64,000 bases of DNA, taken from Patescibacteria group bacterium (lineage in GTDB: Bacteria; Patescibacteriota; Microgenomatia; Daviesbacterales; UBA10151). The stretch spans positions 7,702 to 71,701 of the forward strand of contig CALRFD010000003.1 in the NCBI GenBank assembly GCA_943356485.1, written 5' to 3'. The position numbers were made by a program, and so were the translations under genes. Positions 1 through 64,000 of the stretch are shown piece after piece. Numbering within the stretch: the stretch's first letter is position 1; each line of letters opens with the position of its first letter. Below the pieces are notes generated by a model. The model was not told the DNA's origin. It made no database searches and was given only the letters and a program-made list of their open reading frames with translations.

Positions 1-2
1 AA

Positions 3-2468
3 ATGGCAGAGCATTCAGGTAAGAAGGGGATTAGGGTAATGATTATAGCTCCTGTTATTAAGGATAGAAAAGGCGAATATAGTTCAACTTTTGAAGACTT
101 TAGGAAAAGGGGATTTTCTAAGGTGAGAATAGATGGACTAGTCAGGGATCTTTCAGAAGATTTGGTTTTGATAAAAACAAACAAACATACGGTTGATTTA
201 GTGGTAGATCGCTTAGTATTGGAGAAAAAAACTGTTCATGAACAACAAATGAGTTCAAGATTATCTCAAAGTATTGAAACAGCACTCAAAATGGGCGAAG
301 GGTCAGTTATTGTTTCAGAGGTTCTAGATTCCTCTCTGGAATTTCCACAAAATCCGAAAAAAATGGAGGACCATTTATACTCTGAAAGATTTGCTTGTCC
401 GGTTGATAATGTTGCTCTATCAGAAATTGAGCCTAGACTTTTATCTTTTAACTCTCCTCATGGAGCTTGTCCTACCTGCTCTGGATTAGGTACGCTTTTG
501 GAGATTGATGAAACAATGGTTTTAAATCCGATCCTTTCTATTGATGAAGGAGGAATTTTGCCCTGGAACAAACTTGCAACTTCTGAAACCTGGTTCACCA
601 GACTTATTGAATCTGTAGGTAAGGAGTATGGATTTGATATGGGCACCAGGCTGGGTGAGCTTACGGCTGATGCTAAAAATATCCTACTTCATGGAGCCGG
701 AGAAAAAGAGTTTAAAGTGGAAGGAAAAAACAGATTAGGAAAGTGGACACATTTTTATGCAAGTTTTCCAGGTCTAATTGCGAATTTAAAAGAAAGATAT
801 GAAACTTCTGAATCTGATTTTGTCAAATCCGAGATTGAAAAATATATGTTTAAAGAGATTTGTCCTAAATGTATGGGAGCAAGACTTAAGGATGAGGCTT
901 TATCAATAACTATAGATGGGCTAAATATTGCAGAGGTTACCAGCCAATCGATTGTCCAGTGTCTAAATTGGATTAAGGGTATAGGTTTTTCGCAAAGAGA
1001 GGCGCAAATTGCTTCGTCGATTAATAAAGAAATTAAGTCCAGGCTGCAATTTTTAATTGATGTGGGTTTGGATTATCTTACCTTAGATAGAGCTGCTATG
1101 ACTCTGGCAGGCGGAGAAAGCCAAAGGATTAGGTTAGCTTCTCAAATTGGTTCAGGTTTATCCGGTGTTCTATATGTTTTAGATGAGCCTTCAATAGGTT
1201 TGCATCAAAGAGATAATACCCGGCTGATTGAAACTTTGAAAAAGCTAAGAGACTTAGGAAATACTGTTGTGGTAAATGAGCATGACAGTGAAACTATGGA
1301 AGCATCAGATCTAATGATCGAAATAGGTCCTGGGGCTGGTGAACATGGAGGACATATTGTGGCAATGGGAACACCGGAGGAAATTAAAAAAAACCCTAAA
1401 TCTTTAACCGGTCAGTATCTTTCCGGAAAAAAACAAGTCAAGGTGAGTTCGGAATTAAAAAAAGAACTGGAGGATATGGGGAGTCTAAAACTAATTGGAG
1501 CTTCAGAGCATAATTTAAAAAATATTAATGTGAGCTTTCCTTTGGGTAAGTTTGTAGCAATTACAGGAGTATCAGGTTCAGGAAAATCAACCCTTATCCA
1601 TGATATTCTGTATCGGGCACTGGCTCAAAAAGTATATAAATCAAAAGAAAGGCCAGGAAATTTTAAAGCTTTAGAAGGATTGGAAAATATAGATAAGGTT
1701 GTTTTGGTTGACCAATCCCCAATTGGTAGAACTCCCCGCTCTAATCCTGCAACCTACACAGGAGCATTTAGCTTTATAAGAGAGTTGTTTGCCCAGTCTC
1801 CAGAGGCGAAAGTAAGGGGTTATGGGCCGGGCAGATTTTCTTTTAATGTAAAAGGGGGAAGGTGTGAGGTTTGTGAGGGTGAAGGGCAGCTTAAAATTGA
1901 GATGCAGTTTTTGCCTGATGTATATGTAACTTGCGAGGCATGTATGGGGGCTAGGTATAACAGGGAAGCTTTAGAGATTCATTTTAAAGATAAAAATATT
2001 TCCGAGGTTTTAGATATGACGGTAGAGGTTGGACTAAAGTTTTTTGAGAATGTGCCATATATAAAAAATAAACTGCAAGTTTTAAATGATGTAGGCTTGG
2101 GTTATATCCGTTTAGGTCAACCGGCGCCAACTCTATCCGGGGGCGAGGCTCAAAGGATTAAGTTATCTTCAGAGCTTTCAAAAAGACCTACCGGGCATAC
2201 AATCTATATTTTGGACGAACCAACAACCGGCTTGCACTTTGCTGATATCGAGAGACTACTTAATATTTTAAGAAAGCTGGTAAATTACGGAAATAGTGTG
2301 GTGATTATTGAGCATAATTTAGATGTGATAAAAAATGTAGATTGGATTATAGACTTAGGGCCTGAAGGCGGGGATAAGGGTGGTTCTATTTTGGGTGAGG
2401 GAACTCCGGAAGATATCGCCAAAATAAAGTCCTCCTATACCGGTCAATATCTGGCCAAAATTATTTAG
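3..2468 (+). CDS. uvrA: Excinuclease ABC subunit A (UvrA), 5'-truncated by the window edge
   Basis: Zinc finger CPTCSGLG, ABC signature motifs LAGGESQRIRLASQ and LSGGEAQRIKLS, Walker A GVSGSGKST, Walker B ILDEPTTGLH. The ORF is open to position 3. Confidence 0.95.
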   Translation: MAEHSGKKGIRVMIIAPVIKDRKGEYSSTFEDFRKRGFSKVRIDGLVRDLSEDLVLIKTNKHTVDLVVDRLVLEKKTVHEQQMSSRLSQSIETALKMGEGSVIVSEVLDSSLEFPQNPKKMEDHLYSERFACPVDNVALSEIEPRLLSFNSPHGACPTCSGLGTLLEIDETMVLNPILSIDEGGILPWNKLATSETWFTRLIESVGKEYGFDMGTRLGELTADAKNILLHGAGEKEFKVEGKNRLGKWTHFYASFPGLIANLKERYETSESDFVKSEIEKYMFKEICPKCMGARLKDEALSITIDGLNIAEVTSQSIVQCLNWIKGIGFSQREAQIASSINKEIKSRLQFLIDVGLDYLTLDRAAMTLAGGESQRIRLASQIGSGLSGVLYVLDEPSIGLHQRDNTRLIETLKKLRDLGNTVVVNEHDSETMEASDLMIEIGPGAGEHGGHIVAMGTPEEIKKNPKSLTGQYLSGKKQVKVSSELKKELEDMGSLKLIGASEHNLKNINVSFPLGKFVAITGVSGSGKSTLIHDILYRALAQKVYKSKERPGNFKALEGLENIDKVVLVDQSPIGRTPRSNPATYTGAFSFIRELFAQSPEAKVRGYGPGRFSFNVKGGRCEVCEGEGQLKIEMQFLPDVYVTCEACMGARYNREALEIHFKDKNISEVLDMTVEVGLKFFENVPYIKNKLQVLNDVGLGYIRLGQPAPTLSGGEAQRIKLSSELSKRPTGHTIYILDEPTTGLHFADIERLLNILRKLVNYGNSVVIIEHNLDVIKNVDWIIDLGPEGGDKGGSILGEGTPEDIAKIKSSYTGQYLAKII

Positions 2469-2538
2469 TTACCTCCCCAAGGTTACGGCTTGGATTTTTA
2501 GTTAGCTTAAGTAAACTGTTTTTGCTACAATATTTACA

Positions 2539-4461
2539 ATGTTTAAGAAGCTGTTTCATATTACCTTATCGATTTTATTTCTGCTGTTTAGTATAAATTG
2601 TACCCTGTCTAATAGCTTTGCTGCTGAAAACCTGTCAGCCGCCAAACAGGACTTTGGTACTTCTTATAACGTAACTTATGATGTGGGAGAAGATGGCGTA
2701 ACGACTGTTAGTGAAAAGATCACCTTAAAAAATTTAACCAGTCAGTATTACGCTTCTTCCTTTAAACTAATTATCGGCGCAACCCAAATTTCCGATATTA
2801 AAGCCTCAGATGATGGTGGTTTGATGGAGGTAAACTCAAAGCAGGAGAATAGTTCAACTGTCATTAACGTTAAGTTTAACCAGCAAGTTGTAGGTCTTGG
2901 AAAAAGCTTATCCTGGACTCTTCAATTTAAATCCAGGGATTTTGCTGAAAAGATCGGAAAGGTCTGGGAAGTAAGAGCACCAAAAGTTTCAACCTCTACA
3001 AATCTGGAAAGCTATAATTTAACAATTTCTGTTCCTTTGAGTTTTGGCGAACCTACTTTAATAAGCCCAATCCCCAGGAGTCAGGTAACTTCAAATGGAA
3101 AAGTGCTTTTAAGCTTTGAAAAACCGCAGCTGATCTCTTCAGGTGTCTCCGCGAATTTTGGAAATATACAACTTTTTAATTTTGATTTAGCCTACCATTT
3201 GGAAAATAATAATCTGGTATCAATTCTGACTAATATAGCTCTTCCTCCAGATACAGCTTTTCAGGATATTTTGTTCCAAAAAATCGACCCGAAGCCCCTT
3301 AATGTAACTTTGGATGATGATGGAAATTATTTAGCTTGGTATCGGCTTTCAAGAGGTCAAAGAGTTGATGTTAGGGTTCTTGGTTCCTCCAGGCTTTATA
3401 CAGATTCCAAGGTTAAAAACCCTGTCTTATCAGATAGCTTGAGAAAAAAATATACCCAGTCAGATAAATACTGGGAAAAAGATAATCCGGAGATCTCTGC
3501 AAAACTGGCTGAAATATTAGGAAATAACCCCAAGCTGGAACCTTTGAAAAAAGTGGAATTAATATACAGATATGTTGTAAATAATTTAAAGTATGATTCC
3601 ACCAGGCTTAATGATGATAATCTGGAAAGATTAGGGGCTGTAACGGTTTTAAACAATCCAACTCAGGCTGTATGTATGGAATTTAGCGACCTTTTTATAG
3701 CTCTTGCCAGGGCTGCTGGAATTCCTGCAAGGGAGCTTGACGGGTATGCTTATACTTCCAATTCCATACTTCGCCCGCTTTCTCTTTCAAAAGACATCCT
3801 GCATGCCTGGCCGCAGTATTGGGATGATAAAAAAGGGTGGATAATGGTTGATCCGACCTGGGAAAATACAACAGGTGGGGTGGACTATTTCTCAAAGTTT
3901 GACTTAAGCCATCTTGTTTTTGCAATTAAGGGATCTTCCTCTACTCAACCGATTGCCGCCGGTTCTTATAAGTATTTTGGAGTGGATTCAAAGGATGTAG
4001 CTGTGATGCTGTCAGATGTTGATTTTTTGGGTGGACCTAAGCTGGATGTTAACCTGGATATAGCCAACCCGCTTTTAGCCGGTTTTCCGGGTAAATTAAA
4101 GGTTACTGTTAGGAATACAGGTAATTCAGTACTTAGCTCAAGAGACCTTGTTCTAAAAAGCAGCAAGCTTTTAATTGTTGGGGGGGATAAACAAAGATTG
4201 GGTGATATTCCGGCTTTTGGTTCGGCCGCCTTCGATATAAATATAAGAACTAAATCACTTTTTGATTCATATAGCGATCAGATAATAGCTCAACTGGGAA
4301 CAGAAAAATTTATCAAGGATATAGCGATCAAGCCGTTTTTCGCTTTTGCAGTAGTTCCAATAATGATTGCTGCAATGATTTTTGCAATCAGCGCAATATA
4401 TCTGGCTGTATTAGGGTTTCATTTCTATCAGGCTAGGGGTAATAAAAAGAAGAATGGTTAA
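2539..4461 (+). CDS. Secreted/membrane-anchored transglutaminase-like (Cys-His-Asp) domain protein
   Basis: N-terminal signal peptide and C-terminal TM helix. Triad context QAVCMEFSDLF ... LHAWPQYW ... MVDPTWEN is typical of the transglutaminase-like superfamily. Confidence 0.6.
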   Translation: MFKKLFHITLSILFLLFSINCTLSNSFAAENLSAAKQDFGTSYNVTYDVGEDGVTTVSEKITLKNLTSQYYASSFKLIIGATQISDIKASDDGGLMEVNSKQENSSTVINVKFNQQVVGLGKSLSWTLQFKSRDFAEKIGKVWEVRAPKVSTSTNLESYNLTISVPLSFGEPTLISPIPRSQVTSNGKVLLSFEKPQLISSGVSANFGNIQLFNFDLAYHLENNNLVSILTNIALPPDTAFQDILFQKIDPKPLNVTLDDDGNYLAWYRLSRGQRVDVRVLGSSRLYTDSKVKNPVLSDSLRKKYTQSDKYWEKDNPEISAKLAEILGNNPKLEPLKKVELIYRYVVNNLKYDSTRLNDDNLERLGAVTVLNNPTQAVCMEFSDLFIALARAAGIPARELDGYAYTSNSILRPLSLSKDILHAWPQYWDDKKGWIMVDPTWENTTGGVDYFSKFDLSHLVFAIKGSSSTQPIAAGSYKYFGVDSKDVAVMLSDVDFLGGPKLDVNLDIANPLLAGFPGKLKVTVRNTGNSVLSSRDLVLKSSKLLIVGGDKQRLGDIPAFGSAAFDINIRTKSLFDSYSDQIIAQLGTEKFIKDIAIKPFFAFAVVPIMIAAMIFAISAIYLAVLGFHFYQARGNKKKNG

Positions 4462-5707
4462 TTATTGGCTTAATTTCAAAACAAAGATACCTCACAAATC
4501 TGGCGTTTATATTTATAAAGATAAGAATGGAGATATTCTTTATATCGGCAAAGCAATAGATCTATATCACCGGGTGGCCTCCTATTTTAACAGTAATGTT
4601 ACTCAAAAAACAGCTGCACTGGTTGAAAAAATTTCTGATATTCAAACCATAACCGTTGAATCTGAGCTTGAAGCCTTAATTTTAGAGGCAAATCTAATAA
4701 AAAAACATCTGCCGCCTTTTAATGTGCGGTTACTGGACGATAAAGACTATCTTTATATAGGAATAACAGATGAAGACTTTCCAAAGGTTAGTACTTTAAG
4801 AAGAATGGATCTAAAGAAGATGAAAAAATACTGGGGACCATTTCCTTCCAGCAGAACTGTAAAAAGTACTCTGAAGCAACTAAGAAAAGTCTTTCCTTGG
4901 TGTTCAGCCACACAAGGCGACGCCTTGCGTGCGTGTTTTTACTATCATCTGGGTCTATGTCCTGGTGCTTGTGTGGGCTTAATTTCAAAGCAGGATTATA
5001 ATAAAATTATCAGGAATTTTTCTAAATTTTTGGATGGTAGAAAAGAAGAGTTAGTGAAGGAGCTTACTGAACAGATGTTAAAGTCTTCTTCAAAACAGAA
5101 TTTTGAGCAGGCAGGGCGGATTAAAAAAATACTTGGGGGGATAAATTACATGACTCAAACAAACAGGGTAACATTATATCTTGAGAATCCTAACTTCTTG
5201 GAAGATGAAAATAATGAGGCTTTAAAACAGCTGAAAGAAGATTTGAATTTACCTAGTCTTCCGGAAAGAATTGAAGGGTATGATATTTCCAATATTTCCG
5301 GTAAAGAGGCTGTTGGATCAATGGTTGTTTTAACAAATGGCGAGATAGACAAATCCCAATATAGGAGATTTAAAATACATATTAGCGGTAAACCAAATGA
5401 CGTCGGTATGCATAAAGAAATGATAAGACGCCGTTTAAAGCACACTGAATGGAAATTCCCCGACTTGATAATAGTTGATGGGGGCTTAGGTCAAGTCCGC
5501 GGTGTTAACTATGAACTGCAAACTGCCAACTGTAAACTACCTGTATTTGGTCTGGCCAAAAGGATGGAGTGGTTATATCCCCCGGAAGGAGAAATCATAA
5601 AACTACCCAGGAAGAGTCTGTCTTTAAAACTTTTGCAGAAGTTAAGGGATGAATCCCACAGATTTGCAATTACCTATCACCGAAAGCTACGTGATAAGAT
5701 TAAGTAA
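4454..5707 (+). CDS. uvrC: UvrC-like excinuclease, short form (GIY-YIG plus UvrC endonuclease domain, no C-terminal HhH)
   Basis: GIY-YIG block GVYIYKDKNGDILYIGKAIDLYHRVASYF and C-terminal RNaseH-like EGYDISNISG region. It is 417 aa versus about 600 aa for canonical UvrC. The start overlaps the upstream gene's stop. Confidence 0.8.
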   Translation: MVNYWLNFKTKIPHKSGVYIYKDKNGDILYIGKAIDLYHRVASYFNSNVTQKTAALVEKISDIQTITVESELEALILEANLIKKHLPPFNVRLLDDKDYLYIGITDEDFPKVSTLRRMDLKKMKKYWGPFPSSRTVKSTLKQLRKVFPWCSATQGDALRACFYYHLGLCPGACVGLISKQDYNKIIRNFSKFLDGRKEELVKELTEQMLKSSSKQNFEQAGRIKKILGGINYMTQTNRVTLYLENPNFLEDENNEALKQLKEDLNLPSLPERIEGYDISNISGKEAVGSMVVLTNGEIDKSQYRRFKIHISGKPNDVGMHKEMIRRRLKHTEWKFPDLIIVDGGLGQVRGVNYELQTANCKLPVFGLAKRMEWLYPPEGEIIKLPRKSLSLKLLQKLRDESHRFAITYHRKLRDKIK

Positions 5708-5708
5708 T

Positions 5709-6113
5709 ATGAAAACTTTATTGCGTTACTTTTTAATAAATCTGGTTTCGCTCTATACAGCAACTAAATTAATTCCGGGTTTAGTTTATATAGGAGGAAT
5801 AAAAGCTCTGTTTATTGGGGCGCTTGTTTTTATGCTGATCAATTTTATATTAGTTCCTCTTCTTAAGATTTTATTTCTGCCGCTTAACCTGCTTACTCTG
5901 GGGTTATTTTCCTGGCTTATTAATGTCTTAGCTTTATATGCGCTAACTACTATTGTTTCTGACTTTCAATTAATTCCTTATACATTTGCAGGCTTTTACA
6001 GTAGTGGGGGTTTTAGTATTCCTCCAATGGAATTATCTCCTTTCTGGGTTGCTGTAGTGGCTTCTCTTATTATTGGTTTTATTACCCATTTTCTACAATG
6101 GTTAGCGCACTAA
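5709..6113 (+). CDS. Small 4-TM membrane protein, YvlD/DUF360 (phage-holin-4 superfamily)-like
   Basis: Hydrophobic profile and an LIPG...G..ALF.GALVF.LIN.ILVPLL pattern like YvlD-type proteins. I chose the ATG at 5709 immediately after the uvrC stop, because the ORF-track start at 5649 overlaps uvrC. Confidence 0.5.
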   Translation: MKTLLRYFLINLVSLYTATKLIPGLVYIGGIKALFIGALVFMLINFILVPLLKILFLPLNLLTLGLFSWLINVLALYALTTIVSDFQLIPYTFAGFYSSGGFSIPPMELSPFWVAVVASLIIGFITHFLQWLAH

Positions 6114-6136
6114 CTTAGTGATATAATAATATCCTC

Positions 6137-6352
6137 ATGAAGCCGGTAGTCTCGCTTGTACAAATTATATTAGGGATACTTCTTATTTTAGTAATTATTA
6201 TTCAACAAAAGGGATCAGGTCTGGGATCAGCTTTTGGAGCGGATTTAGGTTTCTATAGAACAAAAAGAGGAGCCGAGAAACTCCTTTTTTATACTACCAT
6301 TGGGTTGTCTGTGGCTTTTATTATTTCTTCTCTTGTTGGCCTAGCCATCTAA
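6137..6352 (+). CDS. secG: Preprotein translocase subunit SecG
   Basis: 71 aa with two TM segments. LILVIIIQQKGSGLGSAFG matches the SecG glycine-rich signature. Confidence 0.7.
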   Translation: MKPVVSLVQIILGILLILVIIIQQKGSGLGSAFGADLGFYRTKRGAEKLLFYTTIGLSVAFIISSLVGLAI

Positions 6353-6354
6353 AA

Positions 6355-7770
6355 ATGAAAAATTTCTTCAATATAAGATCTTTGAGGCTTTATCTCCTCA
6401 TCTTAGTAGAATATATAAAACGTCATAATAAATACTTTCTGGCTGTATTTGTAGCAGTATTTATTGTTTTAATAGCTCAGTTTAAGTTTAATTTTCTGTT
6501 CGATAATAATAGTATTAGAATTGGCTTAATTGGTACTTATCAGGAACACGATCTTCCATTTGAAGTTACAAAGCTCATATCTACTTCTTTGGTCACTACC
6601 GACGCAAATAACAGGATCAAACCAAATTTGGTTACGGGCTGGGAAAGTAATGCAGATGCAACGGTGTATAAGTTCAAATTAAAGGATAATTTAAAATGGT
6701 CTGATGGAAGTTTGATTAATTCATCGGATATAGGCTTCTCCATTCCTGACGTCGTGGTTTCTTATCCAGATAATAAAACTATACAGTTTAACCTGAAGGA
6801 TTCTTATCCGCCATTTCCCTCACTTCTGGCTAGCCCGATATTTAAAAAGGGTACACTCTTAGGTATAGGTCCATATAAAATTTCCAAAATAGAAAAGTCC
6901 CGGATATTTATTACAAAGATTACCCTAACTCCCTCTGATCCGGTTGCCCCAAAAATATATGTACGTTTTTATCCAAACGAGAGTGTTGGCGCAACTGGTT
7001 TCTCCTTGGGAGAAGTTGAAGCCTTATTTGGTATAAATAACCTTAAGGCCTTACCGGATAATCCGATTCTAGGACTGAAGCAAAAAACAGATTTTAGTAA
7101 AATAGTAACCGTATTTTTCTCGATGGCAGACTCTTTAGTAGGCGGTAAAAACAGATCTTTGCGTCAGGCGCTAAGCTATATTAGTCCACAAATAAAAAAT
7201 GAGGAAGTGGCTGATAATCCTTACCCACCAACTTCCTGGGCGTATGATAAAAATGCTAAAAAATATTTAAATAACGAAACAGAAGCAAAATCGGCTTTGG
7301 AGAGGGCTAAGTCTCAAATTCCTGTTGATAAAATTCACTCCGAAATAGTCTTAACAACAACCCCTAATTTAGAAAGCGTTGCGAATGAAATTATTAATTC
7401 ATGGAGGAGTTTAGGGCTTAACGTAAGAGTCAGGGTAGAATCAGGTGTTCCGCAAAACTTTCAAGCTCTTTTAATACTTCAGAGTATTCCTTCCGACCCT
7501 GACCAATATACACTCTGGCATGCTACCCAGACAAAGACGAATATCTCAAAAGTAGATGTTAAAAGGATAGATAAGGATTTAGAAGATGCCAGAGGGAAAG
7601 AAGCCGGGGCGGAGGATTTTAGACAGATGAAATATTTTGATTTCCAAAAGGCATTACTAGAAGAAGCTCCGGCTATTTTTCTTTACTTTCCAAAATATAA
7701 TATATTCTATCTGAAAAAATCAGAACAGCTATTGCAAAAAGTATTAGATCTACAGCTTCCAAAACCATAA
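6355..7770 (+). CDS. Membrane-anchored solute-binding protein, ABC family 5 (peptide/nickel)-like
   Basis: N-terminal TM anchor. LKDNLKWSDGSLINSSDIGFSI resembles the SBP_bac_5 signature region. Confidence 0.55.
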   Translation: MKNFFNIRSLRLYLLILVEYIKRHNKYFLAVFVAVFIVLIAQFKFNFLFDNNSIRIGLIGTYQEHDLPFEVTKLISTSLVTTDANNRIKPNLVTGWESNADATVYKFKLKDNLKWSDGSLINSSDIGFSIPDVVVSYPDNKTIQFNLKDSYPPFPSLLASPIFKKGTLLGIGPYKISKIEKSRIFITKITLTPSDPVAPKIYVRFYPNESVGATGFSLGEVEALFGINNLKALPDNPILGLKQKTDFSKIVTVFFSMADSLVGGKNRSLRQALSYISPQIKNEEVADNPYPPTSWAYDKNAKKYLNNETEAKSALERAKSQIPVDKIHSEIVLTTTPNLESVANEIINSWRSLGLNVRVRVESGVPQNFQALLILQSIPSDPDQYTLWHATQTKTNISKVDVKRIDKDLEDARGKEAGAEDFRQMKYFDFQKALLEEAPAIFLYFPKYNIFYLKKSEQLLQKVLDLQLPKP

Positions 7771-7785
7771 ATTTCAACCCAATTC

Positions 7786-7824
7786 CAACCCCAGGGGTTG
7801 ATTACCTTCAAACCCCGGGATTTT
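7786..7824. repeat. REP-like palindromes, family 1 (CAACCCCAGGGGTTG plus adjacent AAACCCCGGGATTT)
   Basis: Imperfect palindromes read directly. A third related copy sits at 17906-17924. Confidence 0.6.
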
Positions 7825-7862
7825 ATCTTGTAAAATTCTGGATTAAACTATAATATGAAAAT

Positions 7863-8534
7863 ATGCCCTACAGAAAAACTGCCATTGTTTCTGGCGAGGT
7901 ATATCATATTTTTAATAGAGGAATAGCCGGGGCACCAATATTTTCAACTACTAAAGATTTCTTGCGCTTCCTAGACTTAATAAATTATTACCGTTTTAGA
8001 GATACCCCGGTAAGTTTTTCCCAATTTAAAAAGATAAAGAAAGAGGATAGAGAAAAAATTTTAAGCAATTTAGTGAAAGAAAATAACCCGCAAATAGAAA
8101 TATTAGCATTTTGTTTAATGGATAATCACTTTCATTTTCTTTTAAAACAAATTCTAGATAAGGGGATAGCCAAATTTGTCAGCAATTTACAAAATGGCTA
8201 TGCTAAATATTTTAATGTAAAAACTGAAAGGTATGGACCATTATTTCAGCCCATGTTTAAATCTGTAAGAGTTGTAAAAAACGAGCAACTTCTTCATGTT
8301 TCAAGATACATACATTTAAATCCATCTACAGGTTATTTAGTAGAAATAAAAGATTTAGAAGAATACCCTTGGACATCGCTATCCAGTTATCTTAAAGAAA
8401 ACTTAGAATATCCTTTTGTAAGTACGGAATTTATCCTGGAATTTATGAGTAGAAAGAAGTATAAAGAATTTATATATGATCAGGCAGAGTATCAAAGGGA
8501 GTTGGCAAATATTAGACATCTGACCTTTGAATAA
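7863..8534 (+). CDS. RayT-like HUH tyrosine transposase (IS200/IS605 TnpA superfamily, REP-associated), paralog 1
   Basis: HUH motif MDNHFHFLL, conserved N-terminus YHIFNRG, C-terminal VSRYIHLNPSTGY catalytic-Tyr region. 223 aa. About 45% identical by eye to the 41193-41858 paralog. Confidence 0.8.
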   Translation: MPYRKTAIVSGEVYHIFNRGIAGAPIFSTTKDFLRFLDLINYYRFRDTPVSFSQFKKIKKEDREKILSNLVKENNPQIEILAFCLMDNHFHFLLKQILDKGIAKFVSNLQNGYAKYFNVKTERYGPLFQPMFKSVRVVKNEQLLHVSRYIHLNPSTGYLVEIKDLEEYPWTSLSSYLKENLEYPFVSTEFILEFMSRKKYKEFIYDQAEYQRELANIRHLTFE

Positions 8535-8550
8535 AAAAGATTCATTTCCT

Positions 8551-8584
8551 TGGGTTGGAAGCTATTTAACCCCTGGGGTTAATG
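8551..8584. repeat. REP family 1 copy, inverted relative to the 7787 copy (AAGCTATTTAACCCCTGGGGTTAATG)
   Basis: It is the reverse complement of the core of the upstream copy. It shares the 22-bp block AAGCTATTYAACCCCTGGGGTT with 17903-17924. Confidence 0.6.
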
Positions 8585-8616
8585 ATTGAAAAATCCATGC
8601 TATAATTTTTAGATAT

Positions 8617-9033
8617 ATGGGTGAAAAGTTGGGGCCTGCAGGAAGAAAAATAGAATGGGTGAGACTCCACCCGGATTATAGTCAAGGTGTCCATGGTACT
8701 GTATTAAAACCTAAAGAAGTTGATAGTACTCAAACAATAACTTTACTTCCTAAGGATGATATACAAAGGTCTTTAAGGTGGTTGACTGCCAACAGCACAA
8801 AAAAAGGGGCTCTTATTGGATTTGTCTGTGGACTGGGATTAGATATACTATCTGTTACCCATTTTGGTGGTTCTGTGTCTACCGAAACCGCATTTTATTA
8901 TGGCTTTTTTACTTTATTCCCAACACTTTTAGGAATATCAAGCGGCTTTGGCTTAGCTCAGGATAGAGACGGGTGGGCTAAAGGAAATTATCGGCTGGTT
9001 GATAAAAATCAGTCTCCAAATGTAAAAGCATAA
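8617..9033 (+). CDS. Hypothetical small membrane protein
   Basis: ORF with two hydrophobic segments. No recognisable motifs. Confidence 0.35.
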   Translation: MGEKLGPAGRKIEWVRLHPDYSQGVHGTVLKPKEVDSTQTITLLPKDDIQRSLRWLTANSTKKGALIGFVCGLGLDILSVTHFGGSVSTETAFYYGFFTLFPTLLGISSGFGLAQDRDGWAKGNYRLVDKNQSPNVKA

Positions 9034-10634
9034 GCCTTTGTGCCCGGAGTTTGAAAGTCTAGGTGTAATAGATGGGTACCTGACTCTGATAGGCTTACTA
9101 GCGGGTAAAGTTTAGCTTCAGAAGCTGTAATAGTTTGGGTAGGTTTTCCATCAATAGAGACTTTAATTAGATCCTGAGACGTTTTGGGAGTAATGACTAA
9201 GAAAACTTTAGCGGCATTAAATTTAAAATCCAGAGTTGAGTTTTGTTTTGAAGAGATGAATTCATTTTGGATATCCCAGTCTCCTCTTATTGTCCAGCTA
9301 TCCTGCCCCAAATCCTTAGAGCTGGAATATCTTTCTCTTCTACTTAAACCCAAGTATGTTTCCGGGGTAATTTTAGTTTTGGGTGTTTGGTCGGCAATGT
9401 TAGTGAGCGTTGCATCAATGTTTTTGCCGGCTTCAGCGAGTAAGGACTGAATAGCTTTTTCGCTTTGGTCATATTCGCCCTCCCCAAAATGTACATGCCT
9501 GATTACCCCTTTGGCATCTATTAAATACTCGGCCGGCCAATACTGATTGTTGTATGCTTTCCAGATAGCGTATTCATTATCTTGTACAATTGGGTAATGA
9601 ATATTATATTGTTTGATTGCACTTAAAACATTTTCTGTCTTTTTTTCAAACTCAAACTCCGGAGTATGGACTCCGATTACCACAAATCCCTTATCCTTAT
9701 ACTTCTCGTACCAGGAAGTAACAAAGGGGAGGGTTCTTATGCAATTAATGCAGGTATATGTCCAAAAATCAACCAAAACTACTTTTCCCTTAAGATCGGC
9801 TAATGTTTGTATCTGTCTATCGGCAGGCAGGTTTAGCCATTTAGTTCCCCCGCTAAAATCCGGTGTGTCTCCCGTATTCCTTCTTCCGCTTAAGCTATCC
9901 AGCTGTTTTGTCACTTCCGGCTGCAACTCTATTTGGGTTAGATAGTTAGAAAATGATGGAAAAGAGTTTAAAAGTTTAGCCTGCAGTAGTTTATCCCAGT
10001 TAAAAAATATGGAGACTGCTGTTGCAAGCAGGATCAGGCCAAATATTTGCTGAATTACTCCTGTATACCTTGAAATAACCTTAACTTTTTGAAATACCCT
10101 ATTGCCTAATGTGGCAAAGATAAAAAGTGGAATGCCAATTCCTAAAACATAAAAAAGCGTTACTAAAATAATTTTGAAGTTAACTGCTTTTGTGGCAGCA
10201 AGGGTGGCAATAGTTGCGAGGATCGGTCCGGCACAGGGTGACCAAATAATCCCTAAGAAGAAACCGGTAATAATTCCGGAAGTAAAACCAGAGGAATTAT
10301 TTACTTGCAAACCGGCTCTGGCACTTAAGCGGCTGACCCAACCCTCTAGGATTAAAGCCAATTGCGGAATTATTAAAGTTAAGCCCAAAACCATAGGCAT
10401 GATTACGGCAAAAAGCCTTAATGAATTTGGATCAAAAGGAATAATCTTTATGATATAGGATAAAGAAAGTGTAAAAAAAGCAAAGCTTAACATAATGCCA
10501 ATAGTTATTCCCAAAGGTTTTCGCTTACCTCCGGTAGCAGTTGAAGAGAGGATAATTGGTAAAAGCGGCCAAACACAAGGTGCGGCAATGGTGACTAGTC
10601 CGGAAATAAAAGCGAAAACAAGGAGTATTGACAT
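9009..10634 (-). CDS. CcdA/DsbD-type thiol-disulfide transporter fused to a C-terminal thioredoxin-like (TlpA/ResA-type) domain
   Basis: Multi-TM N-terminal half with Cys motifs (AAPCVWPLLP, SPCAGPIL). C-terminal WTYTCINC CxxC redoxin motif. Confidence 0.75.
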   Translation of the reverse strand: MSILLVFAFISGLVTIAAPCVWPLLPIILSSTATGGKRKPLGITIGIMLSFAFFTLSLSYIIKIIPFDPNSLRLFAVIMPMVLGLTLIIPQLALILEGWVSRLSARAGLQVNNSSGFTSGIITGFFLGIIWSPCAGPILATIATLAATKAVNFKIILVTLFYVLGIGIPLFIFATLGNRVFQKVKVISRYTGVIQQIFGLILLATAVSIFFNWDKLLQAKLLNSFPSFSNYLTQIELQPEVTKQLDSLSGRRNTGDTPDFSGGTKWLNLPADRQIQTLADLKGKVVLVDFWTYTCINCIRTLPFVTSWYEKYKDKGFVVIGVHTPEFEFEKKTENVLSAIKQYNIHYPIVQDNEYAIWKAYNNQYWPAEYLIDAKGVIRHVHFGEGEYDQSEKAIQSLLAEAGKNIDATLTNIADQTPKTKITPETYLGLSRRERYSSSKDLGQDSWTIRGDWDIQNEFISSKQNSTLDFKFNAAKVFLVITPKTSQDLIKVSIDGKPTQTITASEAKLYPLVSLSESGTHLLHLDFQTPGTKAYAFTFGD

Positions 10635-10779
10635 ACTTTAAGAATATCACATAATATGTAAGTGTTCTTTCAGGGTTTTGCGTAAGTCAAAATCGGTGGT
10701 AAACTCCACGACCAGCCTTTGGCTGGATGAGCCGGTGTAACTCCGGCAGCGACCGTATAGTCGGGATGAAAGGAAGAAT

Positions 10780-11700
10780 ATGAAAAAACTAATATCCTTT
10801 GGTCCGCTATTTGTTGCCTTAGCAGCTATAATTTGGAGTTTTGATGGTTTGCTAAGACGCAGTTTATACTCACTCCCACCTTCAGTAGTGGTTTTTTATG
10901 AGCATCTGATTGGTTTTGCCATTCTTTTATTATTTTTCCCAAAATGGTGGCCTGATTTAAAAAAACTGACTAAAAAAGAGTGGTTAGCCATCTCTTTAGT
11001 CGCGCTTTTTTCAGGAGCTTTGGGGACAATTTTTTATACTGCGGCTTTAGGAAGAGTAAATTATATTCAGTTTTCCGTTGTTGTTTTACTGCAACAGCTT
11101 CAGCCTATTTGGGCCATATCTGCCGCGGCCATCATACTTAAAGAACGAGTTAATAAGAGATTTATCCTTTGGGCAGGAATAGCTTTAGTTGCCGCATATT
11201 TTATAAACTTTAAAGACCTGAACGTAAATTTTCAAACAGGTACAGGGACAGCGGTAGCAGGAGGATTAGCTCTTCTGGCAGGAGTTTTATGGGGCTCCTC
11301 AACAGCGATTAGTAAGTATGTTTTAAACAAGGTTTCTTTTTTGACTGCCACAGCTTTGCGGTTTGCCCTGGCTCCTTTTTTTGCCCTGGGATTTATTTTC
11401 TCAATGGGGCAATCTGCCGCTATTTTTCAAATTACGCAAGCGCAAATATGGACACTTTTATTAATAGCTTTTTCAACCGGGATGGTAGCCTTAGCTATAT
11501 ATTATTATGGTTTAAAAAAGACTCCGGCCAGGATTACGACCCTTTGTGAGTTGGTTTGGCCAGCCTCCGCAGTCTTTATAGATTATGTCTATTTTCACCA
11601 AAGCTATTCAATAACCCAGATTTTAGGAATAGTAGTTTTGCTTTTTGTGCTTTATCAAGTAGCCTGGAAGAAAACAGAACTCATTGACAAAAGGGACTAA
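10780..11700 (+). CDS. EamA/DMT-family transporter (about 10 TM)
   Basis: Two repeated roughly 5-TM halves. Composition typical of EamA. Confidence 0.65.
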   Translation: MKKLISFGPLFVALAAIIWSFDGLLRRSLYSLPPSVVVFYEHLIGFAILLLFFPKWWPDLKKLTKKEWLAISLVALFSGALGTIFYTAALGRVNYIQFSVVVLLQQLQPIWAISAAAIILKERVNKRFILWAGIALVAAYFINFKDLNVNFQTGTGTAVAGGLALLAGVLWGSSTAISKYVLNKVSFLTATALRFALAPFFALGFIFSMGQSAAIFQITQAQIWTLLLIAFSTGMVALAIYYYGLKKTPARITTLCELVWPASAVFIDYVYFHQSYSITQILGIVVLLFVLYQVAWKKTELIDKRD

Positions 11701-11721
11701 TTTGTTATACTAGCGCCACTT

Positions 11722-12402
11722 ATGATGCAAAGAGGAATTGAGCAGGGATCATATCAATACAGTGTTGAAAGAGCACTAACACTACACAAGCAATTAAGCG
11801 GATTACTTAATACCAGAGTTCAAAGGGGTGAAGCCATCCTGGCAGGTAAGAATACAGAAGGGGTTTTACTAGTTGCTCCTCCAACTTCTATTTATAACTC
11901 CCGGGATTTAGATAAGTTTCAGACAGAATTATTTCCTGGAATAGAACCTGATTTGAAGATAGCTTCTGTAGATAGTTTTTTGGATAAAAAGGGTGGTTTA
12001 TCTTTTGGATTACTTATTTTTGATAATGTTCCGGGTTTTATTAATATGAGGGGAAGAATAGCTCCTGATTCTGCCTTCGGGTTAACAGATTATGATAAGT
12101 TGGAAGATTTAATAAGCAGGGCAGGAAAACCCGAATATGAACTGGTAAGAAGGACTGTTATTCAAACGCTACCTGATGCTAATCTGGCTAAAGCAATACT
12201 GGAGGCTGAGAGATTAGGCGTAAGGTTGAGGGATGGCTTGGAAGAAAAGGAGCTTAGGGCTTTAAAGACAGATCCGGAAGATTTTTTTAAGAGGTTTAAA
12301 ACAAAAGTAACAAGGCTTTCAGAACCTCTTTATTTAGGTGATCTTTCTTTTAGGCAAGCACAAAGGGATCCCCTAAGACCAGTAGTCGGTGTGCGACTGT
12401 AA
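11722..12402 (+). CDS. Hypothetical cytoplasmic protein
   Basis: 226-aa ORF with no recognised motifs. Confidence 0.35.
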   Translation: MMQRGIEQGSYQYSVERALTLHKQLSGLLNTRVQRGEAILAGKNTEGVLLVAPPTSIYNSRDLDKFQTELFPGIEPDLKIASVDSFLDKKGGLSFGLLIFDNVPGFINMRGRIAPDSAFGLTDYDKLEDLISRAGKPEYELVRRTVIQTLPDANLAKAILEAERLGVRLRDGLEEKELRALKTDPEDFFKRFKTKVTRLSEPLYLGDLSFRQAQRDPLRPVVGVRL

Positions 12403-12420
12403 ACGGTTTTTTATCCGTTT
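12401..12420. terminator. Candidate bidirectional hairpin between convergent genes (AAACGG-TTTTTTAT-CCGTTT)
   Basis: Inverted repeat with a T-rich loop and flank, read directly. The stem is weak and AT-rich. Confidence 0.25.
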
Positions 12421-14189
12421 AAATCAATTTTTCTAATCCTAATATTTTTTGGGGTTACTTCAACTAATTCACTATCATCAATATATTCAATTGCCTGCTC
12501 CAGACCCATCATCTTTGGAGTATTAAAATGTTCAGATGTCCCTTCGCCGGAAGAGCGGTGGTTTGTTTGTTGTTTTTCTCTGCAAACGTTTACCCAAATA
12601 TCATCACCGCGCGAGTTTTGTCCGATGACCTGACCCTTATAAACCTCAAGTCCGGGGCCAACAAAAATTGTTCCTCGATCCTGTGCTCCAGTTAATGCGT
12701 AGAGTTTTGTTGATCCGGATTCATGAACCACTAAAGATCCATTATTCCTCTCAAACTTTCCGCCAACATCCTCTCTGTATTCAAAAAATGAGGATGAGAT
12801 AATTCCCATGCCTTTGGTATCGGTAACAAATTGAGATCTGTAACCAAAAAACTCTTTTGTGGCAATAATAAATTCCAGGACGACAATGCCATTATCAGCG
12901 TTCATGTCTAAAAGTTCTGCGTGTCGCAGACCCATTTTCTGCATAACAGAACCAGAGTATTCTTCAGGTACTTCAATCGCGACTTTCTCAAAAGGAGTCA
13001 TGGTTTTACCATTTTCGTGTTTTTCAATAACCTGCGGTCTGCCTACCTGGAATTCATAACCCTCCCGTCTCATGGTTTCAATTAGAATGGCTAAGTGCAA
13101 CTCTCCTCTACCTGATACAACCCACTCAGCTCCAGCAGATTCTACCTTTAAAGCCACATCAGCTTCTTGAGCCTTAAGTAAGCGGTCTTGGATCTGTCTG
13201 GCAGTTTTGTATTCACCCTCCCTGCCTGCAAGAGGTGAGGTATTTACTCCAAACCGCATTCTGACTGTAGATTCTTCAATGTCTAAAACAGGTAGCGCTA
13301 TTGGATTTATCGGATCTGCCAAAGTTTCACCAATTGTGATATCTGGAATTCCGGAAACCGCAATGATATCTCCGGCATGAGCCTGCGTAATATCAACTCT
13401 TTCCAGTCCTTCAAATCCCAAAAGCGAAGTCAGTCTGAATTTTTTAATTAATCCATCTCTGTTGATATGCGCAACATCCTGTCCGGCTTTTACCACTCCG
13501 GCATAAACTCTCCCTGTAGCAATTCTGCCCTTAAAATTATCATATGAAGTATTGGTAATAAGAATCTGCAAAGGTTTATCATCTTCTGCAATTGGGGCTG
13601 GAATATATTTGATGATCGCATCAAAAACAGGGGAGATATCAGTCATTTTAGACAAGTCTGGTTCCAGGCCGGCTTTTCCTTGTTTGCCTGAAGCGTAAAT
13701 GGTAGGGAAGTAGGCTGTTTCCTCGTCCGCACCAAGTTCTAAAAATAAATCAAAGGTCTTATTTATCACATATTCAATTCTGGCATCTGGCTTGTCTATC
13801 TTGTTTATAACCACGATAACTTTATGTCCTAACTCTAAGGCTTTTTTTAAAACAAATCGGGTTTGCGGCATTGGACCCTCTTTTGCATCAATTAAAAGCA
13901 GTACTCCGTCTGCCATTTTTAAGACCCTTTCTACCTCTCCTCCAAAATCAGCGTGTCCAGGGGTGTCTATAATATTAATTTTGGTGTCTTTATAGTGTAC
14001 AGATGCATTTTTCGAAAAGATAGTAATTCCTCTTTCTCTTTCTAAATCATTGCTGTCCATAATTAAATCTCCTTTTTCAGTTGCCTCCTTGGAGATTTTA
14101 GTTAAAGATTGACGAAGCAGAGCATCCACTAAAGTGGTTTTACCATGATCAACGTGGGCTATAATTGCAACATTTCGAATACTATTCAT
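12411..14189 (-). CDS. typA: Translational GTPase TypA/BipA
   Basis: G1 AHVDHGKTT, G3 DTPGHADF, G4 NKID. EF-G-like domain order. 592 aa. Confidence 0.95.
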   Translation of the reverse strand: MNSIRNVAIIAHVDHGKTTLVDALLRQSLTKISKEATEKGDLIMDSNDLERERGITIFSKNASVHYKDTKINIIDTPGHADFGGEVERVLKMADGVLLLIDAKEGPMPQTRFVLKKALELGHKVIVVINKIDKPDARIEYVINKTFDLFLELGADEETAYFPTIYASGKQGKAGLEPDLSKMTDISPVFDAIIKYIPAPIAEDDKPLQILITNTSYDNFKGRIATGRVYAGVVKAGQDVAHINRDGLIKKFRLTSLLGFEGLERVDITQAHAGDIIAVSGIPDITIGETLADPINPIALPVLDIEESTVRMRFGVNTSPLAGREGEYKTARQIQDRLLKAQEADVALKVESAGAEWVVSGRGELHLAILIETMRREGYEFQVGRPQVIEKHENGKTMTPFEKVAIEVPEEYSGSVMQKMGLRHAELLDMNADNGIVVLEFIIATKEFFGYRSQFVTDTKGMGIISSSFFEYREDVGGKFERNNGSLVVHESGSTKLYALTGAQDRGTIFVGPGLEVYKGQVIGQNSRGDDIWVNVCREKQQTNHRSSGEGTSEHFNTPKMMGLEQAIEYIDDSELVEVTPKNIRIRKIDLNG

Positions 14190-14248
14190 AATTTTCCTGC
14201 TCCATTTAAAAAACCGCCCTTATGGCGGTTCCATTAGCAGGATAAGTA

Positions 14249-14587
14249 TTATAACATTTTGAGCTCAAGGAGGCAACCAAGGGAGGTTTTGGTTTTTTTC
14301 AGGGTCTCTTTTGGTAGTTCTATAACTAAACTATATTTCGGATTCCAGAAAAAAAGAGAGTTAGGCTTTAGGGATTCCTTTAATTTGACTATCTTAAAAT
14401 CTTTGTCCAGAATTGCTACATCGATATCTTCTTTTAGTCCAAAAGTATGTATGCCAAAACGGGTTTTAAGCAGTAAGGATCGGGGTTGGGATTTTTTTAA
14501 AAGTCCCAGAGTTTGATCTAAAACTGATGTTGGTATTTTTAGGTCAGTAGCCAACACTGTTTTTCTAGTCAGGTTTTTTAGTATCAT
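14249..14587 (-). CDS. Small hypothetical protein (possibly DUF192-like)
   Basis: Better composition than the overlapping plus-strand ORF. The assignment is weak. Confidence 0.3.
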   Translation of the reverse strand: MILKNLTRKTVLATDLKIPTSVLDQTLGLLKKSQPRSLLLKTRFGIHTFGLKEDIDVAILDKDFKIVKLKESLKPNSLFFWNPKYSLVIELPKETLKKTKTSLGCLLELKML

Positions 14588-14610
14588 GTATTTACAGTAT
14601 CTTTAAGGGT

Positions 14611-16350
14611 ATGAGAAAACAAGAGCATGTAAAATTTAACCAGTGGTTTGCAACAGCAATCTGCGGAAATGATATCTTAAGTTCCTGTCTTTATGTTTCC
14701 GGGATAGCCGTTGCTTTTGGAGGAATCTTTGCCCCGCTTATCTTAGGGGTTATTGCCTTAGTTCTTTTTATGTATAAATCAGTTTATACAGAAGTTGTAG
14801 AGGCATTGCCGATAAATGGAGGAGCATATAACTGTTTACTTAACAGCACAGACAAAACTATTGCGGCAATTGCAGGTGTAACTACAATACTGTCTTATAT
14901 TGCCACCTGCGTTTTGTCAGCCACAGTAAGTATTGCCTATCTGCATACGCTAATACCTGTTCCGATTATTCCTGTCACTATTTTCCTGCTTTTTCTTTTT
15001 GCAGTTTTAGTTATACTTGGCCTAAAAGATTCTTCAAAAATAGCTTTTGGTATATTTTGTCTACATATTTTTACATTGATAATTTTTGTCCTCCTTGGAT
15101 CTCTTTTTATCCTTAGCCATCATTCTTTTTTTATGGAAAATTTGATTAAGTCAAAGGAGATAATTCAATCAGGGGGTGGGGTCATTAAGGCTTTATTTTT
15201 TAGTTTTGCCGCTTCCCTTTTGGGAGTTTCCGGTTTTGAATCATCAGCAAACTTTGTTGAGGAGCAGGAAGAAGGAGTTTTTAGAAAAACTTTAAGGAAT
15301 ATGTTAATTGCTGTGGCGATCTTTAATCCTTTAATTGCCATAATTGTTTTAGGGCTCGCGCCTATTTCTACAATTATTGCGGCTAAAGATTTTCTATTGG
15401 CAGACCAGGCCTTACTAATGGGAGGCAAGTGGCTTCAGTACTTTATTGTTATTGATGCGGTTTTAGTTTTAGCAGGTGCAGTTTTAACTTCATTTATAGG
15501 CGTGAGCGGATTGGTTTATAGAATGGCGGCAGATGCCTGTTTGCCGGAATTTCTAACCAGGAAAAACAGCAGAGGTTCATATCCGATAATTATTATATTG
15601 TTTTTCCTGCTTTGTTCTTCTATTTTACTTTTAACACAAGGTAATCTTTTATCCCTGGCTGGAGTTTATACCATTGCTTTCCTTTCAGTTATGAGTTTAT
15701 TTGCTTTAGGGAATCTAATTTTAAGACAGACCAGAAGCGAGTTGAAAAGAACATACTCGGCACCGATTTTATTTGTAATTTTAGCCTTCTCAGCGACTTT
15801 TCTCGGGATTATCGGAAATATATTAATCGATAAAAACAATATAATTTATTTTTCTCTTTATTTTTTTCCGTCAGTACTTTTGGTTTTATTAATGGTATAT
15901 CGGGATCAGCTTCTTACATTGATTCTTAAGACAACGCCGGGTATAAAACCGTTGCATAAATTTATATTAAATCATTATGAGGATGTCACAAGCGGAAAAA
16001 TTATAGCTTTTGTAAACCATGCAAACCGTTTATATGAAATCTTAAACTATATACATCTAAACGAAACAGCTAAGAATGTAATTTTGGTACACTGCAGGAA
16101 TTGGGATAATAATGTAGACAAGGAGAGGTTTAAAGAGTTAAATGAGGCCTTGCCGTTTATAAATAAGGTAGGAATGTTTCCTAATCTGAGTGTAAGTTTG
16201 GTATATGAAAACGAACCATTTGGAACCGAGGCTATAAATAATATCTCAAAGAAATTTCGGGTTAGGAAAAATAGAATAATGATTGGTTCAATCCACCACT
16301 TTCACCCGTTTGAATATTCAGATCTGGGGGGAGTAAGGATAATATTTTAA
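14611..16350 (+). CDS. APC-superfamily amino acid permease with a roughly 150-aa C-terminal cytoplasmic extension
   Basis: About 12 TM segments followed by a soluble C-terminal region. Confidence 0.7.
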   Translation: MRKQEHVKFNQWFATAICGNDILSSCLYVSGIAVAFGGIFAPLILGVIALVLFMYKSVYTEVVEALPINGGAYNCLLNSTDKTIAAIAGVTTILSYIATCVLSATVSIAYLHTLIPVPIIPVTIFLLFLFAVLVILGLKDSSKIAFGIFCLHIFTLIIFVLLGSLFILSHHSFFMENLIKSKEIIQSGGGVIKALFFSFAASLLGVSGFESSANFVEEQEEGVFRKTLRNMLIAVAIFNPLIAIIVLGLAPISTIIAAKDFLLADQALLMGGKWLQYFIVIDAVLVLAGAVLTSFIGVSGLVYRMAADACLPEFLTRKNSRGSYPIIIILFFLLCSSILLLTQGNLLSLAGVYTIAFLSVMSLFALGNLILRQTRSELKRTYSAPILFVILAFSATFLGIIGNILIDKNNIIYFSLYFFPSVLLVLLMVYRDQLLTLILKTTPGIKPLHKFILNHYEDVTSGKIIAFVNHANRLYEILNYIHLNETAKNVILVHCRNWDNNVDKERFKELNEALPFINKVGMFPNLSVSLVYENEPFGTEAINNISKKFRVRKNRIMIGSIHHFHPFEYSDLGGVRIIF

Positions 16351-16378
16351 TCGCTTACGTGATAAGATTTAAAAGCCT

Positions 16379-17548
16379 ATGTTTTCCCGTATTCCTAAAA
16401 ATGTTTTTTTATTAGGGCTGGTCAGTTTTTTTAATGATCTATCCAGCGAGATGATCTATCCCATTGTGCCTATTTTTTTAACAACGATCCTGCACACTTC
16501 AGTGCCGATTGTAGGGTTTATAGAAGGATTTGTGGAGGCAACAGCTGCTATAACCAAGTATCTGTTTGGAACCTACTCTGATTACTTGAGAAGGAGAAAG
16601 TTGTTTGTAGTTGGCGGATATTCTTTAAGTGCAGTCTCAAAAGTTCTAATCGGTTTGGCCTACGCTTGGCCAATGGTTTTAGTAGCCCGTTTTATTGATA
16701 GATTTGGCAAAGGCATGAGGACTGCAGTCAGGGATAGCTTACTTTTAGAGAATGCTACTGTGGAAAACAAAGGATTTATTTTTGGCTTTCACCGGGCTTT
16801 TGATTCGCTGGGTGCTGTTTTTGGCCCGCTTTTAGCCCTGGGGATTTTATATCTAATGAAAGATAACTTAAGGCAAACTTTTTTTATAGCCTTTATTCCG
16901 GCTACCGTAGCAGTAGTTTTACTGGTTTTCTTTGTTAAGGAAAAAAGAAAAATAGTAATTGAGGAAAAAAAAGAATTCATTAAAATTAACTGGAAAACTC
17001 TGCAGCCGAAGTTAAAACTTTTTTTAGCAGTTAGTTTTTTATTTTCTCTGGGAAACTCATCTGATGTATTTTTGCTTCTGTATGCGAGGAGCTTAGGTTT
17101 AAGTACTACCTTGGTTGTTTTAGCATATGTTTTATATAACGTTTCCCAAACTATATTTGCTACTCCTGCCGGCTCACTTTCAGATAAAATCGGCGCTAAA
17201 AAAGTTTTTGCAGGAGGCTTGGTAGTCTTTGCCTTAGTCTATTTTTCACTTGGAATTATAAAGGATCCGTTTTGGATGTGGTTAATTTTTCCTGTCTATG
17301 GGATTTACATTGCAGCTACAGATGGGATTTCTAAAGCCTATATTTCTGAGTTTATAGAAAAGCGCGAATCCGGGACTTTTTTTGGAGCATATTATACTTT
17401 AACAGCGGTAGGCACGTTCATTGCCTCGTTACTCGGAGGATTGCTTTGGAATGCTATTAATCCTCAGGCTACTTTCTTCTTTGGAGGAATAATGTCTCTT
17501 CTAGCTTTGTTAATTTTTGTCCTTTTCAACCGCAAAGCAATAATCTGA
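16379..17548 (+). CDS. MFS transporter
   Basis: 12-TM profile. GxxxDRxGKG-like motif in loop 2-3 (IDRFGKGMRTA). Confidence 0.75.
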   Translation: MFSRIPKNVFLLGLVSFFNDLSSEMIYPIVPIFLTTILHTSVPIVGFIEGFVEATAAITKYLFGTYSDYLRRRKLFVVGGYSLSAVSKVLIGLAYAWPMVLVARFIDRFGKGMRTAVRDSLLLENATVENKGFIFGFHRAFDSLGAVFGPLLALGILYLMKDNLRQTFFIAFIPATVAVVLLVFFVKEKRKIVIEEKKEFIKINWKTLQPKLKLFLAVSFLFSLGNSSDVFLLLYARSLGLSTTLVVLAYVLYNVSQTIFATPAGSLSDKIGAKKVFAGGLVVFALVYFSLGIIKDPFWMWLIFPVYGIYIAATDGISKAYISEFIEKRESGTFFGAYYTLTAVGTFIASLLGGLLWNAINPQATFFFGGIMSLLALLIFVLFNRKAII

Positions 17549-17616
17549 CTGGAGATTTCAAGTGTAAATTGTTAGAATATACAAGCTCGTCAGCTTATTT
17601 CGAACGTAAGTGAGAA

Positions 17617-17634
17617 GGGCCGGTAGCTCAGTGG
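17617..17634 (+). pseudogene. Duplicated 5' segment of tRNA-Lys (GGGCCGGTAGCTCAGTGG) with a similar leader; no 3' half follows
   Basis: 18 nt identical to 17793-17810. The preceding roughly 16 nt (GAACGTAAGTGAGAA) resemble the leader of the intact gene (GAACGAAGTGACGAAAT). Confidence 0.5.
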
Positions 17635-17658
17635 GTCATGAACCATATGGTTCATGAC
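17635..17658. repeat. Perfect 24-bp palindrome GTCATGAACCATATGGTTCATGAC
   Basis: Read directly. It immediately follows the tRNA fragment. Confidence 0.9.
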
Positions 17659-17792
17659 GGGATAACTACAAATTAATCCGCGTTCAGCGGATATCTTGAA
17701 ATAATAGTTATCACAGGAAGAGCAGTGCCGAAGGCTTTTTGTAGTGAGTACATTGAAAACTTTGTTTACATTGAGGAACGAAGTGACGAAAT

Positions 17793-17864
17793 GGGCCGGT
17801 AGCTCAGTGGTAGAGCAATGGACTCTTAATCCATTTGTCGTGGGTTCGACCCCCACCCGGCTCA
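17793..17864 (+). tRNA. tRNA-Lys (anticodon CTT)
   Basis: Cloverleaf: acceptor GGGCCGG/CCGGCTC, D-arm GCTC-AGTGGTA-GAGC, anticodon stem ATGGA/TCCAT with loop CTCTTAA, T-arm GTGGG-TTCGACC-CCCAC. CCA is not encoded. Confidence 0.85.
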
Positions 17865-17886
17865 CAAGACCTATAGTTTAGCCTCA

Positions 17887-17928
17887 CTCCTGGGGTTCAA
17901 AGCTATTCAACCCCTGGGGTTGGGAGTT
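17887..17928. repeat. REP family 1 copy with an upstream half-copy (CTCCTGGGGTTCAAAGCTATTCAACCCCTGGGGTTGGGAG)
   Basis: Shares AAGCTATTYAACCCCTGGGGTT with 8560-8583. Confidence 0.6.
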
Positions 17929-17942
17929 TTTACTTAAAAGAC

Positions 17943-19220
17943 TTACTTTGCAGCAGCCATAACACGCTTCATAAAGTCATCTCTAAATTGAGGCATATCT
18001 TCTCTAGAAAACTTTCTTAAATCAGACCAGTCGATTTCTTCTAAAACCTCACGTTGGGGATCATTACTTAAATATGCATCACTAAATGCATCTGCTAATA
18101 TAGGCCTTAAAGGCATTCTAATACCCTTAGGTCTCAAAGCTTTAAGTATTTTCTGAGCCGTTTTACTAATTTTTTGGTCGTTTGTTTCACCGGAATCTCT
18201 TAAGTATTTACTAACTAAGCTCAAGGCTGTTGAATCTGGGTCATATTTTTCCGCAATATGAGTATTTGCAACATAAGGTTCTACAAGCATCCTTCTAAAT
18301 GTGTCATAATCATACTCCTGTAATTCTCGGTGGTGAAAATCACGGATTTCTGCTGCTGTTCTTATATCTTCCGGATGATCTTGCATATATGCCCGAATAA
18401 AAAATTCCATAAAATATTCGGAATCTCTTTGAGTAGCACAGTCTAAATCCACTATCGACAAGCCAGTCTTACCTCCATTATCACTTATCATCATATTTCC
18501 AGGATGTGAATTTGTGCCTAATCCTCTCATATCCTCAGACCATGAGTACCCTAAATCATGAAATATTCTTAAAACTCGTCCGCTCATCTTAGCAAGTTTG
18601 ATAAATACATCCAACATCCTATCAGCCTGAGATCTATCAAGATACCTAAAGGGTAGTGTAGTTTCAGCAGCATTTAGCATTCCCCCAAGCCTATCATCGC
18701 CGTCTACTTCATAAATTGCCGCACCGCATGGACTTCCATCAATCGGACAATTATAGTCTATTAAAGCTGCTGGTTTAACTCCATAATACAATTCCTTCTC
18801 TCTTAATGCTTTACCTAAATCTCCAATAATTCCCAGTTCGTATTCTGCAGCGTCCAAAAACATTCCACCTTTTACGTCTTGGCTGCCGACTGCAGTAGTA
18901 ATCAACTCACCATTTACTAAAGAAACGCCTTTAGCTCGGTACAACTTTCCATTAAACATGACTAGTGTTGAGCGAACTCCACTTGGGATTGTTCGTAAAT
19001 CAGACAAAGGTTCTGTCTGTACCTGTGGTAGTTCTCCCGGGAAATCTCGACGAAATATAGGTATGCCTAATTCTCCTCCAAATACATATTCTGCATTTGG
19101 ATCAGGCCTGACAACACAAGGTTCACCTCGAGGTATGAGTAGATGTGAATCTACCTCTTGATTATTCATTTCCTTTTTTCCGTTTGAATAAGGTTCAATA
19201 AAGGGTTCGCCTATTTCCAT
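17943..19220 (-). CDS. Hypothetical protein with protein-kinase-like/APH-like motifs (GTNSHPGNMMI catalytic-loop-like, SIVDLDCA DFG-like)
   Basis: Motif resemblance only. The position corresponding to the catalytic Asp (HGDxHPGN) is N/S here. Confidence 0.35.
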   Translation of the reverse strand: MEIGEPFIEPYSNGKKEMNNQEVDSHLLIPRGEPCVVRPDPNAEYVFGGELGIPIFRRDFPGELPQVQTEPLSDLRTIPSGVRSTLVMFNGKLYRAKGVSLVNGELITTAVGSQDVKGGMFLDAAEYELGIIGDLGKALREKELYYGVKPAALIDYNCPIDGSPCGAAIYEVDGDDRLGGMLNAAETTLPFRYLDRSQADRMLDVFIKLAKMSGRVLRIFHDLGYSWSEDMRGLGTNSHPGNMMISDNGGKTGLSIVDLDCATQRDSEYFMEFFIRAYMQDHPEDIRTAAEIRDFHHRELQEYDYDTFRRMLVEPYVANTHIAEKYDPDSTALSLVSKYLRDSGETNDQKISKTAQKILKALRPKGIRMPLRPILADAFSDAYLSNDPQREVLEEIDWSDLRKFSREDMPQFRDDFMKRVMAAAK

Positions 19221-19352
19221 GTCTTGAATTGTAACACAATAGTAATTTTAATACGAAATATAAATATCACCTTCCATTTGACCTAGGCAGGCACATTTAC
19301 TTTGAAGGTAAGCCCTATAGTTGATAGTTTCGTTCTTCTATGATAAACTGCT

Positions 19353-20003
19353 TTGATGAATCCAGAGAATAAAACCTTCAGTCAACTCGATAAAGCATCA
19401 GTTGTTAAACCTGCTGAATTGATTGAGACTCTGATACAATATTCTACTGGATCCTGGGGGATATCGGCAAGAGTAGTTGCTGGACTGATTTACAGTACGC
19501 CGTTACGTGAAGATGATTTAGTTATAATTGAATCCGCTGCAATAATTTGCGCAGAAAATCAATTAGTTAAGGTGTTACCGTACTTGGATAAGGTTGGTAG
19601 GGAGAGGTTTAATTCTGTAACGAACAATATAGTGCAATACTGCGCAGTGGGTCGGTTAGCGGAAAAGTTACTTCAAGAAGGGCAGTTTATAACAGAACCT
19701 GAAGATTTATCTAACGATATGCGAGGATTTCATATTGGAGATATACTTACTGTAGTAACCGGGCGATCATTATCACCCCGATCTACTGTTGGTGTCTATG
19801 ATATTCTTAATTTTTTAACAGGGAACGATATGGCTACTCATGATTTAGATAGTGTGCTAAAAGAGTGTCAGCCTCATTTGATTTTGCAACACCCTCAACT
19901 AAAAGAAGTGGATACCCAAGAGCTGGGTTCTGGTAATTGGCGCCAATGGTTGTCGGATCAGGCCAGGAGATATGGTTTAATATTACCTGTTAAGCCTATT
20001 TAG
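19353..20003 (+). CDS. Hypothetical protein
   Basis: 216-aa ORF with no recognised motifs. Confidence 0.35.
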   Translation: MMNPENKTFSQLDKASVVKPAELIETLIQYSTGSWGISARVVAGLIYSTPLREDDLVIIESAAIICAENQLVKVLPYLDKVGRERFNSVTNNIVQYCAVGRLAEKLLQEGQFITEPEDLSNDMRGFHIGDILTVVTGRSLSPRSTVGVYDILNFLTGNDMATHDLDSVLKECQPHLILQHPQLKEVDTQELGSGNWRQWLSDQARRYGLILPVKPI

Positions 20004-20029
20004 TTTAAAAAAGTTATACTTTAGTCCAA

Positions 20030-20866
20030 ATGAGTAAGCCAATATCAGTTATATTAATGCAAACCCGATCGTCTCGGGCGCTAAATGTCGGCTATCTTAA
20101 GAAGAATAAATTTATCCCCTGCCGGCTTAACTTAGGGGTAGAGAGACAAAACCATACTCTTTTAGCCACGATTGATTCCTTAAAACTACCGACAGCGCAG
20201 AAAATATTAAAAAAATTTAAGGCCAGGGAAATCTCTACAGTCAGTATTTTGCGGGAGGCCTTAGCTTGTCAATTGGGTTTTGCTTTATCTAAAGCCGGAG
20301 TTATTAATCACTTTGGAGATTGTTTTATCGGAGCAACTCATGTTAAGGAACAGGGAACTATAGTTACTAAGTATCAATATGAGAACGCAGAGGGTTTATG
20401 TAAAGGAGGGCTTTGGGTGATTGCCGACAGTATCTGTGTGGGTCGCAATTTAGGAAAAACTATGCAGTCGCTGCTCTCAAAATACCAACCGCAGGAAGTT
20501 TTGTTTATCTGTCCGATGGCCAGTCAATTGGGTATAAAAAACATCAGCCGGATTGTAGAAAAATATCATATTCCGCTAACCTTTATCGTTTGGGGGGCAG
20601 TCTTTGGGGTGGATAAGGATAATTTATATGATATGCCCTGGGGACATCAGGATACCAAGCCCTTGGATTTAAGGGATCAAAAAACTTTTATAAAGATGTA
20701 CGGATCAAATCTTTGTGTGGGGGGTGATTTTGGCAATGACTATTACTGTCCATCTGCGGCTGAAAAGCTTTATAGAGAGCAACTAAGAGAGCACAACATA
20801 ACCCCAAATATCCCCTCTGTTAAAGAAGTACTGGCTATCTATAAGGATGAGGAGTTATTAGCTTGA
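20030..20866 (+). CDS. Hypothetical protein (weak PRTase-like WVIADSICVGRN segment)
   Basis: 278-aa ORF. The motif resemblance is weak. Confidence 0.3.
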   Translation: MSKPISVILMQTRSSRALNVGYLKKNKFIPCRLNLGVERQNHTLLATIDSLKLPTAQKILKKFKAREISTVSILREALACQLGFALSKAGVINHFGDCFIGATHVKEQGTIVTKYQYENAEGLCKGGLWVIADSICVGRNLGKTMQSLLSKYQPQEVLFICPMASQLGIKNISRIVEKYHIPLTFIVWGAVFGVDKDNLYDMPWGHQDTKPLDLRDQKTFIKMYGSNLCVGGDFGNDYYCPSAAEKLYREQLREHNITPNIPSVKEVLAIYKDEELLA

Positions 20867-21528
20867 ATAATAGGGCTTTGTAATTTAGCTGCTTCATCAT
20901 CTTTTGTTTGCTCAGGTTTATGCTTCTCCGCTACTGTCGCAGAAAGCAGTAAGGCTACAGGAAAAATTTCTTCGAAACTGGCATCCTGATGGTTGGTATG
21001 TATCAGCAGAGATCTTATGGCTACTAGACTTTTTTCACCTGCCACGATATGAAAACAGGAATAGTATTCCAAAACATAACCCGGCCTTTCAGGAAGTAAA
21101 ATACCGTTAAATCTTGAGCCTGGCAAAGTTGTCTTGATAAGTCTTATTACTTCAGGTCCTCCATCTAAATCTACTGCTGTTGCCTGGTCAGGCTTTTCTA
21201 TCAGGGTTCTTGTTAAAAGAGCGGCTTTAAATATTGTATCCTCTTCAACTTCCAGCTTTTCCGCCAGATTGCTGACCCCCTCTTTTGCTAAATCTGAAAG
21301 CCTGTCTTTGAAACCTTCAATCTCAGGAGCTTTTTTAAACATCCACTCTTCAACAACCGGCCGGCCGCTTCTGATCAGGATGATCTGGTTTTTATAAACA
21401 GGACTTAAGTTTACCTCAGTTAGTACTAAACCTGCAGGAATATCTGACTCTGCTGAAAATTTGGCTTCGATTTTTTCCTTAAAGCCGGTTATTAAAGCCG
21501 ATTCCTCCTCTGCCAGTCGTTCAATCAT
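20839..21528 (-). CDS. Hypothetical protein
   Basis: 229-aa ORF. Confidence 0.35.
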   Translation of the reverse strand: MIERLAEEESALITGFKEKIEAKFSAESDIPAGLVLTEVNLSPVYKNQIILIRSGRPVVEEWMFKKAPEIEGFKDRLSDLAKEGVSNLAEKLEVEEDTIFKAALLTRTLIEKPDQATAVDLDGGPEVIRLIKTTLPGSRFNGILLPERPGYVLEYYSCFHIVAGEKSLVAIRSLLIHTNHQDASFEEIFPVALLLSATVAEKHKPEQTKDDEAAKLQSPIIQANNSSSL

Positions 21529-21607
21529 TTGTATCCTTGTTTATTTTATACAATAAATTGCAAAAAACAAGACTATCCTACTTGCTTCAACAACTCACCA
21601 GCTAGAC

Positions 21608-22810
21608 TTGTGTCTATACTCTATTTATGTTAAAGTTGCCTGCATGATTGAGCATATAAACTGGGCAGCAAAAGTTAATTCTGTAGCCGTATCCGCAGGG
21701 CGTGCACCGAAACTTATAGACCTTGAGGGAGACTATGAATATTATGCGGCTATTGGCTCTGTTGTTGAATTTGCTACAAGAGCTCAAAGCAGCTATTTAG
21801 AAAAAATGCGTGGACGGCTTTTGATGAAACTGCCGGGAGCCCAAAAAGCTTTGGTAAATGTCTTCACTGAAGCAGCTTTCTTGGATAAAAATGGGACATT
21901 AGATGGAATAACAGCAAAATTCCAGAAAGTAGCAGAGGTAAGTTTACCTGCAGTAATCGATAAATTAGCAGAGCAACCAGGAGAATCTAATCAGGAAGAT
22001 ATGCAGGAGGTGTCTAAAGCATTAAGAGAGGGTGATCAAATGCTCAGATTAAAATTCCTGCTGGATAGCCACAGGTACTTTACTACTAAGTTAGGGCTGA
22101 ATTCCTTTATAGGAGCTACATTTTTATCAAAGCTGGCTGCAAAATCCTTGCCTGGATATGCAAACCCTCAACCGGAGAATCTTACCAGGGAATTTATTGA
22201 AAAAATAGATAATTATGGTTTAGGGGAATATGTATATCTTGATTACTTCCTGACTGGAATAAGCGAAGTAGACAGGGTGGGGAAAGCATTTTCAACTGAA
22301 GCATTGTTTAGGCCAAGTATAAATGAAGTAACTTCAGTTTCTTACGAGCAACGCGAGGAAAATTGGAGAGAAGGTCAAGCAAATTATCGAACAAAAAGAG
22401 CTGAGATTGCTCAAAGACTTGGTGAATATATGGATGCAGGAGTCCTTGATTTGGATGCACTATTTAATAAAATTAATAGGGAATGGTTACGGCAAAATAC
22501 CAATGAAGCAGTTACTTTTATAACAGAAACCCTTAGCCATCCGATGACCAGGGCAATCATAGATTTTTCGAAAGACTCAAGATTTAGGTCTTCATTGGGC
22601 AAACCCTTACCAAACTTTTCAGCTATAGCCACTGCCATGATTAATGTGGCTGGATATAGAGAGAATAACACATCAGAATTAAGGGATACTATGCTTGGGC
22701 AGGTAACTGATAGGTTTATTACTTTTGTAATTGGGTTGTATGGCTTGGAAGTTGGAAGAAATAGATACAATCCTTCTTCGTCTGATTCAAATAAGAGCTT
22801 GTTAAACTAA
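21608..22810 (+). CDS. Hypothetical protein
   Basis: 400-aa ORF. Confidence 0.35.
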   Translation: MCLYSIYVKVACMIEHINWAAKVNSVAVSAGRAPKLIDLEGDYEYYAAIGSVVEFATRAQSSYLEKMRGRLLMKLPGAQKALVNVFTEAAFLDKNGTLDGITAKFQKVAEVSLPAVIDKLAEQPGESNQEDMQEVSKALREGDQMLRLKFLLDSHRYFTTKLGLNSFIGATFLSKLAAKSLPGYANPQPENLTREFIEKIDNYGLGEYVYLDYFLTGISEVDRVGKAFSTEALFRPSINEVTSVSYEQREENWREGQANYRTKRAEIAQRLGEYMDAGVLDLDALFNKINREWLRQNTNEAVTFITETLSHPMTRAIIDFSKDSRFRSSLGKPLPNFSAIATAMINVAGYRENNTSELRDTMLGQVTDRFITFVIGLYGLEVGRNRYNPSSSDSNKSLLN

Positions 22811-22889
22811 TTTTACTTCAAGATACTCTGGTTCAAGAATAGAAATCATTTAGGAATTATCATATAATACAAACTTAAGGCTTAAGTAT

Positions 22890-24206
22890 ATGCCAAAAAC
22901 AATAGCAATCATCGGCGGAGGGGGAAGGGAGTCAGCACTGGTTGATGCATATGCAAGGAGTAAATCCGTTGCGAGGATTTTGGTTTTCCCGGGAAATGAT
23001 CTGATGCAGGCAAATACAAAGAAGCCGGTCAAAACCTACCCTTATATTAAAACCACAGATATCTCTAAAATTGTTGCCGAGTGCAAAAAAGAAAAAGTCT
23101 TTTTGGTTGATGTCGCGCAGGATAATGCGGTTGCCTCCGGGGCAGTGGATGAACTTAGCAAAGCTGGAATAATTGCAGTCGGACCAACAAAGCTAGCCGG
23201 TCAGATTGAATGGGATAAGGCTTGGGCTAGGGAGTTTGGTAAAAGAATTGGTTTGTCTCAGCCGGCATTAAAAATCTGCCGCTCAAAAAAAGAAGCCGAA
23301 GATTTTTTAAAGATCCAGAAGGATCAGGCCTGGTTTATTAAAGCTGCCGGTTTGGCTGAAGGTAAAGGAGTATTGCCTGCAAGAAATAATAAGGAAGCTT
23401 TGGAGAAGGTAGCGCAGATGCAAAACTTTGGGGTTGCCGGAGAAGTTTTTTTAATTGAGTCGTGGTTGGAAGGAGAGGAGTTTTCTACCTATGTTTTTTG
23501 TGACGGGAAAAATTATCAGATGGTTGGCAGTGCTCAGGATCATAAACGGATAAATGATTATGACGAAGGGGCAAACACCGGAGGTATGGGTTGCAGTAGC
23601 CCCCCGTTGGTATTAAGCAGGGAGCTTTTAAAGCTAGTCCAAACAGAGATTTTAGATAAGGTCATAAAAGGTTTGAGTGAGGAGAAAAGACCGTATAAAG
23701 GAGTTTTGTATCTAGGGGGGATGGTAGTGAAGCAAGGTGACCAGTTAAAGCCATATGTTATAGAATTTAACGCCCGCTGGGGTGATCCGGAAGCGCAAGT
23801 GATAGTACCGGGTATAAAAAATGACTTATTTGATATCAGCATGGCTATATACAAAGGTGATATTAGTAAATTGAAGATTAAAACAGATGGAAAAGCCCGG
23901 GTGGTGGTAGCCGGAGTTTCAAAAGGCTATCCGCTTGATTATTCAAAGGTTAAGGATAAGCAGGTTTTTGGTTTAGATGAAGCCGGGAAAATTTCCGGAG
24001 TAAAGATTTATGGAGCCGGAATAAAGGTTATAGATAATAAGCATTATGCCTCTGGCGGCAGATTATTTTATATTGTCGGGGAAGGGAAGACAGTTATTGA
24101 GGCCAGACAAAAGGCATATGAGGCGATGTCTTTGATTTTCGTTGAAGGCAATAACCTGCATTACCGGACAGATATCGGCTGGAGAGACGTGGAGAGATTA
24201 AGATAA
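22890..24206 (+). CDS. purD: Phosphoribosylamine--glycine ligase (GAR synthetase)
   Basis: N-terminal IAIIGGGGRESAL. ATP-grasp organisation. 438 aa. Confidence 0.9.
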   Translation: MPKTIAIIGGGGRESALVDAYARSKSVARILVFPGNDLMQANTKKPVKTYPYIKTTDISKIVAECKKEKVFLVDVAQDNAVASGAVDELSKAGIIAVGPTKLAGQIEWDKAWAREFGKRIGLSQPALKICRSKKEAEDFLKIQKDQAWFIKAAGLAEGKGVLPARNNKEALEKVAQMQNFGVAGEVFLIESWLEGEEFSTYVFCDGKNYQMVGSAQDHKRINDYDEGANTGGMGCSSPPLVLSRELLKLVQTEILDKVIKGLSEEKRPYKGVLYLGGMVVKQGDQLKPYVIEFNARWGDPEAQVIVPGIKNDLFDISMAIYKGDISKLKIKTDGKARVVVAGVSKGYPLDYSKVKDKQVFGLDEAGKISGVKIYGAGIKVIDNKHYASGGRLFYIVGEGKTVIEARQKAYEAMSLIFVEGNNLHYRTDIGWRDVERLR

Positions 24207-24309
24207 GAGGTTTGGTACTTGTTTGATTATTTATACTTTTGGGAAGAGCTATCAGTTGTTGCGGGTGAAACCAGTAGATGTAAGTGAATTTTTTAAAAAT
24301 CCGTCTCCA

Positions 24310-24330
24310 TTTTTTGCTCTGTTAAATAAG
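24310..24330 (+). repeat. 21-bp direct repeat TTTTTTGCTCTGTTAAATAAG, copy 1
   Basis: Perfect match to 30181-30201. Confidence 0.9.
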
Positions 24331-24348
24331 ATTGTAGTATTTCAAAAG

Positions 24349-24400
24349 GTCTAATCTCCCCAGGTGACCTATATTCTACACCCCCCAGGTGAGCTTATTT
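24349..24400 (+). repeat. REP-like family 2 copy (TCTAATCTCCCCAGGTGACCTATATTCTACACCCCCCAGGTGAGCTTA)
   Basis: Matches 31362-31412 over 48 bp with 3 mismatches. The core is shared with 41864-41898 and, inverted, with 41138-41170. Confidence 0.7.
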
Positions 24401-24432
24401 GCGGATTTAAGTTATATGCCATATACTTTTAA

Positions 24433-24732
24433 ATGAGCATGAATCCAGAAGCAACCTCACATTCTAATCCTGAACACCCAAAAGAATTAGCGTTAAGTCC
24501 TCAGGAAAAAAACAGGTTAATCGCTCATTTGGGAAGAGTGTATTCCAGAAGATATGATATTCAGGTTCTACCATCCCATGAACGTGGGGTTTGGGCTACT
24601 GGACTTGATCCAGAAACAAATATTGAGTTAGAGAAATATATGACTGGTCAAAGAGATAGCCTGGATGATTTGCCACCCGATGCTTTATCCCAAAAAAAAT
24701 TCTTTATGATGCAGAGTCAGCCCAGGGGATGA
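24433..24732 (+). CDS. N-terminal segment of the metallopeptidase/VWA protein, separated from the next ORF by a -1 frame change at an A8 tract
   Basis: The ORF ends 4 nt into the start of the 666-aa ORF. The downstream ORF's frame is open back to 24669, so one extra A in the 24692-24699 run fuses them: ...SQKK|ILYDAESAQGMSMDQ... Confidence 0.5.
   Translation: MSMNPEATSHSNPEHPKELALSPQEKNRLIAHLGRVYSRRYDIQVLPSHERGVWATGLDPETNIELEKYMTGQRDSLDDLPPDALSQKKFFMMQSQPRG
24693..24699 (+). other. A_AAA_AAA heptamer within an A8 run: candidate -1 programmed frameshift site or homopolymer indel
   Basis: In the ORF1 frame the codons are caA AAA AAA ttc. A -1 slip reads AAA AAA ATT CTT TAT and enters the HExxH-VWA ORF frame. 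Confidence 0.45.
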
Positions 24733-26729
24733 GTATGGATCAAATCTCTACTATTCTTCATCACGAAGCTGGTCATGCTAAATATACTGATTTCCGTTTA
24801 ATGATGGAGGGGCAAAAACAAGCTAAAGATGAAGGCTACCTGCCAACAAGTTTTTGGTTGATGTTTGAAGGAATAGAAGATCCAAGAGTCAATAGTTTAG
24901 AAGGCGAAGAGTCTCCGGCAATAGACCGCCAGATTAGAACTAACCAGGGGAAGGATCTGGAAGAAAGAATAACTGAAACACCCCTATCAAGCAGGCCGTT
25001 ATTATTACAATTTGCTTATAATTCTTCCCACTATTGGCTACACGGAAAAGGTATACCGGAGCTAGAGGATACTGATGTTGGCAGATTAGGTGAAGTTGCA
25101 AAGCCGTTACTGGAACAGTACTTTTTAAATACTGATGTAGACATAAGAAGGTTATTACAAAAACAAATTTGGGATATTGCAAAGGAGCTTGAAAAGAAAG
25201 ATATAGAAGATGAAGAAAAGCGTCAGATGGCTGAACGAAAACAAAGATCAAAACAGCAACAGGAAGAAGGACAATCAGGTGAGGGTCAATCCGGAACTCC
25301 CAATATCCCAGGAGGAGGAGAGCCGCGTCAGAATGCAGCTTCTGCGCAAGGAAGTAAACGTTTTATAGATCGTTTAAAGCAAGCAATCCTTGGTCGGCCA
25401 AATCAAAGTACATCTAACAACTCGGACAGTGGCTTTGAAAGTGACTCCTCGGAGGTGGGCGGCGAAGCAGGTCATCAAATTAGTAAGCCCTCCTTTGAAA
25501 AAAAACCAGAGAGGTTTGATCTGTCAAAACTCTCAGATGAAGAGCTCCAAGATATTAAAGATGCAATAGACCAGCTACCCCCTGAAGAACGCGCAGAACT
25601 TACTAAAGTAGCCAGAATAACTGTAGACGAAATACAAAAAGCAGCCCTGGAGGAAGAGCTGGGAAAAACAATGAAACTGGAGAGAAATAAAAAAACAGGT
25701 GAATATGAGATCAGACCGCAAACTGTAGATGAAAAAGCGCAAAAGCAGGCGGAGCATGATTATAAGGAGGCTTTATCGGAGGTTGAAGCAGAGGAGCAGG
25801 CTGAGTATGAAAGAGAAGAAGCAGAAAGAAGACATCAGGAAGGGTTACTTAAGCAATTGGAACAAGCCAGAAAAGAAAAAATAGAAATGGAAAAAGCAGG
25901 TTTTAATGAGGACGAGCAGGATAAATACTTACTTTACCAGTCCTTAGAAGATGCAATGTATTCCTATGTCAGAAATTTTAAACAAGCCATCGGAAGAATC
26001 ATTCCAAGAAGAAAAGAGCCAATATATGAAGGCGGTTATTTTAACGGGTCTAAGCTTGACAGAAGGGAGTTAATCCGCAAAGCTCCTTTGGGTGATGAGC
26101 AGTTTCATATGAGACAGGTAGAAAAACCAACCGGTGAACCCAGATTATTTATTGGGTTACTCATTGATAATAGCGGCTCAATGCAGGGAAGAAAAATGGA
26201 GGAGGCAAGAAAAGCTACAATCTTTTTTGCCAGGGTTTGTAAGGACATGGGTATTCCATTTATGGCAACTGCATTTGGAGATAAGGCAGAGGTTATAAAG
26301 GAATTCAGACAGGATTTTGATGACAGGTCTCAAAGAATAAAGCCTAAATTGATTGAAGCAACCGAAGCTCTTGGCGGAAGTACTAATCTTCATGCAGGAA
26401 TTAAGATGACTATTGAAGCTATGAATGAGCAAAGAAGAAGGCTTAGGGATTCTCATGGTTTAATCCTGGTTATTACAGACGGTGAAGCAAATAAGGGGCT
26501 TAGCGGAGATGCTCTAGGCGATTATATAAAAGAAAATCAAGGCAGACTCACCTTTAAAGGATTTGGACTATCAGCTGGGGAGCAGGAGAGAGCTAAGATT
26601 CAAACTTATTTAAACCTTTATTTTGGTGAAAGTAACTGCGCATATCCTGAAAACTTTGAGGATTTACCAGACGAAGCATTTAGACTGCTTCGGATTAACC
26701 TGATTCAGCTCCAAAGGTTCTTGTCATAA
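24729..26729 (+). CDS. HExxH metallopeptidase-like N-domain, acidic/coiled-coil linker and C-terminal von Willebrand factor A (MIDAS) domain protein (DUF2201/CoxE-like class)
   Basis: ILHHEAGHAKY (HExxH). EK/Q-rich low-complexity middle. VWA with MIDAS residues DNSGS...GGST...ITDGEAN. Confidence 0.7.
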   Translation: MSMDQISTILHHEAGHAKYTDFRLMMEGQKQAKDEGYLPTSFWLMFEGIEDPRVNSLEGEESPAIDRQIRTNQGKDLEERITETPLSSRPLLLQFAYNSSHYWLHGKGIPELEDTDVGRLGEVAKPLLEQYFLNTDVDIRRLLQKQIWDIAKELEKKDIEDEEKRQMAERKQRSKQQQEEGQSGEGQSGTPNIPGGGEPRQNAASAQGSKRFIDRLKQAILGRPNQSTSNNSDSGFESDSSEVGGEAGHQISKPSFEKKPERFDLSKLSDEELQDIKDAIDQLPPEERAELTKVARITVDEIQKAALEEELGKTMKLERNKKTGEYEIRPQTVDEKAQKQAEHDYKEALSEVEAEEQAEYEREEAERRHQEGLLKQLEQARKEKIEMEKAGFNEDEQDKYLLYQSLEDAMYSYVRNFKQAIGRIIPRRKEPIYEGGYFNGSKLDRRELIRKAPLGDEQFHMRQVEKPTGEPRLFIGLLIDNSGSMQGRKMEEARKATIFFARVCKDMGIPFMATAFGDKAEVIKEFRQDFDDRSQRIKPKLIEATEALGGSTNLHAGIKMTIEAMNEQRRRLRDSHGLILVITDGEANKGLSGDALGDYIKENQGRLTFKGFGLSAGEQERAKIQTYLNLYFGESNCAYPENFEDLPDEAFRLLRINLIQLQRFLS

Positions 26730-26804
26730 TTTTAACCTTAATGAAAGCCGCTAAAGCGTATTGAGAGATTGATTTATATTCAATAAATCTGGTACGTTAA
26801 ATAT

Positions 26805-29800
26805 ATGGCTGATAATAGCGGGGTAGAAAGAAATACCTATGAAGCAAGAAATTTATTGGCTCCCGGCAATCCAATTTCTCAACTTGTAGAAATACGGGAT
26901 TTAGGTACAGATAGATTTAGAGAGCAGTTTAAAGGTGAAGTTGTAGATGTTAAAAAAATAGGAGAAGTAGTTGCAATTTTAGAAAAGCAAAGTGATAAAT
27001 ATGAATTAGCTGTTTTCAATAAACAAGCTACACCGATAAGAGTTCCTCTTGATCCTACTGTAGTAGAAATTCTTGCTTCTTCCAGAGGAGATTATATAGA
27101 TGTTAGTTCTAAGCCTGATGTTTCTACAGAAAAATTGCAGAATATTTTAGGAAGGATGGGGTTTCACCTAAGAGATTTTAACCCGGTTGTAGAAACTTGG
27201 AGTGAATTATTCTTCAATTGTCGTTCGATTGGCTTCCCCGACCTTTATGTCAGGAGTCGTGTTTTAAATAGGGGAGCTAATATTAGTATACCAATGGGTG
27301 ATTGGAATCTGGAAGTAATGGAGGATCAAAATAAGCAGGCAACATTTGTTTTAGGAGTAGGTGGTAGCTATTTTGAAATGTACCCAAATGGACCGTTCAA
27401 AAAGCTTCCTCTTTCAGGGGAGGAGTTTGCGAAGCTAGAAGAGTTGGATAAAGATTTACCAGGAGATCTACAAATTGTGAAGGGTTATAATTTATTTCAT
27501 ATTACAAATAATACAGGACTCCAACAAGGATACTCTGGTTTGAGTCCTACTCAGGATCCCTCTAATCCTGGTATTTTATATTTTATAAATTCAGGTCAAG
27601 TTTACAGTTTGGATACTAAGGGTGTCCTGGATAGAACAACTTACCCTGTTTCTGAATCTCAGATTAAGATACAAGATCCTCAGGAGTTAGCGATTGATCC
27701 AAATGGGAATTTTTTAATTATTCGATCTTCTGATAATAAGCTGTCTATTGTCGATAAGGAAACAGGAGATATTGCCGAAGTTGTTGAAGATGTTAAAGGA
27801 TTTTTAACCGTTGATAAATTGGGGGGTATTGTTTACCTTGATACTCAAGATAAACTACGCGAAGTTCAGGCTAATTTTCAAACTATTCCTCCTGGAGGCA
27901 GTAAATTGCTACTAGAGAAAAAAGAGGCGCAGTTAAGAGAACAACAGGAAAGGTTTGCTAATTTAGAACTGGGAAAAGTAACGGGAAAAAGTCGGGCCGC
28001 AATATCAGAAGTAGATGTGGCTAATACTCTAAGAGAAACTATTTCAAGACAGGTTCTTGAACCTATCAATTCTGCAACAAATCCAGTAGTTTTAGAAGAT
28101 ATTTTAGATAGGCTGCAGGGATTAAAAGTAGATCCTGCCAATCAGGCATATCAGGAAGTTATTGATGAGTTTATTACTCAAGCAAGAGGTAAACTGAGTG
28201 GAATTAGAACTGCAGAATTTAGTACCCAACTTGACTCTTATAAACTGGCTTTAGATGAAGTTAAAAGCGTAGGTGATACTATTGGTTTGGATGAACAATT
28301 TGCCAGGATTTTAGAATTAAGGCAAAAACTTGATGTAGTTGATCCTCAACAAAGAAGAGAGGTTGAACAAAGATTGCGTACTCTTCAAACCCGGAAAGAC
28401 ACTTTGAATAATCAGTATCAGGGTGAGTTAATAGCAGCTGTAAACGAAGCTATACCTCAGATTGAACAACTGATAGAAGAAACCGGTTCGCCTCAGGAGC
28501 TTGCTTATTTTTCAACTTCAGTGCAAGCGCAACAGTTTGAAATGATGCTTGCCAATATTAGAGATCCACAAGTAAGAAAGGAGTTGCGTGATAAATATAG
28601 CGCAATGAGAACAAAGCAAAGAGGAAAATTAGAAGAGGGAAACAGACAGCTGGAAGAGCAGGACAGACAAAGATGGGCGCAAGTGGTAGATGAAGCCCGT
28701 GAGGATTTAGCTTCCTTGAGAGAACAGATTGAGCAATTATCAGACTCTGGTGAAGTAGACCGCTTTGGTAGAAATCCACTAGTAACAGCTTGGAGAGCTA
28801 AGCTTTTTGCCCTCCCTCCGGAATTAAGGGAAATAGAAGAAAAGAGATTAGAGATTATCCTAGGCGCCCGTAAAAAGGACATGGAGCATCGAAAAGAGTT
28901 AGGAGCGGTTGGTGAAACAGGGGAACTTAAGTTTGGAAATGCTACTTTTCCAATATTTAAAGAACCTCCAAGAATTTGGCAACCCAAGCTTTTACCAAGG
29001 CCAGGCGGTTTTGCGCAGTGGGCAGATTTAATATTTGAGGATTCTCAGGGAAAAATTTGGAGGCCGGCTAAGGATCACGATCTTATTGTCAGCACTGATT
29101 TAAATGATGAAAGGACCAGGATATTAATTGAGCAATATCATAAACAGGCGGATGAATATTTTAGAGGTATTAAAAGAAGAGTTCCTGAATTTGATGAGCA
29201 CTGGAGAATTACAGACTATAATATGGAAAAATTAGAAGAGGTGGTTGAAGCCTTAAATTTACAACTTGCCAACCATAGGGGAATTTTGATTATGCAGGGT
29301 GAGGCTGGTACAGGAAAAAATGTATTAGTGGATATGTTGGCTAATCTGTCTGATCGGGAAGTTATAACTGTTGCCTGTAATGAAAACAGTACGAAGGAAG
29401 ATCTAACATACGATTTTGATTATGATCCAAAAACGGGCACTGTCAGATGGCCTTCACGGCTTTTAGAAGGTTTACAAACTCCTGGCACAATTATCCTTTT
29501 TGATGAAATTAATGCTCTTAAACCAGGCATTTCGAAAATGTTAAATTCACTTTTCGATTATAGGAGAAGATTACTCTTTACCTCAGGAGGAACAGCAAAA
29601 GAAATTATTACTGATCCTACGGTTCTTTTCCTGGGTACTATGAATCCACAGAATTATGGTGGAGTAAACAGGTTATCCCCTGAAGTAAAATCCAGAGCCA
29701 GAGTAGTTGATATTGACTATCCGCCATTTGAGGTGGCAAGAAATGGGAGAACATATTACAGGAGTGATGAAGCAGAAATGTTAGCGGCTTATATGGATGG

Positions 29801-30167
29801 CCTCTCTGATTTTAAGCAGCCAGAAGTTAGGCAAATCTGGCATTACTTAATAAATAGAGATACGACAAATGGAGCAGACAGGATGCTATCGGGTAATCCT
29901 CAGATAGAAACAGATGTAAGGCGAGTATATGATGTCATAAGAGTGGCTAATAGACTTAGGGAGATGTATACCGCTTACCAAGTTGGTGATTCAAATGAAC
30001 CAATGGATTTTCCAACATCCTTGCGGGAAGTAACTGATATTGTTATGGAAATGAACCACCGCCAGGGTGTCAAACCAATGATTAAAAGGGTTATTGTTCC
30101 AAAGATAGATGATAGAAGGCAGAAAAAATTAGTTGAGCAAACCATAGATGCAGTTCTACCGGCTTAG
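26805..30167 (+). CDS. Giant MoxR-like AAA+ ATPase (AAA_5-type) with a roughly 800-aa N-terminal beta-rich plus coiled-coil extension
   Basis: Walker A GEAGTGKN, Walker B IILFDEIN, sensor-1 LGTMNPQN, MoxR-like LSPEVKSRARVV. Residues about 100-330 are beta-strand-like repeats and about 360-800 are heptad-rich. Confidence 0.7.
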   Translation: MADNSGVERNTYEARNLLAPGNPISQLVEIRDLGTDRFREQFKGEVVDVKKIGEVVAILEKQSDKYELAVFNKQATPIRVPLDPTVVEILASSRGDYIDVSSKPDVSTEKLQNILGRMGFHLRDFNPVVETWSELFFNCRSIGFPDLYVRSRVLNRGANISIPMGDWNLEVMEDQNKQATFVLGVGGSYFEMYPNGPFKKLPLSGEEFAKLEELDKDLPGDLQIVKGYNLFHITNNTGLQQGYSGLSPTQDPSNPGILYFINSGQVYSLDTKGVLDRTTYPVSESQIKIQDPQELAIDPNGNFLIIRSSDNKLSIVDKETGDIAEVVEDVKGFLTVDKLGGIVYLDTQDKLREVQANFQTIPPGGSKLLLEKKEAQLREQQERFANLELGKVTGKSRAAISEVDVANTLRETISRQVLEPINSATNPVVLEDILDRLQGLKVDPANQAYQEVIDEFITQARGKLSGIRTAEFSTQLDSYKLALDEVKSVGDTIGLDEQFARILELRQKLDVVDPQQRREVEQRLRTLQTRKDTLNNQYQGELIAAVNEAIPQIEQLIEETGSPQELAYFSTSVQAQQFEMMLANIRDPQVRKELRDKYSAMRTKQRGKLEEGNRQLEEQDRQRWAQVVDEAREDLASLREQIEQLSDSGEVDRFGRNPLVTAWRAKLFALPPELREIEEKRLEIILGARKKDMEHRKELGAVGETGELKFGNATFPIFKEPPRIWQPKLLPRPGGFAQWADLIFEDSQGKIWRPAKDHDLIVSTDLNDERTRILIEQYHKQADEYFRGIKRRVPEFDEHWRITDYNMEKLEEVVEALNLQLANHRGILIMQGEAGTGKNVLVDMLANLSDREVITVACNENSTKEDLTYDFDYDPKTGTVRWPSRLLEGLQTPGTIILFDEINALKPGISKMLNSLFDYRRRLLFTSGGTAKEIITDPTVLFLGTMNPQNYGGVNRLSPEVKSRARVVDIDYPPFEVARNGRTYYRSDEAEMLAAYMDGLSDFKQPEVRQIWHYLINRDTTNGADRMLSGNPQIETDVRRVYDVIRVANRLREMYTAYQVGDSNEPMDFPTSLREVTDIVMEMNHRQGVKPMIKRVIVPKIDDRRQKKLVEQTIDAVLPA

Positions 30168-30478
30168 TCAAGCAAATCTGTTTTTTGCTCTGTTAAATAA
30201 GGCCTTAGTTCCTCGAGGGGTAATCTGGAAAGGGTGGCACAAATCTGGTCGATAGAAACAATTTTGTCCAGAATGAAAACCTTATCATCTAATCTGGTAG
30301 GATCATCGTCTGTTAATACTCTGTTATGATCAACAACGCTCTGAAGGAATTCAACTGTGCCAACAGTTATTACATATGGCTTATCGCCGCGCACTAAGTG
30401 GATATCCTGGGCTATCACCGCTAGGTTTTGATCCTTGATTTCACCTATTAAATAACAAGACTGATCTGCTTCTTTCAT
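30164..30478 (-). CDS. Hypothetical protein (104 aa), translationally coupled to the upstream 286-aa ORF
   Basis: ATGA start/stop overlap with 30475-31335. Confidence 0.4.
   Translation of the reverse strand: MKEADQSCYLIGEIKDQNLAVIAQDIHLVRGDKPYVITVGTVEFLQSVVDHNRVLTDDDPTRLDDKVFILDKIVSIDQICATLSRLPLEELRPYLTEQKTDLLD
30181..30201 (+). repeat. 21-bp direct repeat TTTTTTGCTCTGTTAAATAAG, copy 2 (encodes the C-terminus YLTEQK of the minus-strand 104-aa ORF)
   Basis: Perfect match to 24310-24330. Confidence 0.9.
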
Positions 30479-31335
30479 AATCTGCTTTTTCCTTTGATAA
30501 TAGACCTGGGTTGGGTTGTCAAAACTGCTAACACCTCATCCTGTTTCGCTTTATCACAAACTGCGATCCGTATTATAACAGGAGTGTCGTTAACTCTGCC
30601 AAATTCTATAAAATAGACTCGTTGTCCGGCAACATTACCCAGATAGCAGATCGGTCTGTTTGTAATTTGATTTTTTATTGTTTTAATAAAGCTTGATTTT
30701 CTTTTAATAAAATCAGGTAGATAGGTATAAAGTAAAGTATCTGCATGTTTGTTTTGCTCCCTGGTTAATTGGGCTGCGACTTGCGCTAGCTTGCCCCTTA
30801 CAATGCTGCCATAATAAAATTTCTGTCCTTCTGTATCAGATAATGTAACCATTGCCAAAGGGATCTCCTCTGTTTTTTTTAACCATGGCAAATCCATATT
30901 ACTTATCAAAAGCCTTTGATCAGACATTCTGGTTTCCTTAAAACCTGAAGGCAGGCCTTTTTTAAACTCAGCCCGGCTTCTCTTTTTGGATAAATCATCA
31001 GGTTCAGCAACTTTTTGAACGGATTCCTCAACTGTAGGTTGAATTGATGGTTTCGGGGCTACCGGCTTTTCAATTACTGTGACTGGCACGCTTTCGTTTT
31101 TTTGCTGACTACTCTCCCGGGTATCTTCAACCAGTCTACCGGCTAATGATCTCTCAAGTGCCCCTATTGCGAGTCTTCTTTCAGCTAACTCGCGTACCCT
31201 TTTTTGTTCGGAGGTTTCCTTTATAACCTGCTTTGGTTGCCTTGGCTCATCCGGCATCTTGTCTAAAATGGCTCTTATAGTAAAAGATCCTGCGCTAGGT
31301 TTTCCTGGATTCCCGCCTTCTCTCTGCTCACTCAT
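30475..31335 (-). CDS. Hypothetical protein (286 aa) with a Pro/Glu/Lys-rich N-terminal half and a globular C-terminal half
   Basis: ORF with clear low-complexity and globular partitions. No motifs recognised. Confidence 0.4.
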   Translation of the reverse strand: MSEQREGGNPGKPSAGSFTIRAILDKMPDEPRQPKQVIKETSEQKRVRELAERRLAIGALERSLAGRLVEDTRESSQQKNESVPVTVIEKPVAPKPSIQPTVEESVQKVAEPDDLSKKRSRAEFKKGLPSGFKETRMSDQRLLISNMDLPWLKKTEEIPLAMVTLSDTEGQKFYYGSIVRGKLAQVAAQLTREQNKHADTLLYTYLPDFIKRKSSFIKTIKNQITNRPICYLGNVAGQRVYFIEFGRVNDTPVIIRIAVCDKAKQDEVLAVLTTQPRSIIKGKSRL

Positions 31336-31361
31336 AAAAATATTATAGCATCTTTTATACA

Positions 31362-31412
31362 GGGATCTAATCTCCCTAGGTGTCCTAAATTCTACACCCC
31401 CCAGGTGAGCTT
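31362..31412 (+). repeat. REP-like family 2 copy
   Basis: GGGATCTAATCTCCCTAGGTGTCCTAAATTCTACACCCCCCAGGTGAGCTTA. Confidence 0.7.
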
Positions 31413-31587
31413 ACAGGTGAGATTAGTCTTGCAAATGCCTTGCGGCCTCACAGGGCGATTTAGAACTTTTATACTGCCACAAAAGTTTTAGTCCAATACT
31501 CTGTATAGGCAGGCCACATAGGTAACACTTATGCCTAAACGTATATATGGCCTGGCTACATATAAAACAGTAAATTTTTGGAACGTC

Positions 31588-31596
31588 TGGTATAAT
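31588..31596 (+). promoter_or_regulatory. Extended -10 element TGGTATAAT upstream of the 31614 ORF
   Basis: TGnTATAAT match 18 nt before the start codon. Confidence 0.3.
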
Positions 31597-31613
31597 TAGC
31601 CAAATAATATATT

Positions 31614-32570
31614 ATGGTTGAGCACAAAGATCCGCAATTTACAGAACCAAATTTAGAAAAACTTCTAGGTTCAAATTCAACCTTGAAGCTGGCATGTTTT
31701 ATAGAAGATTATGTAAGTAATACAGGGCGAGACCTGTTAACGAGTGGTAAATATACATATCCTTCTAAGGATGTTCACCCAATATATCGGCTTCAAAAAT
31801 GGGCGGAATCAGTTGATAGAAAAATAGTTGCCTATTCCGCTACTTTTAAACCTAAAGACGAGGTTTCAGTTATAGCAATGGTTAATGAGATGGTAAAAGC
31901 AGGAAAGCTTAGTCAAAATTTACCTTTTCTGAGTGATCGGTATCCTCCTGGTTTATTTCCCGCTGATCATTATCGTTGGGAGCTAATTAGTAGTCTATTT
32001 GGTATTGATACAACAATTCTTGCAAAAAGGCGGCCAACATATCCAGGGACGAATAATACATTAGTAGAGTTAAATCTCCCAAGCTATTATAAAATGGAGA
32101 ATACGGAAACGACTGCGGATGTAATGCTTAAACTCATAAGAGATGCGTTATCTGGCAAAGGTTCTGTTGTAGAGCTAAGAGATGAATATCCTAGTATACA
32201 AAGGACTCATATAGCTGCACCTACAGCTTTAGAAAATGTTTTTGCAATTATCCGCACTACTCATTCTAATATAGATATAGATAGATCTGGGTTGCGAACA
32301 GGATATCCTTCAATAGAGAGTCTGGACCTACATTTAGGAGTAGCCTTTCTTGCAGCGGTAAGACCTTTAACCGCTGAGCAATATGAAAAATATGTTCCGA
32401 GCGGAATAAAAAGAGACGAATCAGCGACAACATTTGACTTTCGTGATCATCAGTTAATGCGAGATAAAGAAAGAAGACAATCAGCAAGAGCTAGGCAAGA
32501 AAAATTTGATTATTTAATTAAAAAGTGGTTGGATGAATTTCCCAATGGAAGCCTTCCTCCTGTGATTTGA
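31614..32570 (+). CDS. Hypothetical protein (318 aa)
   Basis: ORF lying between a REP copy and tRNA-Arg. Confidence 0.4.
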   Translation: MVEHKDPQFTEPNLEKLLGSNSTLKLACFIEDYVSNTGRDLLTSGKYTYPSKDVHPIYRLQKWAESVDRKIVAYSATFKPKDEVSVIAMVNEMVKAGKLSQNLPFLSDRYPPGLFPADHYRWELISSLFGIDTTILAKRRPTYPGTNNTLVELNLPSYYKMENTETTADVMLKLIRDALSGKGSVVELRDEYPSIQRTHIAAPTALENVFAIIRTTHSNIDIDRSGLRTGYPSIESLDLHLGVAFLAAVRPLTAEQYEKYVPSGIKRDESATTFDFRDHQLMRDKERRQSARARQEKFDYLIKKWLDEFPNGSLPPVI

Positions 32571-32641
32571 TGGAGCATCTTTAGTGAAACTAAAAGGATG
32601 GGCTATTTTTTAAGTAAGCATCAGAGGAAACTGAAATTTGC

Positions 32642-32715
32642 GCCCCTGGAGGGACTTGAACCCCCAAAACCTCTTCGTCCGAAGCGAAGCGCTCTATCCA
32701 TTGAGCTACAGGGGC
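32642..32715 (-). tRNA. tRNA-Arg (anticodon TCG)
   Basis: Reverse complement reads GCCCCTGTAGCTCAATGGATAGAGCGCTTCGCTTCGGACGAAGAGG...GGTTCAAGTCCCTCCAGGGGCG. Acceptor GCCCCTG/CAGGGGC. Anticodon stem CTTCG/CGAAG with loop CTTCGGA. Confidence 0.8.
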
Positions 32716-33140
32716 ATAATTTTCTTATGCCAACCAAATTGTATCGATGTTTTACGGCGATGACAATTTGCGCATCTTACCTGGCATTTTTCTATTTCCT
32801 TTTTAACATCTAACAATTTTTTATCCCTTCCGACTGAAGAGATTGTAAAAGTCTTGTCCCTTATATGATCAAATTCTAATACAATTGGATCTTTTTCTCC
32901 ACAATCAACACAAGAATGACTAGATAAATAACTCCAAATATATATTTTAATCTCCCTTCTAATCATTTGATTTCTTCTTTGAGCCTTTTGCAAATAATAT
33001 TCTCTATTTTTTTCGTAGTGTGAGCGTATATATAGTCGGCTGCAATCCTTGCAGTGATATTGTCTTAATCCTTTTGATTGGTTTTTAAAATTGAACTCAG
33101 TTATAGATTTTTGTTTTCTACAGCGACTGCATCTTCTCAT
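32706..33140 (-). CDS. HNH endonuclease-family protein with Zn-ribbon
   Basis: CSRC...CKDC Zn-ribbon, then VLEFDHIRDK ... CANCHRRKT (H-N-H). The 3' end abuts or overlaps the tRNA-Arg 5' end by about 10 nt. Confidence 0.55.
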   Translation of the reverse strand: MRRCSRCRKQKSITEFNFKNQSKGLRQYHCKDCSRLYIRSHYEKNREYYLQKAQRRNQMIRREIKIYIWSYLSSHSCVDCGEKDPIVLEFDHIRDKTFTISSVGRDKKLLDVKKEIEKCQVRCANCHRRKTSIQFGWHKKIMPL

Positions 33141-33193
33141 CCTCTAACTTTAACTAAGCTGTACCTTGAAATCAAGAAAGCCTCCGAAGCTTA

Positions 33194-34021
33194 CTACGCC
33201 TTGTTTTGTTTAATTAATTCCAGACCCCCATACAACCCGCTCTCGCCTAAACTGGATGTTAGAATCTTTGGAGCGGTTGGGAATATCTTAAGCAGGTCGG
33301 AAACGTATCCGATAACTTTATCCATCGGAATACTTTTTGTAACACTCCCGCCTAAAATTATAACCTCAGGTGACCAATGCACAATTGTATTATGTAAACC
33401 TAAGCTTAAGTTATATGCAACATGATTCCAAATTTCAGGGTCAGCTATCTTACTTGCCGCTTTATGATACTTTCTTTCTAAATAATAACCACCAATTAAG
33501 GTTTCTAAATGCCCTTTTCCTCCGCAATTGCAATCCTCGCCATCAGGTAGGATTATTTGATGTCCGGCTTCAAAGCCTTGCGTATTTCTATCAATCCTCC
33601 CATCCACAATTCTAACACTGCCTACTCCTGTGCCTATTGCCAGGTATGCAACAATCCTAAAGCCTTTGCCTGCTCCTAAAACCGCCTCACCCAACCCCCC
33701 TAGCGCAACATCATTTTCTAAAAAAACCGGTGCCTTAAAAAGATTTTCTAACTCTTTTTTTAAAGGCTTATTAATCCAGCCGTCAATATGTGGACTTTTA
33801 ACCAGCATGGTTTTTTCTTTATCAATTGGCCCGGCAACTCCTCCGGCAACTGCTATAATTTTTTCTCCGCCTGAGAGCTCATCTGCCAGTTGCTTAATAT
33901 TTTGAATACCTGTCTCAAAGTCCTGGGGAGTGGGGACAATTTTTATTTGATCAATAGTTTCGCCGTCCTTGGAGACAGCCAGCCTCATATTTGTCCCGCC
34001 AATATCAAAACTTAAGTACAT
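33194..34021 (-). CDS. ROK-family sugar kinase (glucokinase-like)
   Basis: N-terminal FDIGGTNMRLAV. ROK Zn motif CNCGGKGHLE. Confidence 0.8.
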   Translation of the reverse strand: MYLSFDIGGTNMRLAVSKDGETIDQIKIVPTPQDFETGIQNIKQLADELSGGEKIIAVAGGVAGPIDKEKTMLVKSPHIDGWINKPLKKELENLFKAPVFLENDVALGGLGEAVLGAGKGFRIVAYLAIGTGVGSVRIVDGRIDRNTQGFEAGHQIILPDGEDCNCGGKGHLETLIGGYYLERKYHKAASKIADPEIWNHVAYNLSLGLHNTIVHWSPEVIILGGSVTKSIPMDKVIGYVSDLLKIFPTAPKILTSSLGESGLYGGLELIKQNKA

Positions 34022-34064
34022 ATGAATTTACAATGTACAATTTACAATGTAGAATTACAATAGA

Positions 34065-34997
34065 ATGAAAATAGGATATATTGGCCTAGGCCGCATGGGG
34101 AAAAATATGGTTCTACGTCTTTTAGAACAAGGGATTGAGGTGGTAGCCTTTAACAGATCGCCTGATCCGGTTAAGGAAGTAGTTGCAAAAGGGGTAATCG
34201 GGGCAGAAAATATTGAGAATCTGGTTTCAAAACTAGACGAGCCAAGAATTATCTGGTTAATGCTTCCTGCGGGTGAGGTAACAGATGAGTATATTGAAAA
34301 ATTACTGCCTTTGCTCAGTCCGGGCGATTTGATCATAGACGGGGCTAATTCTTTTTATAAAGACACTTTAAGAAGAAACAGTTTAATTACCTCCAAAGGT
34401 ATCCACTTTATGGATATCGGTGTTTCAGGAGGCCCCAGAGGTGCTAGAGAAGGTGCTTGTTTGATGATTGGCGGCGGCGAAGAAGACTTTCAAAAGATAG
34501 AGGAGTTGGCAAGGGCTGCATCAGCGCCTCATTCGTACCAACATTTAGGAGCAATCGGGGCAGGACATTTTGCCAAAATGGTACATAACGGTATTGAGTA
34601 TGGGATGATGGAGGCAATAGGAGAAGGGTTGGCTATCTTAAAAGGTTCAGATTATAGATATGATTTTGTAAAACTATTGGATTTGTATAACCATGGATCG
34701 GTTGTTGAGTCGAGATTAATTGGTTGGGCGATGGAAGCATTTAAAGAAGATGCGGATTTATCAGATACCTCACCCATAATTGGTTCAGGCGGAGCTGGAA
34801 AGGAAAAAGTCAAAGCAGAAGGGGATTGGACCCTGCAGCTAGCTTTGGAGATGGGAATAAGCGCGCCGGCTTTGCAGGGAGCAGTTGACGTGCGTCATAA
34901 CTCATCCAAAGACAGTGAGGAATCAGCTAATGGTTTTAGAAATAAGGTGATCTCTGCTATGCGCGGTCAATTCGGCCAGCATGCAGTTAAAAAATAA
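34065..34997 (+). CDS. gnd: 6-phosphogluconate dehydrogenase (decarboxylating)-like, short form
   Basis: N-terminal Rossmann MKIGYIGLGRMGKNM. 310 aa, typical of YqeC/Gnd-like short 6PGDH. Confidence 0.75.
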   Translation: MKIGYIGLGRMGKNMVLRLLEQGIEVVAFNRSPDPVKEVVAKGVIGAENIENLVSKLDEPRIIWLMLPAGEVTDEYIEKLLPLLSPGDLIIDGANSFYKDTLRRNSLITSKGIHFMDIGVSGGPRGAREGACLMIGGGEEDFQKIEELARAASAPHSYQHLGAIGAGHFAKMVHNGIEYGMMEAIGEGLAILKGSDYRYDFVKLLDLYNHGSVVESRLIGWAMEAFKEDADLSDTSPIIGSGGAGKEKVKAEGDWTLQLALEMGISAPALQGAVDVRHNSSKDSEESANGFRNKVISAMRGQFGQHAVKK

Positions 34998-35012
34998 ATC
35001 CCTTCATTCCCG

Positions 35013-35732
35013 CTATTTATCCGGAGTTTCATTTTTGTGTTTTTTCCAATAATCCATCGATTTGAGTAAAAAAATATCCGGGTCTAGTTCTTCACCGTAC
35101 ATTCGATGGAAAAGGGTTGATTTCTTCCCTCGAATTGCTGCCGCTCTTCTTAGGCTAATCGGCGGGGCTGGCGTTTCTTCTATTTCCGCAGGTTCGATTC
35201 TTTCTTTTTTAACCGGGAATACCCACTGACGTACATCAAGTCCAAACTCTTTTCTGTCTGTTTCACTAAATGAGTTAAATCTTAATACTGCCAGATCAGT
35301 TAAAAAAGCATGGATCCTATTCCAGGGTTTACCTCTAAAATTCCAACTCCTTAGGTCTTCCTGAAAAAGTGTTATGGCTAAAACATCCTCGGAAGCCCTG
35401 GCTGTCCTGGTTCTGGGGATTTCCAAATTTAAAGCTCTTATTTCCCCAAGGACAGTACCCTTTCCGCCAATTCTGGCTTGTATCTCTTCAGCTGCAAACC
35501 TTCCGGCTTTTATGATATCTACAGATCCTTTAATAAAAACAAAAAGTTTATTGTCATCAGATCCTTGCGCACCCTGTTTAACTAAATCAACCCCTTCCCT
35601 AAACAATACTCTTCTGATGCCTCTTCCATACTCTTCATAAATTGCCTCATAGAACTCCTCAGGAAGCCTGGCAGAAGTATTTAACTCTACTCCATATTTA
35701 TTATCGCTATTTTTTGATTCCGGGTTAGCCAT
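35013..35732 (-). CDS. Hypothetical protein (239 aa) between gnd-like and zwf
   Basis: ORF with no recognised motifs. Confidence 0.3.
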   Translation of the reverse strand: MANPESKNSDNKYGVELNTSARLPEEFYEAIYEEYGRGIRRVLFREGVDLVKQGAQGSDDNKLFVFIKGSVDIIKAGRFAAEEIQARIGGKGTVLGEIRALNLEIPRTRTARASEDVLAITLFQEDLRSWNFRGKPWNRIHAFLTDLAVLRFNSFSETDRKEFGLDVRQWVFPVKKERIEPAEIEETPAPPISLRRAAAIRGKKSTLFHRMYGEELDPDIFLLKSMDYWKKHKNETPDK

Positions 35733-35752
35733 ATTACTATTTTATCATAAAA

Positions 35753-37258
35753 TCAAATTCTGCAAAAATCCATTGACGGCTCAAGCCATTTTCTGCCGTC
35801 AGCTTCGATAAGTTCATCAGCTTCTTTTGGTCCCCAGGATCCCTGTTTGTAGCTATGTGCTTTTGGTTTATCTTTTATTAACGGATCAATAAAAGACCAC
35901 TGTGCCTCAACCTCTTCAGCTGTGTTAAAAAAGGTTTTATCTCCGCGGATAGTATCTGTCAGCAATCTTTCATAAGGATCAGGAATATAGTGGGAGTGTG
36001 GGTCAAGTTTATAGCAAAACTGCATATACTCATCTTCCAACTCAAGCTTATGACCGGGTTTTTTGGTGACAATTTTTAAAACTATTCCTTCATTAGGCTG
36101 GATTCTATAAATTAGTACATTTGGCTCATCACCTGAAGTAAGTCCGTGAAAAAGCCTGCTGGGGGGGTTTTTGAAAACTATAGAGATCTCTGTTACAGTT
36201 TGTTTTAGTTTTTTCCCGGCTCTAATATATATTGGGACGTTTTTAAACCGCTCACTTTTAATGTAGGTTTTTATAGCGTAGAAAGTTTCTATTTCAGATT
36301 TAGGATCAACGTTTTTCTCGAGTCTGTAATCCTCATACTGTCCAAAAACTGTTTTTTGAGCTAAAGGCTGAAGTGATTGTAGAATCTTTAACCTTTGGGT
36401 TGTAACTGCTTTACTTGAGAATTCAACAGGACAATCCATGGTGGCAAAGGCCAGCATTTGCAGCTGGTGGTTTTGGCCGACATCTTTTAGGGCCCCTACA
36501 GCATCATAATATCCACCCCTGGAGCCTATCCCAAAATCCTCGGATGCGGTAATCTGTATATGGTCAATATAATCTTTATTAATCATCGGTTCAAAAATAT
36601 CATTTGAAAATCTAAATGTTAGAATGTTTTGAATAGTTTCTTTGCCTAAATAATGGTCTAATCGATAGATTTGATCTTCGCTAAAGTATTTAAGCAATAA
36701 ATTATTTAAAGCCCGGGCAGATTGTAGATTTGTTCCTATTGGTTTTTCTATCATTAATCTGACAAAGCCATTAGTTTGTTTATTCATTTTTTGAGAATTA
36801 AGATTTTCAAAAACATGGGAGTATAGGTCAGGGTAAGTTGCCAGGTAATAAATTCTATTGTCACAATTATTTCCTGATTTTGTAAGTTTGTTTAAAAAGT
36901 CATTAAGCCTTTTGTAAAATTCAGGGTTATCAAGATGTCCGTCAATATAATGCAGTCTCTTGGCAAGATCCTCAAAGACCTCTTCCTTGATCGGGTGCGT
37001 ATGATGCAGGTTGCGTCTGTGTAAAACCTCATGGACGTATTTTTTGAAATCATCATTATTCATTACCTTTCGGGCAACTCCGATGATAGACATTTTCTCA
37101 GGCAGAAGTCCTTTTTCCGCCATATCATAGAGTACTTGAAGCAGATATTTTTGGGCAAGATTACCCGTAGCTCCGAATATAACCAGTGCAAATGAATCCA
37201 TGGGTAAAACATTACCATTTTTTAAGCCTTGTGTCATTATGTTAATATTAACTGACAA
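35753..37258 (-). CDS. zwf: Glucose-6-phosphate 1-dehydrogenase
   Basis: N-terminal Rossmann VIFGATGNLA. Active-site motif IYRLDHYLGKE. Confidence 0.9.
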   Translation of the reverse strand: MSVNINIMTQGLKNGNVLPMDSFALVIFGATGNLAQKYLLQVLYDMAEKGLLPEKMSIIGVARKVMNNDDFKKYVHEVLHRRNLHHTHPIKEEVFEDLAKRLHYIDGHLDNPEFYKRLNDFLNKLTKSGNNCDNRIYYLATYPDLYSHVFENLNSQKMNKQTNGFVRLMIEKPIGTNLQSARALNNLLLKYFSEDQIYRLDHYLGKETIQNILTFRFSNDIFEPMINKDYIDHIQITASEDFGIGSRGGYYDAVGALKDVGQNHQLQMLAFATMDCPVEFSSKAVTTQRLKILQSLQPLAQKTVFGQYEDYRLEKNVDPKSEIETFYAIKTYIKSERFKNVPIYIRAGKKLKQTVTEISIVFKNPPSRLFHGLTSGDEPNVLIYRIQPNEGIVLKIVTKKPGHKLELEDEYMQFCYKLDPHSHYIPDPYERLLTDTIRGDKTFFNTAEEVEAQWSFIDPLIKDKPKAHSYKQGSWGPKEADELIEADGRKWLEPSMDFCRI

Positions 37259-37260
37259 CT

Positions 37261-38184
37261 ATGGATAAGATAATAAGCTTGGATGAAGACGTATTAACAA
37301 CACTGGATTTCTTTACAAAAAATCCACCTCCGGATTTTGATATTAACGAATTTAACCTGCCCTTTGTCATTGGCTCCGGGAATGCTTACAACACCGGTTT
37401 GATAATTTTCTCCGGATGCTCGGCCATATTTGCCGATGAGAGCAACTTCAAACAACTAATTTCAGCTTTTAAAAAAGCAATAGAAGGCAAATTAATAACT
37501 CAGGCAGTGATTATCTCTGCCTCAGGTGAAAAAGACTCTGTTTGGGAAGTTGAACTGGCCAAAAAATTTGGCCTTGTTACCACCCTTCTAACTACAAAAG
37601 GGCAATCCTCCAGCGCTAAGTTAGCTGATAAGGTTTATGTTTTTGAGTCAATTGATGAGCCCTACACTTATAACACCTCAACTTATATGGGAATGATCTT
37701 ATCCTCTACTAAGGAAAAACCGGAAGAAATAAAAAAATATCTTGAGGCGCTTCAGTTTCCGGATAAATTTAGCAGCTACAGAGCTTATTCGTTTGTGATA
37801 CCGGATAAATATATGCACATCTGTCCGATGCTGGATATAAAAAAAAGCGAGCTGTTTGGTTCTAACCTTTCGATGAGAGCTTTTAGTCAGGGTCAGGCCA
37901 GACATGCAAAATTTGTTATCAGATCCAGTGATGAGTTAGTAATTACTTTGGGTGAAAAAAATGAATACTTTGGAGAACCGGACAGCAGGTGGGATATAGC
38001 GCTTTCGAAAGATACGGGTTTTGCCGCTATTATGGCTATTACTTACTATATTGTAGGTAAGATACAAATTGCCAAGCCCCAATATTTTAAAGAAAATATA
38101 GCAAGCTATGTTAATGACTACGGTCCAAAAGCATATGGATCAAATAAACCTTTTGATTTAATCGTTCCCGGCTCCAAGGAATAG
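37261..38184 (+). CDS. Hypothetical protein (307 aa)
   Basis: ORF with no recognised motifs. Confidence 0.3.
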   Translation: MDKIISLDEDVLTTLDFFTKNPPPDFDINEFNLPFVIGSGNAYNTGLIIFSGCSAIFADESNFKQLISAFKKAIEGKLITQAVIISASGEKDSVWEVELAKKFGLVTTLLTTKGQSSSAKLADKVYVFESIDEPYTYNTSTYMGMILSSTKEKPEEIKKYLEALQFPDKFSSYRAYSFVIPDKYMHICPMLDIKKSELFGSNLSMRAFSQGQARHAKFVIRSSDELVITLGEKNEYFGEPDSRWDIALSKDTGFAAIMAITYYIVGKIQIAKPQYFKENIASYVNDYGPKAYGSNKPFDLIVPGSKE

Positions 38185-38186
38185 AC

Positions 38187-39371
38187 TTACTCATATCTTA
38201 ATGCGGTAATCGGGTCTAACTTGGCAGCTCTAATTGCCGGTGCAACTCCAAAGACAATTCCAACGATCATTGAAAACCCAAAAGATAATAAAACTGACCA
38301 AAGGGGGACAGTGGTGGTAAAAAAGATGCCGATTATAAAAGATATTCCAACCCCAATAATAATTCCTAAAACCCCGCCTAATCCGGATAAGGTTAGCGCC
38401 TCAATTAAAAATTGGTTTCGGATATTATCCGGAGTTGCGCCGATCGCCTTGCGCAGTCCAATCTCCCTTGTCCTCTCGGTTACAGAAACAAGCATAATAT
38501 TCATGACCCCAATCCCTCCAACCAGGAGTGAAATTGCGGCAATTCCTCCTAAGGCTGCAGTTAATACACCTGTAATTTGAGAGATGGTAGATAAAGCCTG
38601 CTCCTGGGATTGGATTGTAAAATCATCTTCAGTAAGCCTTTTTTTTAAAATATTTATGGCTTTTTGTTGAATTGACTTGACGTTTTTGGAATCATTTGCA
38701 GAGATGTAAATTGTGTTTAGATTATTTAAACCAAACTGCCTCTGGGCTGCGAGGAATGGTATATATATTGAATTGTCCTGGTCAATGCCGAAAAGCGAAC
38801 CTCTTTTGTCTACAACCCCGATGATGGTGTATTTTATTCCACCTACATCCATAACCTTTCCGAGCACTTCAGAGTTATTAAAAAGGTTCTTTTTTACTGT
38901 TTGACCGATTACTGCTACTTTTCTGGCAGAATCAGCATCTGATTGTTTAAAAAACCTGCCTTCAGTCAGCTTTAGCGCGCTTATGACTTTAGGGTATGTT
39001 GCTTCTACCCCGAAAACTGCTGCGCCTTTATCATTTTTATTGGTGTACTTAAGGGTAGTGCTTCGCTGAACTGCAGCAGAAATAACTGCCTGTCCGCTTA
39101 ATTTAGCCGCTAAATTTGTAGCATCCGTATAAACTAACTTATTTGCCTGTACTCCTCCCGGTGACCGCGCTCCACCGACTCTTCCGGGGATGACAAACAT
39201 TAAGTTAGATCCTAAGCCTTGAATCTGGCTGGTAATAAAGGTCTGAAGGCCGGTTACAAGAGATATCAGCAAAATTACAGACATTACGCCAATTACAATT
39301 CCCAGTACAGTTAAAAATGAACGCAGTTTATTTGCTAATATTGCAGTTAAAGACAATTTTAAAGTTTCCAT
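38187..39371 (-). CDS. ABC transporter permease, FtsX/MacB-type
   Basis: N-terminal TM, large periplasmic domain and three C-terminal TMs. Confidence 0.8.
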
Positions 39372-40045
39372 TATTTTATAATCTCTCCATCTTTTAGCCT
39401 AATAATTCTCCTGGCATTCCTGGCAATATCGTCTTCATGGGTAATCATTATTATGGTCTTTCCCTCCGCGTTTAGCTTATGGAATATCTTCATAATTTCC
39501 ACTCCTGATTTTGAATCCAGGTTTCCGGTTGGTTCATCTGCCAAAATTATTTCCGGATTAGTTACAAGAGCCCTGGCTATTGCTACTCTTTGCTGTTGGC
39601 CTCCTGATAACTGATTAGGATGAGAATTTAGCTTTTCACTTAAGCCTACTTGCAAAAGAGCCTGCTTTGCCCTTTCCATTCGCTCCGACGAGGCTACTTT
39701 AGCATAAATTAATGGTAGAGCTACATTATCAATAGCTGATGTTCGAGAAAGCAGGTTGAAGGATTGAAAAACAAAACCAATTTTTTTATTTCTTATTCCT
39801 GCCAACTTTCCTTCCTTAAGGTGAGAGGAATCTTCTCCGTCAAGAGTATAAGATCCGCTGGTAGGATGGTCAAGTAAACCGATTAAGTTCATTAGAGTTG
39901 ACTTGCCGGAACCTGAAGCGCCGATAATAGCTACAAACTCACCTTTTTTAACTTCCAGGTTTATGTCCTTTAAAGCCTGGAATGATACCTCTCCGGTTTG
40001 ATAAATTTTATTTATCTTTGAAAGTTTAACCACAACTTTACTCAT
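39371..40045 (-). CDS. ABC transporter ATP-binding protein (MacB/LolD-type)
   Basis: Walker [10 protein letters not shown], signature [15 protein letters not shown], Walker [12 protein letters not shown]. Confidence 0.9.
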
Positions 40046-41082
40046 TTGTTTAACTTAGTTCCTGGTGCCGGGGGACTCAGAAGAACCTTATCTCCCTCAC
40101 TTAAGCCTGATTTTACCTCTACATCAGTATCTGAGGAGATTCCAACTTCTATTTTTTTCTCGACCAGTTTGTTATCCTGCGAAACTACAACGCTTTGATC
40201 TTCCCTCAATGCCTCCTGTGGGATCGTTAAAGCATTGTTGGATCTGGCATAAATAATTGCCGACTCACCGGATAAGCCGTTTACAAAAGTGAGCTTAGGG
40301 TTATCTAGAATAATTCTGACTGTTACAACTGTAGCGCCGGATGAGGTAGTTTTTGTTTGAGGCAGGATTTGATCAACCATACCTTTAAATATTTCTTTTG
40401 GATATGCATCTAAGCTAACTTCAGCTGGGGCACCTACTGTTATGTGATTAATATCAGCCTCATCCACATCAGTATCAAAGTAAATTGAAGAAGTGTCGAC
40501 TACTTGTGCTATTAGGTCTGTCGTGGTGATATTTTGCCCTGTAACCTGAATGGCTTGAGTAACTATGCCGGATAAAGGAGAAGTAATAACAGCTTCCTCA
40601 AGCGCTCTTTGAGCATTTTTTACGCTGTCAAAAGCAGAGTCCCTTGTTGCCTGGGCTGTTGTCCTGGTTACTTTTTGGGCAAAGGATTCATCTGATGAGT
40701 GATCCTTTACATCATCGACTGCTTTCTCCGCAATTGCCTGTTTATCCCGGTAAGTATTTTGTGCCTGCTGCAATGCTATTGTTAGCTCTTTAGTATCTAA
40801 TCCGGCGATTGTCCGGTACTGCTTAATCGGATCTCCAATTTTTACATTTATAAAGGATAGCTTTCCAGAAGATTTAAACTTCAAGTTAGCTATATTTTTG
40901 CCTGTTAGATTGCCTGAGGATGAGACTGAAGAACGGATATCCTGTTTTTTTACATTAGTAAATTGCAAAGGCGTCTGTTTCTTTCTCCCAAAAAACCAAA
41001 ACCCTAAACCAGCCAGAAGAACTAAAGCAACCAGAATAATTAACTTTTTTCTGCTTGGTTTTAAAAGGTTTGGGATTTTCAT
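40042..41082 (-). CDS. HlyD-family periplasmic adaptor (MacA-like)
   Basis: N-terminal TM anchor, coiled-coil segment and beta-rich C-terminal region. Forms an operon with the ABC ATPase and permease. Confidence 0.65.
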   Translation of the reverse strand: MKIPNLLKPSRKKLIILVALVLLAGLGFWFFGRKKQTPLQFTNVKKQDIRSSVSSSGNLTGKNIANLKFKSSGKLSFINVKIGDPIKQYRTIAGLDTKELTIALQQAQNTYRDKQAIAEKAVDDVKDHSSDESFAQKVTRTTAQATRDSAFDSVKNAQRALEEAVITSPLSGIVTQAIQVTGQNITTTDLIAQVVDTSSIYFDTDVDEADINHITVGAPAEVSLDAYPKEIFKGMVDQILPQTKTTSSGATVVTVRIILDNPKLTFVNGLSGESAIIYARSNNALTIPQEALREDQSVVVSQDNKLVEKKIEVGISSDTDVEVKSGLSEGDKVLLSPPAPGTKLNK

Positions 41083-41137
41083 TAAGTAGTTATTTTAACT
41101 CTTTTCAGCCTTAAATAAAATCCACCAAACTCTTACT

Positions 41138-41170
41138 CACCTGGGGGGTGTATTAGCTTGACACCTAGGG
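41138..41170. repeat. REP-like family 2 copy, inverted orientation
   Basis: Reverse complement CCCTAGGTGTCAAGCTAATACACCCCCCAGGTG. Confidence 0.65.
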
Positions 41171-41192
41171 AATTTTGTTATATTTTTAATAT

Positions 41193-41858
41193 ATGCCAGG
41201 GAGATTACTACCCTTAGTTACGAATGAAATATACCATATCTACAATAGGGGGATTAACCGGCAACCGACTTTTACAAATAAAAGAGAATGTGATAGGGCT
41301 ATTGAGACTATAAAATTTTATAGATTTGCTGATTTACCCTTAAGATTATCCAAATTTCTTTTACTTGAACAGAAGAAACAAAAGGAAACCGCTGAAAGTT
41401 TAGCTAAATCACTAGTAGAGATTCTTGCTTTTTGTTTGATGCCAAATCATTTTCATTTTTTGCTTCGGCAACAAGAAGACGGCGGTATTGCCACATTTAT
41501 AGGTAAGTTTCTAAATAGCTACACTCGATATTTTAATACTGTAAATAAGAGGGATGGTTCTCTATTCCTTGACCAGTTTAAAGCTGTTAGGGTGGAAACT
41601 GATGAACAACTGGTTCATGTTTCAAGGTATATCCATTTAAATCCATACACAGGTTATGTTATTAAGACTCTTGATGAGCTTCAATTATATCGATATTCTT
41701 CATTTAAGGATTACATTGATAATGATGAAACATTTGTTACAACAGACTTGATTCTAGGACTTTTTAAGGATAAAAATTTGTATAAGCAATTTGTTCTCGA
41801 TCAGGCAGATTATCAAAGAAGATTAAAGGACATTGAGCATCTTGCACTAGAGGCATGA
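41193..41858 (+). CDS. RayT-like HUH tyrosine transposase, paralog 2
   Basis: YHIYNRG, HUH motif MPNHFHFLL, VSRYIHLNPYTGY. 221 aa. Confidence 0.8.
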   Translation: MPGRLLPLVTNEIYHIYNRGINRQPTFTNKRECDRAIETIKFYRFADLPLRLSKFLLLEQKKQKETAESLAKSLVEILAFCLMPNHFHFLLRQQEDGGIATFIGKFLNSYTRYFNTVNKRDGSLFLDQFKAVRVETDEQLVHVSRYIHLNPYTGYVIKTLDELQLYRYSSFKDYIDNDETFVTTDLILGLFKDKNLYKQFVLDQADYQRRLKDIEHLALEA

Positions 41859-41863
41859 TTTTC

Positions 41864-41898
41864 CCCTAGGTGACCTATATTCTACACCCCCCAGGTGT
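41864..41898 (+). repeat. REP-like family 2 copy
   Basis: CCCTAGGTGACCTATATTCTACACCCCCCAGGTG. Confidence 0.65.
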
Positions 41899-41905
41899 AT
41901 TTTGC

Positions 41906-43096
41906 TCAGCGCTTTATGAACAGAACTGCATTTGGGATATTTCTGCCAGGTCCGGCTTTATAGCCACCAGACCAAAGAGCTGTTGATCCGCCTTCATCTA
42001 AATTTAGCGCTTGATCGATGCCTAAAGTATGCAGAACCTTCGCGCTCTCACCCATGGTGGCGTTATAAATTACTCCGATATAAACATTCTTACCTTTTGT
42101 GGCAATAAATGACCTGGCACCCTTTGCCCCAAATTTCGGCTCATTAGCTGCCTCAGTAAAGTTTATGTTGCCTCCGGCTATCAAAAGTGGGTAGTTGGCG
42201 ATGACTGAGTCTACTCCGGTGTCACGTCCCCATTCCAGGGACTGGCTAACAAACCTGCCGGAACCAGGAGAAAAGATAGCTGCAGGTATAGTTGAGTAAA
42301 CATTATTGTCAGAATTAAAATAGTGTTTATTTTTATTCATTAATAGCGTATCAAAAGAATTAGTTTTACCGGCGCAGCTGGGATATTCAGGTGGGCAGAA
42401 AAAGGATCCATTTATGCCGGCAAAAGCTCCATTTCGGGAAACATAATCAGCTAAGGGCATTACCGGACAATTATTAGCACAATCTGATTCAGATGCCGTA
42501 TCAACAATAACTTTGGTTGAATTTAAGTCTGCAGCAATTATAGCCACAGGATAATTTTGTCCATCAGTACTGACTGTTTGATATGAAAAACCACCTCCCG
42601 GAGGGTTGTTGCTAGCCTGCGCATTACTAGTTGTTGTAGTAGAGGATGTATTAATCGCTAGTTTAGCCTGGATTTGTTGGATTTGAGTGTTTAAATCCGC
42701 TAAAGTGGCTGAACCTGAAGCATAATTTTTATCTGCCAGATATTTAACAATTTGGGCATACAAGGGGTCTAGCTTTGAAGTATCCTGTTTTTGAGCCTTT
42801 AAATCAGTCAACTTCTCGTATGTAGAAGCCGTATCGCTATATGTTTTATTTACTTTTTTAATTTCATCTTCCAGAGCGTCATTTCTTTTCACCTGGTCTA
42901 CGTTTTTAAGCTGATCCAGCTCCTTGTTTGACTCTGCCAGATTATGCTCCAGATTTTTCTTGTCCTGCTGGAATTGATGAAGGTTTTGATAATAAAAGGC
43001 ACCAGCAGACAGAGCAGCAACTATACTTACACAGGCTAAAACAAGAGATATTTTTTTGGTTATTAATAAAGGATAGAGCTTATTAAGTATTTTCAT
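41906..43096 (-). CDS. Phosphodiester glycosidase-family (DUF2233/NAGPA-like) protein with N-terminal TM and coiled coil
   Basis: C-terminal domain with the NLDEGGS motif typical of the family. N-terminal signal-anchor. Confidence 0.7.
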   Translation of the reverse strand: MKILNKLYPLLITKKISLVLACVSIVAALSAGAFYYQNLHQFQQDKKNLEHNLAESNKELDQLKNVDQVKRNDALEDEIKKVNKTYSDTASTYEKLTDLKAQKQDTSKLDPLYAQIVKYLADKNYASGSATLADLNTQIQQIQAKLAINTSSTTTTSNAQASNNPPGGGFSYQTVSTDGQNYPVAIIAADLNSTKVIVDTASESDCANNCPVMPLADYVSRNGAFAGINGSFFCPPEYPSCAGKTNSFDTLLMNKNKHYFNSDNNVYSTIPAAIFSPGSGRFVSQSLEWGRDTGVDSVIANYPLLIAGGNINFTEAANEPKFGAKGARSFIATKGKNVYIGVIYNATMGESAKVLHTLGIDQALNLDEGGSTALWSGGYKAGPGRNIPNAVLFIKR

Positions 43097-43150
43097 TTTG
43101 ATTTAGCCTCACAAGTCTTCGACCCTGAGGGCTTTGACGGTGAACTCAGT

Positions 43151-43726
43151 CTAATCGCTCAGACCCGAAGGGGCGAGGCCTTGCGTGTCTAATATTGTGA
43201 TTATTTTATCCATTGTTTTATCTAGCTTTCCCGGCGTATTCTCTAATACGTAATCATAATTATTTCTATATTGCTCCCATATACTCTTATCATCCTGCAT
43301 ACGTTTTTCTATTTCGACACTACTTAAACCACGCATCCTTAGTCTTTGGAGAATAGTTTCATCATCTGTGTTGATATATATAACCAATAATTTAGCATCT
43401 CCCAATAATTCTCTTACTGATCCGGCGCGGGAGGGATCTATTTTCCAGATTAGGTTCTGAGTATTACTTAGAAATTGTGATTTCTCTGTACCATACAAAT
43501 TGCCGCCATATTCGACATATTCTAAAAATTCTTTGTTTTGAACCTTTTTTCTAAATTCATCTTCCGAAAGGAAGAGATAATCTACTCCGTTTTTTTCTCC
43601 CTGCCTTGGTGTTCTGGAGGTTGTAGTAAGCACTTTTTTAAAAGCAGGATATTTTTGTAGAATATTTGAGATAATTGTATCTTTTCCGGAAGCTGTTTTA
43701 CCTGTGAGGATTAGTATTAAGCTCAT
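43151..43726 (-). CDS. P-loop nucleoside/nucleotide kinase (guanylate-kinase-like)
   Basis: N-terminal ILTGKTASGKDT P-loop. About 190 aa. Confidence 0.4.
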   Translation of the reverse strand: MSLILILTGKTASGKDTIISNILQKYPAFKKVLTTTSRTPRQGEKNGVDYLFLSEDEFRKKVQNKEFLEYVEYGGNLYGTEKSQFLSNTQNLIWKIDPSRAGSVRELLGDAKLLVIYINTDDETILQRLRMRGLSSVEIEKRMQDDKSIWEQYRNNYDYVLENTPGKLDKTMDKIITILDTQGLAPSGLSD

Positions 43727-44091
43727 TTTCTATCTGATAAGGATGTTAGACTCTCAAGAGAAAAGTCTTTATAGATAATCTTTTTATGACCTTTTGGCAT
43801 GTTCGTTAATCCCTGGATAATTCCGCCTACGAGTATTCCTCTGGTAAACATAAAATCCAATATTCCGGTGGTGGCGTAAAATGAAGCAAATAAAAGTATG
43901 GACAGACTCACCCAATGGTGTAGGTGGAAAACCCTTCCGAACATATAAACTCTTATTGCAGGAAAGATATGCACTCTTTTTTTAATTATAATATTAGGCA
44001 TCTTTTTTCTAAATTTAGACCCCGGGTGAGACGTGACCTTGAATGTAAGGTAACCTAATGCTGTTGCAGGTATGATTGATAAATATTCCAT
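43723..44091 (-). CDS. Small membrane hypothetical protein
   Basis: ORF with two TM segments. Confidence 0.3.
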   Translation of the reverse strand: MEYLSIIPATALGYLTFKVTSHPGSKFRKKMPNIIIKKRVHIFPAIRVYMFGRVFHLHHWVSLSILLFASFYATTGILDFMFTRGILVGGIIQGLTNMPKGHKKIIYKDFSLESLTSLSDRK

Positions 44092-44285
44092 AAATAAGTT
44101 CTGTATTTATTCTATGACAACCAACTACTAAAAATCAAATTGAGCTTAAATAGTTATTGTTTTAAAATACAATAACTTATTATAGCAGAAAATAATAACA
44201 ATAGCAACCTATAGTAGATAAGTAATGATTCAGACTTTTTGATAAGTACCTGAAAAAAATTAGCCTCTTCTGATATAATCAACAT

Positions 44286-44837
44286 ATGAAGCTAAAAATT
44301 AAGAGTGCCCTGAGGATTTGGTTTCCAGTTGCATTTGTTGCAACAATACTTTCAGTTCTAATCTATCTGTCAATTCAACAAAGCTTTAGGCTCTCCGCAA
44401 ATGATCCGCAGATTCAAATAGCTGAGGATAATGCCCAGCTTTTATTAAATGGTAAAAGTGTTCAGGAAGTTATCGGTCAACTTCAGGTAGATATCTCAAA
44501 GAGCCTTAGTCCCTTTATTATTATCTTTGATGACTCTACAAAGCCGGTCGCCTCACAGGCAGTATTAGAGGGGAGAATACCGACTCCTCCAACCGGAGTT
44601 TTTACTTACACAAAGCAGCACAAACAGGATCGAATTACCTGGGAGCCAAAACCTGGTGTAAGGATAGCTGCAATTTTAGTGCATTTTGAAGGGGCAAATC
44701 CGGGTTTTATTTTAGTAGGCAGATCCCTTCGGGAAACTGAAAATAGGGAATCTCGCCTGGGTTTACAGGTACTTTTGATCTCTTCTTTAGCATTAGTAGG
44801 CTCACTGGCAGTAGGGGTAATTAGTACAATTAAGTAA
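44286..44837 (+). CDS. Hypothetical membrane-anchored protein
   Basis: N-terminal TM and C-terminal TM. Confidence 0.3.
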   Translation: MKLKIKSALRIWFPVAFVATILSVLIYLSIQQSFRLSANDPQIQIAEDNAQLLLNGKSVQEVIGQLQVDISKSLSPFIIIFDDSTKPVASQAVLEGRIPTPPTGVFTYTKQHKQDRITWEPKPGVRIAAILVHFEGANPGFILVGRSLRETENRESRLGLQVLLISSLALVGSLAVGVISTIK

Positions 44838-44853
44838 GTGGTATAATGTTTTA

Positions 44854-45093
44854 ATGAGTACACAGGATTTTTTAAACATCTTTCTGGCTATAGGTTTTAT
44901 TGTAATAACTATTTGTGTTGTGTATGCATCCTACTATTTTGTACAGGCGCTAAAATCAATAACTGATTTAACAGAGAATATCGATGAAACAACCCAAAGT
45001 ATAAAAGATAGACTTCAAATGAAGGCTTTGGCAGCAATACCTGCACTTTTAGTAAGTTTAGTCGCAAGGATTATAAAGAAGAAAAGGGGGTGA
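44854..45093 (+). CDS. Small TM plus coiled-coil protein (DUF948-like)
   Basis: Architecture only. Confidence 0.3.
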   Translation: MSTQDFLNIFLAIGFIVITICVVYASYYFVQALKSITDLTENIDETTQSIKDRLQMKALAAIPALLVSLVARIIKKKRG

Positions 45094-45102
45094 AATTAAT
45101 AT

Positions 45103-45372
45103 ATGGCAAAAGATAACAAAGGAGTAAATCCTCTGGCAACAGGAATTGCCGGGGCAATTATTGGCGCAGCTGCCGGAGTAGCAGCTATGGCATTGTCTGA
45201 TGAAAAAAATAGGAAGAAAGCAGAAAAAGTTTTAGGAGATTTGGAAAAAGAAGGCGCAAAGGTTTTTCAGGAGATTAAAAGGGTAGCATTGGAGCTAAAG
45301 GAAAAAGGAGTTAAGCAGTCACCGGAGGCTAAAAAAAAGTTAAAGAAACCGCTTAAGAAAAAGGTGGGGTAG
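45103..45372 (+). CDS. YtxH-like small protein (Gly/Ala-rich TM plus Lys/Glu-rich helix)
   Basis: GIAGAIIGAAAGVAAMAL, then KKAEKVLGDLEKEG. Confidence 0.35.
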   Translation: MAKDNKGVNPLATGIAGAIIGAAAGVAAMALSDEKNRKKAEKVLGDLEKEGAKVFQEIKRVALELKEKGVKQSPEAKKKLKKPLKKKVG

Positions 45373-45907
45373 TTTCTTTGGATTGGGTTTTTAGACTGCG
45401 TACTTTATCATTATCGTCATCATCCCGAAACGATTTATCTACGATTTGATTGATTAAGCTAATGGTTAATTTATCAGAAAATCCTCCGATAAATGCAAAT
45501 ACGTCCAGCAGTTCAGTGTTTTTAATACTGGAAGTGCCATTTAAAAATATTGATCCACTTACAGCCAGGAAATAAATTAAACCTCCCATGACAACACCAA
45601 TTACAGGCTTTGCTACAATCCAGGAGGTAAAATTTGTTTTATCCAGTGTGTGCGGATGATATGCCAGCTGATAAAGTACACCCATCATGCCTCCGATAAA
45701 TGCCCATTCCAAAACATCAATTGGGACATAAGCTATAGAAAAACTATGCTGATTCCATAAAAGATAAGTTCCAACAGAGATTATAGTTAAAAAAGACACG
45801 GTGTAAATAAAAGTAATCCAAAAAAGTTTAAGGCTTTGCACTCTTATTTTTTTTCTGGATTTTTTTAAAGGTTTTTTTTGTGGCATAGTCTCCGGCAACT
45901 TCCGCAA
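45353..45907 (-). CDS. Hypothetical multi-TM membrane protein
   Basis: ORF with 4-5 TM segments. Confidence 0.35.
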   Translation of the reverse strand: MRKLPETMPQKKPLKKSRKKIRVQSLKLFWITFIYTVSFLTIISVGTYLLWNQHSFSIAYVPIDVLEWAFIGGMMGVLYQLAYHPHTLDKTNFTSWIVAKPVIGVVMGGLIYFLAVSGSIFLNGTSSIKNTELLDVFAFIGGFSDKLTISLINQIVDKSFRDDDDNDKVRSLKTQSKETTPPFS

Positions 45908-45949
45908 TATATTATTATCGGCTAGTTCCTGTCAACAGCTGCCCTTCCT

Positions 45950-46936
45950 TTAGCTTACAACCTTAAAAATTGCAGTGTAGCGCTTGGTTATTTCGATTAA
46001 TTCATTCAATGTTTTTGTTTGCATCATCTTCTCCCTGATCTCAAGTGCGTTTGGAAAATTATTTATGTAGCACTTAACAAACTTTTTCATTAAAGCAAAA
46101 TGTCTTTTATCACCAAAAGTTTTTTTAAATAGAGTCAGGTGCTTTAGAAGCAGTTTAATTTTATCTTTCGGTGTAATAGTTTCCGGATTAACGCTTTCAT
46201 TAAATAACCAGACATTTTGAAAAATTCCTCTACCTATCATAACTCCATCAATTCCATACTTCTGAGCCTTGACTCTTGACTCTTCGATTGACTTTACATC
46301 CCCGTTTCCTATTATTAAACAATCAGGGTTTAGTCTGTTTCTTACCTCAACGACTTTTGCTATTTCTTCCCAGTGGGCCGGAGGCTTTGACATCTCGGCA
46401 ACAGTCCGAAGGTGCAAAGTTAGCGCGGCAATAGGGGTTTGTAAAAGTGTAGTTACCCAGCCTTCGGTATCTATTGATCCAAAACCAATCCTGGTTTTGA
46501 CACTGACTGGTAGACCACAAGCTCCTTTAATTGTAGCTAGAATAATCTTTTGAGCTAATTTAGGGTTTTTAATTAAAGCAGAACAGCCGCCTTGCCTGAG
46601 CGTTGTTTTGACCGGACAGCCCATATTGATATCGATCCCATCAAAGCCTAAATCAGCCACCACTTTGGCGGCTTTTTTAAAGTGCTCAGGGTTACTGCCC
46701 CAAATTTGGGCTACAATTGGTCTTTCTCTTTGGCTAAATCTTAAGCCTTTATCGATAATTTTTTGACTTGATTTTGAGAGTATGGCATCGATTGGTACAA
46801 ATTCAGTAAAAAATACATCCGGCTTACCTACAGATGTGACGATCTGTCGAAACACCATATCTGTCACCCCATCCATCGGGGCTAAAATCATTATTGGTTT
46901 ACCAGTCTTTGGTTGAAATTTTTTCCAGAAATTCAT
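45950..46936 (-). CDS. dus: tRNA-dihydrouridine synthase
   Basis: ILAPMDGVTDMVFRQ. TIM-barrel FMN-binding pattern. Confidence 0.85.
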   Translation of the reverse strand: MNFWKKFQPKTGKPIMILAPMDGVTDMVFRQIVTSVGKPDVFFTEFVPIDAILSKSSQKIIDKGLRFSQRERPIVAQIWGSNPEHFKKAAKVVADLGFDGIDINMGCPVKTTLRQGGCSALIKNPKLAQKIILATIKGACGLPVSVKTRIGFGSIDTEGWVTTLLQTPIAALTLHLRTVAEMSKPPAHWEEIAKVVEVRNRLNPDCLIIGNGDVKSIEESRVKAQKYGIDGVMIGRGIFQNVWLFNESVNPETITPKDKIKLLLKHLTLFKKTFGDKRHFALMKKFVKCYINNFPNALEIREKMMQTKTLNELIEITKRYTAIFKVVS

Positions 46937-46967
46937 AAAGCTTAAGTATACTTCTTCAGCAGGTTTA

Positions 46968-48200
46968 CTAAAAGTTATCGATTACTTTGTTTCTTGGATT
47001 ATATCTGGCTAGTCTTGCTGATTTAATATTTTGAATCATCTGATCCACATATTTTTCCTTGTAGTCATGTAAAAGTAAAGCCGGCTCTAGCGAATAAGCA
47101 ACCTGAGCATTTTTTTGTCCAGTAAGAAGCATCATCATGTCTGAGCGGAATTTAGCAATTCCTCTTTCAGGAACCCTACAAAATTCAGCAACATTAGTTG
47201 GGATTTTCTCTAAAAAATTGCTCGGAAGTACATTTGATAACTTGTCTGCCAGAAGGTTTGTTAAGTATGAATAACTCATTATTTCCTGATCTATCCCATC
47301 TGCAAATTCCCACCTTGAACGTAAATCTTCTAAACTACGTTCGTTAAGACCATCCCGAGTAAGTAATTCGTTCACCAATTTTGTTTTTTCCGGGCGTTCC
47401 TTTTTACTAAACTCTGGATCTTGTGCCAATGCAGCATGTGTTACCAGATTCAGCCAGGATAGGTAACCTAGGTACTGTAGATATTGATGCTTACTTTCTA
47501 TCTGAGATGCAATACCAACAAACTGGGCTAATCTTTCCTGTGGGATACCTTTAGAATGGGCAAACTCGTGGGCGATTGCTTCCGGATATTTATCTGTTGT
47601 AAACACTACTTCCTGAAAAAATGGATTAAAAAAACCGATTGCATGAGTTCTCCATAACATTAGCCTGGGAATAAAGGAACGTTGAACCCGGTTCGTAGAA
47701 TCAATTTTTACTCCTTCATGTTTAAGAGTAAAATCGTCTACGGCCTGCTTTGCTAAAGGTGTCGTATCCTGAAAACTTAAGGCTTTTATCATCCTTCTTT
47801 TATTTAACTGATCCACCAGAAAATCTATTTCCGCTCCAGCGTTAAATCTAGCTGGTTGAACCCCCATCTTTTTATCAATACCTGTCCTAAAAAAGTTTCC
47901 CAGGACGCTTGTAAATAAAAAAGCTGCGCTTAAACCCATCTTGGCTGAGACAGACAGAATATCTTCTGGACTTGCTAATTGAGTACCGCCATTCATAAAT
48001 TGTTCCCCAATTGTATATAAGGAATTGATAGTATTTATGGCAATAATTTCTTCAAAATAAACCATTATTGGAGATAATAAATTAGAGGCTCCTGGTACAG
48101 TGTCTGTTATTGCTGATACAGTCCTGGCAAAGTGCGGGTAAACGTATTCGTAATTAAGATCTGCGAGCTTTGTGACTCCTTTTCTAATCTCTTCTTTCAT
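46968..48200 (-). CDS. Putative Zn-metallopeptidase (HExxH: AIAHEFAHSKG), DUF3810-like
   Basis: HExxH motif only. Confidence 0.45.
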   Translation of the reverse strand: MKEEIRKGVTKLADLNYEYVYPHFARTVSAITDTVPGASNLLSPIMVYFEEIIAINTINSLYTIGEQFMNGGTQLASPEDILSVSAKMGLSAAFLFTSVLGNFFRTGIDKKMGVQPARFNAGAEIDFLVDQLNKRRMIKALSFQDTTPLAKQAVDDFTLKHEGVKIDSTNRVQRSFIPRLMLWRTHAIGFFNPFFQEVVFTTDKYPEAIAHEFAHSKGIPQERLAQFVGIASQIESKHQYLQYLGYLSWLNLVTHAALAQDPEFSKKERPEKTKLVNELLTRDGLNERSLEDLRSRWEFADGIDQEIMSYSYLTNLLADKLSNVLPSNFLEKIPTNVAEFCRVPERGIAKFRSDMMMLLTGQKNAQVAYSLEPALLLHDYKEKYVDQMIQNIKSARLARYNPRNKVIDNF

Positions 48201-48296
48201 AGCAGTAGATTATAACAGAGAAAGGAAAATTATCAACCCATAGTATCAAACTAGATACCTAGCCTAACTTAACCCGGTGCTAGTATAATATTACAT

Positions 48297-48593
48297 ATGG
48301 CTGCTAAATATCTGCAACTCTTTCACCAAATGCTTAAAGAAAACGAGAAAGAATTATCAGAGTTTAAACTTCTTCACGATAAATATGAGTCTGACCCAAA
48401 GGCCTTTCAGGATGAATATAATAGAGAGGGAGAGAAATTCCTGGAAATAATACAGAAATACGAGAACATGCTTACCTCACATACAGAAAACGCCGGTTTT
48501 GGTAAATATGCCGCTAATCTATCTGATAAATTCCGCTTGGCTGTAAAACAGCTTTTTCCAAAGCTGGATTTTATTGGAATACAAAGAATGTAG
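48297..48593 (+). CDS. Hypothetical protein
   Basis: 98-aa ORF. Confidence 0.3.
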   Translation: MAAKYLQLFHQMLKENEKELSEFKLLHDKYESDPKAFQDEYNREGEKFLEIIQKYENMLTSHTENAGFGKYAANLSDKFRLAVKQLFPKLDFIGIQRM

Positions 48594-48595
48594 AA

Positions 48596-49144
48596 CTAAA
48601 GGGATCTTAAATATTTGTTGACCTGTGTTAGGGTATCCGGATCAGTTGCAGGGTGGGTTAGCACAACCACGCTTTGCAAGGAGCGTAGCCATCTTATTTT
48701 CCCTGCTCTTTTTGAAAAAGGCTTTTTGTAAACCATAAGTATTCCTGCTTCATCCTCTGAGGCTGGAATTGCGGATATTAACTTATGCGACTGCGGTAAT
48801 TCTCCTGTATTCCTAACTTCGGGTGAATAGACGCCAAACTTTACAATATTCTCCATGGCTTCTACAAAGGTTACAACAGGTGTAGATGACCAGTGATGGG
48901 TAAGAGCTAAGAAAAAAGGTCTCCTGGTACCAATCAATAAGATTTCTGAATCAGGCTCAGATGCCTGTTTTATTAGACCTGAGACGGCCTCATTTGCCGG
49001 AATCTTAAACCTCAAACTTGCAGACATATAATCCCTAAGCCGGGTTTCAACCTCTGATTGAGTATTGTCATCCTCCAAAAAATTTATTATCTGAGGGTGG
49101 ATCCCAACAGATGTTAATTCGAATTCTGTTTTTAAGCCATTCAT
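48596..49144 (-). CDS. Hypothetical protein
   Basis: 182-aa ORF. Confidence 0.3.
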   Translation of the reverse strand: MNGLKTEFELTSVGIHPQIINFLEDDNTQSEVETRLRDYMSASLRFKIPANEAVSGLIKQASEPDSEILLIGTRRPFFLALTHHWSSTPVVTFVEAMENIVKFGVYSPEVRNTGELPQSHKLISAIPASEDEAGILMVYKKPFSKRAGKIRWLRSLQSVVVLTHPATDPDTLTQVNKYLRSL

Positions 49145-49241
49145 ATAGTAAGCTATTATAGGCCTAATTCCTTAAAAAAACAAGCATACTTATCAGACTC
49201 TTGTTTTAGGACTTTGTTTATGAAATAGTGATATAAAGCCT

Positions 49242-50219
49242 ATGGAAATTCTGGGGAAAATATTTAAAAAAGATGCAAAGACCTTTATTTCCGATTTTAC
49301 CCAGCATCTTATATATTCCCTTTTTATAGTGGCTCTGGCATCTTTTTTTACATTCTTTCTATTAAAAAAAGTGTTTAATCAAACTATCAATGATATTAGG
49401 CTAGATAATACGATCAGTGTGGTGAATAGTAAGAAAATAACCGGGATGCCTGTTTCTGATGGGGATTTATATACAGAAAGAGGCAGCCCATATGATAATC
49501 GAACAGTAGATGGGGCGACTGAAAGCGCCAAAGTTATTTTTCATGGCTCCAGGGATAAAAAGAAAATCGCGATCACTTTTGATGCCGAAATGACAGATGG
49601 TATGAAAGCCGCACTTTTATCGGGTAAAACCAAAAGCTCATATGATAAAAGGGTGACTGATATTTTAATTAAAACAAAAACTAAGGCAACCTTGTTTTTA
49701 ACCGGAATGTGGATTGAGCTGTATCCAAAAGACACGAAAGAGTTAGGAGCCAATCCGCTTTTTGAGCTAGGAAGCCATTCTTTTACAGACAGCTCTTATC
49801 ATGGTTTTTGCTACGGCTTAAAGCAGATTCCGCACACCCTGGCAATTGAAGAAATCGGCGCAACAGAAAAGCTTCTTCGGGAGCATGGTGGGATTGATAA
49901 CCGCTTATTCAGGTTTCCGGGGGGTTGCTACACTCCGGAGGATGTAAGGCTAGTTAATGAGGCGAACGATACGGTAGTACATTGGGATGTGGTTGGGGCT
50001 GATGGCTTTAATGAAAATGTATCGCAAATTGTCAGAAATGTTGTTGACAATACACAAAACGGCTCAATCATTGTTTTGCACATGAACGGAGCACCAACCG
50101 CTCCAAAAACAGCTGATGCTTTGCCCGAGATAATTTCTAAACTTAAGGCTAAGGGGTTTGAATTTGTTAAAGTATCAGAATTGCTAAATTTACCTCCAGA
50201 GCCGGCAGGGGGAAATTAA
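49242..50219 (+). CDS. Polysaccharide deacetylase (CE4/NodB homology) with N-terminal TM
   Basis: TFDAEMTDG ... ATLFLTGMW ... LGSHSFTDSS motifs. Confidence 0.7.
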   Translation: MEILGKIFKKDAKTFISDFTQHLIYSLFIVALASFFTFFLLKKVFNQTINDIRLDNTISVVNSKKITGMPVSDGDLYTERGSPYDNRTVDGATESAKVIFHGSRDKKKIAITFDAEMTDGMKAALLSGKTKSSYDKRVTDILIKTKTKATLFLTGMWIELYPKDTKELGANPLFELGSHSFTDSSYHGFCYGLKQIPHTLAIEEIGATEKLLREHGGIDNRLFRFPGGCYTPEDVRLVNEANDTVVHWDVVGADGFNENVSQIVRNVVDNTQNGSIIVLHMNGAPTAPKTADALPEIISKLKAKGFEFVKVSELLNLPPEPAGGN

Positions 50220-50430
50220 TAGTTCATTTTTTCTTCTCAAATGCTTCCATTTTCTTAAGAATTTGTAATATAAGCTGCTGTTGATTTTCCAGATGAAGCA
50301 AAATTGTCTCGATTTCTTTTTCTGCTTTGGTGTCAGTTTCAAAGTCATGCTGGGCTCTTAGTTCTGCATGTTTTGCCTGGATATTTTGACCTACCATAAT
50401 TAAAGGCATGAGATGAATTTGGATCAGGTT

Positions 50431-50688
50431 TCAAATAAATAGCCAGAGTACAAACGCAGGGAAAGGGTCAAAACGTAAATTAACAGGAGCAAACATATTC
50501 CAAAGCAACCAGGAAAAAGTCCATCCGGCAATAATAAAGAAAAATCCCATAGTACCTATCTTATTGGTTACCTGCAGAGCTAATTTATCCATCCCGGAAA
50601 GCTTTGACCGATGAATTTTATTAGTATCCTGCGGAGGGGTAAAGTTTTTCTTAAGGCTTTCCAGAGACTGCATGTTTAAATCCGGCAT
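50431..50688 (-). CDS. Small membrane hypothetical protein
   Basis: 85-aa ORF with a TM segment. Confidence 0.25.
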   Translation of the reverse strand: MPDLNMQSLESLKKNFTPPQDTNKIHRSKLSGMDKLALQVTNKIGTMGFFFIIAGWTFSWLLWNMFAPVNLRFDPFPAFVLWLFI

Positions 50689-50808
50689 TTTTTAAGTATA
50701 TCAAAAATGTTTGAGGTTTAATACGCCATATTATAACCAGATATGGTATAATTACCCACAAAATTACGGAAATGACCTTCCGTTTTTTAGAAAGTGTAAA
50801 AAAATATA

Positions 50809-51459
50809 ATGAAAGAAAAAGATCTAGTTTGTATTGAGTTTTCCTTAGGTATAAATATTCGTGGAAAAATTCCTTATCCATTTTTTAATTTCGAAATGAG
50901 AGGTGATACAAAATGTGAGGCAGTGGAGCGGTTTTCTCTTATTGATAACCGACTAAGAATGACTGAGGTTTTGGGATTAACCCCTGCCAGAACAGACCTG
51001 CTTAATCTTTATTTTATGTCAGGAGTCGCAAGGAGGGGTCCTTCAAAATTCGTTGCTTACTTGCAAAATCCTTTATTAATGTCAATGGCAGACAAGCCTA
51101 TTATTGGCCGGCTAATTTCTGGGATGCAAAATGTTCTGGATGATTATCATGATCTGTCGGTTGATTTAGAAGAAACAGCAGACCGCTGGGGATTACTAAT
51201 GCAGGAGAGTAGCGATATGAATTATAGAACCTTCATAGAAAAAGCCATGGAGGAAGAGGAGGATGAGGACTTTAAGGATTTGCTGGACGAAAAATTACTA
51301 GACGGTGAGCAACCAGAAATATTATCTACACCAGTCGGAGACCCAAGAGGCATTAAGAATATTGCACACTTGCTCTCGTCTATTTATTTAGATCCATATG
51401 CTACAGAGCAGGATATAGCCAATGTTTTAAGAAGTACAGCAATTAGATTTTTAAAGTAA
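50809..51459 (+). CDS. Hypothetical protein
   Basis: 216-aa ORF. Confidence 0.3.
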   Translation: MKEKDLVCIEFSLGINIRGKIPYPFFNFEMRGDTKCEAVERFSLIDNRLRMTEVLGLTPARTDLLNLYFMSGVARRGPSKFVAYLQNPLLMSMADKPIIGRLISGMQNVLDDYHDLSVDLEETADRWGLLMQESSDMNYRTFIEKAMEEEEDEDFKDLLDEKLLDGEQPEILSTPVGDPRGIKNIAHLLSSIYLDPYATEQDIANVLRSTAIRFLK

Positions 51460-51525
51460 GCCTCATTATTAGTGGTCGCAAATCCAAAGGGTATAAAAGA
51501 CATCATTGATTAGTGTGAGAATTTT

Positions 51526-52431
51526 TTATCCGGAAATAGAAGAAACATATTCCATTGGATCAAATAATTGTCTTAGATGGGTTGGTGGATTCTTTATCAA
51601 CAATGGTAATGCTAGAGAGACATAGAGTCCTGAACCGATCAGGTAATCCATAACTATATCTACAAAATTAGGACCCCAATTAATAGGTGTACGGGAGTAA
51701 GATAATACTCCAGAGTTTTTATGTCCTTCCTCCAATAGTCTTTGCTTTTTACTCATATTATTTTCATTTAAGACTTGCTGATAAAGTCTAAGTGAATTAA
51801 TAGCAAATTGCTCAAGTCCTATTAGATAGCTTTTGTAGCTATTTAACAGATAGGGGGCATTAGGTATTCCCTGAGCAAATTTTACCCTTCTTTGTATATC
51901 AGGGTCTTGGCCTCTTGACCTGTAAGATCTATCTATCACTTCAGATTTTCCCCACTCTGCAATTCCTTCATCAAATATACGCACAGTCATGTACTCTTCA
52001 ATTAACGTTAAGGCGCAGTGGCTATCAGCTGCTTGCTCAGCATAAAAAAGCTCACTAAAAGCCTGAGCTGCTTTTACTAGCCCGGGATTAGTTTGATACG
52101 TAAAAGCATGAATGTTTTCGTGTATTTCAGCCGCTTCTGAATGGAAATCATGAAGGTTGACAAGGTAGATATTATCCTCGGGAAAATACCGTCCACCTAC
52201 TTCTAATTGTCCCCTAAGTAAATCACTGTTCGACCTAGCAAGTTGCGTGTCAGGGAAGAAAAGAGTCATAAGCAATCGGTTAGGCAAGTTTAGCTCAATT
52301 TTAACAGGAGGTTGTGAAAATTTAATTCCTAATGTGTCTTCCACCATTTTTGCAACAGTATTGGGAGAAGTCGTGATTAATTTTAATGCAGCTTTTTGCC
52401 CAAATGTTTTTCCATCAAAAAACTTTTCCAT
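51526..52431 (-). CDS. Hypothetical protein with an HExxH-like HENIH segment
   Basis: Motif only. Confidence 0.3.
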   Translation of the reverse strand: MEKFFDGKTFGQKAALKLITTSPNTVAKMVEDTLGIKFSQPPVKIELNLPNRLLMTLFFPDTQLARSNSDLLRGQLEVGGRYFPEDNIYLVNLHDFHSEAAEIHENIHAFTYQTNPGLVKAAQAFSELFYAEQAADSHCALTLIEEYMTVRIFDEGIAEWGKSEVIDRSYRSRGQDPDIQRRVKFAQGIPNAPYLLNSYKSYLIGLEQFAINSLRLYQQVLNENNMSKKQRLLEEGHKNSGVLSYSRTPINWGPNFVDIVMDYLIGSGLYVSLALPLLIKNPPTHLRQLFDPMEYVSSISG

Positions 52432-52529
52432 AGTGATATTATACTAAAAAGATATCCTATAGTCAAATCAACTTCGCCTTAAGCCTTCTATTTACTTTAA
52501 GTGAGTAAAGTGATTTAATGTAGAAAGTT

Positions 52530-52943
52530 ATGTCAGTAGACAATCCTCAATTTGAAGGCCATACCGAAGAATATGCTCATACTCCGGAAGGTCAAGTACA
52601 GGCTAGCATTAGTCCTCCAACTTATTTCCAGGAATTAAAAAATTCTCTTACTGAAATCACGGCGGCTTTTGTAACCCCTCCTCCTTCCAGTTTAAGAGGA
52701 TTTGCTGCTTATATGGTACGTGATATCCCTTCAATAGCCTTAACTGCCGGTATGATAATCGGAGAAATTCCGGTTTTTGATTTAATTAACAGAACTCTTG
52801 ATTTAACTAATCCTGCAATAGTTAATTTTGAATATCTATCAATTCCTCTTTCTGTTTTTCCAATAGGTGTGCTAGCTGATAGATTAACCAGGAGATTAAG
52901 ACAGAGAATTGATTACTTGATCAATCCAAATCAACAAAAATAG
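52530..52943 (+). CDS. Hypothetical protein
   Basis: 137-aa ORF. Confidence 0.3.
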   Translation: MSVDNPQFEGHTEEYAHTPEGQVQASISPPTYFQELKNSLTEITAAFVTPPPSSLRGFAAYMVRDIPSIALTAGMIIGEIPVFDLINRTLDLTNPAIVNFEYLSIPLSVFPIGVLADRLTRRLRQRIDYLINPNQQK

Positions 52944-52960
52944 TATTTTCTTGAATACAT

Positions 52961-53572
52961 ATGCTATTATTAAGTAGGTATATGGCTAATAGTGAGTTAG
53001 GACAGCTATCTGGTATAAGAGAACTTACTTTAAACGACGTCACCGATTTACAAGTGGTTGCAGAAATATTAAATGACCCTGTAAATGCCATTCATTTTAC
53101 TGAAAGCGCTAAAGGGATTGAGGATTTACAACAATTAGTACAAAACCCTAATTACCATTTATTGGGAGCATATAATCTAGACCGAGAGATAGTTGGAACA
53201 CTCTCTGTGGTTGATGAATCTAGAGACGTCAATACTTATCTAATAGAAAAGACAGCTATACGCTCTGATATCCAAAATAGAGGTTTAGGTCGGGAGATGA
53301 TTGAAAAGGGAATTAAGTGGGCATTTGAGACTCCAACTAACCAAGAAAGAATGCGAAAAATATTAGTTCTATGGGTGCAAGAGGATTTGCCGGGATGGGA
53401 GAGAATGCAGGCTATAGTCTATCAAACTGGATTTTTGCAAGTGGTTAGAGAGCCTGATTTAGTAGTCAAGACAATTGATGGAATAGAAGTGGAAAAGCCC
53501 TCCGCGCGTTACCACCTTAGGCGTGAGCGATACGAAGAATTATCTATAAAAGGAAAATATAGAACTATTTAG
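52961..53572 (+). CDS. GNAT-family N-acetyltransferase
   Basis: Motif A QNRGLGREMI. Confidence 0.55.
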   Translation: MLLLSRYMANSELGQLSGIRELTLNDVTDLQVVAEILNDPVNAIHFTESAKGIEDLQQLVQNPNYHLLGAYNLDREIVGTLSVVDESRDVNTYLIEKTAIRSDIQNRGLGREMIEKGIKWAFETPTNQERMRKILVLWVQEDLPGWERMQAIVYQTGFLQVVREPDLVVKTIDGIEVEKPSARYHLRRERYEELSIKGKYRTI

Positions 53573-53625
53573 CCAGAGCTGGTTAAAATTACTAATTCTC
53601 TTTCCATTAAAAGCAATTCTGGCGA

Positions 53626-54837
53626 TCAACTTTTAGATATAGGTAAAGCGATAATCTGTCTTGCTCCAACTGTATCTGTCCTGTTTTGTAAGAAAACTGC
53701 TCCGCCGTAGCCTTCTTCGATATATCTTTGATGGGCACTCATACCTCTCCCTGTTCCAGAAACTATCTGATTGCTACTATCTTTAAAACCAGAATGTCCC
53801 CTTTGGTACCCATTTTTTAGATGATCATCATCAAATCCAATTGCATTATCTTCAACAATAATTAATAAATATTTTCGACCTGGATTGAGCACTTGCTTTT
53901 GATCCTCAGGAATAATTTGATCATCATCTTCTAATTTAGTAAACCTGACTGTAACCTGATTAGATTCACCGGTTTGGAGACTATACCCCTTTTTTAAAGC
54001 GAAAGCCTTTAGCGCGTTTGAGGCTAGGTTTTTAATAAGGGGCTTTAAGATAAATCTGGCATAATCTATGTCTAGATTGTTTAAATAATCATCCAATTCT
54101 TCTACCTCAAGCACTATACCTTGTTTTTCCAAATCACGCCTTAAATTTGCTTTAAATGCAGCGGCCAGGTACTCTGTCGAAACCTCTTCTTTAAAGAACT
54201 TCTCCCTTAAAATAAGGGGTGTTGTTTCATTAAGGTAAATATTTAGGGAATCCATAGATTCCCTAAGAAGATGAATGTTTTCTGCATCTGTTTCAGGAGT
54301 TGTAGTGCCGTTTTGACTGTCAGATTTCATAAAATCTATATTTGCCAATCCAACTAATGGATTTCCCAAATCATGGTGCACCATATTAGTTAACTTATCT
54401 ATGGCTAGATATAAATCATCAGGATCTTTTATTGTTAACTCAAGAGGAATAAGTCCTAAGGCTTTAAACTTCTTATTAATCGATCTCGCCTGAGCAGTTT
54501 GATGGATAGAGGCAATAGCTTCTCTCCTTTTTAAGTCTGCAACTGACCCTGTGGGTGGAATCTTTGTTTCAAATAACCCCATCTGATCGTAAATTAGTCT
54601 GAATTCATCCATCTCTGGTTCAAGTTGAAGATAGTCGTTCGTAGAACCGGAAATTGCCAGTGTACTAAAGCCTTTTTCAGCTATTGTTGTTCGATAGATA
54701 TTAAGAGCTTCCAGCATCGAATTAATATTCTCTGCAATGGGTTTTTGTTCCTTTGACAAGGCAATCTCTATGTTAAGATAAAGATATGGCCTGTCAATTA
54801 TTATTTCTGATTCAGGAACCAAGTCTGAACTAACCAT
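53626..54837 (-). CDS. Cytoplasmic sensor histidine kinase
   Basis: H-box VHHDLGNPL. HATPase G1/G2 regions VEDNAIGFDD and GTGRGMS. No TM segments. Confidence 0.7.
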   Translation of the reverse strand: MVSSDLVPESEIIIDRPYLYLNIEIALSKEQKPIAENINSMLEALNIYRTTIAEKGFSTLAISGSTNDYLQLEPEMDEFRLIYDQMGLFETKIPPTGSVADLKRREAIASIHQTAQARSINKKFKALGLIPLELTIKDPDDLYLAIDKLTNMVHHDLGNPLVGLANIDFMKSDSQNGTTTPETDAENIHLLRESMDSLNIYLNETTPLILREKFFKEEVSTEYLAAAFKANLRRDLEKQGIVLEVEELDDYLNNLDIDYARFILKPLIKNLASNALKAFALKKGYSLQTGESNQVTVRFTKLEDDDQIIPEDQKQVLNPGRKYLLIIVEDNAIGFDDDHLKNGYQRGHSGFKDSSNQIVSGTGRGMSAHQRYIEEGYGGAVFLQNRTDTVGARQIIALPISKS

Positions 54838-55246
54838 TTTGTTTAAGTATAGCCTTTATTTTAGCTTCGAGCCCTTTCATATCAGGTTTCATTACATAAC
54901 TATTTGCACCCTGATCAATATAGTGTATGCTACCTGAAGAATTACGGTTAGCCGTAAAAACTATGACAGGAGTTTTCTTAAAAGGAGAATCCTCACGCCT
55001 CATCCGTTCTAATAAGGACTCTACAAACCCATCCGGAAATTCAGTATCCAGAATAACTACTTTTGGTGGCAGTATTGGTTGCGAAAAAAGCATTTCCTTT
55101 GCTTCATTTAGCTTTTTGGCAACTCCTATTTGACCGGGTGTTATTCCTCCAAGTCCTAGGATAACGGCTCTTATCGCCATTGAGCTAAGCCTATTATTAT
55201 CAACTATCAACACTTTTAAGTCTTCCCTACGTTCCGGCATTGTCAT
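54830..55246 (-). CDS. Single-domain response regulator (REC only)
   Basis: LIVDNNR ... DTEFPDG (phospho-acceptor Asp context) ... K near the C-terminus. Overlaps the kinase gene. Confidence 0.75.
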   Translation of the reverse strand: MTMPERREDLKVLIVDNNRLSSMAIRAVILGLGGITPGQIGVAKKLNEAKEMLFSQPILPPKVVILDTEFPDGFVESLLERMRREDSPFKKTPVIVFTANRNSSGSIHYIDQGANSYVMKPDMKGLEAKIKAILKQNG

Positions 55247-55428
55247 AGAAATTTGTTTATTTAATCTTACAGGGAAAACCTAGTCAATTGCTAGTCTCTG
55301 ATCAATATCTCTATATGGTTCCAGATTATTCATCCAGATATATAATATGCTGAATTAAAAAGATGTCAAACTATATGGTCTAATGGGTGGGCAGATGAGT
55401 TTTCCAGGTGTTGTGCTAGAATATAAAA

Positions 55429-55767
55429 GTGATAATTACAAAATCTGAGCCTTTTACCCCAGATGAAATTGAAAAACTCAAAGAGGTGTTTGATGTTTAT
55501 ATTAAAACTGTAATTGATGTTCAAAAAAGGATCTGTACTGCGGGAATGGATAGACATTTTGAGGGGGAGAAAATCTTGCTAGAACAGGGTTCGAAGCAGT
55601 CAAGCATTTGGGGTGGGGGAGTAGATTTAGAAACAAAATCTGTAGATTTTAACTCTTTTATCAATATCCGGCCAAATGACAATAATACCAGCAACGAAAT
55701 TCAGGATGCTGAGATAAGAAAAGTCTACGAGGAGATAACCAGATTTTTCTTTAAGGAGGTCCTGTGA
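55429..55767 (+). CDS. Hypothetical protein (112 aa), first gene of a coupled pair
   Basis: GTG start. The stop overlaps the next ORF's start (ATGA). Confidence 0.35.
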   Translation: MIITKSEPFTPDEIEKLKEVFDVYIKTVIDVQKRICTAGMDRHFEGEKILLEQGSKQSSIWGGGVDLETKSVDFNSFINIRPNDNNTSNEIQDAEIRKVYEEITRFFFKEVL

Positions 55768-56033
55768 GCCAAAAAATCATCATTGAGTCATTGGCAATGG
55801 ATCTAAAAAGGGTGGCGTTGGGTTTACACAGAGGATCATTGGCAGTGGCAGAGAGGTTTAAGGAGGAGGCGGTCAAAAGGTCACAGGAGCTTGAAAAAAA
55901 TGATAGTCAGTATCTAACTAACCTGGTGGATAAAATGAGGGAGTGTTTAGCTCTGAATAGTGATAGATCTGCAGAAGATGCGTTAATGTATAGTATTTTA
56001 TTCCAAAACTACAGTTTGAAAAAGTATAAATAA
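55764..56033 (+). CDS. Hypothetical protein (89 aa), second gene of a coupled pair
   Basis: ORF only. Confidence 0.35.
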   Translation: MSQKIIIESLAMDLKRVALGLHRGSLAVAERFKEEAVKRSQELEKNDSQYLTNLVDKMRECLALNSDRSAEDALMYSILFQNYSLKKYK

Positions 56034-56091
56034 GGGGTGGGTGGGCAGATTATAATCCTGAGCAGGGCCTAAGGACTTAGTTTGTACTCAG
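56034..56091 (+). repeat. Dispersed repeat, copy R2 (GGGGTGGGTGGGCAGATTATAATCCTGAGCAGGGCCTAAGGACTTAGTTTGTACTCAG)
   Basis: Near-identical to 57663-57720 and 58477-58535. Confidence 0.8.
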
Positions 56092-56145
56092 TTGCAGGAA
56101 TTTAAACCCTTATTTATTATTCCTAACTATGCTACATTCTAGACT

Positions 56146-56781
56146 ATGAAAACATATGCCTTTATTGACGCTTCTAATCTCTTTTATGGTGGTGAGAAGA
56201 GTTTAGGGTGGAAAATAGACTATTCCAAACTAATTAAATATCTTAAAGAAAAATATGAAGTATCAGAGGTATATTATTTTGGTGGTGTTGAAACTCATGG
56301 ATATAAATATGATTATTTAAAAAATGAAACAGTTCCACTTAAGGAACTAAAAACTAGGTTAGATAAGTATATTGAAGAGCAGGGTAAAAGCTTAGATGAG
56401 GCAAAATTAATTCTATTTTCTAGGCACCTACAAAGAATAAAATTCTATCTTAAGCTACAGGAATTTGGATATAAACTCTACCTCAAACCTGTAAAGCTAT
56501 ATTATCAGCCAGATGGGAGTACTGAAAGAAAAGCAAATTGTGATGTTGAAATGGCTTTTTATTTGATGAAAGAAAAGGATAGTTTTGAGAGGGTTGTTGT
56601 TATGTCTGGGGATGGAGATTTTTTGCCCTTGCTAAAGTACCTCAGGGAAACTGGTAAAGATGTAATCGTCTTAGCGAGGAGTCCTCGCACTGCTAGAGAA
56701 ATAAGGCAGTTTGCTGGAAGCGACTTTAAAGACTTTGAATATTTAAGGGAAATACTAAAAATGAAAGAGGAAAAGACATAA
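56146..56781 (+). CDS. NYN/LabA-like (PIN-fold) ribonuclease-domain protein
   Basis: AFIDASNLFYG ... VVVMSGDGDFLPLLKYL acidic-residue pattern of NYN domains. Confidence 0.6.
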   Translation: MKTYAFIDASNLFYGGEKSLGWKIDYSKLIKYLKEKYEVSEVYYFGGVETHGYKYDYLKNETVPLKELKTRLDKYIEEQGKSLDEAKLILFSRHLQRIKFYLKLQEFGYKLYLKPVKLYYQPDGSTERKANCDVEMAFYLMKEKDSFERVVVMSGDGDFLPLLKYLRETGKDVIVLARSPRTAREIRQFAGSDFKDFEYLREILKMKEEKT

Positions 56782-56805
56782 AAAACGGGAAGACTCATAT
56801 AGAAT

Positions 56806-56920
56806 CTCCCCGATGTTTAGTAAAAGTATTATACCACACTTGTATCAAAAACTCATCTCTAAATCAGAATACGTAATTTTGCGTGGGTGGGTGGCAGACC
56901 TCCTTTGTACCCAAATGAGA
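56806..56920 (+). repeat. Dispersed repeat, copy R3 (extended 5' arm; internal deletion of the TATAATCCTGAGCAGGGCCGAAGG segment)
   Basis: CCCCGATG...GTATTATACCACACTTGTATCAAAAACTCATCTCTAAATCAGAATACGTAATTTTGCGTGGGTGGGTGG matches 58398-58487. Confidence 0.8.
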
Positions 56921-56946
56921 GAAATAATAGTAAAGTTTCTTTAATA

Positions 56947-57615
56947 TTAGTAGAGTCTTTTTAATAAAGCTAATGGGTCAATAGAATTGTTTATATCAGT
57001 ACCTAATCTGTGAAAATCGGGTTGATAATGTATTTCAAAATGAACATGGTTATAACTTCTTTCATAAGTTTCTTCAACTTTTGGTGGAATTTCTACACTT
57101 GGATGTAGTCCTCCAGCTTCACCCTTAAAGAATAATCCAACTTGTCCAATTCTTTCCCCTCTTTGGAACCTCTCTTCTGAGTATCTGTCGAACCAATGCC
57201 TTTGGGCTATTGTAGGATGTAAACTATCTAAGTCTAGATGTACTAGCCAATATGCTAACCCAGATTCTTGAGAATAAAGTAAAACATCAGCTAAGCCTCG
57301 GTGTCTGTTGATATAGGTTTGTGCATCTTTATAAACAAAGGTAGCAGTTTCTGGTGTTGCAACGCAGGTCCCTTCAGGAACTTGAATATCTAGGGCAAAA
57401 TGTGGGTCTTTATCCTTTGAAGCAGAATAATTTGGTTGTCCAAAAAAGCAAGAAATATGAGCCCGAAGACTTGTCATATCAACTGGCCAATCGAGAGTAT
57501 GTCTTAGTGGAGTTAAAGCTTCTGGTAAGGTTCGCTTACTTACGTGCTCTAAATAGAAGGCTTCGTCGGTAGGAAAACCCTCACCGCTTTTACGAATTGG
57601 TTGTAATTCAGACAT
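56947..57615 (-). CDS. M23-family (LytM-like) metallopeptidase-domain protein without signal peptide
   Basis: HFALDIQVPEGTCVATPETATFVY (HxxxD block), AYWLVHLD, GERIGQVG, HVHFEIH (HxH). The N-terminus is not hydrophobic. Confidence 0.6.
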   Translation of the reverse strand: MSELQPIRKSGEGFPTDEAFYLEHVSKRTLPEALTPLRHTLDWPVDMTSLRAHISCFFGQPNYSASKDKDPHFALDIQVPEGTCVATPETATFVYKDAQTYINRHRGLADVLLYSQESGLAYWLVHLDLDSLHPTIAQRHWFDRYSEERFQRGERIGQVGLFFKGEAGGLHPSVEIPPKVEETYERSYNHVHFEIHYQPDFHRLGTDINNSIDPLALLKRLY

Positions 57616-57662
57616 TTAAATATCTTAACACTTTTATGCCTGAATATCAAACTATAGGACTG

Positions 57663-57720
57663 GGGGTGGGTGGGCTGATTATAATCCTGAGCAGGGCCGA
57701 AGGACTTAGTTTGTACTCAG
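57663..57720 (+). repeat. Dispersed repeat, copy R4
   Basis: GGGGGTGGGTGGGCTGATTATAATCCTGAGCAGGGCCGAAGGACTTAGTTTGTACTCAG. Confidence 0.8.
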
Positions 57721-57766
57721 ATAAGCTCAAATTCTATAAATATTTCTTCTATGCTATAGTCTAGTT

Positions 57767-58339
57767 ATGATAATCTTCATTGATGAATCCGGTACGCATA
57801 AACAAATGGATCATGCAACTATAGCCCTAGTTTATATAGAAATAGCTAATTTAGAGGAATTTGAGGAGGCAGTAGAGCAAATTGAAGAGAAACTTAATAT
57901 TAAATACTTTCATTGGACAGATGAAAAATGGGATAAAAGGGAAAAATTTATTGAACAAATTTTGAAGCTGGATTTTTTTGTTAAAGTGGCCATACTAAAT
58001 AATCCAGTTAAACTTGCTGAAAGCCTAGAAGACGCATTAAGACATCTTGTAGTTGAAGAGAATATAAAGAAAATTATGCTTGATGGTAGAAAACCAAGAT
58101 GGTATAACCAAAGGCTGAAAAAAGTATTAAGAGATAAGGGTGTATCCGTTAAAAAGATTGTAACTGTCAGAAAAGATGAATCTAGTCCTGGGATAAGAGT
58201 ATCTGATTGTTTAGCGGGGTTAATTAGAAATAATTATGATAACCCTGATTCACTAGCCTCTAAGTGGTATGACAAGATGAAAAAAGCAGAGAAGATTAGA
58301 CTTGAGATTACTACTTACCCACAAAAAAGCCCCGCTTAA
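57767..58339 (+). CDS. DUF3800-like protein (IFIDESG N-terminal motif)
   Basis: N-terminal MIIFIDESGTH resembles the DUF3800 signature. The assignment is tentative. Confidence 0.35.
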   Translation: MIIFIDESGTHKQMDHATIALVYIEIANLEEFEEAVEQIEEKLNIKYFHWTDEKWDKREKFIEQILKLDFFVKVAILNNPVKLAESLEDALRHLVVEENIKKIMLDGRKPRWYNQRLKKVLRDKGVSVKKIVTVRKDESSPGIRVSDCLAGLIRNNYDNPDSLASKWYDKMKKAEKIRLEITTYPQKSPA

Positions 58340-58397
58340 AGCGAGGCCAGTTATTCAAGTAGTTTATTGCTAAACTCGGCGGCTCACCGTCCTTTGT

Positions 58398-58535
58398 CCC
58401 CGATAACTTGTTGTAAATGTATTATACCACAACTTGTATCAAAAACTCATCTCTAAATCAGAATACGTAATTTTGCGTGGGTGGGTGGGCAGATTATAAT
58501 CCTGAGCAGGGCCGAAGGACTTAGTTTGTACCCAG
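58398..58535 (+). repeat. Dispersed repeat, copy R5 (full length, about 138 bp)
   Basis: Combines the 5' arm shared with R3 and the core shared with R2 and R4. Confidence 0.8.
58473..58500 (+). promoter_or_regulatory. Sigma70-like promoter inside repeat R5: TTGCGT, 16-nt spacer, TATAAT
   Basis: Read directly. It faces rightward into the 3' end of the minus-strand gene 58545-59075, so it could make an antisense or small RNA. Confidence 0.3.
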
Positions 58536-58544
58536 ATAAAATTA

Positions 58545-59075
58545 TCAAAACACTTTGTATACTAACAAATCTTCATGAGATCTTCTCACAACTAATAATT
58601 CATTACTCTGAGGCCTAAAACTAACATGGAAATGCATATTTCCAACTTTTGGCCTTATAGTATCCACTGTAATAGTGTCAACTTGCTTCATACCTAATTT
58701 TCTTTGAAAATCTCTAACAATCCATATTTTAGAAGTGCTAGATGAACCTTCTACAACAATGAATTGTCCACCTGCTAATTCTTTCAAGTGTTCAAAATCA
58801 TATTCGTATAAATCTTGGGTTGGAAGAGCATGAAGAAAACCAAAATTAGCCTGAGACTCATCTCTTAATATAAATCCTGAACAAGCAGCAAAATTGGGAC
58901 TTACAAATCTGTTAGCTCGAAGGCCCATTTTATAGGTACCTTGTCTAATATGGATTACATCTAAAGCACCAGGTAAGTACTCAGATATGTCAGGGTACGC
59001 AGAACGATTGTCATCGTCGTATGGCATAAATCTAATTAATTCGCTCATTAAAAGATTATATCTATTTTGAAGCAA
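58545..59075 (-). CDS. Hypothetical protein (176 aa)
   Basis: ORF with no recognised motifs. Confidence 0.35.
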   Translation of the reverse strand: MLQNRYNLLMSELIRFMPYDDDNRSAYPDISEYLPGALDVIHIRQGTYKMGLRANRFVSPNFAACSGFILRDESQANFGFLHALPTQDLYEYDFEHLKELAGGQFIVVEGSSSTSKIWIVRDFQRKLGMKQVDTITVDTIRPKVGNMHFHVSFRPQSNELLVVRRSHEDLLVYKVF

Positions 59076-59130
59076 AATTACAAACTACAGGTATAAGAAA
59101 TGAGATATTTTAGAGTAAATATGTATACTA

Positions 59131-59207
59131 TGGGGTGGCTGACGGGGATCGAACCCGCGACGTCCAGTTCCACAAACTGGCGCTCTACCGCTGAGCTACA
59201 GCCACCA
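59131..59207 (-). tRNA. tRNA-His (anticodon GTG) with encoded G-1 and CCA
   Basis: Reverse complement reads G-GTGGCTG TA GCTC AGCGGTA GAGC G CCAGT TTGTGGA ACTGG ... GGTTCGATCCC ... CAGCCAC C CCA. Anticodon loop TTGTGGA. Confidence 0.85.
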
Positions 59208-59290
59208 TGTAATCCCAAACCTGATTTTATCACAGACAAATTTTAAAAACCATCTGAAGCCAGCACAAAAAAATACTCTACACTTTTTTG

Positions 59291-60112
59291 TTATGAAATT
59301 GGCTTGACTATTGGTCCGCTCAAATACGAATAAGCTCTTAGTACTAAGCTTCTGTCAATTTGCGGTCCGGGAAGCAGAGAAAATCTTTCTCGATGTTGAT
59401 GCGGATTACTTGCTAAATTGAGGATTTCAGATAGCAGAGTAGGAAGTTTTAACCCAACATAGAAACCACCTAGCATGTTTGTAAGGTATCCCTCCACATT
59501 CATCAGAAAAGCAGAAGAACAGATAAATGATACTGCTAAACCATAGACTGTCAGGTTTGCCATCCAATCTCCCCGATCCAAGCCCTTAACCAAAAAATTA
59601 GATCCTAAGTTATTTATTCCATCTTTAATAGTTTGGTTAAGATAATATGACCAGGCCTTGCTGGATCTAATATCTCCCTGAAAACGGTTATCATCTCTGA
59701 TTCTTTGAGTAATCTCTGCGTTATTGATGGTTATAAGGCCAGCTGACCATCTTCTGTCATGGGTAAGGAAGTCATCGCCTTCAGATAATCTGTAATTGTG
59801 CGTTGGGACAAGCGTCTTTGCCGCCTTAAAGGATGCAGAAGCACTGCCCTGACTATCTACCCCGGTAATTTCTGGAACTAAACTGGTGGTTTCTAAACTA
59901 TTGCTTCCTGTCACAATCAGGGGATATATGCCGGCCAAATGTGTCAGACGGTGAATTAGAGCCATATTAACTCCAATCTGATCGGTGTTTACCCATCCTG
60001 GTAGATTGGGATATATTTTTATCTCCTCAGTTTTAGCCTCAGATATCGGTACAAAATTTTCTTTAGATCCAAACATGCAAGCAATTATACTCTTAAAGAA
60101 AAAAGGAGTCAA
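59291..60112 (-). CDS. Hypothetical protein (273 aa)
   Basis: ORF with no recognised motifs. Confidence 0.3.
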   Translation of the reverse strand: MTPFFFKSIIACMFGSKENFVPISEAKTEEIKIYPNLPGWVNTDQIGVNMALIHRLTHLAGIYPLIVTGSNSLETTSLVPEITGVDSQGSASASFKAAKTLVPTHNYRLSEGDDFLTHDRRWSAGLITINNAEITQRIRDDNRFQGDIRSSKAWSYYLNQTIKDGINNLGSNFLVKGLDRGDWMANLTVYGLAVSFICSSAFLMNVEGYLTNMLGGFYVGLKLPTLLSEILNLASNPHQHRERFSLLPGPQIDRSLVLRAYSYLSGPIVKPIS

Positions 60113-60138
60113 CTATAGGACAGGATTTGATCCTGCAA

Positions 60139-61965
60139 TTACTTAGACCAGGGAAGAAGCTTCCAAAACTCTCTCGGATTAAGGATTGCTTGTAGCAATG
60201 TTGGTTGGAGCGTTCCGAAATCCAAAACATTTAGACCTTGTGTTAAAGATTTGTGAATCGTCACAGGATGGTAATATGGTTTTTCTAAAGTAAAATCAAA
60301 GGAATAATCAGGCAACAGATATTTTGCCTCAATCTCTTTTGATTTACCAGATTGATCTAACTCTATACTCTGAGAAGATTCACCGACTACTCCATTCACC
60401 CTTAAAATATAATCGCCCATCGAGCTGTTTTTCCATCTAAGCTTACTTAATATTTGTAAAATTACCGGTTCTTTTACCTCTGTTGTAAATTCCACTGGCT
60501 CTGAGGAAAACTGTACATTATCCGAAAACAAATTCAGCCTAACTTTATATACCCCTCTTTGTGGAGCTTTTAAGCTGATACTGAATGTGTACTCACTACC
60601 CGGTTCTACTTTTATATTGTCAGGTAATTTAGCTTCATCTATTCCTAACTCTGGCCCGCTTTGCAAAGGGACTAGCTTAACTTTGTTACCATCGTTCCAA
60701 ATAGATTGTCCGGTATTTTTAAAGGTAAGCGAAATTGAATAACTTTGGCCTGCCACGATAGATGAGTAAACTTCTCCTTTGATGAGTTTAGATTGGATAT
60801 CCTGGGCAGGTTTACCAAAAGTCTTAGTTAATTTTTGCAGGCTTTCATAAAAAGGGTAATAATCAGTTCCCTGAGTCTGAACTAAGGCGGAAATTATTTT
60901 TTCCTGTGCACCATTGGCTATTTTTTTAAAGGAAAAATGGTCAAATGGAACTTCCTGATAATTCAATAAGAATGGGGTGATCGCAATAACTTCCGGATTA
61001 TTCCATGCCTCCTCAAACGCCTTTTTATAGTAAGTAGACAATGTATTTGAGTCTGGAAACCCGGGATTATAGTTTAATCCTTCTGCATGTTTCCAACCTG
61101 TTTCTGTGATAAATACCGGTAGCATTTTAGAAACACCAAGATTTCTTAACTGCTGGAGTTCCCAGCTCCATGTTCTTATGCTCCCGCGGCCAACACCCTC
61201 AGGAGACCCGCTAAACTCAGGATTAGGATAAGAGTGGGAAGCCCAACCATCAAGCTCATTTAATATACCGGGAACCTCAGCTTCCATCTTTCTTAGAAAG
61301 CTAACTTCATCCTCGTAGTTTGGTAGGCTCTGCGGAGCTGAAGCATCAAGTCCGGCATTTAATACAAAAAAATCTTCACTTCTGCTTTTTAAAGCAGCTC
61401 TCATCTTGTCCAAAATCCTGGCATAGGATCCTGCATCAACCATACCGCCCCATTCATGAGACTGGTTTGGTTCGTTGTAGACCACAACGTATCTGTTTTT
61501 GGTAGGCCAAATTAAGGAATTTAAAAAATCTGCCCATGAATTCGCATCATCAGGATCCGGTCTTTTCCAATTTTTTCCCTCTGGTTCTGTGGCAATTCTA
61601 ATAATTGGGATCAGGTGTCTTCTCCTTAAATCATTAAAAAACTCCTGCCACTTGTTTTGTACTTTATCCTTTTGAGTCATTAAAACCGTAATATAGCCCC
61701 AATCTCCGTTAGTATTTACCAAACTAGCTGCGGGTGAGGATTCATCCGGGGAGGGGGTTATTAGATGAATACCGAATTTGTTGTTAGGAGCGGAAAGGGG
61801 ATCTGTAATGGCATAGGTTGTGGACAGGGTACAGGGGAGAGCGAACAGGAAGAAAAGCAAAAGAGAAATTGAAACTGTAACCTGTAGCCTGAACCCTGTA
61901 AACTTTTCTTTCATAGAACTAACTATTTTACCACTAATAGCGAACATATAGACCGAGGATTGCAT
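60139..61965 (-). CDS. Secreted candidate glycoside hydrolase (clan GH-A / GH5-like) with a C-terminal beta-rich domain
   Basis: Signal peptide. VVVYNEPN (NEP acid/base motif) and a later ITETGW-like nucleophile context. Confidence 0.45.
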   Translation of the reverse strand: MQSSVYMFAISGKIVSSMKEKFTGFRLQVTVSISLLLFFLFALPCTLSTTYAITDPLSAPNNKFGIHLITPSPDESSPAASLVNTNGDWGYITVLMTQKDKVQNKWQEFFNDLRRRHLIPIIRIATEPEGKNWKRPDPDDANSWADFLNSLIWPTKNRYVVVYNEPNQSHEWGGMVDAGSYARILDKMRAALKSRSEDFFVLNAGLDASAPQSLPNYEDEVSFLRKMEAEVPGILNELDGWASHSYPNPEFSGSPEGVGRGSIRTWSWELQQLRNLGVSKMLPVFITETGWKHAEGLNYNPGFPDSNTLSTYYKKAFEEAWNNPEVIAITPFLLNYQEVPFDHFSFKKIANGAQEKIISALVQTQGTDYYPFYESLQKLTKTFGKPAQDIQSKLIKGEVYSSIVAGQSYSISLTFKNTGQSIWNDGNKVKLVPLQSGPELGIDEAKLPDNIKVEPGSEYTFSISLKAPQRGVYKVRLNLFSDNVQFSSEPVEFTTEVKEPVILQILSKLRWKNSSMGDYILRVNGVVGESSQSIELDQSGKSKEIEAKYLLPDYSFDFTLEKPYYHPVTIHKSLTQGLNVLDFGTLQPTLLQAILNPREFWKLLPWSK

Positions 61966-62562
61966 ACAATCAATTTTTATTGTATATTTCCAATCATGAG
62001 TTTAGAGTCAAAAAATGAGCCTGCAATACTTAGTTATTTTAAGAGGAGCAAGGAAGGACGCTCTTTCGGATCGGATTTAGATGTAGTGCAGGAATTTGTT
62101 GACCGTTACCAAATTACCAGAAGAGACGGTAGGACTGAAGGATTAAAAAAATTGCTGGCAGAACTTGGAGAATGTGCTAGCAATTTTGAAGCTGATCGAG
62201 TATTAGGTGGATGGTCGCAAGCTGTCTACATAGGTGATGAATTGATTGTAAATGCGACAATAGCAGCGGCGGCAGGTGTTTTTAGAAAGAGACGTTTATC
62301 TCCGGAAGATGATGAAGTTAAGGGCTATATTGCAGCTAAAGCAACTGCAATGCTGCTTAGTGCGGATGGTCCCAGACCAGGTGGAGCTGTTACGTATGGA
62401 AGAGAAGCTTATAACAAATTAATCCGCCCGGTAGTTAGAGAAGGCAGAACCCTAGGAGTACATGGAATGACTGTTTTTGCTATTGCCGAAAGTACAGATT
62501 ACGTAAGTACACATCCGCTTAACGCATGTAGAGGAATAGTGGGATTTAGAAACCTTCTTTAA
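61960..62562 (+). CDS. Hypothetical protein (200 aa)
   Basis: ORF only. Confidence 0.3.
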   Translation: MHTINFYCIFPIMSLESKNEPAILSYFKRSKEGRSFGSDLDVVQEFVDRYQITRRDGRTEGLKKLLAELGECASNFEADRVLGGWSQAVYIGDELIVNATIAAAAGVFRKRRLSPEDDEVKGYIAAKATAMLLSADGPRPGGAVTYGREAYNKLIRPVVREGRTLGVHGMTVFAIAESTDYVSTHPLNACRGIVGFRNLL

Positions 62563-62604
62563 CTCTTGCTTTTTGGGTTTCCTTCGGATAATAATATACA
62601 TACC

Positions 62605-62644
62605 TTTGTCATCTAGAGATTGCCACGCTTCGCTCGCAATGACA
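62605..62644. repeat. Truncated copy of the MITE-like palindromic element found inside dinB
   Basis: TTTGTCAT-CTAGAGATTGCCACGCTTCGCTCGCAATGACA aligns to both ends of 63226-63306, with about 40 bp of internal sequence missing. Confidence 0.6.
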
Positions 62645-62651
62645 ACTCACT

Positions 62652-62894
62652 ATGTTAGAAATTTCCGAACCGATTGATGTCTGGGTGTTTTTTAAAAAAA
62701 GCTCAGTGCAACCCTATATTTTTTTCTGGCGGGAGAGGAAAATTAAAATAGAAAAAATTAACCTGGTTCATACTTCAAAAGAAGGATCAAGCGTTTTTTA
62801 TCATTTTTCTATATCCAGTGGAGGGAATTTTTACAGATTAGGATTTGATACTTTTAAAATGAAATGGTTTTTGGAAGCGGTGGAAGAAGAGTGA
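62652..62894 (+). CDS. Hypothetical protein (80 aa), stop overlapping the dinB GTG start
   Basis: GTGA overlap at 62892-62895. Confidence 0.35.
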   Translation: MLEISEPIDVWVFFKKSSVQPYIFFWRERKIKIEKINLVHTSKEGSSVFYHFSISSGGNFYRLGFDTFKMKWFLEAVEEE

Positions 62895-64000
62895 GAGCAA
62901 TATTACATATAGACTTTAATTCATACTTTGCCAGTGTTGAACAGCAGGCTAATCCTCGTTTACGGGGTAAACCGATTGGAGTAACAGGCGGTGACAGAAT
63001 AAAAAGAACTGTTATCGGTGCAGCTTCAATTGAGGCTAAAAGGTTTGGAGTTAAAACAGGGATGGCGATTTGGCAGGCAAAAAAACTTTGTCCGCAAATA
63101 ATACTTGTGAAAGGTGATAGCGATAAATATTTAGAGACCACCAAAAAGTTTTTATCAATTGTAAAAAGCTTTAGCCCGATTGTTGAGGTATTTTCGATTG
63201 ATGAAGTTTTTTTACAACTTCCTTTTGTCATTCCGAGGGAGCGAAGCGACCGTAGGAATCCTGATTCTAATCTAGATTGCCACGCTCCTTCGGAGCTCGC
63301 AATGACGTTAAAAATTGCTCAGGAGATCAAATCCCGTGTCCGTTCTGAACTTGGTGAATATATTAAATGTTCTATTGGTATTTCCTACAATAAATTAATG
63401 GCAAAGCTGGCCGGATCTTTGCAAAAGCCGGACGGGTTAGTGGTTATTGCAGATCAGGAGGAAGCTATAAAAGTACTGGATAAAATAGAGCTGGATGAGA
63501 TCTGTGGGATAGGTCGTGCGATCAAGAAAAGGTTAAATAATATGGGGGTGTTTAATTTTAAAGATTTGCGGAAAACTCCTCTGGAGGCACTGCTGGCTTC
63601 TTTTAAATCTTACGGCAAAACTCTTTATGATATGGCAAGAGGAATAGACGAACGACCGATTTTACCTTTTTTTGAAAAACCAGAGGTAAAATCAATTGGC
63701 CACAGACATACGATTGACTACGATACTTCTGATCCAACTGAAATAAAACAAATTTTACTTAAATTAACAGAGTTAATTGCCAGAAAGTTAAGAGCTAAAA
63801 AATTAGTTGGCAAAACAATTTCTTGCTGGTTTCGTCGAGTTCGAGGTGCGACCTCAACGAAGGTCGCACCTGAACAGATGGGAATGCAGGTTACGATTTT
63901 CCCGACCCAAGATGGGTTGGAAATTTTTAAATCTGCATGGAAAGTTTTCAATTATTTATGGGATGGAGAAAGAATAAGGATGGTTGGCGTTTCTATTTCT
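62893..64000 (+). CDS. dinB: DNA polymerase IV (Y-family), 3'-truncated by the window edge; absent from the ORF track because no stop lies in the window
   Basis: My translation from the GTG at 62893 gives VRAILHIDFNSYFASVEQQANPRLRGKPIGVTGG ... SIDEVFLQL ... IAQEIKSRVRSELG ... KLMAKLAGSLQKPDGLVVI, which are canonical DinB palm and finger motifs. The frame is open to position 64000. Confidence 0.85.
63227..63306. mobile_element. About 80-bp MITE-like palindromic element inserted in-frame within dinB
   Basis: Terminal inverted repeats GTCATTCCGAGGGAGCG ... CGCTCCTTCGGAGCTCGCAATGAC. The encoded segment PFVIPRERSDRRNPDSNLDCHAPSELAMT sits where DinB normally has a short loop between the DEVFLQL and IAQEI motifs. 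Confidence 0.5.

Follow-up and report, generated by a model that had tools for sequence, protein, structure and literature searches.

The window, by which we mean the whole 64-kb stretch of Patescibacteria DNA that was analyzed, contains two genes encoding RayT-like Y1-HUH proteins, as reported in the initial annotation. Both proteins matched Pfam Y1_Tnp (PF01797) above its threshold of 23 bits (36.5 and 36.8 bits). The two genes are as follows.

7863-8534, plus strand: copy 1 gene, encoding a 223-aa Y1-HUH protein recognized by Pfam, alignment, and fold model, with NHFH at residues 88 to 91, a catalytic-type tyrosine in RYIHLNP at residues 148 to 154, and a WTS/WSS tail motif
41193-41858, plus strand: copy 2 gene, encoding a 221-aa Y1-HUH protein

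The copy 1 and copy 2 proteins are 45% identical. When about 10 kb of the surrounding contig was included (2.1 kb upstream and 8 kb downstream of the window, 74 kb in all), another paralog, the third, was found 1.0 to 1.7 kb upstream of the window (L001:429-1106), and it has a separate palindrome family. The three paralogs (221 to 225 aa) are mutually 36 to 45% identical, and no near-identical paralog copies were present in the 74 kb. Their neighbors are SBP_bac_5, a 138-aa ORF, an HlyD-type MFP, and NAGPA; no TnpB gene adjoins any of them. The third paralog, its palindrome family, and a solo copy of that palindrome at 63844 had all been missed previously.

The protein family comprises at least 1,750 database proteins. 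At present, such genes are annotated merely as "transposase" or "hypothetical." The initial annotation had called the proteins RayT-like and had named clustering with ordinary IS200 TnpA beside a neighboring TnpB as a ground for refutation. The family comparisons favored the RayT-like identity: all 32 aligned family members matched the NCBIfam model REP_Tyr_transpos (NF047646; best E value, 7.8e-14), whereas the IS200 model NF033573 was matched by 1 of the 32, marginally (E = 0.007). The two window proteins scored 39.4 and 46.5 bits with NF047646 and did not reach its equivalog cut-off of 80 bits, a comparison limited to these two proteins as distinct from the 32 relatives. Columns invariant in alignments of 13 and 32 sequences include N88, H89, H91, and S147-RYIHLNP-154, and this invariance of the HUH motif and tyrosine argues for retained catalysis. 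The diagnostic stretches are NHFH, LFQ, YIHLNP, and YPWTSLS in copy 1 and NHFH, LFL, YIHLNP, and YRYSSF in copy 2. A C-terminal HTH domain (Bac_DnaA_C, HTH_23, or HTH_28) was not matched in either window protein by Pfam at E <= 0.1.

A search of the PDB with a single sequence gave no match, and a profile search gave matches to ISDra2 only (E, about 0.05), indicating that the sequence likeness to solved Y1 transposases is very weak; a fold search was therefore needed. The AlphaFold model (pLDDT, 88) contains short helices and one long terminal helix. The best match of this predicted structure was E. coli TnpAREP (4ER8; E = 2e-6; TM, 0.72 normalized to the target; 15% identity), with ISDra2 and IS608 TnpA ranking after it. 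The proteins are RayT-like, and they are neither ordinary IS200 TnpA nor canonical RayT.

Inverted repeats bounding the genes

Each window paralog is flanked by its own inverted repeats, and solo copies lie where they had been placed before, with all coordinates accurate. For family 1, AACCCCWGGGGTT has three exact matches in the 64 kb (7787, 8568, and 17909), where 0.07 is expected; for family 2, ACACCCCCCAGGTG has four (41138 on the minus strand, 41884, 24378, and 31394), where 0.11 is expected. Neither count was reached in any of 100 shuffles. The repeat units and an associated promoter-like site are listed here.

7787-7819, plus strand: family-1 left end of copy 1, with outer palindrome AACCCCAGGGGTT (7787-7799), 11-nt spacer, and inner half-site AACCCCGGG (7811-7819)
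8548-8580, minus strand: family-1 right end of copy 1, with inner half-site CCTTGGGTT (8548-8556), spacer, and palindrome AACCCCTGGGGTT (8568-8580)
17889-17921, minus strand: solo family-1 unit, CCTGGGGTT-N11-AACCCCTGGGGTT, in right-end orientation with a similar spacer (ATAGCTT)
24358-24391, minus strand: solo family-2 unit with spacer ACCTATATTCT, the same spacer as in the copy 2 right end; purD lies 151 nt upstream
31374-31430, minus strand: solo family-2 unit at 31374-31407, located between divergent genes; a second half-site, partial and inverted (CAGGTGAGATTAG), comes after it
41138-41170, plus strand: family-2 left end of copy 2, with CACCTGGGGGGTGT, 10-nt spacer, and CACCTAGGG; the junction of spacer and half-site reads TTGACA
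41158-41186, plus strand: promoter-like site of copy 2, TTGACA-17-TATTTT, 10/12 matches
41864-41897, minus strand: family-2 right end of copy 2, CCCTAGGTG-N11-ACACCCCCCAGGTG, starting 5 nt past the stop codon
63844-63871, no strand: solo third-family palindrome, AGGTGCGACC-tcaacgaa-GGTCGCACCT, matching the unit beside the third paralog
L001:392-419 and L001:1125-1150, outside the window: third-family units beside the third paralog

Families 1 and 2 had been described as unrelated, but they share one architecture: an outer palindrome, a spacer of 10 to 11 nt, and an inner half-site that copies the first arm of the palindrome, about 34 bp in all. Every unit has two direct copies of a 9-mer, 24 to 25 bp apart. 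The bipartite build of family 1 (CCYGGGGTT-N11-AACCCCTGGGGTT), which matches that of family 2, had gone unnoticed. The family-1 left end begins 16 nt past the stop codon of the upstream SBP_bac_5 gene and stops 43 nt short of the copy 1 ATG, and this unit is kept at the orthologous loci L110 and L111. The right end is inverted relative to the left end and starts 13 nt past the copy 1 stop codon. The solo family-1 unit lies 23 nt downstream of tRNA-Lys (17793-17865), bearing out its earlier placement beside that gene. A scan of the window for a palindrome, spacer, and repeated arm revealed no further families; with 5-nt arms the scan missed family 2 because its stem is only 4 to 5 bp. Three specificity classes are present within about 45 kb of this reduced Patescibacteria genome. 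Another genome (L008) likewise has units just downstream of purD.

The palindromes of families 1 and 2 are short, with stems of 4 to 7 bp. As single-stranded DNA, their hairpins (-3 to -8 kcal/mol; z, -0.4 to -2.7) fold no better than shuffled controls, so the ends could just as plausibly be recognized as double-stranded inverted repeats as through hairpins. The third-family hairpins are strong as single-stranded DNA (z, -5 to -6 versus shuffled controls). On direct reading for GT[AG]G at the hairpin foot, neither GTAG nor GTGG adjoins any of the three palindromes. The motif GGGGWSAS is also absent from the three families: family 1 reads GGGGTTGA, family 2 reads GGGGGGTGT, and family 3 has no G-run.

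The same arrangement was found at 54 of 77 homologous Patescibacteria loci taken from metagenomes and genomes, which have a significant inverted repeat between both flanks (z >= 5). Measured to the inner edge of the flanking repeats, the median distance is 24.5 nt upstream of the start codon and 5 nt downstream of the stop codon. The similarity of the end repeats correlates with that of the proteins (rho = 0.44; reached in 0 of 500 permutations). Exact family-1 palindromes stand beside copy 1 orthologs of 78% and 69% identity in the same synteny, and family-2 ends are kept beside copy 2 orthologs of 61 to 64% identity.

Solo units and block presence or absence

Copy 1 is syntenic in three genomes (that of the window and two others), with the palindrome kept exactly, and is missing after the SBP_bac_5 gene in two genomes. 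A synteny breakpoint at copy 1 was considered and rejected; the downstream FMN riboswitch, EamA, and BipA indicate that synteny holds across the region apart from local insertions and deletions. At the copy 2 site, the spacer from NAGPA to the MFP gene is 823 nt in the window and holds the copy 2 unit, which measures 760 bp from repeat to repeat. In two genomes with NAGPA of 69 to 74% identity, NAGPA is followed directly by the MFP-ABC-FtsX genes after a spacer of 22 or 68 nt. The empty sites in related genomes show that each repeat-gene-repeat unit (760 to 794 bp) is a discrete insertion or deletion. There is no obvious target duplication at the copy 2 site, and the difference between occupied and empty sites could reflect precise loss instead of insertion. 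Once established at a site, a unit can undergo long-term vertical inheritance while its ends stay strongly conserved.

Solo units are few in the sequence covered. The 74 kb contains four (17889, 24358, 31374, and 63844, all in the window) over three families, or one to two per family, and no convincing degenerate copies emerged when as many as 3 mismatches were allowed. The palindrome at 63844 sits in frame within a dinB-like ORF, and intragenic units always read in one frame. REPIN-type inverted doublets were not found, save for one partial case. The complete 820-kb Daviesbacteria chromosome CP066688 has three exact family-2 units, one upstream of its copy 2 ortholog and two solo. L111 has one solo unit, at 11077, and 33 other loci (152 kb in total) have few extra unit copies. 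The idea that solo copies are all of the right-end type, as a clue to mechanism, was rejected, since CP066688 has a left-end-type solo unit (L025). In the scan of genome contigs, chance matches to the family-2 unit also occurred in GC-rich Mycolicibacter. The initial annotation had further held that family-2 repeats flank a candidate inserted module at 24.3 to 31.4 kb. This region encodes VWA and AAA_5 proteins. Its two solo units are direct and each is of the 3'-end type, and its G+C content is ordinary, which leaves the module unsupported.

These data bear on whether the paralogs are canonical domesticated REP-RayT genes, that is, immobile single-copy host genes that disperse and maintain large cognate REP or REPIN populations across the genome. 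Canonical RayT/TnpAREP corresponds to TnpAY1 subclasses 2.2 and 2.5. The window proteins have the Y1-HUH core and class-2 Y---NP signature of RayT/TnpAREP, and RayT is the closest match both among NCBIfam models and among solved structures. As in the systems of E. coli (TnpAREP 4ER8) and Pseudomonas fluorescens SBW25, inverted cognate palindromic repeats flank the gene (a "REPtron"), each paralog has a repeat family to itself, the repeats co-vary with the proteins, and in-frame intragenic copies occur among the solo units, as is known for REPs. The synteny of copy 1 in three genomes, its conserved ends, and the divergence of the paralogs (36 to 45% identity, no near-identical copies) are also what such genes would show. 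However, the scores fall far below the equivalog cut-off (39 to 46 versus 80 bits), identity to 4ER8 is 15%, the GTAG guide is absent from the hairpin foot, and the stems are very short in two of the three families. In the sequence covered, repeats are few, at four solo units in 74 kb, three exact family-2 units in the 820-kb relative, and few extras in 152 kb, with no REPIN doublet populations beyond the single partial case. Whole units are either there or missing as blocks, the gene and its ends acting as one insertable piece. We consider a canonical REP-RayT system unlikely. What the initial annotation called a domesticated REP-RayT system holds with respect to the RayT-like enzyme, the cognate repeats, and the few solo copies but not with respect to the canonical form, given the scores, the missing GT[AG]G, and the weak hairpins. 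Block presence and absence make the unit more IS/TIRtron-like than the fixed domesticated gene that had been envisaged.

Comparison with TIRtrons and possible mechanism

It is likely that the contig carries three paralogous units of the TIRtron/REPtron type, two of them in the window, each consisting of a RayT-like Y1-HUH gene bounded by cognate inverted repeats of about 34 bp. TIRYT/TIRtron (Di Nocera et al. 2013, PMC3733652) has been equated with TnpAY1 subclass 2.1 (Quentin et al. 2018, PMC6006769) and RAYT group 1 (Bertels et al. 2017, PMC5581495). In Table 1 of PMC6006769, subclass 2.1 is given NH[YF]H, FQ instead of W[EQ], Y[IV]HLNP, a length of about 238 aa, and a Ser tail. The window proteins (221 to 223 aa) agree with this table in motifs, length, and tail and thus fit TnpAY1 class 2 with the motifs of subclass 2.1 (TIRYT, RAYT group 1), an assignment made from motifs and length. 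As in TIRYT/TIRtron, the most IS-like RAYT group, RayT-like Y1-HUH genes for proteins of about 220 to 240 aa with NH[YF]H, FQ, Y[IV]HLNP, and a Ser-containing tail are flanked by terminal inverted repeats in place of GTAG REPs, here at 54 of 77 loci. Also as in that group, one genome can hold different gene/repeat pairs (Koribacter versatilis has three), and in the sequence covered here the dispersed families of end repeats are no more than small or moderate in size. The presence of several RayT/REP or TIRYT/TIR pairs per genome has already been documented (PMC6006769, PMC3733652). In contrast to TIRYT/TIRtron, no C-terminal HTH or Bac_DnaA_C is detectable by Pfam here, GGGGWSAS is absent, each repeat follows a regular three-part plan (palindrome, 10- to 11-nt spacer, repeated arm), and the genome that hosts the units belongs to Patescibacteria (CPR) and is probably <1 Mb. 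PMC6006769 reports an enrichment of non-IS TnpAY1 genes in large genomes, and subgroup 2.1.2 has been described as heterogeneous in its C-terminal HTH domain. The element is of a known kind, here in an undescribed lineage-specific form, and related genomes either have or lack the whole unit as a block.

By analogy with E. coli TnpAREP and IS608 TnpA, the enzyme would recognize its own ends, probably as alternative small hairpins on single-stranded DNA. The HUH motif and tyrosine would cut and rejoin DNA at those ends, which would move or excise the unit, and solo end-copies would occasionally be seeded between genes and, in frame, within them. The single-stranded DNA cut-and-paste of IS200/IS605 elements is the model for this putative chemistry, and the units may be active at present.

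The ends may also act in expression. The -35 box of the promoter-like site lies inside the left-end repeat of copy 2, and the -10 box ends 6 nt before the copy 2 ATG. TTGACA occurs in the upstream flank of 25 of the 77 homologous loci; the mirrored downstream flank has it at 2 of 77. In the copy 2 lineage, the left end would also supply the -35 promoter box of the gene, and since this box is within the left end, binding of the protein to its own end would be expected to autoregulate expression. The right-end palindrome of copy 2 with its T-run also scored as a terminator-like site. An alternative reading takes the repeats mainly as double-stranded regulatory sites, an upstream operator/promoter and a downstream terminator, bound by the extra C-terminal region; solo units would be binding sites or relics, and no DNA breakage or joining would occur today. 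The conserved TTGACA asymmetry, the terminator score, the two direct 9-mer copies per unit, and the weakness of the hairpins as single-stranded DNA are all consistent with such sites. However, the invariant HUH motif and tyrosine argue for retained catalysis, block presence and absence together with in-frame intragenic solo units require a DNA-moving activity at some time, and the third family has strong hairpins; we find a purely regulatory role quite improbable.

Least credible, and already largely refuted, is the reading as ordinary IS200/IS605 insertion sequences with tnpA only and subterminal hairpins that resemble inverted repeats by chance: the Pfam Y1_Tnp match, the Y1-HUH fold of IS608 and ISDra2, the small bounded single-gene layout with structured ends, the block presence and absence, and the lack of a visible target-site duplication agree with it, but the tyrosine motif is Y---NP and not Y---Q, the HUH motif is NHFH and not DH[VI]H, the proteins have 221 to 225 aa versus about 150 aa for IS200 TnpA (subclass 1.1), with about 70 extra C-terminal residues, the IS200 model barely touches 1 of 32 members (E = 0.007), tnpB is absent, the ends are true inverted repeats and not left and right hairpins on the same strand, copy 1 is in long-term synteny with orthologs syntenic over 69 to 78% protein identity, and there are no multiple identical or near-identical insertions.

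RayT/REP systems serve as a textbook example of how transposases become domesticated. To our knowledge, nearly all work on them has been done in Proteobacteria and Cyanobacteria, and our literature search found no paper substantively linking REP or RayT with the candidate phyla radiation. On the TIRtron/REPtron reading, we would tentatively extend the picture, as one possibility among others, to a scenario in which minimal autonomous Y1-HUH elements have undergone a large, lineage-specific radiation in Patescibacteria (at least Daviesbacteria/Levybacteria/Microgenomates). Such elements, of about 760 to 800 bp with one gene, a left-end promoter, and bipartite inverted ends with two alternative hairpins, might still be mobile, might stand between IS200-type insertion sequences and fully domesticated RayT, and might maintain several specificity classes in genomes of <1 Mb while seeding in-frame peptides in host proteins. 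The regular conserved ends of the TIRtron/REPtron-type units, together with their occupied and empty sites, make a tractable system for Y1 end recognition. With three classes and at least 1,750 proteins, the same system bears on how a mobile IS-like unit becomes a resident gene with satellite repeats. In addition, the short repeats flag places where related genomes differ by insertion or deletion, and they give rise to peptides inserted in frame into MAG-derived proteins.

The RayT-like proteins and their class

The positions of the three RayT-like Y1-HUH genes and their end repeats are listed below. Families 1, 2, and 3 are the end repeats of copy 1, copy 2, and a third paralog, respectively, and L001 is a fetched locus covering the upstream flank of the window.

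7863-8534, plus strand, copy 1 ORF, 223 aa, Pfam Y1_Tnp 36.5 bits (threshold 23)
7787-8580, copy-1 unit from repeat to repeat, 794 bp, with the gene as sole content
41193-41858, plus strand, copy 2 ORF, 221 aa, Pfam Y1_Tnp 36.8 bits (threshold 23)
41138-41897, copy-2 unit from repeat to repeat, 760 bp, with the gene as sole content
L001:429-1106, minus strand, third Y1 gene, 225 aa, about 1.0-1.7 kb upstream of the window start
L001:392-419 and 1125-1150, family-3 flanks of the third paralog, of which the one downstream of the gene is a related unit
63844-63871, solo family-3 palindrome, in frame within the little-finger region of a dinB-like (DNA polymerase IV) ORF

Across their full length, the copy 1 and copy 2 proteins share 45% identity. 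The sole NCBIfam model to match them was REP_Tyr_transpos (NF047646), at 39-46 bits, far under its 80-bit cutoff; this model matched 32/32 aligned relatives, and the IS200 model matched 1 of the 32 (E 0.007). Searching the PDB by sequence returned nothing informative for the RayT-like proteins. An AlphaFold model built from the 32-sequence alignment was confident (pLDDT 88.4, pTM 0.86), and its top Foldseek match in the PDB was E. coli TnpAREP with a REP hairpin (4ER8_A; E 2e-6; target-normalized TM 0.72), followed by ISDra2 TnpA and IS608 TnpA. Alignment columns without variation include N88, H89, and H91 (the HUH motif) and S147-RYIHLNP-154.

The class-2 (TnpAREP-like) signature is Y---NP (Quentin et al. 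2018, PMC6006769, Table 1). Within it, subclass 2.1 proteins are about 238 aa long, carry NH[YF]H, FQ, and Y[IV]HLNP, and end in a tail that contains Ser; the subclass is equated with RAYT group 1 (Bertels et al. 2017) and with TIRYT/TIRtron elements (Di Nocera et al. 2013) (PMC6006769). TIRYTs are RayT-like genes bounded by terminal inverted repeats in place of GTAG REPs. They have dispersed repeat families of small or moderate size, and a genome may hold multiple gene/repeat pairs (Di Nocera et al. 2013, PMC3733652). Judged by motifs rather than by phylogeny, the window proteins appear closer to the TIRYT/TIRtron (subclass 2.1-like) type than to canonical REP-RayT. Unlike many members of that type, they have no C-terminal HTH or Bac_DnaA_C domain detectable by Pfam in copies 1 and 2, and the GGGGWSAS motif is absent from the repeats of all three families. 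The initial annotation had read the two genes as REP-RayT systems. Its RayT-like genes, cognate flanking inverted repeats, and few dispersed copies stand, but the window elements lack the tested features that define canonical REP-RayT.

End repeats and solo units

Both ORFs, the three and four palindromes, the solo copies, and the tRNA-Lys neighbor were placed accurately in the initial annotation. In the window, the family-1 palindrome AACCCCWGGGGTT has exactly three occurrences (7787, 8568, and 17909; expectation, 0.07), and the family-2 palindrome ACACCCCCCAGGTG has four, at 41138 (minus strand), 41884, 24378, and 31394 (expectation, 0.11); neither count was reached in 100 shuffles. The solo family-1 copy starts 23 nt past tRNA-Lys, which ends at 17865. 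Direct reading of the sequence from the outside toward the gene gives AACCCC(A)GGGGTT, 11 nt, and AACCC(C)RGG for family 1 and CACCTGGGGGGTGT, 10-11 nt, and CACCTRGGG for family 2. Units of both families thus have three parts, an outer palindrome, a spacer, and a repeat of the palindrome's first arm; put another way, a 9-mer is present twice in direct orientation at a distance of 24-25 bp, and one copy continues into the palindrome. Both are bipartite in the same way, and the two families share a single architecture in two versions rather than being "unrelated," as had been proposed. Neither a de novo census of 12-mers nor a generic scan for the architecture found an additional family of this build in the window, and no convincing degenerate copies were found at up to three mismatches.

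The window is part of ENA contig k141_195454, and window and flanks were assembled as 74.1 kb. The third paralog is 36% identical to copy 1, and its palindrome, GGTCGCACCT-tgactg-AGGTGCGACC, is much stronger than those of families 1 and 2. Three RayT-like gene/repeat units therefore lie within about 45 kb. The 74.1 kb holds two flanking units of each family plus one solo unit of family 1, two of family 2, and one of family 3. The segment of the dinB-like ORF with the solo family-3 palindrome may be about 6-8 residues longer than in E. coli DinB; the alignment to PDB 7yll has no extra length at 63844-63871. The same ORF carries in frame, at 63233-63307, a different, strongly palindromic element of about 75 nt (GTCATTCCGAGGGAGCGAAGCGAC...GAGCTCGCAATGAC). 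It encodes PRERSDRRNPDSNLDCHAPSELAMT, which adds about 22 aa compared with PDB DinB 7yll, and it has a shorter relative in the intergenic region upstream (62604-62643).

Solo units are indeed dispersed, to a modest extent. Four of them, across the three families, lie in the window region, the complete 820-kb Daviesbacteria chromosome CP066688.1 has only three exact family-2 units (one upstream of the copy-2 ortholog and two within long ORFs), and only three or four of 33 other loci (152 kb total) hold an extra copy of their own core. Intragenic family-2 units were located in Daviesbacteria ORFs as follows.

L014:6853-6886 (CP066688.1), ORF of 406 aa
L025:6125-6158 (CP066688.1), ORF of 564 aa
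L009:2147-2180, ORF of 561 aa

These three different proteins read the unit in a single frame, as ..LG..(L/I)GHPPG.Q. REPs too have in-frame intragenic copies (PMC3733652).

We found no positive evidence for the proposal that family-2 repeats flank an inserted module. The solo units at 24358 and 31374 are direct repeats, each of the right-end type (as at the 3' side of the gene), and the stretch between them, with VWA, AAA_5 (MoxR-like), and two small ORFs, has ordinary G+C. In another Patescibacteria genome (L008:3720-3800), a family-1-like unit and a symmetric family-2 unit cluster just downstream of purD, the position of the 24358 unit in the window, and the gene content beyond them differs from that of the window. 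This suggests that the purD-downstream spacer is a recurrent site for units; it is not proof that the 7-kb stretch is an insert.

Two further elements were observed in the window. A 53-nt repeat, GGGTGGGTGGGC(A/T)GATTATAATCCTGAGCAGGGCC(T/G)AAGGACTTAGTTTGTAC, carries a TATAAT box and lies upstream of NYN-domain and DUF3800 genes (56035-56087, 57664-57716, and 58479-58531, with a partial copy at 55384-55396). An Rfam DUF3800-II RNA match falls at 58345-58414 (minus strand). The repeat could be a common promoter/leader or an RNA motif of this neighborhood. An FMN riboswitch (Rfam RF00050, 89.5 bits; 10662-10781) immediately precedes the gene for an EamA-family transporter (10780-11700); relatives have it in front of the same transporter or the riboflavin operon.

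Occupied and empty sites and spread

Copy-1 orthologs in L110 and L111 (78% and 69% identical) follow the same gene order as in the window (Transglut_core, UvrC, holin-like, SecG, SBP_bac_5) and have a palindrome identical to that of copy 1; a further family-1 unit stands alone 4.4 kb away in L111. In L114 and L115 (SBP_bac_5 69% and 65% identical), the copy-1 unit is absent from this place, without a remnant. For copy 2, NAGPA lies directly before the MFP, ABC, and FtsX genes in L112 and L113 (NAGPA 69-74% identical), with a spacer of 22 or 68 nt. The window spacer between NAGPA and MFP is 823 nt, of which 760 nt is the copy-2 unit, oriented opposite to the surrounding genes and leaving residual spacers of only 8 and 55 nt; no target duplication is evident against these empty sites. 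The occupied and empty sites indicate that the whole repeat-gene-repeat unit is a discrete insertion/deletion element.

Relatives of copy 2 (61-64% identical) with nearly identical family-2 ends lie directly upstream of ruvC in three other genomes, with yebC upstream in both loci readable on that side (L016 and L024). A placed unit can pass vertically for long times with its ends conserved. Two MAG contigs labeled "uncultured Gammaproteobacteria," L024 (CAZFZP010000046.1) and L023 (CAYNFQ010000007.1), hold a copy-2 ortholog with family-2 ends. Their yebC and ruvC (L024) or ruvC only (L023) closely match genes of the complete Daviesbacteria chromosome, and these bins are probably misassigned or contaminated.

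A database search gave at least 1,750 homologs at E<=0.001; the named ones are from Daviesbacteria, Levybacteria, or "Patescibacteria group" and are annotated merely as "transposase" or "hypothetical." We fetched 80 homolog loci from metagenomes and several from genomes and aligned the 160 nt upstream to the reverse complement of the 160 nt downstream, scoring z against shuffles. A flanking inverted repeat with z of at least 5 was found in 54 of the 77 loci with both flanks, with median inner-edge distances of 24.5 nt to the start codon on the upstream side and 5 nt to the stop on the downstream side. Relatives of copies 1 and 2 repeat the three-part build with different arms (CCACCTTAGAGGTGG...CACCT, CAACACCGGGTGTTG...AACATCGGG, and TACACCTCCGAGGTGTA...CACCTCGG, for example), and relatives of the third paralog have ends that are strong palindromes of simple build, such as GAGGTCGGACCTC. 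Protein similarity correlated with upstream-repeat similarity (Spearman 0.44; reached in 0/500 permutations), indicating that each lineage keeps its own cognate ends. A distant homolog (L107/L108, ORF 2968-3642) carries its flanking palindrome, CCTGCAGGGCC.GGCCCTGCAGG, twice within its coding sequence (3117-3139 and 3424-3446), resembling the REP insertions inside tnpAREP genes reported for subclass 2.4.

Possible mechanism and significance

As single-stranded DNA, family-1 and -2 units could form two competing small hairpins, the palindrome itself or its second arm paired with the inner half-site. Stability is low for both of these hairpins (-3 to -8 kcal/mol, z -0.4 to -2.7) and high for those of family 3 (-13 to -16 kcal/mol, z -5 to -6). 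HUH/Tyr cleavage and rejoining have been shown for E. coli TnpAREP and IS608; by analogy, the enzyme would cut and rejoin its own ends via HUH/Tyr. We infer the form of its substrate (single- or double-stranded), its cleavage sites, and its present-day activity. In the copy-2 lineage, TTGACA lies at the junction of left-end spacer and half-site, and in copy 2 a -10-like box follows 17 nt later, ending 6 nt before the ATG. TTGACA occurs in 25/77 upstream flanks versus 2/77 mirrored downstream flanks, and the copy-2 right-end palindrome with its T-run scores as a terminator. If the enzyme acts on its ends as proposed, the left end would double as the promoter, making autoregulation possible.

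Gene and ends behave as a discrete insertable block. Multiple gene/repeat pairs per genome are already known; what is new here is the Patescibacteria setting, the regular three-part ends with an embedded promoter box, the presence of three classes in a single small genome, and the clear pairs of occupied and empty sites.

Follow-up and report, generated by a model that had tools for sequence, protein, structure and literature searches.

A gene pair between repeats

Two adjacent, co-oriented genes in a Patescibacteria genome, one for a protein with an N-terminal HExxH motif and a C-terminal VWA domain and the other for a very long MoxR-class AAA+ ATPase, lie between repeated sequences, which raises the questions of what machine the pair encodes and whether the repeats mark it as acquired. 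The locus is part of a 64,000-nt stretch of DNA (the window), to whose positions all coordinates refer (Table 1). The genes, motifs and repeats listed in the initial annotation were all recovered, at the positions given there, by the ORF list and by Pfam, motif and repeat searches. The VWA protein, taken there for one intact ORF, is split in the window by a 1-nt indel (TTT at 24684-24686, TTTT in L006). L006, a separate and independent assembly of this genome, is 99.995% identical to the window across 21 kb; in it the VWA gene is intact, encodes 765 aa and has a reading frame that agrees with every homologue, each homologue being a single ORF of 740-830 aa. The relative L071 has a split ATPase gene. 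In the window, a tRNA-Arg and an HNH endonuclease ORF are found 2.5 kb downstream.

The two genes on the opposite strand had been placed inside the outer repeats. They are not part of the system, and homologues of both are absent from the other loci. Their placement outside the segment bounded by the 21-nt repeat needs a correction for the 104-aa ORF, whose last 13 codons (3′ end) contain the second copy of the 21-mer.

Table 1. Features of the locus (positions within the window)
Feature	Position	Strand	Remarks
21-mer copy 1	24310..24330	+	purD-VWA intergenic region
48-nt motif copy a	24350..24397	+	36-83 nt upstream of VWA gene start
HExxH-linker-VWA(MIDAS) gene	24433..26729	+	765 aa when read as in L006
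Two pieces of this split gene (ORFs)	24433-24732 and 24729-26729	+	
Zincin-like N-terminal domain	24433..25250	+	predicted three short strands, HExxH helix, EDPRxN helix (AF2 model of P0038)
HEAGH	24762-24776	+	motif search
EDPRVN	24876-24893	+	in zincin-like domain
Linker	25251..26030	+	Q/G/E/K-rich low-complexity stretch, then long helices
VWA domain with complete MIDAS and conserved C-terminal helix	26031..26729	+	MIDAS motif positions
MIDAS DNSGS	26166-26180	+	
MIDAS GGSTN (T)	26373-26387	+	
MIDAS ITDGE (D)	26472-26486	+	
MoxR-class AAA+ ATPase gene	26805..30167	+	1120 aa
Beta-propeller-like region	26892..27884	+	residues ~30-360; about 24 model strands
Hypervariable segment	27105..27464	+	residues ~101-220
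YVTN/NHL-like 'DPNGNF' blade motif	27696-27713	+	within propeller-like region
Helical/coiled-coil stalk	27897..28904	+	residues ~365-700, ~330 aa; model helices 365-698
Small beta domain before AAA+ module	28917..29099	+	residues ~705-765; model strands 707-763
AAA+ module (AAA_5) and lid	29202..30164	+	Pfam, PDB profile and Foldseek matches
Walker A GEAGTGKN	29298-29321	+	Asn replaces Ser/Thr
Walker B IILFDEIN	29490-29513	+	
Sensor-1 GTMNP (LGTMNPQN)	29631-29654	+	
KSR arginine (LSPEVKSR)	29673-29696	+	
104-aa ORF	30164-30478	-	ORF list
21-mer copy 2	30181..30201	+	14 nt past ATPase stop codon
286-aa ORF	30475-31335	-	ORF list
48-nt motif copy b	31366..31413	+	201-248 nt upstream of 318-aa gene (31614, +)
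48-nt motif copy c	41125..41178	-	diverged, core identical

Domain architecture of the two proteins

The C-terminus of the ATPase holds a complete MoxR-type AAA+ module, which is matched by Pfam AAA_5 at residues 828-964 (77.3 bits, cut-off 22) and in which Walker B, sensor-1 and the Arg do not vary across the sets of 33 and of 35 sequences. Its best per-domain PDB matches, by profile and by fold, are CbbQ and NorQ (Foldseek E=1e-10, TMt ~0.7); the same per-domain comparison also returns several Midasin AAA domains, and the ATPase matches phrog_249, annotated as porphyrin biosynthesis. The Walker A motif has Asn or Asp in the family where all characterised relatives compared have Ser or Thr, a substitution that may point to slow or switch-like nucleotide handling and not to a processive motor. 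The atypical N-terminal extension of about 800 aa, remarked upon from the sequence, is reproduced by the AF2 model (mean pLDDT 78) as a beta-rich part followed by long helices. As modelled, this arm runs from a propeller-like region, which contains a hypervariable insert, through the stalk to a small beta domain. Foldseek matches the propeller-like region to the clathrin terminal-domain propeller, and there are repeat-type matches to multi-blade proteins. Pairwise identity within the insert is 14-28%, against 70-86% in the AAA+ module of the same 33 sequences; the stalk is 65% identical within the family and is common to distant relatives and to Aquificaceae proteins.

In the partner protein, Pfam VWA, VWA_2 and VWA_3 match residues 476-627 of the 666-aa ORF. 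This C-terminal MIDAS VWA domain is closest to Midasin and NorD, its best structural matches being the MIDAS domains of MDN1 and Rea1. HMM similarity to CobT_C (E=0.0026) and TIGR02442 (E=7e-4) is weak and far under the family cut-offs, and the assignment as ‘DUF2201/CoxE-like’ is not supported, as PF13203, PF09967 and PF05762 gave no Pfam match even at E<=10. The N-terminal motif is HExxH-(33 residues)-E, and in the AF2 model of P0038 strands and helices follow one another in zincin-like order (strands 40-43, 51-53 and 85-88; helix 98-114 with HExxH; helix 134-154 with the Glu); in the same model pLDDT falls below 50 at residues 275-367, and residues 379-531 are helical. No other part of the protein is as conserved as the zincin-like segment (80% identity, against 35% for the low-complexity part of the linker). 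The MIDAS DxSxS/T/D residues and the H, E, H and E-D-P residues are invariant in the alignment of 41 sequences, the latter also in alignment A4, and HExxH and EDP are kept even at 28% identity. Pfam and PDB sequence searches and peptidase HMMs gave no match for the HExxH domain; fold searches returned lists filled by VWA matches and did not confirm the zincin fold. The domain is probably a zinc protease.

The proposed two-gene VWA/MoxR system is thus upheld by the AAA_5 and VWA matches and by the invariant HExxH and MIDAS residues. Neither the HExxH domain nor the N-terminus of the ATPase is covered by any family of Pfam, NCBIfam, PADLOC or PDB, no curated family matches the system as a whole, and no paper in the literature searched describes it. 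The pair is a conserved, uncharacterised and previously undescribed MoxR-VWA architecture.

Distribution and genomic context

The pair does travel together: at each of the 15 distinct Patescibacteria/Oligoflexia loci that have a full-length relative, the two genes lie side by side in the same orientation. The flanking genes differ at every one of these loci, and no third gene is conserved. The hosts are ultra-small Patescibacteria, or CPR bacteria (Microgenomates: Davies-, Curtiss- and Amesbacteria; Peregrini- and Gracilibacteria) and a few Oligoflexia MAGs. Distant ATPases of ~1100-1200 aa form about 50 clusters. The more distant relatives at L194 and L197 retain the order HExxH - VWA - AAA_5, and distant split relatives have clear CobT_C-type VWA proteins. 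The ATPase relatives in Aquificaceae (~940 aa) have no adjacent VWA gene, so that the arm-plus-motor can exist without the partner, at least at the same locus.

Both repeats around the pair are far beyond chance (two matches in 0/100 shuffles). The inner one is an exact 21-mer with a spacing of 5871 nt, and the outer one is a 48-nt direct repeat with 45/48 identical positions. The 48-nt motif is bipartite and intergenic (CCCyAGGTGwC - N9-10 - TACACCCCCCAGGTGAG). Copy b also precedes the divergent 286-aa gene by 31-78 nt, copy c is ~45-95 nt upstream of an MFP-ABC-FtsX operon (start 41082, -), and each of the three has a downstream gene in its own orientation. The label ‘REP’ does not suit this element, which is non-palindromic, shows no significance in fold prediction (z = 0.16, -0.23 and 0.62) and occurs a third time. 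Since the third copy exists and each copy stands upstream of an operon, the 48-nt element is probably a cis-regulatory motif common to at least three operons, a reading drawn from three copies only; a metagenome scan yielded no additional true copies.

Proposed mechanism and alternatives

Our best explanation, given with moderate confidence, is a two-subunit, ATP-driven MoxR-AAA+/VWA-MIDAS remodelling machine that would act as an ATP-gated, client-specific metalloprotease or remodeller, with the repeats as local features; under the same explanation, the exact 21-mers, a genuine local duplication, record the duplication or rearrangement by which the two genes came to lie between purD and the 104-aa ORF. 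From the analogy with NorQ-NorD, CbbQ-CbbO and Rea1, the docking mechanism being that of the NorQD cryo-EM work (PMC13036017), we infer ring formation and docking. The AAA+ modules would form a hexameric ring, on which the VWA domain would dock with an extension entering the pore and which the conserved C-terminal helix of the VWA protein would touch; the MIDAS ion would capture an acidic residue of the client, and ATP turnover would pull or twist the linker. The variable propeller arm would be the input, picking the client, and the zincin domain the output, acting on it.

A role in conflict, as proposed in the initial annotation, or in sensing would share this mechanical core and add a specific biological function to it: the propeller arm would sense an invader- or host-derived protein and the core would activate the zincin effector, leading to immunity, an abortive response or control of host interaction in episymbiotic bacteria. 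We consider this possible, and put it forward tentatively. It is in line with the hypervariable segment inside an otherwise strongly conserved ATPase, although the low identity of residues 101-220 could be relaxed constraint and not diversifying selection. The genomic position of the pair differs in every genome examined, and toxin-antitoxin, defence-like or mobile genes abound at the flanks of L009 (Gp49/HTH, DUF3800, NYN, ART), L072 (PIN, MerR, integrase), L007 (Fic, Bro-N) and L197 (rve integrase, recombinase), yet about half of the loci, the window included, have plain housekeeping flanks. The distant relative L194 has a bona fide DGR as its neighbour, in which there are two variable repeats; on the other side, the identity of 50-65% between candidate-phylum-level lineages and the single copy per contig fit vertical inheritance, and the Aquificaceae relatives are syntenic core genes. 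MoxR-vWA with propellers and peptidases has precedent in conflict systems (PMC7159879; PMC13622651), but the layout is unlike all four Kaur-Aravind ternary classes, neither a conserved third component nor a canonical effector was found, and a PADLOC defence-system search gave no match.

It is unlikely that the pair is instead a chaperone for metal insertion or cofactor maturation like CobS-CobT, BchI-BchD, NorQ-NorD or CoxD-CoxE, in which the HExxH…E site would carry metal for a client enzyme and would not be a protease. Its closest relatives in sequence and structure are indeed chelatase or metal-insertion pairs (CbbQ/NorQ), the linker layout is like that of NorD and BchD (PMC13036017), and the CobT_C, TIGR02442 and phrog_249 matches, together with the CobT_C-type proteins of distant split relatives, point the same way. 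However, client metalloenzyme or cofactor pathway genes are linked at none of the loci examined, the known pairs have no large variable propeller arm, and the catalytic-base Glu of HExxH is invariant, as expected for hydrolysis and not required for metal binding. It is quite unlikely that the pair is an acquired island, as the initial annotation supposed from the repeats. In that case a mobile module would have carried the pair into this genome, perhaps along with the two minus-strand genes, and the 21-nt and/or 48-nt repeats would be its att- or target-site-duplication-like ends. The exact 21-mers do bracket the pair and its upstream region with chance excluded, readthrough of copy 1 would let the 104-aa ORF end differently at an unchanged length, which on our reading of the sequence is compatible with a former purD/104-aa junction, the location of the pair varies among genomes, and the tRNA-Arg and HNH ORF lie nearby. 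Against it, no integrase, transposase or recombinase occurs between or beside the repeats, GC content shows no anomaly, the non-palindromic 48-nt element also stands upstream of the unrelated MFP-ABC operon, and a search of ten other loci for flanking repeats of 14 nt or more gave only one, a 17-mer in L009; the JGI metagenomes contain neither an empty site nor further 21-mers, and phage, plasmid and viral contigs no relatives. We take the repeats to be local to this genome and not the termini of a mobile element.

Comparison with known systems

The remodelling machine that we favour can be compared with NorQ-NorD and CbbQ-CbbO of the CbbQ/GvpN/NorQ subgroup, with which it shares the AAA_5 module (best match in sequence and fold), a VWA partner with a long linker, C-terminal MIDAS and conserved C-terminal helix, and the adjacency of the two genes. 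NorQ and CbbQ are, however, about 260-280 aa long, against 1120 aa with a ~800-aa N-terminal arm here, and have GKT in Walker A in place of GK[N/D]; NorD and CbbO lack the N-terminal HExxH domain, and here the pair has no linked client operon, whether nor, cbb or another, and the host belongs to the Patescibacteria. Both the AAA_5 module and the MIDAS VWA domain resemble parts of Midasin/Rea1, the eukaryotic ribosome-assembly AAA+ protein, which likewise has a low-complexity acidic/Q-rich region before the MIDAS. Midasin is one chain of ~4900 aa with six fused AAA modules and has neither an HExxH domain nor a propeller, whereas here there is a single AAA module per chain and the MIDAS belongs to the other protein; no evidence links the pair to ribosome assembly. 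The likeness to CobS-CobT and their phage homologues lies in the weak HMM similarity (CobT_C, TIGR02442, phrog_249) and in the clear CobT_C VWA domains of distant split relatives, but the scores are far under the family cut-offs, CobN/cobalamin genes are absent here, and the N-terminal domains differ on both proteins.

The ternary systems of Kaur, Burroughs, Iyer and Aravind, whose classes are VMAP, iSTAND, FtsH and beta-propeller, have a conserved third protein as their defining feature and carry effectors C-terminal to vWA or on VMAP (PMC7159879). They have in common with the pair a MoxR + vWA core, a beta-propeller, a peptidase-type domain and a rapidly diverging region. The pair, without a PADLOC match and with another phyletic range, differs in that it has two genes only, that its propeller forms one chain with the ATPase, at the N-terminus, and that its HExxH domain precedes the vWA. 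This last order, beside an AAA_5 ATPase, is alike in concept to the DUF2201 (PF13203 metallopeptidase domain + PF09967 VWA-like domain)/CoxE-type arrangement, in which the MoxR partners are short. Compared with it, the VWA protein described here has about double the length and a long linker, and its partner ATPase is about four times longer.

The VWA protein and its interrupted gene

All the motifs quoted in the initial annotation were found in the window: GEAGTGKN, IILFDEIN, LGTMNPQN and LSPEVKSR of the ATPase, and HExxH (HEAGH) and the MIDAS (DNSGS…T…D) of the VWA protein. Its description of a two-gene module, an HExxH/VWA protein with an ATPase, holds for the genes and motifs, but the VWA gene is split by 1 nt in the window, where it is called as two overlapping ORFs that are the halves of one gene (coordinates of all features are collected in the table). 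A second, independent assembly from this organism (L006; ENA ERZ27280317) is 99.995% identical to the window across 21,196 bp, with a single-base difference, TTTT instead of TTT. Its VWA gene is intact and encodes a 765-aa protein containing …PPDAFIPKKILYDAE…, a stretch that agrees with the VWA-family consensus …LPxExFxPKQILYDE…, and every homologue of the protein is a single ORF of 740–830 aa. Because the L006 gene is intact, its frame matches the consensus and the homologues are all single ORFs, the split is read from these sequences as non-programmed: an error of assembly or a null allele at strain level. A programmed −1 frameshift at the A8 run was considered and discarded, as the extra T in the preceding T-run of L006 alone restores the family frame. 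A second interrupted gene in the system was seen at another locus (L071; 65% identical to the window VWA protein and 77% to the ATPase in the fragment), where the ATPase gene is split into ORFs of 402 and 742 aa by either assembly error or decay.

The VWA domain is matched by Pfam VWA, VWA_2 and VWA_3 and carries a complete MIDAS, with DNSGS, the T in GGSTN and the D in ITDG all invariant; its nearest structural neighbours are AAA+-coupled MIDAS domains, not the VWAs of adhesins or integrins. The whole chain was modelled with AlphaFold2 for P0038, a homologue 69% identical to the window protein, from a 41-sequence alignment (pLDDT 80). The model comprises a mostly helical N-domain, a disordered stretch rich in Q, G and E, long helices and the VWA domain. 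Both in the 41-sequence alignment and in a further family alignment (A4), the H-E-x-x-H of the N-domain is invariant and is followed 33 residues on by an invariant E-D-P; the invariant residues are H107, E108, H111 and E145 in P0038 numbering. Three predicted strands (40–43, 51–53 and 85–88) precede the HExxH helix (98–114) and the Glu helix (134–154), at a pLDDT of ~90; in the model these elements follow one another as they would be expected to in a minimal gluzincin. The HExxH segment is the most conserved part of the protein (80% identity).

Searches with four N-domains gave no Pfam match even at E ≤ 10, HtpX (E = 1.1) covering the motif alone, and the N-domain profile returned only noise among PDB sequences. 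Elsewhere it found only unannotated Patescibacteria proteins (Moranii-, Falkow- and Yonathbacteria). Fold searches with the VWA protein yielded lists filled by VWA matches and hence no confirmation of a zincin fold. On its motif and modelled topology, the N-domain is a probable zincin-type metallopeptidase. The DUF2201/CoxE-like assignment made at first was abandoned: PF13203, PF09967 and PF05762 gave no match (E ≤ 0.1 for the full protein, E ≤ 10 for the four N-domains), and with no Pfam or PDB sequence match of the N-domain the protein is neither DUF2201 nor CoxE by the tests run. Three weak genome matches considered as DUF2201-type comparators (L055, L063 and L068) are sigma-54 activators and irrelevant.

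Coordinates of the features discussed in the text
Sequence	Feature	Location	Strand	Basis
Window	FMN riboswitch	10662–10781	+	Rfam, 89.5 bits
Window	21-mer, first copy	24310–24330
Window	48-nt repeat, copy a	24350–24397
Window	ORF, VWA gene 5' half	24433–24732	+	ORF call
Window	TTT (TTTT in L006)	24684–24686
Window	A8 run	24692–24699
Window	ORF, VWA gene 3' half, 666 aa	24729–26729	+	ORF call
Window	ORF, ATPase, 1120 aa	26805–30167	+	ORF call
Window	Walker A, GEAGTGKN	29298–29321
Window	ORF, 104 aa	30164–30478	−	ORF call
Window	21-mer, second copy	30181–30201
Window	ORF, 286 aa	30475–31335	−	ORF call
Window	48-nt repeat, copy b	31366–31413
Window	tRNA-Arg(TCG)	32640–32715
Window	HNH endonuclease ORF	32706–33140	−	phrog_2255, E = 3e-32
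Window	48-nt repeat, copy c	~41125–41178	−
Window	DUF3800-II RNA motif	58345–58414	−	Rfam, 54.4 bits
666-aa ORF	VWA domain	residues 476–627		Pfam
P0038	N-domain	residues 19–273		model
P0038	Disordered stretch	residues 275–367		model
P0038	Long helices	residues 379–531		model
P0038	VWA domain	residues 538–775		model
ATPase	Beta-rich region, ~24 strands	residues ~30–360		AF2 model
ATPase	Long helices (stalk)	residues 365–698		AF2 model
ATPase	Small beta domain	residues 707–763		AF2 model
ATPase	AAA+ module with lid	residues 800–1120		AF2 model
ATPase	AAA_5	residues 828–964		Pfam, 77.3 bits (cut-off 22)
L009	17-mer, two copies	7002; 15012
L014	Pentapeptide-repeat/AAA gene	2550–4703
L037	ATPase relative, Aquificaceae	6408–9215
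L071	Split ATPase gene	12630–16093
L194	Split-variant locus	7500–17206
L194	Variable repeats	12716–12830; 15270–15384
L194	Template repeat	15653–15767
L194	bAvd	15802–16086
L194	Reverse transcriptase	16581–17153
L197	Split-variant locus	6148–10524

An ATPase with a long N-terminal arm

The MoxR-class assignment of the ATPase was borne out by a Pfam AAA_5 match, as the VWA assignment of its partner had been by Pfam VWA, and so was the atypical size of its N-terminal extension: MoxR proteins normally consist of an AAA+ module plus lid (~260–350 aa), whereas here ~800 aa precede the AAA+ module and the family as a whole spans 1050–1230 aa. An AlphaFold2 model computed with 33 homologues (mean pLDDT 78) predicts the anticipated beta-rich region followed by long helices in these 800 residues, and in addition a small beta domain ahead of the AAA+ module. 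When the PDB was searched with Foldseek, the leading matches were NorQ and CbbQ over the AAA+ part (E = 1e-10, TMt 0.66–0.73) and, over the N-terminal part, the beta-propeller of the clathrin terminal domain and propeller-plus-solenoid proteins. CbbQ and NorQ are also the sole matches of the family profile among PDB sequences, and the isolated AAA+ module aligns with several Midasin AAA domains as well.

The motor has the expected Walker B (IILFDEIN), sensor-1 (GTMNP) and KSR motifs, and E901, N947, R964 and R1052 are invariant in two ATPase alignments (A1 and A3). Judged by the secondary-structure string, predicted hairpins at 872–881 and 922–935 would fit the helix-2 insert and pre-sensor-1 hairpins. 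The Walker A departs from GxxGxGK[S/T]: its Lys and Gly are invariant, but the Lys is followed by Asn in 31 of 33 close relatives, and all 35 distant ones have Asn or Asp there, giving a family-wide G[ED][AT]GxGK[N/D], as opposed to the GKT of CbbQ, NorQ and Midasin at the equivalent position. In Ras, replacement of the equivalent Ser by Asn makes Mg2+ and GTP bind more weakly. A GK[N/D] P-loop is suggestive of altered nucleotide handling and, given the Ras precedent, the motor may act more like a switch.

Conservation is uneven along the chain. Among the same 33 ATPases, identity is 70–86% in the AAA+ module and ~65% in the stalk, and falls to 14–28% at residues ~101–220. This drop could reflect either diversifying selection or relaxed constraint; of all the observations, this hypervariable patch within the propeller-like part hints most at a candidate recognition surface under diversification.

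Distribution and linkage of the pair

The ATPase has 36 relatives at E ≤ 0.001 (42–77% identity), all uncharacterised, those named belonging to Daviesbacteria and the Microgenomates group; for the VWA protein the number is 78. When the full database was searched with the first 800 aa of the ATPase, it returned 76 cluster representatives, ~50 of them 1050–1230 aa long and with identities down to ~20%, so the long architecture constitutes a sizeable family. Linkage was surveyed by a scan of species-representative genomes followed by local HMM searches. The pairing is strict in Patescibacteria, and the two genes travel together at all 15 distinct Patescibacteria/Oligoflexia loci, counting the further loci examined. 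The scan found them adjacent in Davies-, Curtiss- and Amesbacteria, one Gracilibacteria genome and two MAGs labelled Oligoflexia/Bdellovibrionales; in a Peregrinibacteria MAG they are adjacent in reversed order. The flanks differ at each of the 15 loci, which have no third gene in common, and the client operons nor, cbb and cob/bch are absent from the flanks examined. In one Oligoflexia MAG (L014), the gene just upstream of the pair encodes a fusion of a pentapeptide-repeat protein and a classical AAA ATPase carrying AAA_lid_6, and this gene is itself preceded by a TelA-like gene.

Beyond these lineages the architecture changes. Aquificaceae relatives of the ATPase (L016–L053, e.g., L037; Aquifex, Thermocrinis, Hydrogenobacter and others) are ~940 aa long, with propeller motif, stalk, AAA_5 and the P-loop GDAGVGKN. 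Their surroundings are conserved and of housekeeping type (lipoate ligase, RNase G, BamD and LapA-type genes), and no VWA gene adjoins them. Two more distant loci have the order HExxH protein, CobT_C-type VWA protein and AAA_5 ATPase, the first two as separate proteins and the ATPases shorter: L194 encodes a 401-aa HExxH protein and an ATPase of 245 aa as called, and L197 a 367-aa HExxH protein, a 270-aa VWA protein, a 76-aa ORF and a 614-aa ATPase. The L197 variant adjoins an rve integrase and a serine-recombinase-type gene.

At L194 the AAA_5 genes are inside a 2.76-kb tandem duplication beside a reverse transcriptase, bAvd, a template repeat and two variable repeats. The template and variable repeats differ only at template adenines, and the retroelement is a genuine diversity-generating retroelement (DGR). 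Its position beside the AAA_5 genes shows that relatives of the pair can be tied to a mechanism for the programmed diversification of binding domains. The L194 ORFs look fragmented, possibly by long-read errors; an alternative genetic code was rejected, as GC is 0.56 and table 25 fails to join the ORFs.

No match to the ATPase arm was found among phages, plasmids and viruses. The full ATPase alignment gave only a weak AAA match among viral contigs, and the VWA protein only a generic VWA match among phages.

Repeats and neighbouring genes

The repeats that the initial annotation placed around the pair are real: neither the 48-nt direct repeat (45/48 identical between copies a and b) nor the exact 21-mer was reproduced by shuffles. 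Its other statements about them fared less well. The label REP does not suit three copies in 64 kb that are not palindromic and fold no better than shuffled controls (z = 0.16, −0.23 and 0.62). The third, diverged copy lies upstream of an MFP–ABC–FtsX transporter operon and shares with the others a bipartite core, CCCyAGGTGwC, 9–10 nt and TACACCCCCCAGGTGAG. All three are upstream of an operon and in its orientation, copy a 36–83 nt from the pair and copy b ahead of the 318-aa gene as well as immediately upstream of the divergent 286-aa gene. On these three copies, the repeat is read most economically as an operator or promoter element common to the operons, and not as a REP or the end of a mobile element, and copy c suggests a small regulon that includes the pair. 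A metagenome scan for the core gave at least 120 matches, those listed all being chance matches without the upstream half-site or of unsuitable GC content, and a scan of the region for sigma-70 promoters and terminators did no better than shuffles.

The 21-mer is a true duplication. Its second copy codes for the last residues of the 104-aa ORF, and reading through the first would give an alternative end of the same length, so a local rearrangement may have brought the pair to its place between purD and the 104-aa gene. The left-hand repeats may also be an internally deleted second copy of 30181–31413, but the 35 nt between 21-mer and 48-nt core align only weakly, which fits poorly with the 21/21 and 45/48 identity to either side.

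The repeats are not supported as signs of acquisition. GC is flat inside and outside the bounded region (0.37–0.42), and no ORF between 24310 and 31413 matches a recombinase or transposase in Pfam, NCBIfam or PHROG. Neither an empty site nor extra copies of the 21-mer were found in JGI metagenome contigs. Ten other loci show no flanking repeat of 14 nt or longer except a 17-mer at L009 (TCTTGTGGGATAGTCGG), of which one copy precedes the VWA gene by ~0.5 kb and the other follows the ATPase gene by ~1.6 kb. From these comparisons, the repeats look like a feature of the window genome, not of the module.

The 104-, 286- and 318-aa genes, which lie between the ATPase gene and tRNA-Arg, and a 400-aa neighbour have no homologues at the other loci and no Pfam, NCBIfam, PADLOC or PHROG match. 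Further along, an HNH endonuclease ORF overlaps the 3' part of the tRNA by 10 nt. Elsewhere in the window are a DUF3800-II RNA motif and an FMN riboswitch, the latter directly preceding an ORF that starts at 10780.

Proposed mechanism and alternatives

The literature on CbbQO and Rea1 offers a basis for a mechanism in addition to NorQ–NorD. The solved NorQ–NorD complex is the template for docking (PMC13036017). We consider it somewhat probable that the pair is an ATP-gated, client-specific metalloprotease or remodeller. The AAA+ modules would form a hexameric ring, as in NorQ–NorD, CbbQO and Rea1, and the VWA domain would dock on it with an extension in the pore and its conserved C-terminal helix on the ring surface. 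The MIDAS ion would capture an acidic residue of the client, and ATP would drive pulling or twisting of the linker. We propose that the N-terminal part fused to the motor is a large target-recognition arm that picks the client, and that the client is then processed by the VWA-tethered zincin domain.

Use of the same machine as a conflict or host-interaction sensor would be compatible with this core mechanism and seems rather unlikely: PADLOC has no match for the VWA protein and gives only P-loop fragments for the ATPase, at E values of at least 0.003. It is unlikely, and more speculative, that the pair is a widespread Patescibacteria-type surveillance machine, in which the propeller arm diversifies and the GK[N/D] motor is a nucleotide-gated switch that frees the MIDAS-tethered zincin when a foreign or host protein is recognised. 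Were this true, it would be a new class of two-component AAA+ sensor, serving immunity or host interaction, that differs from STAND/Avs and the Kaur–Aravind ternary systems, and the distant relatives would have swapped the propeller for DGR-diversified binding domains. A metal-insertion chaperone, with HExxH…E holding the metal, is improbable. A repeat-bounded acquired island is likewise improbable; against it stand the missing recombinase, the empty site not found in the metagenome contigs and the scarcity of flanking repeats at the ten other loci.

Comparison with known systems

Patescibacteria have ~1-Mb genomes in which much of the conserved gene content is unexplained, and the ~5.7-kb operon takes up ~0.5% of such a genome. 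Since the pair is kept at 50–65% amino-acid identity across candidate-phylum-level lineages, it is almost certainly important for these episymbionts. The architecture had been put forward as undescribed, with which our searches agree: the literature searched describes neither a MoxR/VWA pair from Patescibacteria nor a MoxR ATPase with such an extension, and PADLOC does not recognise the pair. To our knowledge, an arm on the motor, a probable protease on the MIDAS adaptor and a Walker A Asn/Asp do not occur in combination in any characterised MoxR system. Given the great diversity of MoxR/VWA pairs, the pair is not categorically new, yet it is an unknown that is conserved, sizeable and tractable, in a bacterial radiation of which little is understood. 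Its small size suits heterologous expression and cryo-EM, so it could reveal how ATP turnover is linked to enzymatic output in MoxR/VWA pairs, and it could serve to find out if such machines work in defence, host interaction or protein maturation in CPR bacteria.

The four MoxR–vWA conflict classes of Kaur et al. require a conserved third component, namely VMAP, iSTAND, FtsH or a TPR/propeller protein (PMC7159879). The pair belongs to none of them: no third gene is kept with it, and propellers and effectors are placed differently (PMC7159879).

The closest known systems are NorQ–NorD, CbbQ–CbbO and CobS–CobT and, structurally, Midasin. Four features set the pair apart from all of these: the 800-aa arm of its ATPase, the HExxH domain of the partner, the Walker A variant and the lack of linked client genes. 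In overall layout, it looks like a 'split' eukaryotic Midasin.

Follow-up and report, generated by a model that had tools for sequence, protein, structure and literature searches.

Introduction

Among the closest described counterparts of the locus studied here are att-flanked islands and other integrative elements of gene 3' ends, including CIMEs, which are cis-mobilizable remnants lacking an integrase. As in those elements, a gene block lies between short direct repeats without mismatches, one of which forms the 3' end of a gene that is left intact, and the interval holding the block is variable among relatives. The present locus differs from them in that neither an integrase, an excisionase nor a relic of one is found, the cargo is a lineage-conserved operon of host-like composition, and the target is a small protein-coding gene instead of a tRNA gene. 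Transposon insertion offers a second parallel, since the target sequence is repeated directly on both sides of the inserted DNA; yet the usual target duplication measures 2-14 bp, 21 bp being far longer, and the block (24331-30180) contains no transposase and shows by inspection no terminal inverted repeats at its ends (ATTGTAG... vs ...AAATCTG).

Two further systems resemble parts of the locus. The two genes of the block recall MoxR AAA+/VWA pairs, in which an AAA_5 ATPase gene lies beside a co-oriented VWA-domain gene and the two are conserved as a pair; here, however, the proteins are both of much greater size, with an N-terminal region of ~800 aa in the ATPase and an HExxH motif and a coiled coil in the VWA protein, and the VWA gene comes first. 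A 48-nt repeat around the locus recalls REP/REPIN-RAYT systems (Nunvar 2010; Bertels and Rainey 2011; PMC5581495) in that inverted short elements flank a Y1 HUH transposase homolog, the element also stands alone in intergenic DNA, and the layout recurs in a second organism. It differs in being a bipartite direct motif with a 4-6 bp hairpin instead of a strong palindrome, in that the RAYT-like protein falls below the NCBIfam RAYT cut-off, and in its host, an uncultivated Microgenomates-like CPR bacterium. The 21-bp repeat that brackets the block is not a member of this REP-like family.

Results

A perfect 21-bp repeat with two copies

The original prediction, concerning the window (the whole 64-kb stretch of DNA that was analysed), held that a perfect 21-bp direct repeat brackets the VWA/AAA+ genes and, as far as could be seen, occurs nowhere else. 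Exact matching bears this out: TTTTTTGCTCTGTTAAATAAG occurs exactly twice, both times on the + strand (Table 1), with no third copy in the window when up to 3 mismatches are allowed and no additional copy in 8 kb more of this genome beyond the right edge of the window, ~72 kb having been searched in total. By chance, 0.03 matches with 3 mismatches allowed are expected in the window, and two or more matches were obtained in 0/100 shuffles. A census of exact repeats in the window places the chance ceiling at ~16 nt, and besides the 21-mer only four repeat families reach 17 nt or more. The copies are bordered by different bases to the left (a/g) and to the right (a/g), which limits the repeat to exactly 21 bp, and anchored extension from either edge detects no significant homology (scores of 0 to the left and 2 to the right). 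These sharp edges, with no homology past them, argue against a decayed longer duplication, a candidate that we rejected; a 12/13 match further left has p ~0.02 and the intervening sequence is unrelated.

Table 1. Coordinates of the features discussed, numbered from the first base of the window.
Feature	Position	Strand	Remarks
purD	22890..24206	+	conserved left anchor
21-mer, left copy (derived)	24310..24330	+	purD-VWA spacer; junction confirmed by contig L141
spacer, 19 nt	24331..24349	+	separates left 21-mer from REP-like element
REP-like element, left copy	24350..24397	+	core CCCCAGGTG-N16-TACACCCCCCAGGTG
HExxH + coiled-coil + VWA protein gene	24433..26729	+	99 + 666 aa in window; 763-aa single ORF in sibling assembly
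AAA+ (AAA_5 / MoxR-dynein type) ATPase gene, 1120 aa	26805..30167	+	domain match; stop overlaps convergent 104-aa stop
104-aa gene	30164..30478	-	unannotated family of ~100-aa proteins, C-terminal LxPYLTEQ
21-mer, right copy (native)	30181..30201	+	minus strand encodes P93-K99 (PYLTEQK) of 104-aa protein; motif conserved in homologs
286-aa gene	30475..31335	-	ATGA overlap with 104-aa gene; only two homologs known
REP-like element, right copy	31366..31413	+	between divergent 286-aa and 318-aa genes; 94% identical to left copy
tRNA-Arg(TCG)	32640..32715	-	conserved right anchor of variable interval
REP-like copy 5' of RAYT-like gene, inverted	41136..41175	-	repeat match
RAYT-like Y1 (HUH) transposase gene	41193..41858	+	HFH at residue 86, YIHLNP at 146
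REP-like copy directly 3' of RAYT-like gene	41864..41898	+	repeat match

A chance match or an assembly artefact could be suspected behind the pair, as the 21-mer is AT-rich with a T run and 21 is the smallest k in some assemblers. This explanation is scarcely credible and is effectively refuted: the expected number of matches and the chance ceiling speak against coincidence, and Logan contigs of run ERR5863124, which were assembled independently, contain both junctions with their own unique flanks at 100% identity (the left one in L141, spanning 18429-24444, and the right one in L002, spanning 28013-31402). The left copy lies, as had been proposed, in non-coding DNA after purD, 104 nt past its stop and 103 nt ahead of the VWA gene start.

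No terminator-like site is present at either copy, a terminator having been named beforehand as a possible identity of the 21-mer, and no relevant promoter was found. Rfam has no match in 24150-24480, its matches in the whole window being an FMN riboswitch, three tRNAs and a DUF3800-II RNA only. We likewise rejected a dif/Xer site, by inspection only, for want of the ATAA-N6-TTAT core and because the right copy is within coding sequence; the 21-mer presumably has the stretch TGTTAAAT in common with the XerD arm of dif in E. coli. A phage origin was dismissed as well, the 21-mer and the REP pattern both being absent from viral contigs, and the PADLOC defence models returned nothing meaningful.

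The left copy may be under selection, as part of a + strand RNA that would pair perfectly with the 286/104 mRNA 3' end or as a shared protein-binding site. The copy in the non-coding spacer is free of mismatches, and either copy follows closely on a + strand gene (purD at 104 nt, the AAA+ gene at 14 nt); through RNA pairing, the convergent 286/104 pair would be tied to the VWA operon leader or to the 3' region of purD. Since the convergent AAA+ and 104-aa genes overlap at their stops, their transcripts must collide. Because neither copy coincides with a terminator, promoter or Rfam motif, and the module of the three relatives examined has no such copy beside it, we regard a functional role as highly improbable.

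The right copy encodes a conserved C-terminal motif

Read on the reverse complement, the right copy is (C)CT TAT TTA ACA GAG CAA AAA A and encodes P93-K99 of the 104-aa ORF. It had been described as specifying the last residues, YLTEQK, of that ORF; it does encode PYLTEQK near the C terminus, but five residues (TDLLD) come after K99. The 39 members of the 104-aa family have the consensus C terminus LxPYLTEQ followed by variable tails, and two loci homologous to the 104-aa gene encode (R/E)PYL(I/V)EQK at the matching position of the ORF, one of them (L004) with 18/21 nt identical to the right copy. Judged by this conservation, the right 21-mer is native coding sequence for the signature motif of a family of ~100-aa proteins, and the left copy is therefore derived.

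The stop of the 104-aa gene overlaps that of the convergent AAA+ gene by 4 nt. Neither member of the 104/286 pair has a Pfam, NCBIfam or PDB match, and their AlphaFold models (pLDDT 46.5 and 55.6) are too poor for a fold search; the C terminus of the 286-aa protein may be RelE/HigB-like. At L004 the 104/286 homologs adjoin an aldo-keto reductase gene and the VWA/AAA+ genes are absent.

The bracketed module is conserved as a pair and has no mobility machinery

Domain scans of the module return AAA_5 (1.5e-21) and VWA_2 (2.9e-10), and among all ORFs from purD to tRNA-Arg these are the only domains found with Pfam and NCBIfam. The VWA gene is split in the window by a 1-nt homopolymer difference from the sibling assembly at 24684-24686. 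The two genes are adjacent and co-oriented in three relatives (L006, L007 and L008), with different neighbours in each, and the pair is conserved across the lineage (36 homologs, 42-77% identity). The module is thus a lineage-conserved operon, untypical as island cargo. In none of the three relatives is it flanked by a repeat of 13 nt or more. The insertion proposal had named a module without flanking duplication in relatives as evidence against itself; such modules are indeed seen in three. The AAA+ homologs have no C-terminal extension resembling a translation of the left spacer.

Pfam and NCBIfam scans identified no integrase, transposase or other recombinase in or beside 24310-30201. GC content is 0.37-0.42 both inside and outside the block, with no composition shift, and a foreign composition of the block was rejected on this ground.

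The purD-tRNA-Arg interval is variable

In the closest relative (L137, purD 78% identical) the order tRNA-Lys ... purD ... tRNA-Arg is kept, and all genes between the anchors differ. In relatives the VWA/AAA+ genes are not linked to the 104/286 pair. Since the locus is not syntenic in the nearest relatives (purD 78% and 70% identical, 286-aa protein 52% identical), no empty site with a single 21-mer could be found. An island integrated at tRNA-Arg was considered and rejected, there being no partial tRNA copy anywhere to the left of that gene. A duplicate of 18 nt of the tRNA-Lys 5' end was noted at 17617, and a look-up of one protein at the window edge found nothing.

The DNA downstream of purD is thus rearranged with respect to the closest relative, so a junction must fall in the 226-nt purD-VWA spacer. 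Such a break between purD and the REP-like element and VWA gene might have been repaired with a short stretch templated on the end of the 104-aa gene, at a distance of 5.9 kb, in which case the module was never inserted at the right. The left copy is short, perfect and sharp-edged, and the next 19 nt have no identifiable source, as such filler would predict. We hold this to be quite unlikely, as it leaves unexplained why the piece is exactly a conserved gene end. Bacterial examples of such templated insertions are poorly documented.

A proposed joining of the block to the end of the 104-aa gene

Most likely, the 21-mer pair is the scar of a rearrangement in which the block was joined in at the end of the 104-aa gene. 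Insertion of the block with a 21-bp duplication is the best reading, which we adopt tentatively, at somewhat less than an even chance; the repeat, the native status of its right copy, the intact reconstructed ORF and the unlinked gene pairs are seen directly, and it is the direction and the mechanism of the event that we infer. The prior order would have been purD -> <- 104 <- 286, with a 104-aa ORF ending ...PYLTEQKMETDF* at 86 nt from the purD stop. The block, comprising the REP-like element and the VWA / MoxR-type AAA+ operon, would have entered the 3' end of this gene at the 21-bp stretch, either through one crossover with a molecule that had the identical 21 bp or through a staggered or replicative join in which the target was copied, so that the stretch ended up on both sides of the block, in copies 5.87 kb apart. 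The gene-proximal copy would have kept the putatively essential C-terminal motif in frame, with a new 5-residue tail (TDLLD*) whose stop overlaps that of the AAA+ gene, and the distal copy would now be a neutral scar. The event was probably recent and one-off, its recency being suggested by 0/21 mismatches and sharp edges. The block is probably not an autonomous mobile element, and the repeat would be functionless in itself save as a possible deletion substrate.

In order to reconstruct the empty site, 24331-30201 was deleted in silico, which yields a 104-aa ORF ending ...PYLTEQKMETDF* with a 5-residue tail within the range of the family; the target gene is thus intact both now and in the reconstruction. 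This lends only mild support, because a stop would be met by chance within a few codons of the left flank about half the time. Of the proposed site-specific insertion with target or att duplication, the geometry, the native right copy and the restored ORF stand, but no recombinase, terminal inverted repeats or composition shift accompany them. That the two forward genes were inserted as a unit beside the 104/286 pair accords with the unlinked pairs in relatives, yet these two genes form a lineage-conserved operon.

A REP-like repeat and a RAYT-like gene nearby

A second direct repeat, missed in the original prediction, consists of 48 nt, 94% identical between 24350 and 31366; at the right copy, a terminal inverted repeat of 8 bp (CTAATCTC...GAGATTAG) extends to ~31429. 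Inverted copies also flank a RAYT-like gene (Table 1), whose product matches Pfam Y1_Tnp (36.8 bits vs a cut-off of 23) and, as its best NCBIfam match, REP_Tyr_transpos (3.2e-12; 46.5 bits, below the cut-off of 80), with no PDB relative by sequence. A 63.5%-identical RAYT-like homolog (L135) is flanked by inverted REP-like copies as well. Solo copies number two in ~72 kb, bracketing the 21-mer locus, and are present in five other metagenome contig sequences. The hairpin has a stem of 4-6 bp (TACACC/GGTGTA) and fold z-scores of -0.2 to -1.6. Searching the 14-nt core against genome contigs gave chance matches only, in unrelated GC-rich genomes, the pattern being too short.

This repeat bears on two other histories. 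Acting on single-stranded DNA, the resident RAYT-like Y1 transposase may have made a cut next to the REP-like copy at 24350 and ligated the DNA to a break at the end of the 104-aa gene, so that the block was moved or captured. The RAYT-like gene with its inverted REP-like flanks is 11 kb away, 19 nt separate the end of the left 21-mer from a REP-like copy, and the only two solo copies in 72 kb bracket the locus. We nonetheless consider this very unlikely, as there is no REP-like site or half-site at the right junction, the hairpins are weak, and two solo copies within 7 kb of each other in 64 kb are not improbable by chance. HUH Y1 enzymes of IS200/IS605 or RAYT type are not known to duplicate their targets.

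The staggered REP-like sister pair (24350, 31366) leaves room for other histories. On the left the order is [21-mer]-19 nt-[REP-like], on the right [21-mer]-104,286 genes-[REP-like]. A local duplication of a segment with the 104-aa gene end, for example through unequal crossing-over between direct REP-like elements, would produce this arrangement if later deletions pared the left copy to 21 nt beside the REP-like element. The REP-like pair, 94% identical, has subfamily-specific flanks in common, 12/13 positions agree at a like distance from the two 21-mers, 29-30 nt to their left (53/3000 shuffles), and leftward extension of homology from the 48-mer is borderline (46/3000 shuffles), the 19-nt spacer resembling 31336-31365 at p ~0.015 when scored in this way. 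Scored alone, however, the spacer has no significant similarity to this DNA upstream of the 286-aa gene, and, if homologous, it is ~30% diverged, which is hard to reconcile with 0/21 changes in a non-coding 21-mer. Moreover, the 30 nt directly left of the two 21-mers are unrelated, and at least 2-3 events with precisely placed ends would be needed. We judge this history unlikely, and retain insertion with duplication as the preferred one.

Discussion

The block bracketed by the 21-mer is a modest curiosity, because neither mobility machinery nor an empty site was found, and the repeat by itself alters no functional annotation. It is conceivable, if improbable in high degree, that the RAYT-like transposase with its REP-like sites, or an unrecognised integrase-less mechanism, moves whole operons into gene ends in this CPR lineage, with the 21-bp duplication as its signature. 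In that event the 7-kb REP-bracketed unit 24350-31413 would be a mobilisable or amplifiable cassette, and the tRNA-Lys duplicate at 17617 could be a second scar.

From the two repeat pairs, one of 21 bp and one of 48 nt and both direct, deletion or amplification variants are to be expected in populations, and the REP-like/RAYT-like system in two Microgenomates-like organisms is the more reusable by-product of this analysis. The mobile-element biology of Patescibacteria/CPR and their rearrangement mechanisms are poorly charted. If the insertion is true, the locus would represent a datable operon relocation in a genome of this group, and a case in which a small conserved gene survives insertion into its last codons by means of target duplication.

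An exact 21-bp repeat with one copy in a gene end

The 21-mer TTTTTTGCTCTGTTAAATAAG occurs twice on the plus strand of the window, once in the 226-nt spacer between purD and the VWA gene and once within the minus-strand 104-aa ORF; as the original prediction held, the left copy is non-coding and the pair stands alone, with no third copy in the window at up to three mismatches or in another 8 kb of this genome. Only 0.03 matches are expected and no shuffled sequence contained two, while the chance ceiling for exact repeats in this AT-rich 64-kb window is ~16 nt and a census of all of them returned only four other families of at least 17 nt. The bases bordering the two copies differ on each side, fixing the length of the repeat at exactly 21 bp, and an edge-anchored alignment of the copies gave significant extension at neither edge. 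ENA contig ERZ27280317 k141_195454 reproduces the region with a single 1-nt difference, and each junction is present in a separately built Logan contig of run ERR5863124. Together with the chance statistics, these independent contigs effectively rule out coincidence or an assembly artefact.

On the minus strand, the right copy codes for P93-K99 (PYLTEQK) of the 104-aa protein; YLTEQK had been given as its last residues, and a five-residue tail, TDLLD, in fact still follows. An exhaustive HMMER search gave 58 clusters of ~100-aa relatives, and in the alignment of 39 of these the consensus C-terminus is LxPYLTEQ, beyond which the tails vary; neither Pfam nor PDB gave a match to the family. Among 5.8 billion proteins, the 286-aa partner encoded upstream matched only two homologs, both with a ~100-aa gene downstream that ends in (R/E)PYL(I/V)EQK and a variable tail of 4-5 residues. 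At the corresponding gene end of one of these loci (contig L004), 18 of 21 DNA positions are identical to the 21-mer. As the PYLTEQ terminus is conserved in homologs, the right copy is native, selected coding sequence and the left copy is derived. The 286-aa protein of the window lacks ~130 N-terminal residues found in both other members, and its N-terminus, MSEQR, resembles the C-terminal motif TEQK of the 104-aa protein.

At their stop codons, the 104-aa gene and the AAA+ gene convergent with it have a 4-nt overlap (TTAG both ways), which leaves no space for terminators, so that the two transcripts must collide. No terminator, promoter or Rfam motif was found at either copy of the 21-mer, and the ~72 kb searched hold two copies only. 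A selected function, such as predicted pairing over 21 nt with the 104-aa mRNA at its 3' end, seems to us highly improbable.

Coordinates of the features discussed (window positions unless a contig is named)
Feature	Position	Remark
21-mer, left copy	24310-24330	
21-mer, right copy	30181-30201	
Bracketed block	24331-30180	
19-nt spacer	24331-24349	
48-nt REP-like element	24350-24397	inside block
HExxH + coiled-coil + VWA protein gene		inside block, 3' of REP-like element
TTT in VWA gene	24684-24686	
1120-aa AAA_5 (MoxR/dynein-type) ATPase gene		inside block, convergent with 104-aa gene
Stop overlap	30164-30167	AAA+ and 104-aa genes
104/286 loci	30164-31335; L004 4520-6102; L142 116-1725	three known members of 286-aa partner
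48-nt element, second copy	31366-31413	
REP-like solo copies	24350-24397; 31366-31429	intergenic
REP-like core copies	41136-41175(-); 41864-41898(+)	inverted pair closely flanking 221-aa ORF
221-aa RAYT-like ORF	41193-41858(+)	
REP-like/RAYT-like loci elsewhere	L135 5527-6284; L133 4-737	
Logan contig L141	up to 24444	left junction, 100% identity
Logan contig L002	28013 to 31402	right junction, 100% identity
ENA contig k141_195454	20165-40478	
Interval compared with relative	17793-32715; L137 63-10997	
tRNA-Lys(CTT), first 18 nt	17793-17810	repeated at 17617-17634
24-nt palindrome	17635-17658	
17-nt inverted repeat	7785-7801; 17907-17923	intergenic
FMN riboswitch	10662-10781	89.5 bits; directly upstream of ORF 10780-11700
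Further intergenic repeat family	56035-56091; 56838-56894; 57677-57720; 58432-58531	exact matches 35-57 nt
DUF3800-II RNA	58345-58414	Rfam match

The bracketed block lies in an interval of gene turnover

Domain scans of the block ORFs and inspection of its ends found neither a recombinase or transposase gene nor terminal inverted repeats, and GC content is level along the block. Its VWA gene is split into pieces of 99 and 666 aa in the window and forms one 763-aa ORF in the ENA contig, because the window reads TTT where the otherwise identical contig reads TTTT, probably a homopolymer assembly error of the window record.

The AAA+ protein has 36 homologs (42-77% identity), the few source-named ones labelled Microgenomates or Daviesbacteria. 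A co-oriented VWA gene lies directly upstream in all three contexts retrieved (L006, L007, L008). The neighbours of the module differ each time, with neither purD nor the 104/286 pair beside it and no flanking direct repeat of at least 13 nt; a module without the duplication in relatives had been named in the original prediction as evidence against insertion. In L004, conversely, the 104/286 homologs adjoin an aldo-keto reductase gene and the module is absent. Since the two pairs are found apart, the VWA/AAA+ and 104/286 genes have independent histories.

In L137, the closest relative by purD (78% identical), the order and orientation of tRNA-Lys(CTT), purD and tRNA-Arg(TCG) are kept, tRNA-Lys being 100% identical, while the protein genes between these anchors are all different. 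The block therefore lies in an interval that turned over, and both the tRNA-Lys-purD and purD-tRNA-Arg intervals are turnover hot spots. None of the genomes compared was sufficiently related to reveal an empty site.

Other repeats were noted in the window. An exact second copy of the first 18 nt of tRNA-Lys(CTT) lies 176 nt before the gene and is directly followed by a perfect 24-nt palindrome, GTCATGAACCATATGGTTCATGAC; this copy may be either a tRNA fragment or another scar of gene-end duplication. One site of a near-palindromic 17-nt exact inverted repeat, CCAACCCCAGGGGTTGA, lies immediately downstream of the same tRNA. A further family carries a promoter-like box, GATTATAAT, and surrounds a DUF3800 gene and a DUF3800-II RNA. 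An FMN riboswitch was also found.

A REP-like element and a RAYT-like gene

The 48-nt element of the block, overlooked in the original prediction, returns at 94% identity beyond the 104/286 pair, so that the order is 21-mer, 19 nt, 48-mer on the left and 21-mer, two genes, 48-mer on the right. Its core, CCCYAGGTG-N12-16-TACACCCCCCAGGTG, also flanks a 221-aa ORF with HFH and YIHLNP motifs, whose Pfam Y1_Tnp match exceeds the gathering score and whose top NCBIfam match is the REP-associated tyrosine transposase (3.2e-12, under the family cut-off). The bipartite motif occurs in eight JGI metagenome contigs (GC 39-44%), and in L135/L133 it lies inverted, as in the window, around the gene of a protein with 63.5% identity to the 221-aa one; it was not found in viral contigs. 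The 21-mer does not belong to this repeat family. Solo copies were also seen in other low-GC contigs.

By the criteria summarised in PMC5581495, the element and the 221-aa gene would form a REP/RAYT-like system, with a very weak hairpin in the fold test and copies counted over ~72 kb. A full-text literature search combining RAYT with CPR or Patescibacteria terms gave no paper with 'RAYT' among the matches listed.

A cut-and-join reaction catalysed by the RAYT could be suspected because the left repeat has a REP-like copy at a distance of 19 nt. We regard it as very unlikely: the right junction has no REP-like site, and Y1 HUH enzymes are not known to produce target duplications.

Possible joining of the block into the end of the 104-aa gene

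We tentatively favour a single event as the simplest account of the repeat geometry: the block, composed of the REP-like element and the VWA/AAA+ operon, would have entered the 104-aa gene within its last codons, leaving 21 bp on either side. Removal of 24331-30201 in silico yields a 104-aa ORF ending in ...PYLTEQKMETDF and a stop 86 nt from that of purD, with a tail length usual for the family; this is mild support, because a stop so near is expected by chance roughly half the time. Given the 21/21 identity and the sharp edges, the event was probably recent.

Templated filler at the purD-side junction would explain the repeat with equal economy, and we judge it quite unlikely. Duplication followed by deletion, which we consider unlikely, would accommodate the staggered pattern of 21-mer and 48-mer and two borderline homology extensions; it requires several events with exact placement, and it fits poorly with a perfect 21-mer whose adjoining spacer is unrelated or else ~30% diverged.

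Joining of the block as a unit, as originally predicted, is thus the best single reading and is partly supported, helped by the restored ORF and the unlinked gene pairs, but the target or att duplication proposed with it fares less well. Site-specific integration would need an integrase, missing from the block; transposition would call for a transposase and inverted repeats, neither of which the block has, and its target duplication would be long at 21 bp. A single homologous crossover would require a donor circle bearing the same 21 bp, and a replicative template switch is possible.

Altogether, the 21-mer pair is a rearrangement scar of a generally known kind in a poorly studied lineage, and the by-product most deserving pursuit is the REP-like/RAYT-like system.
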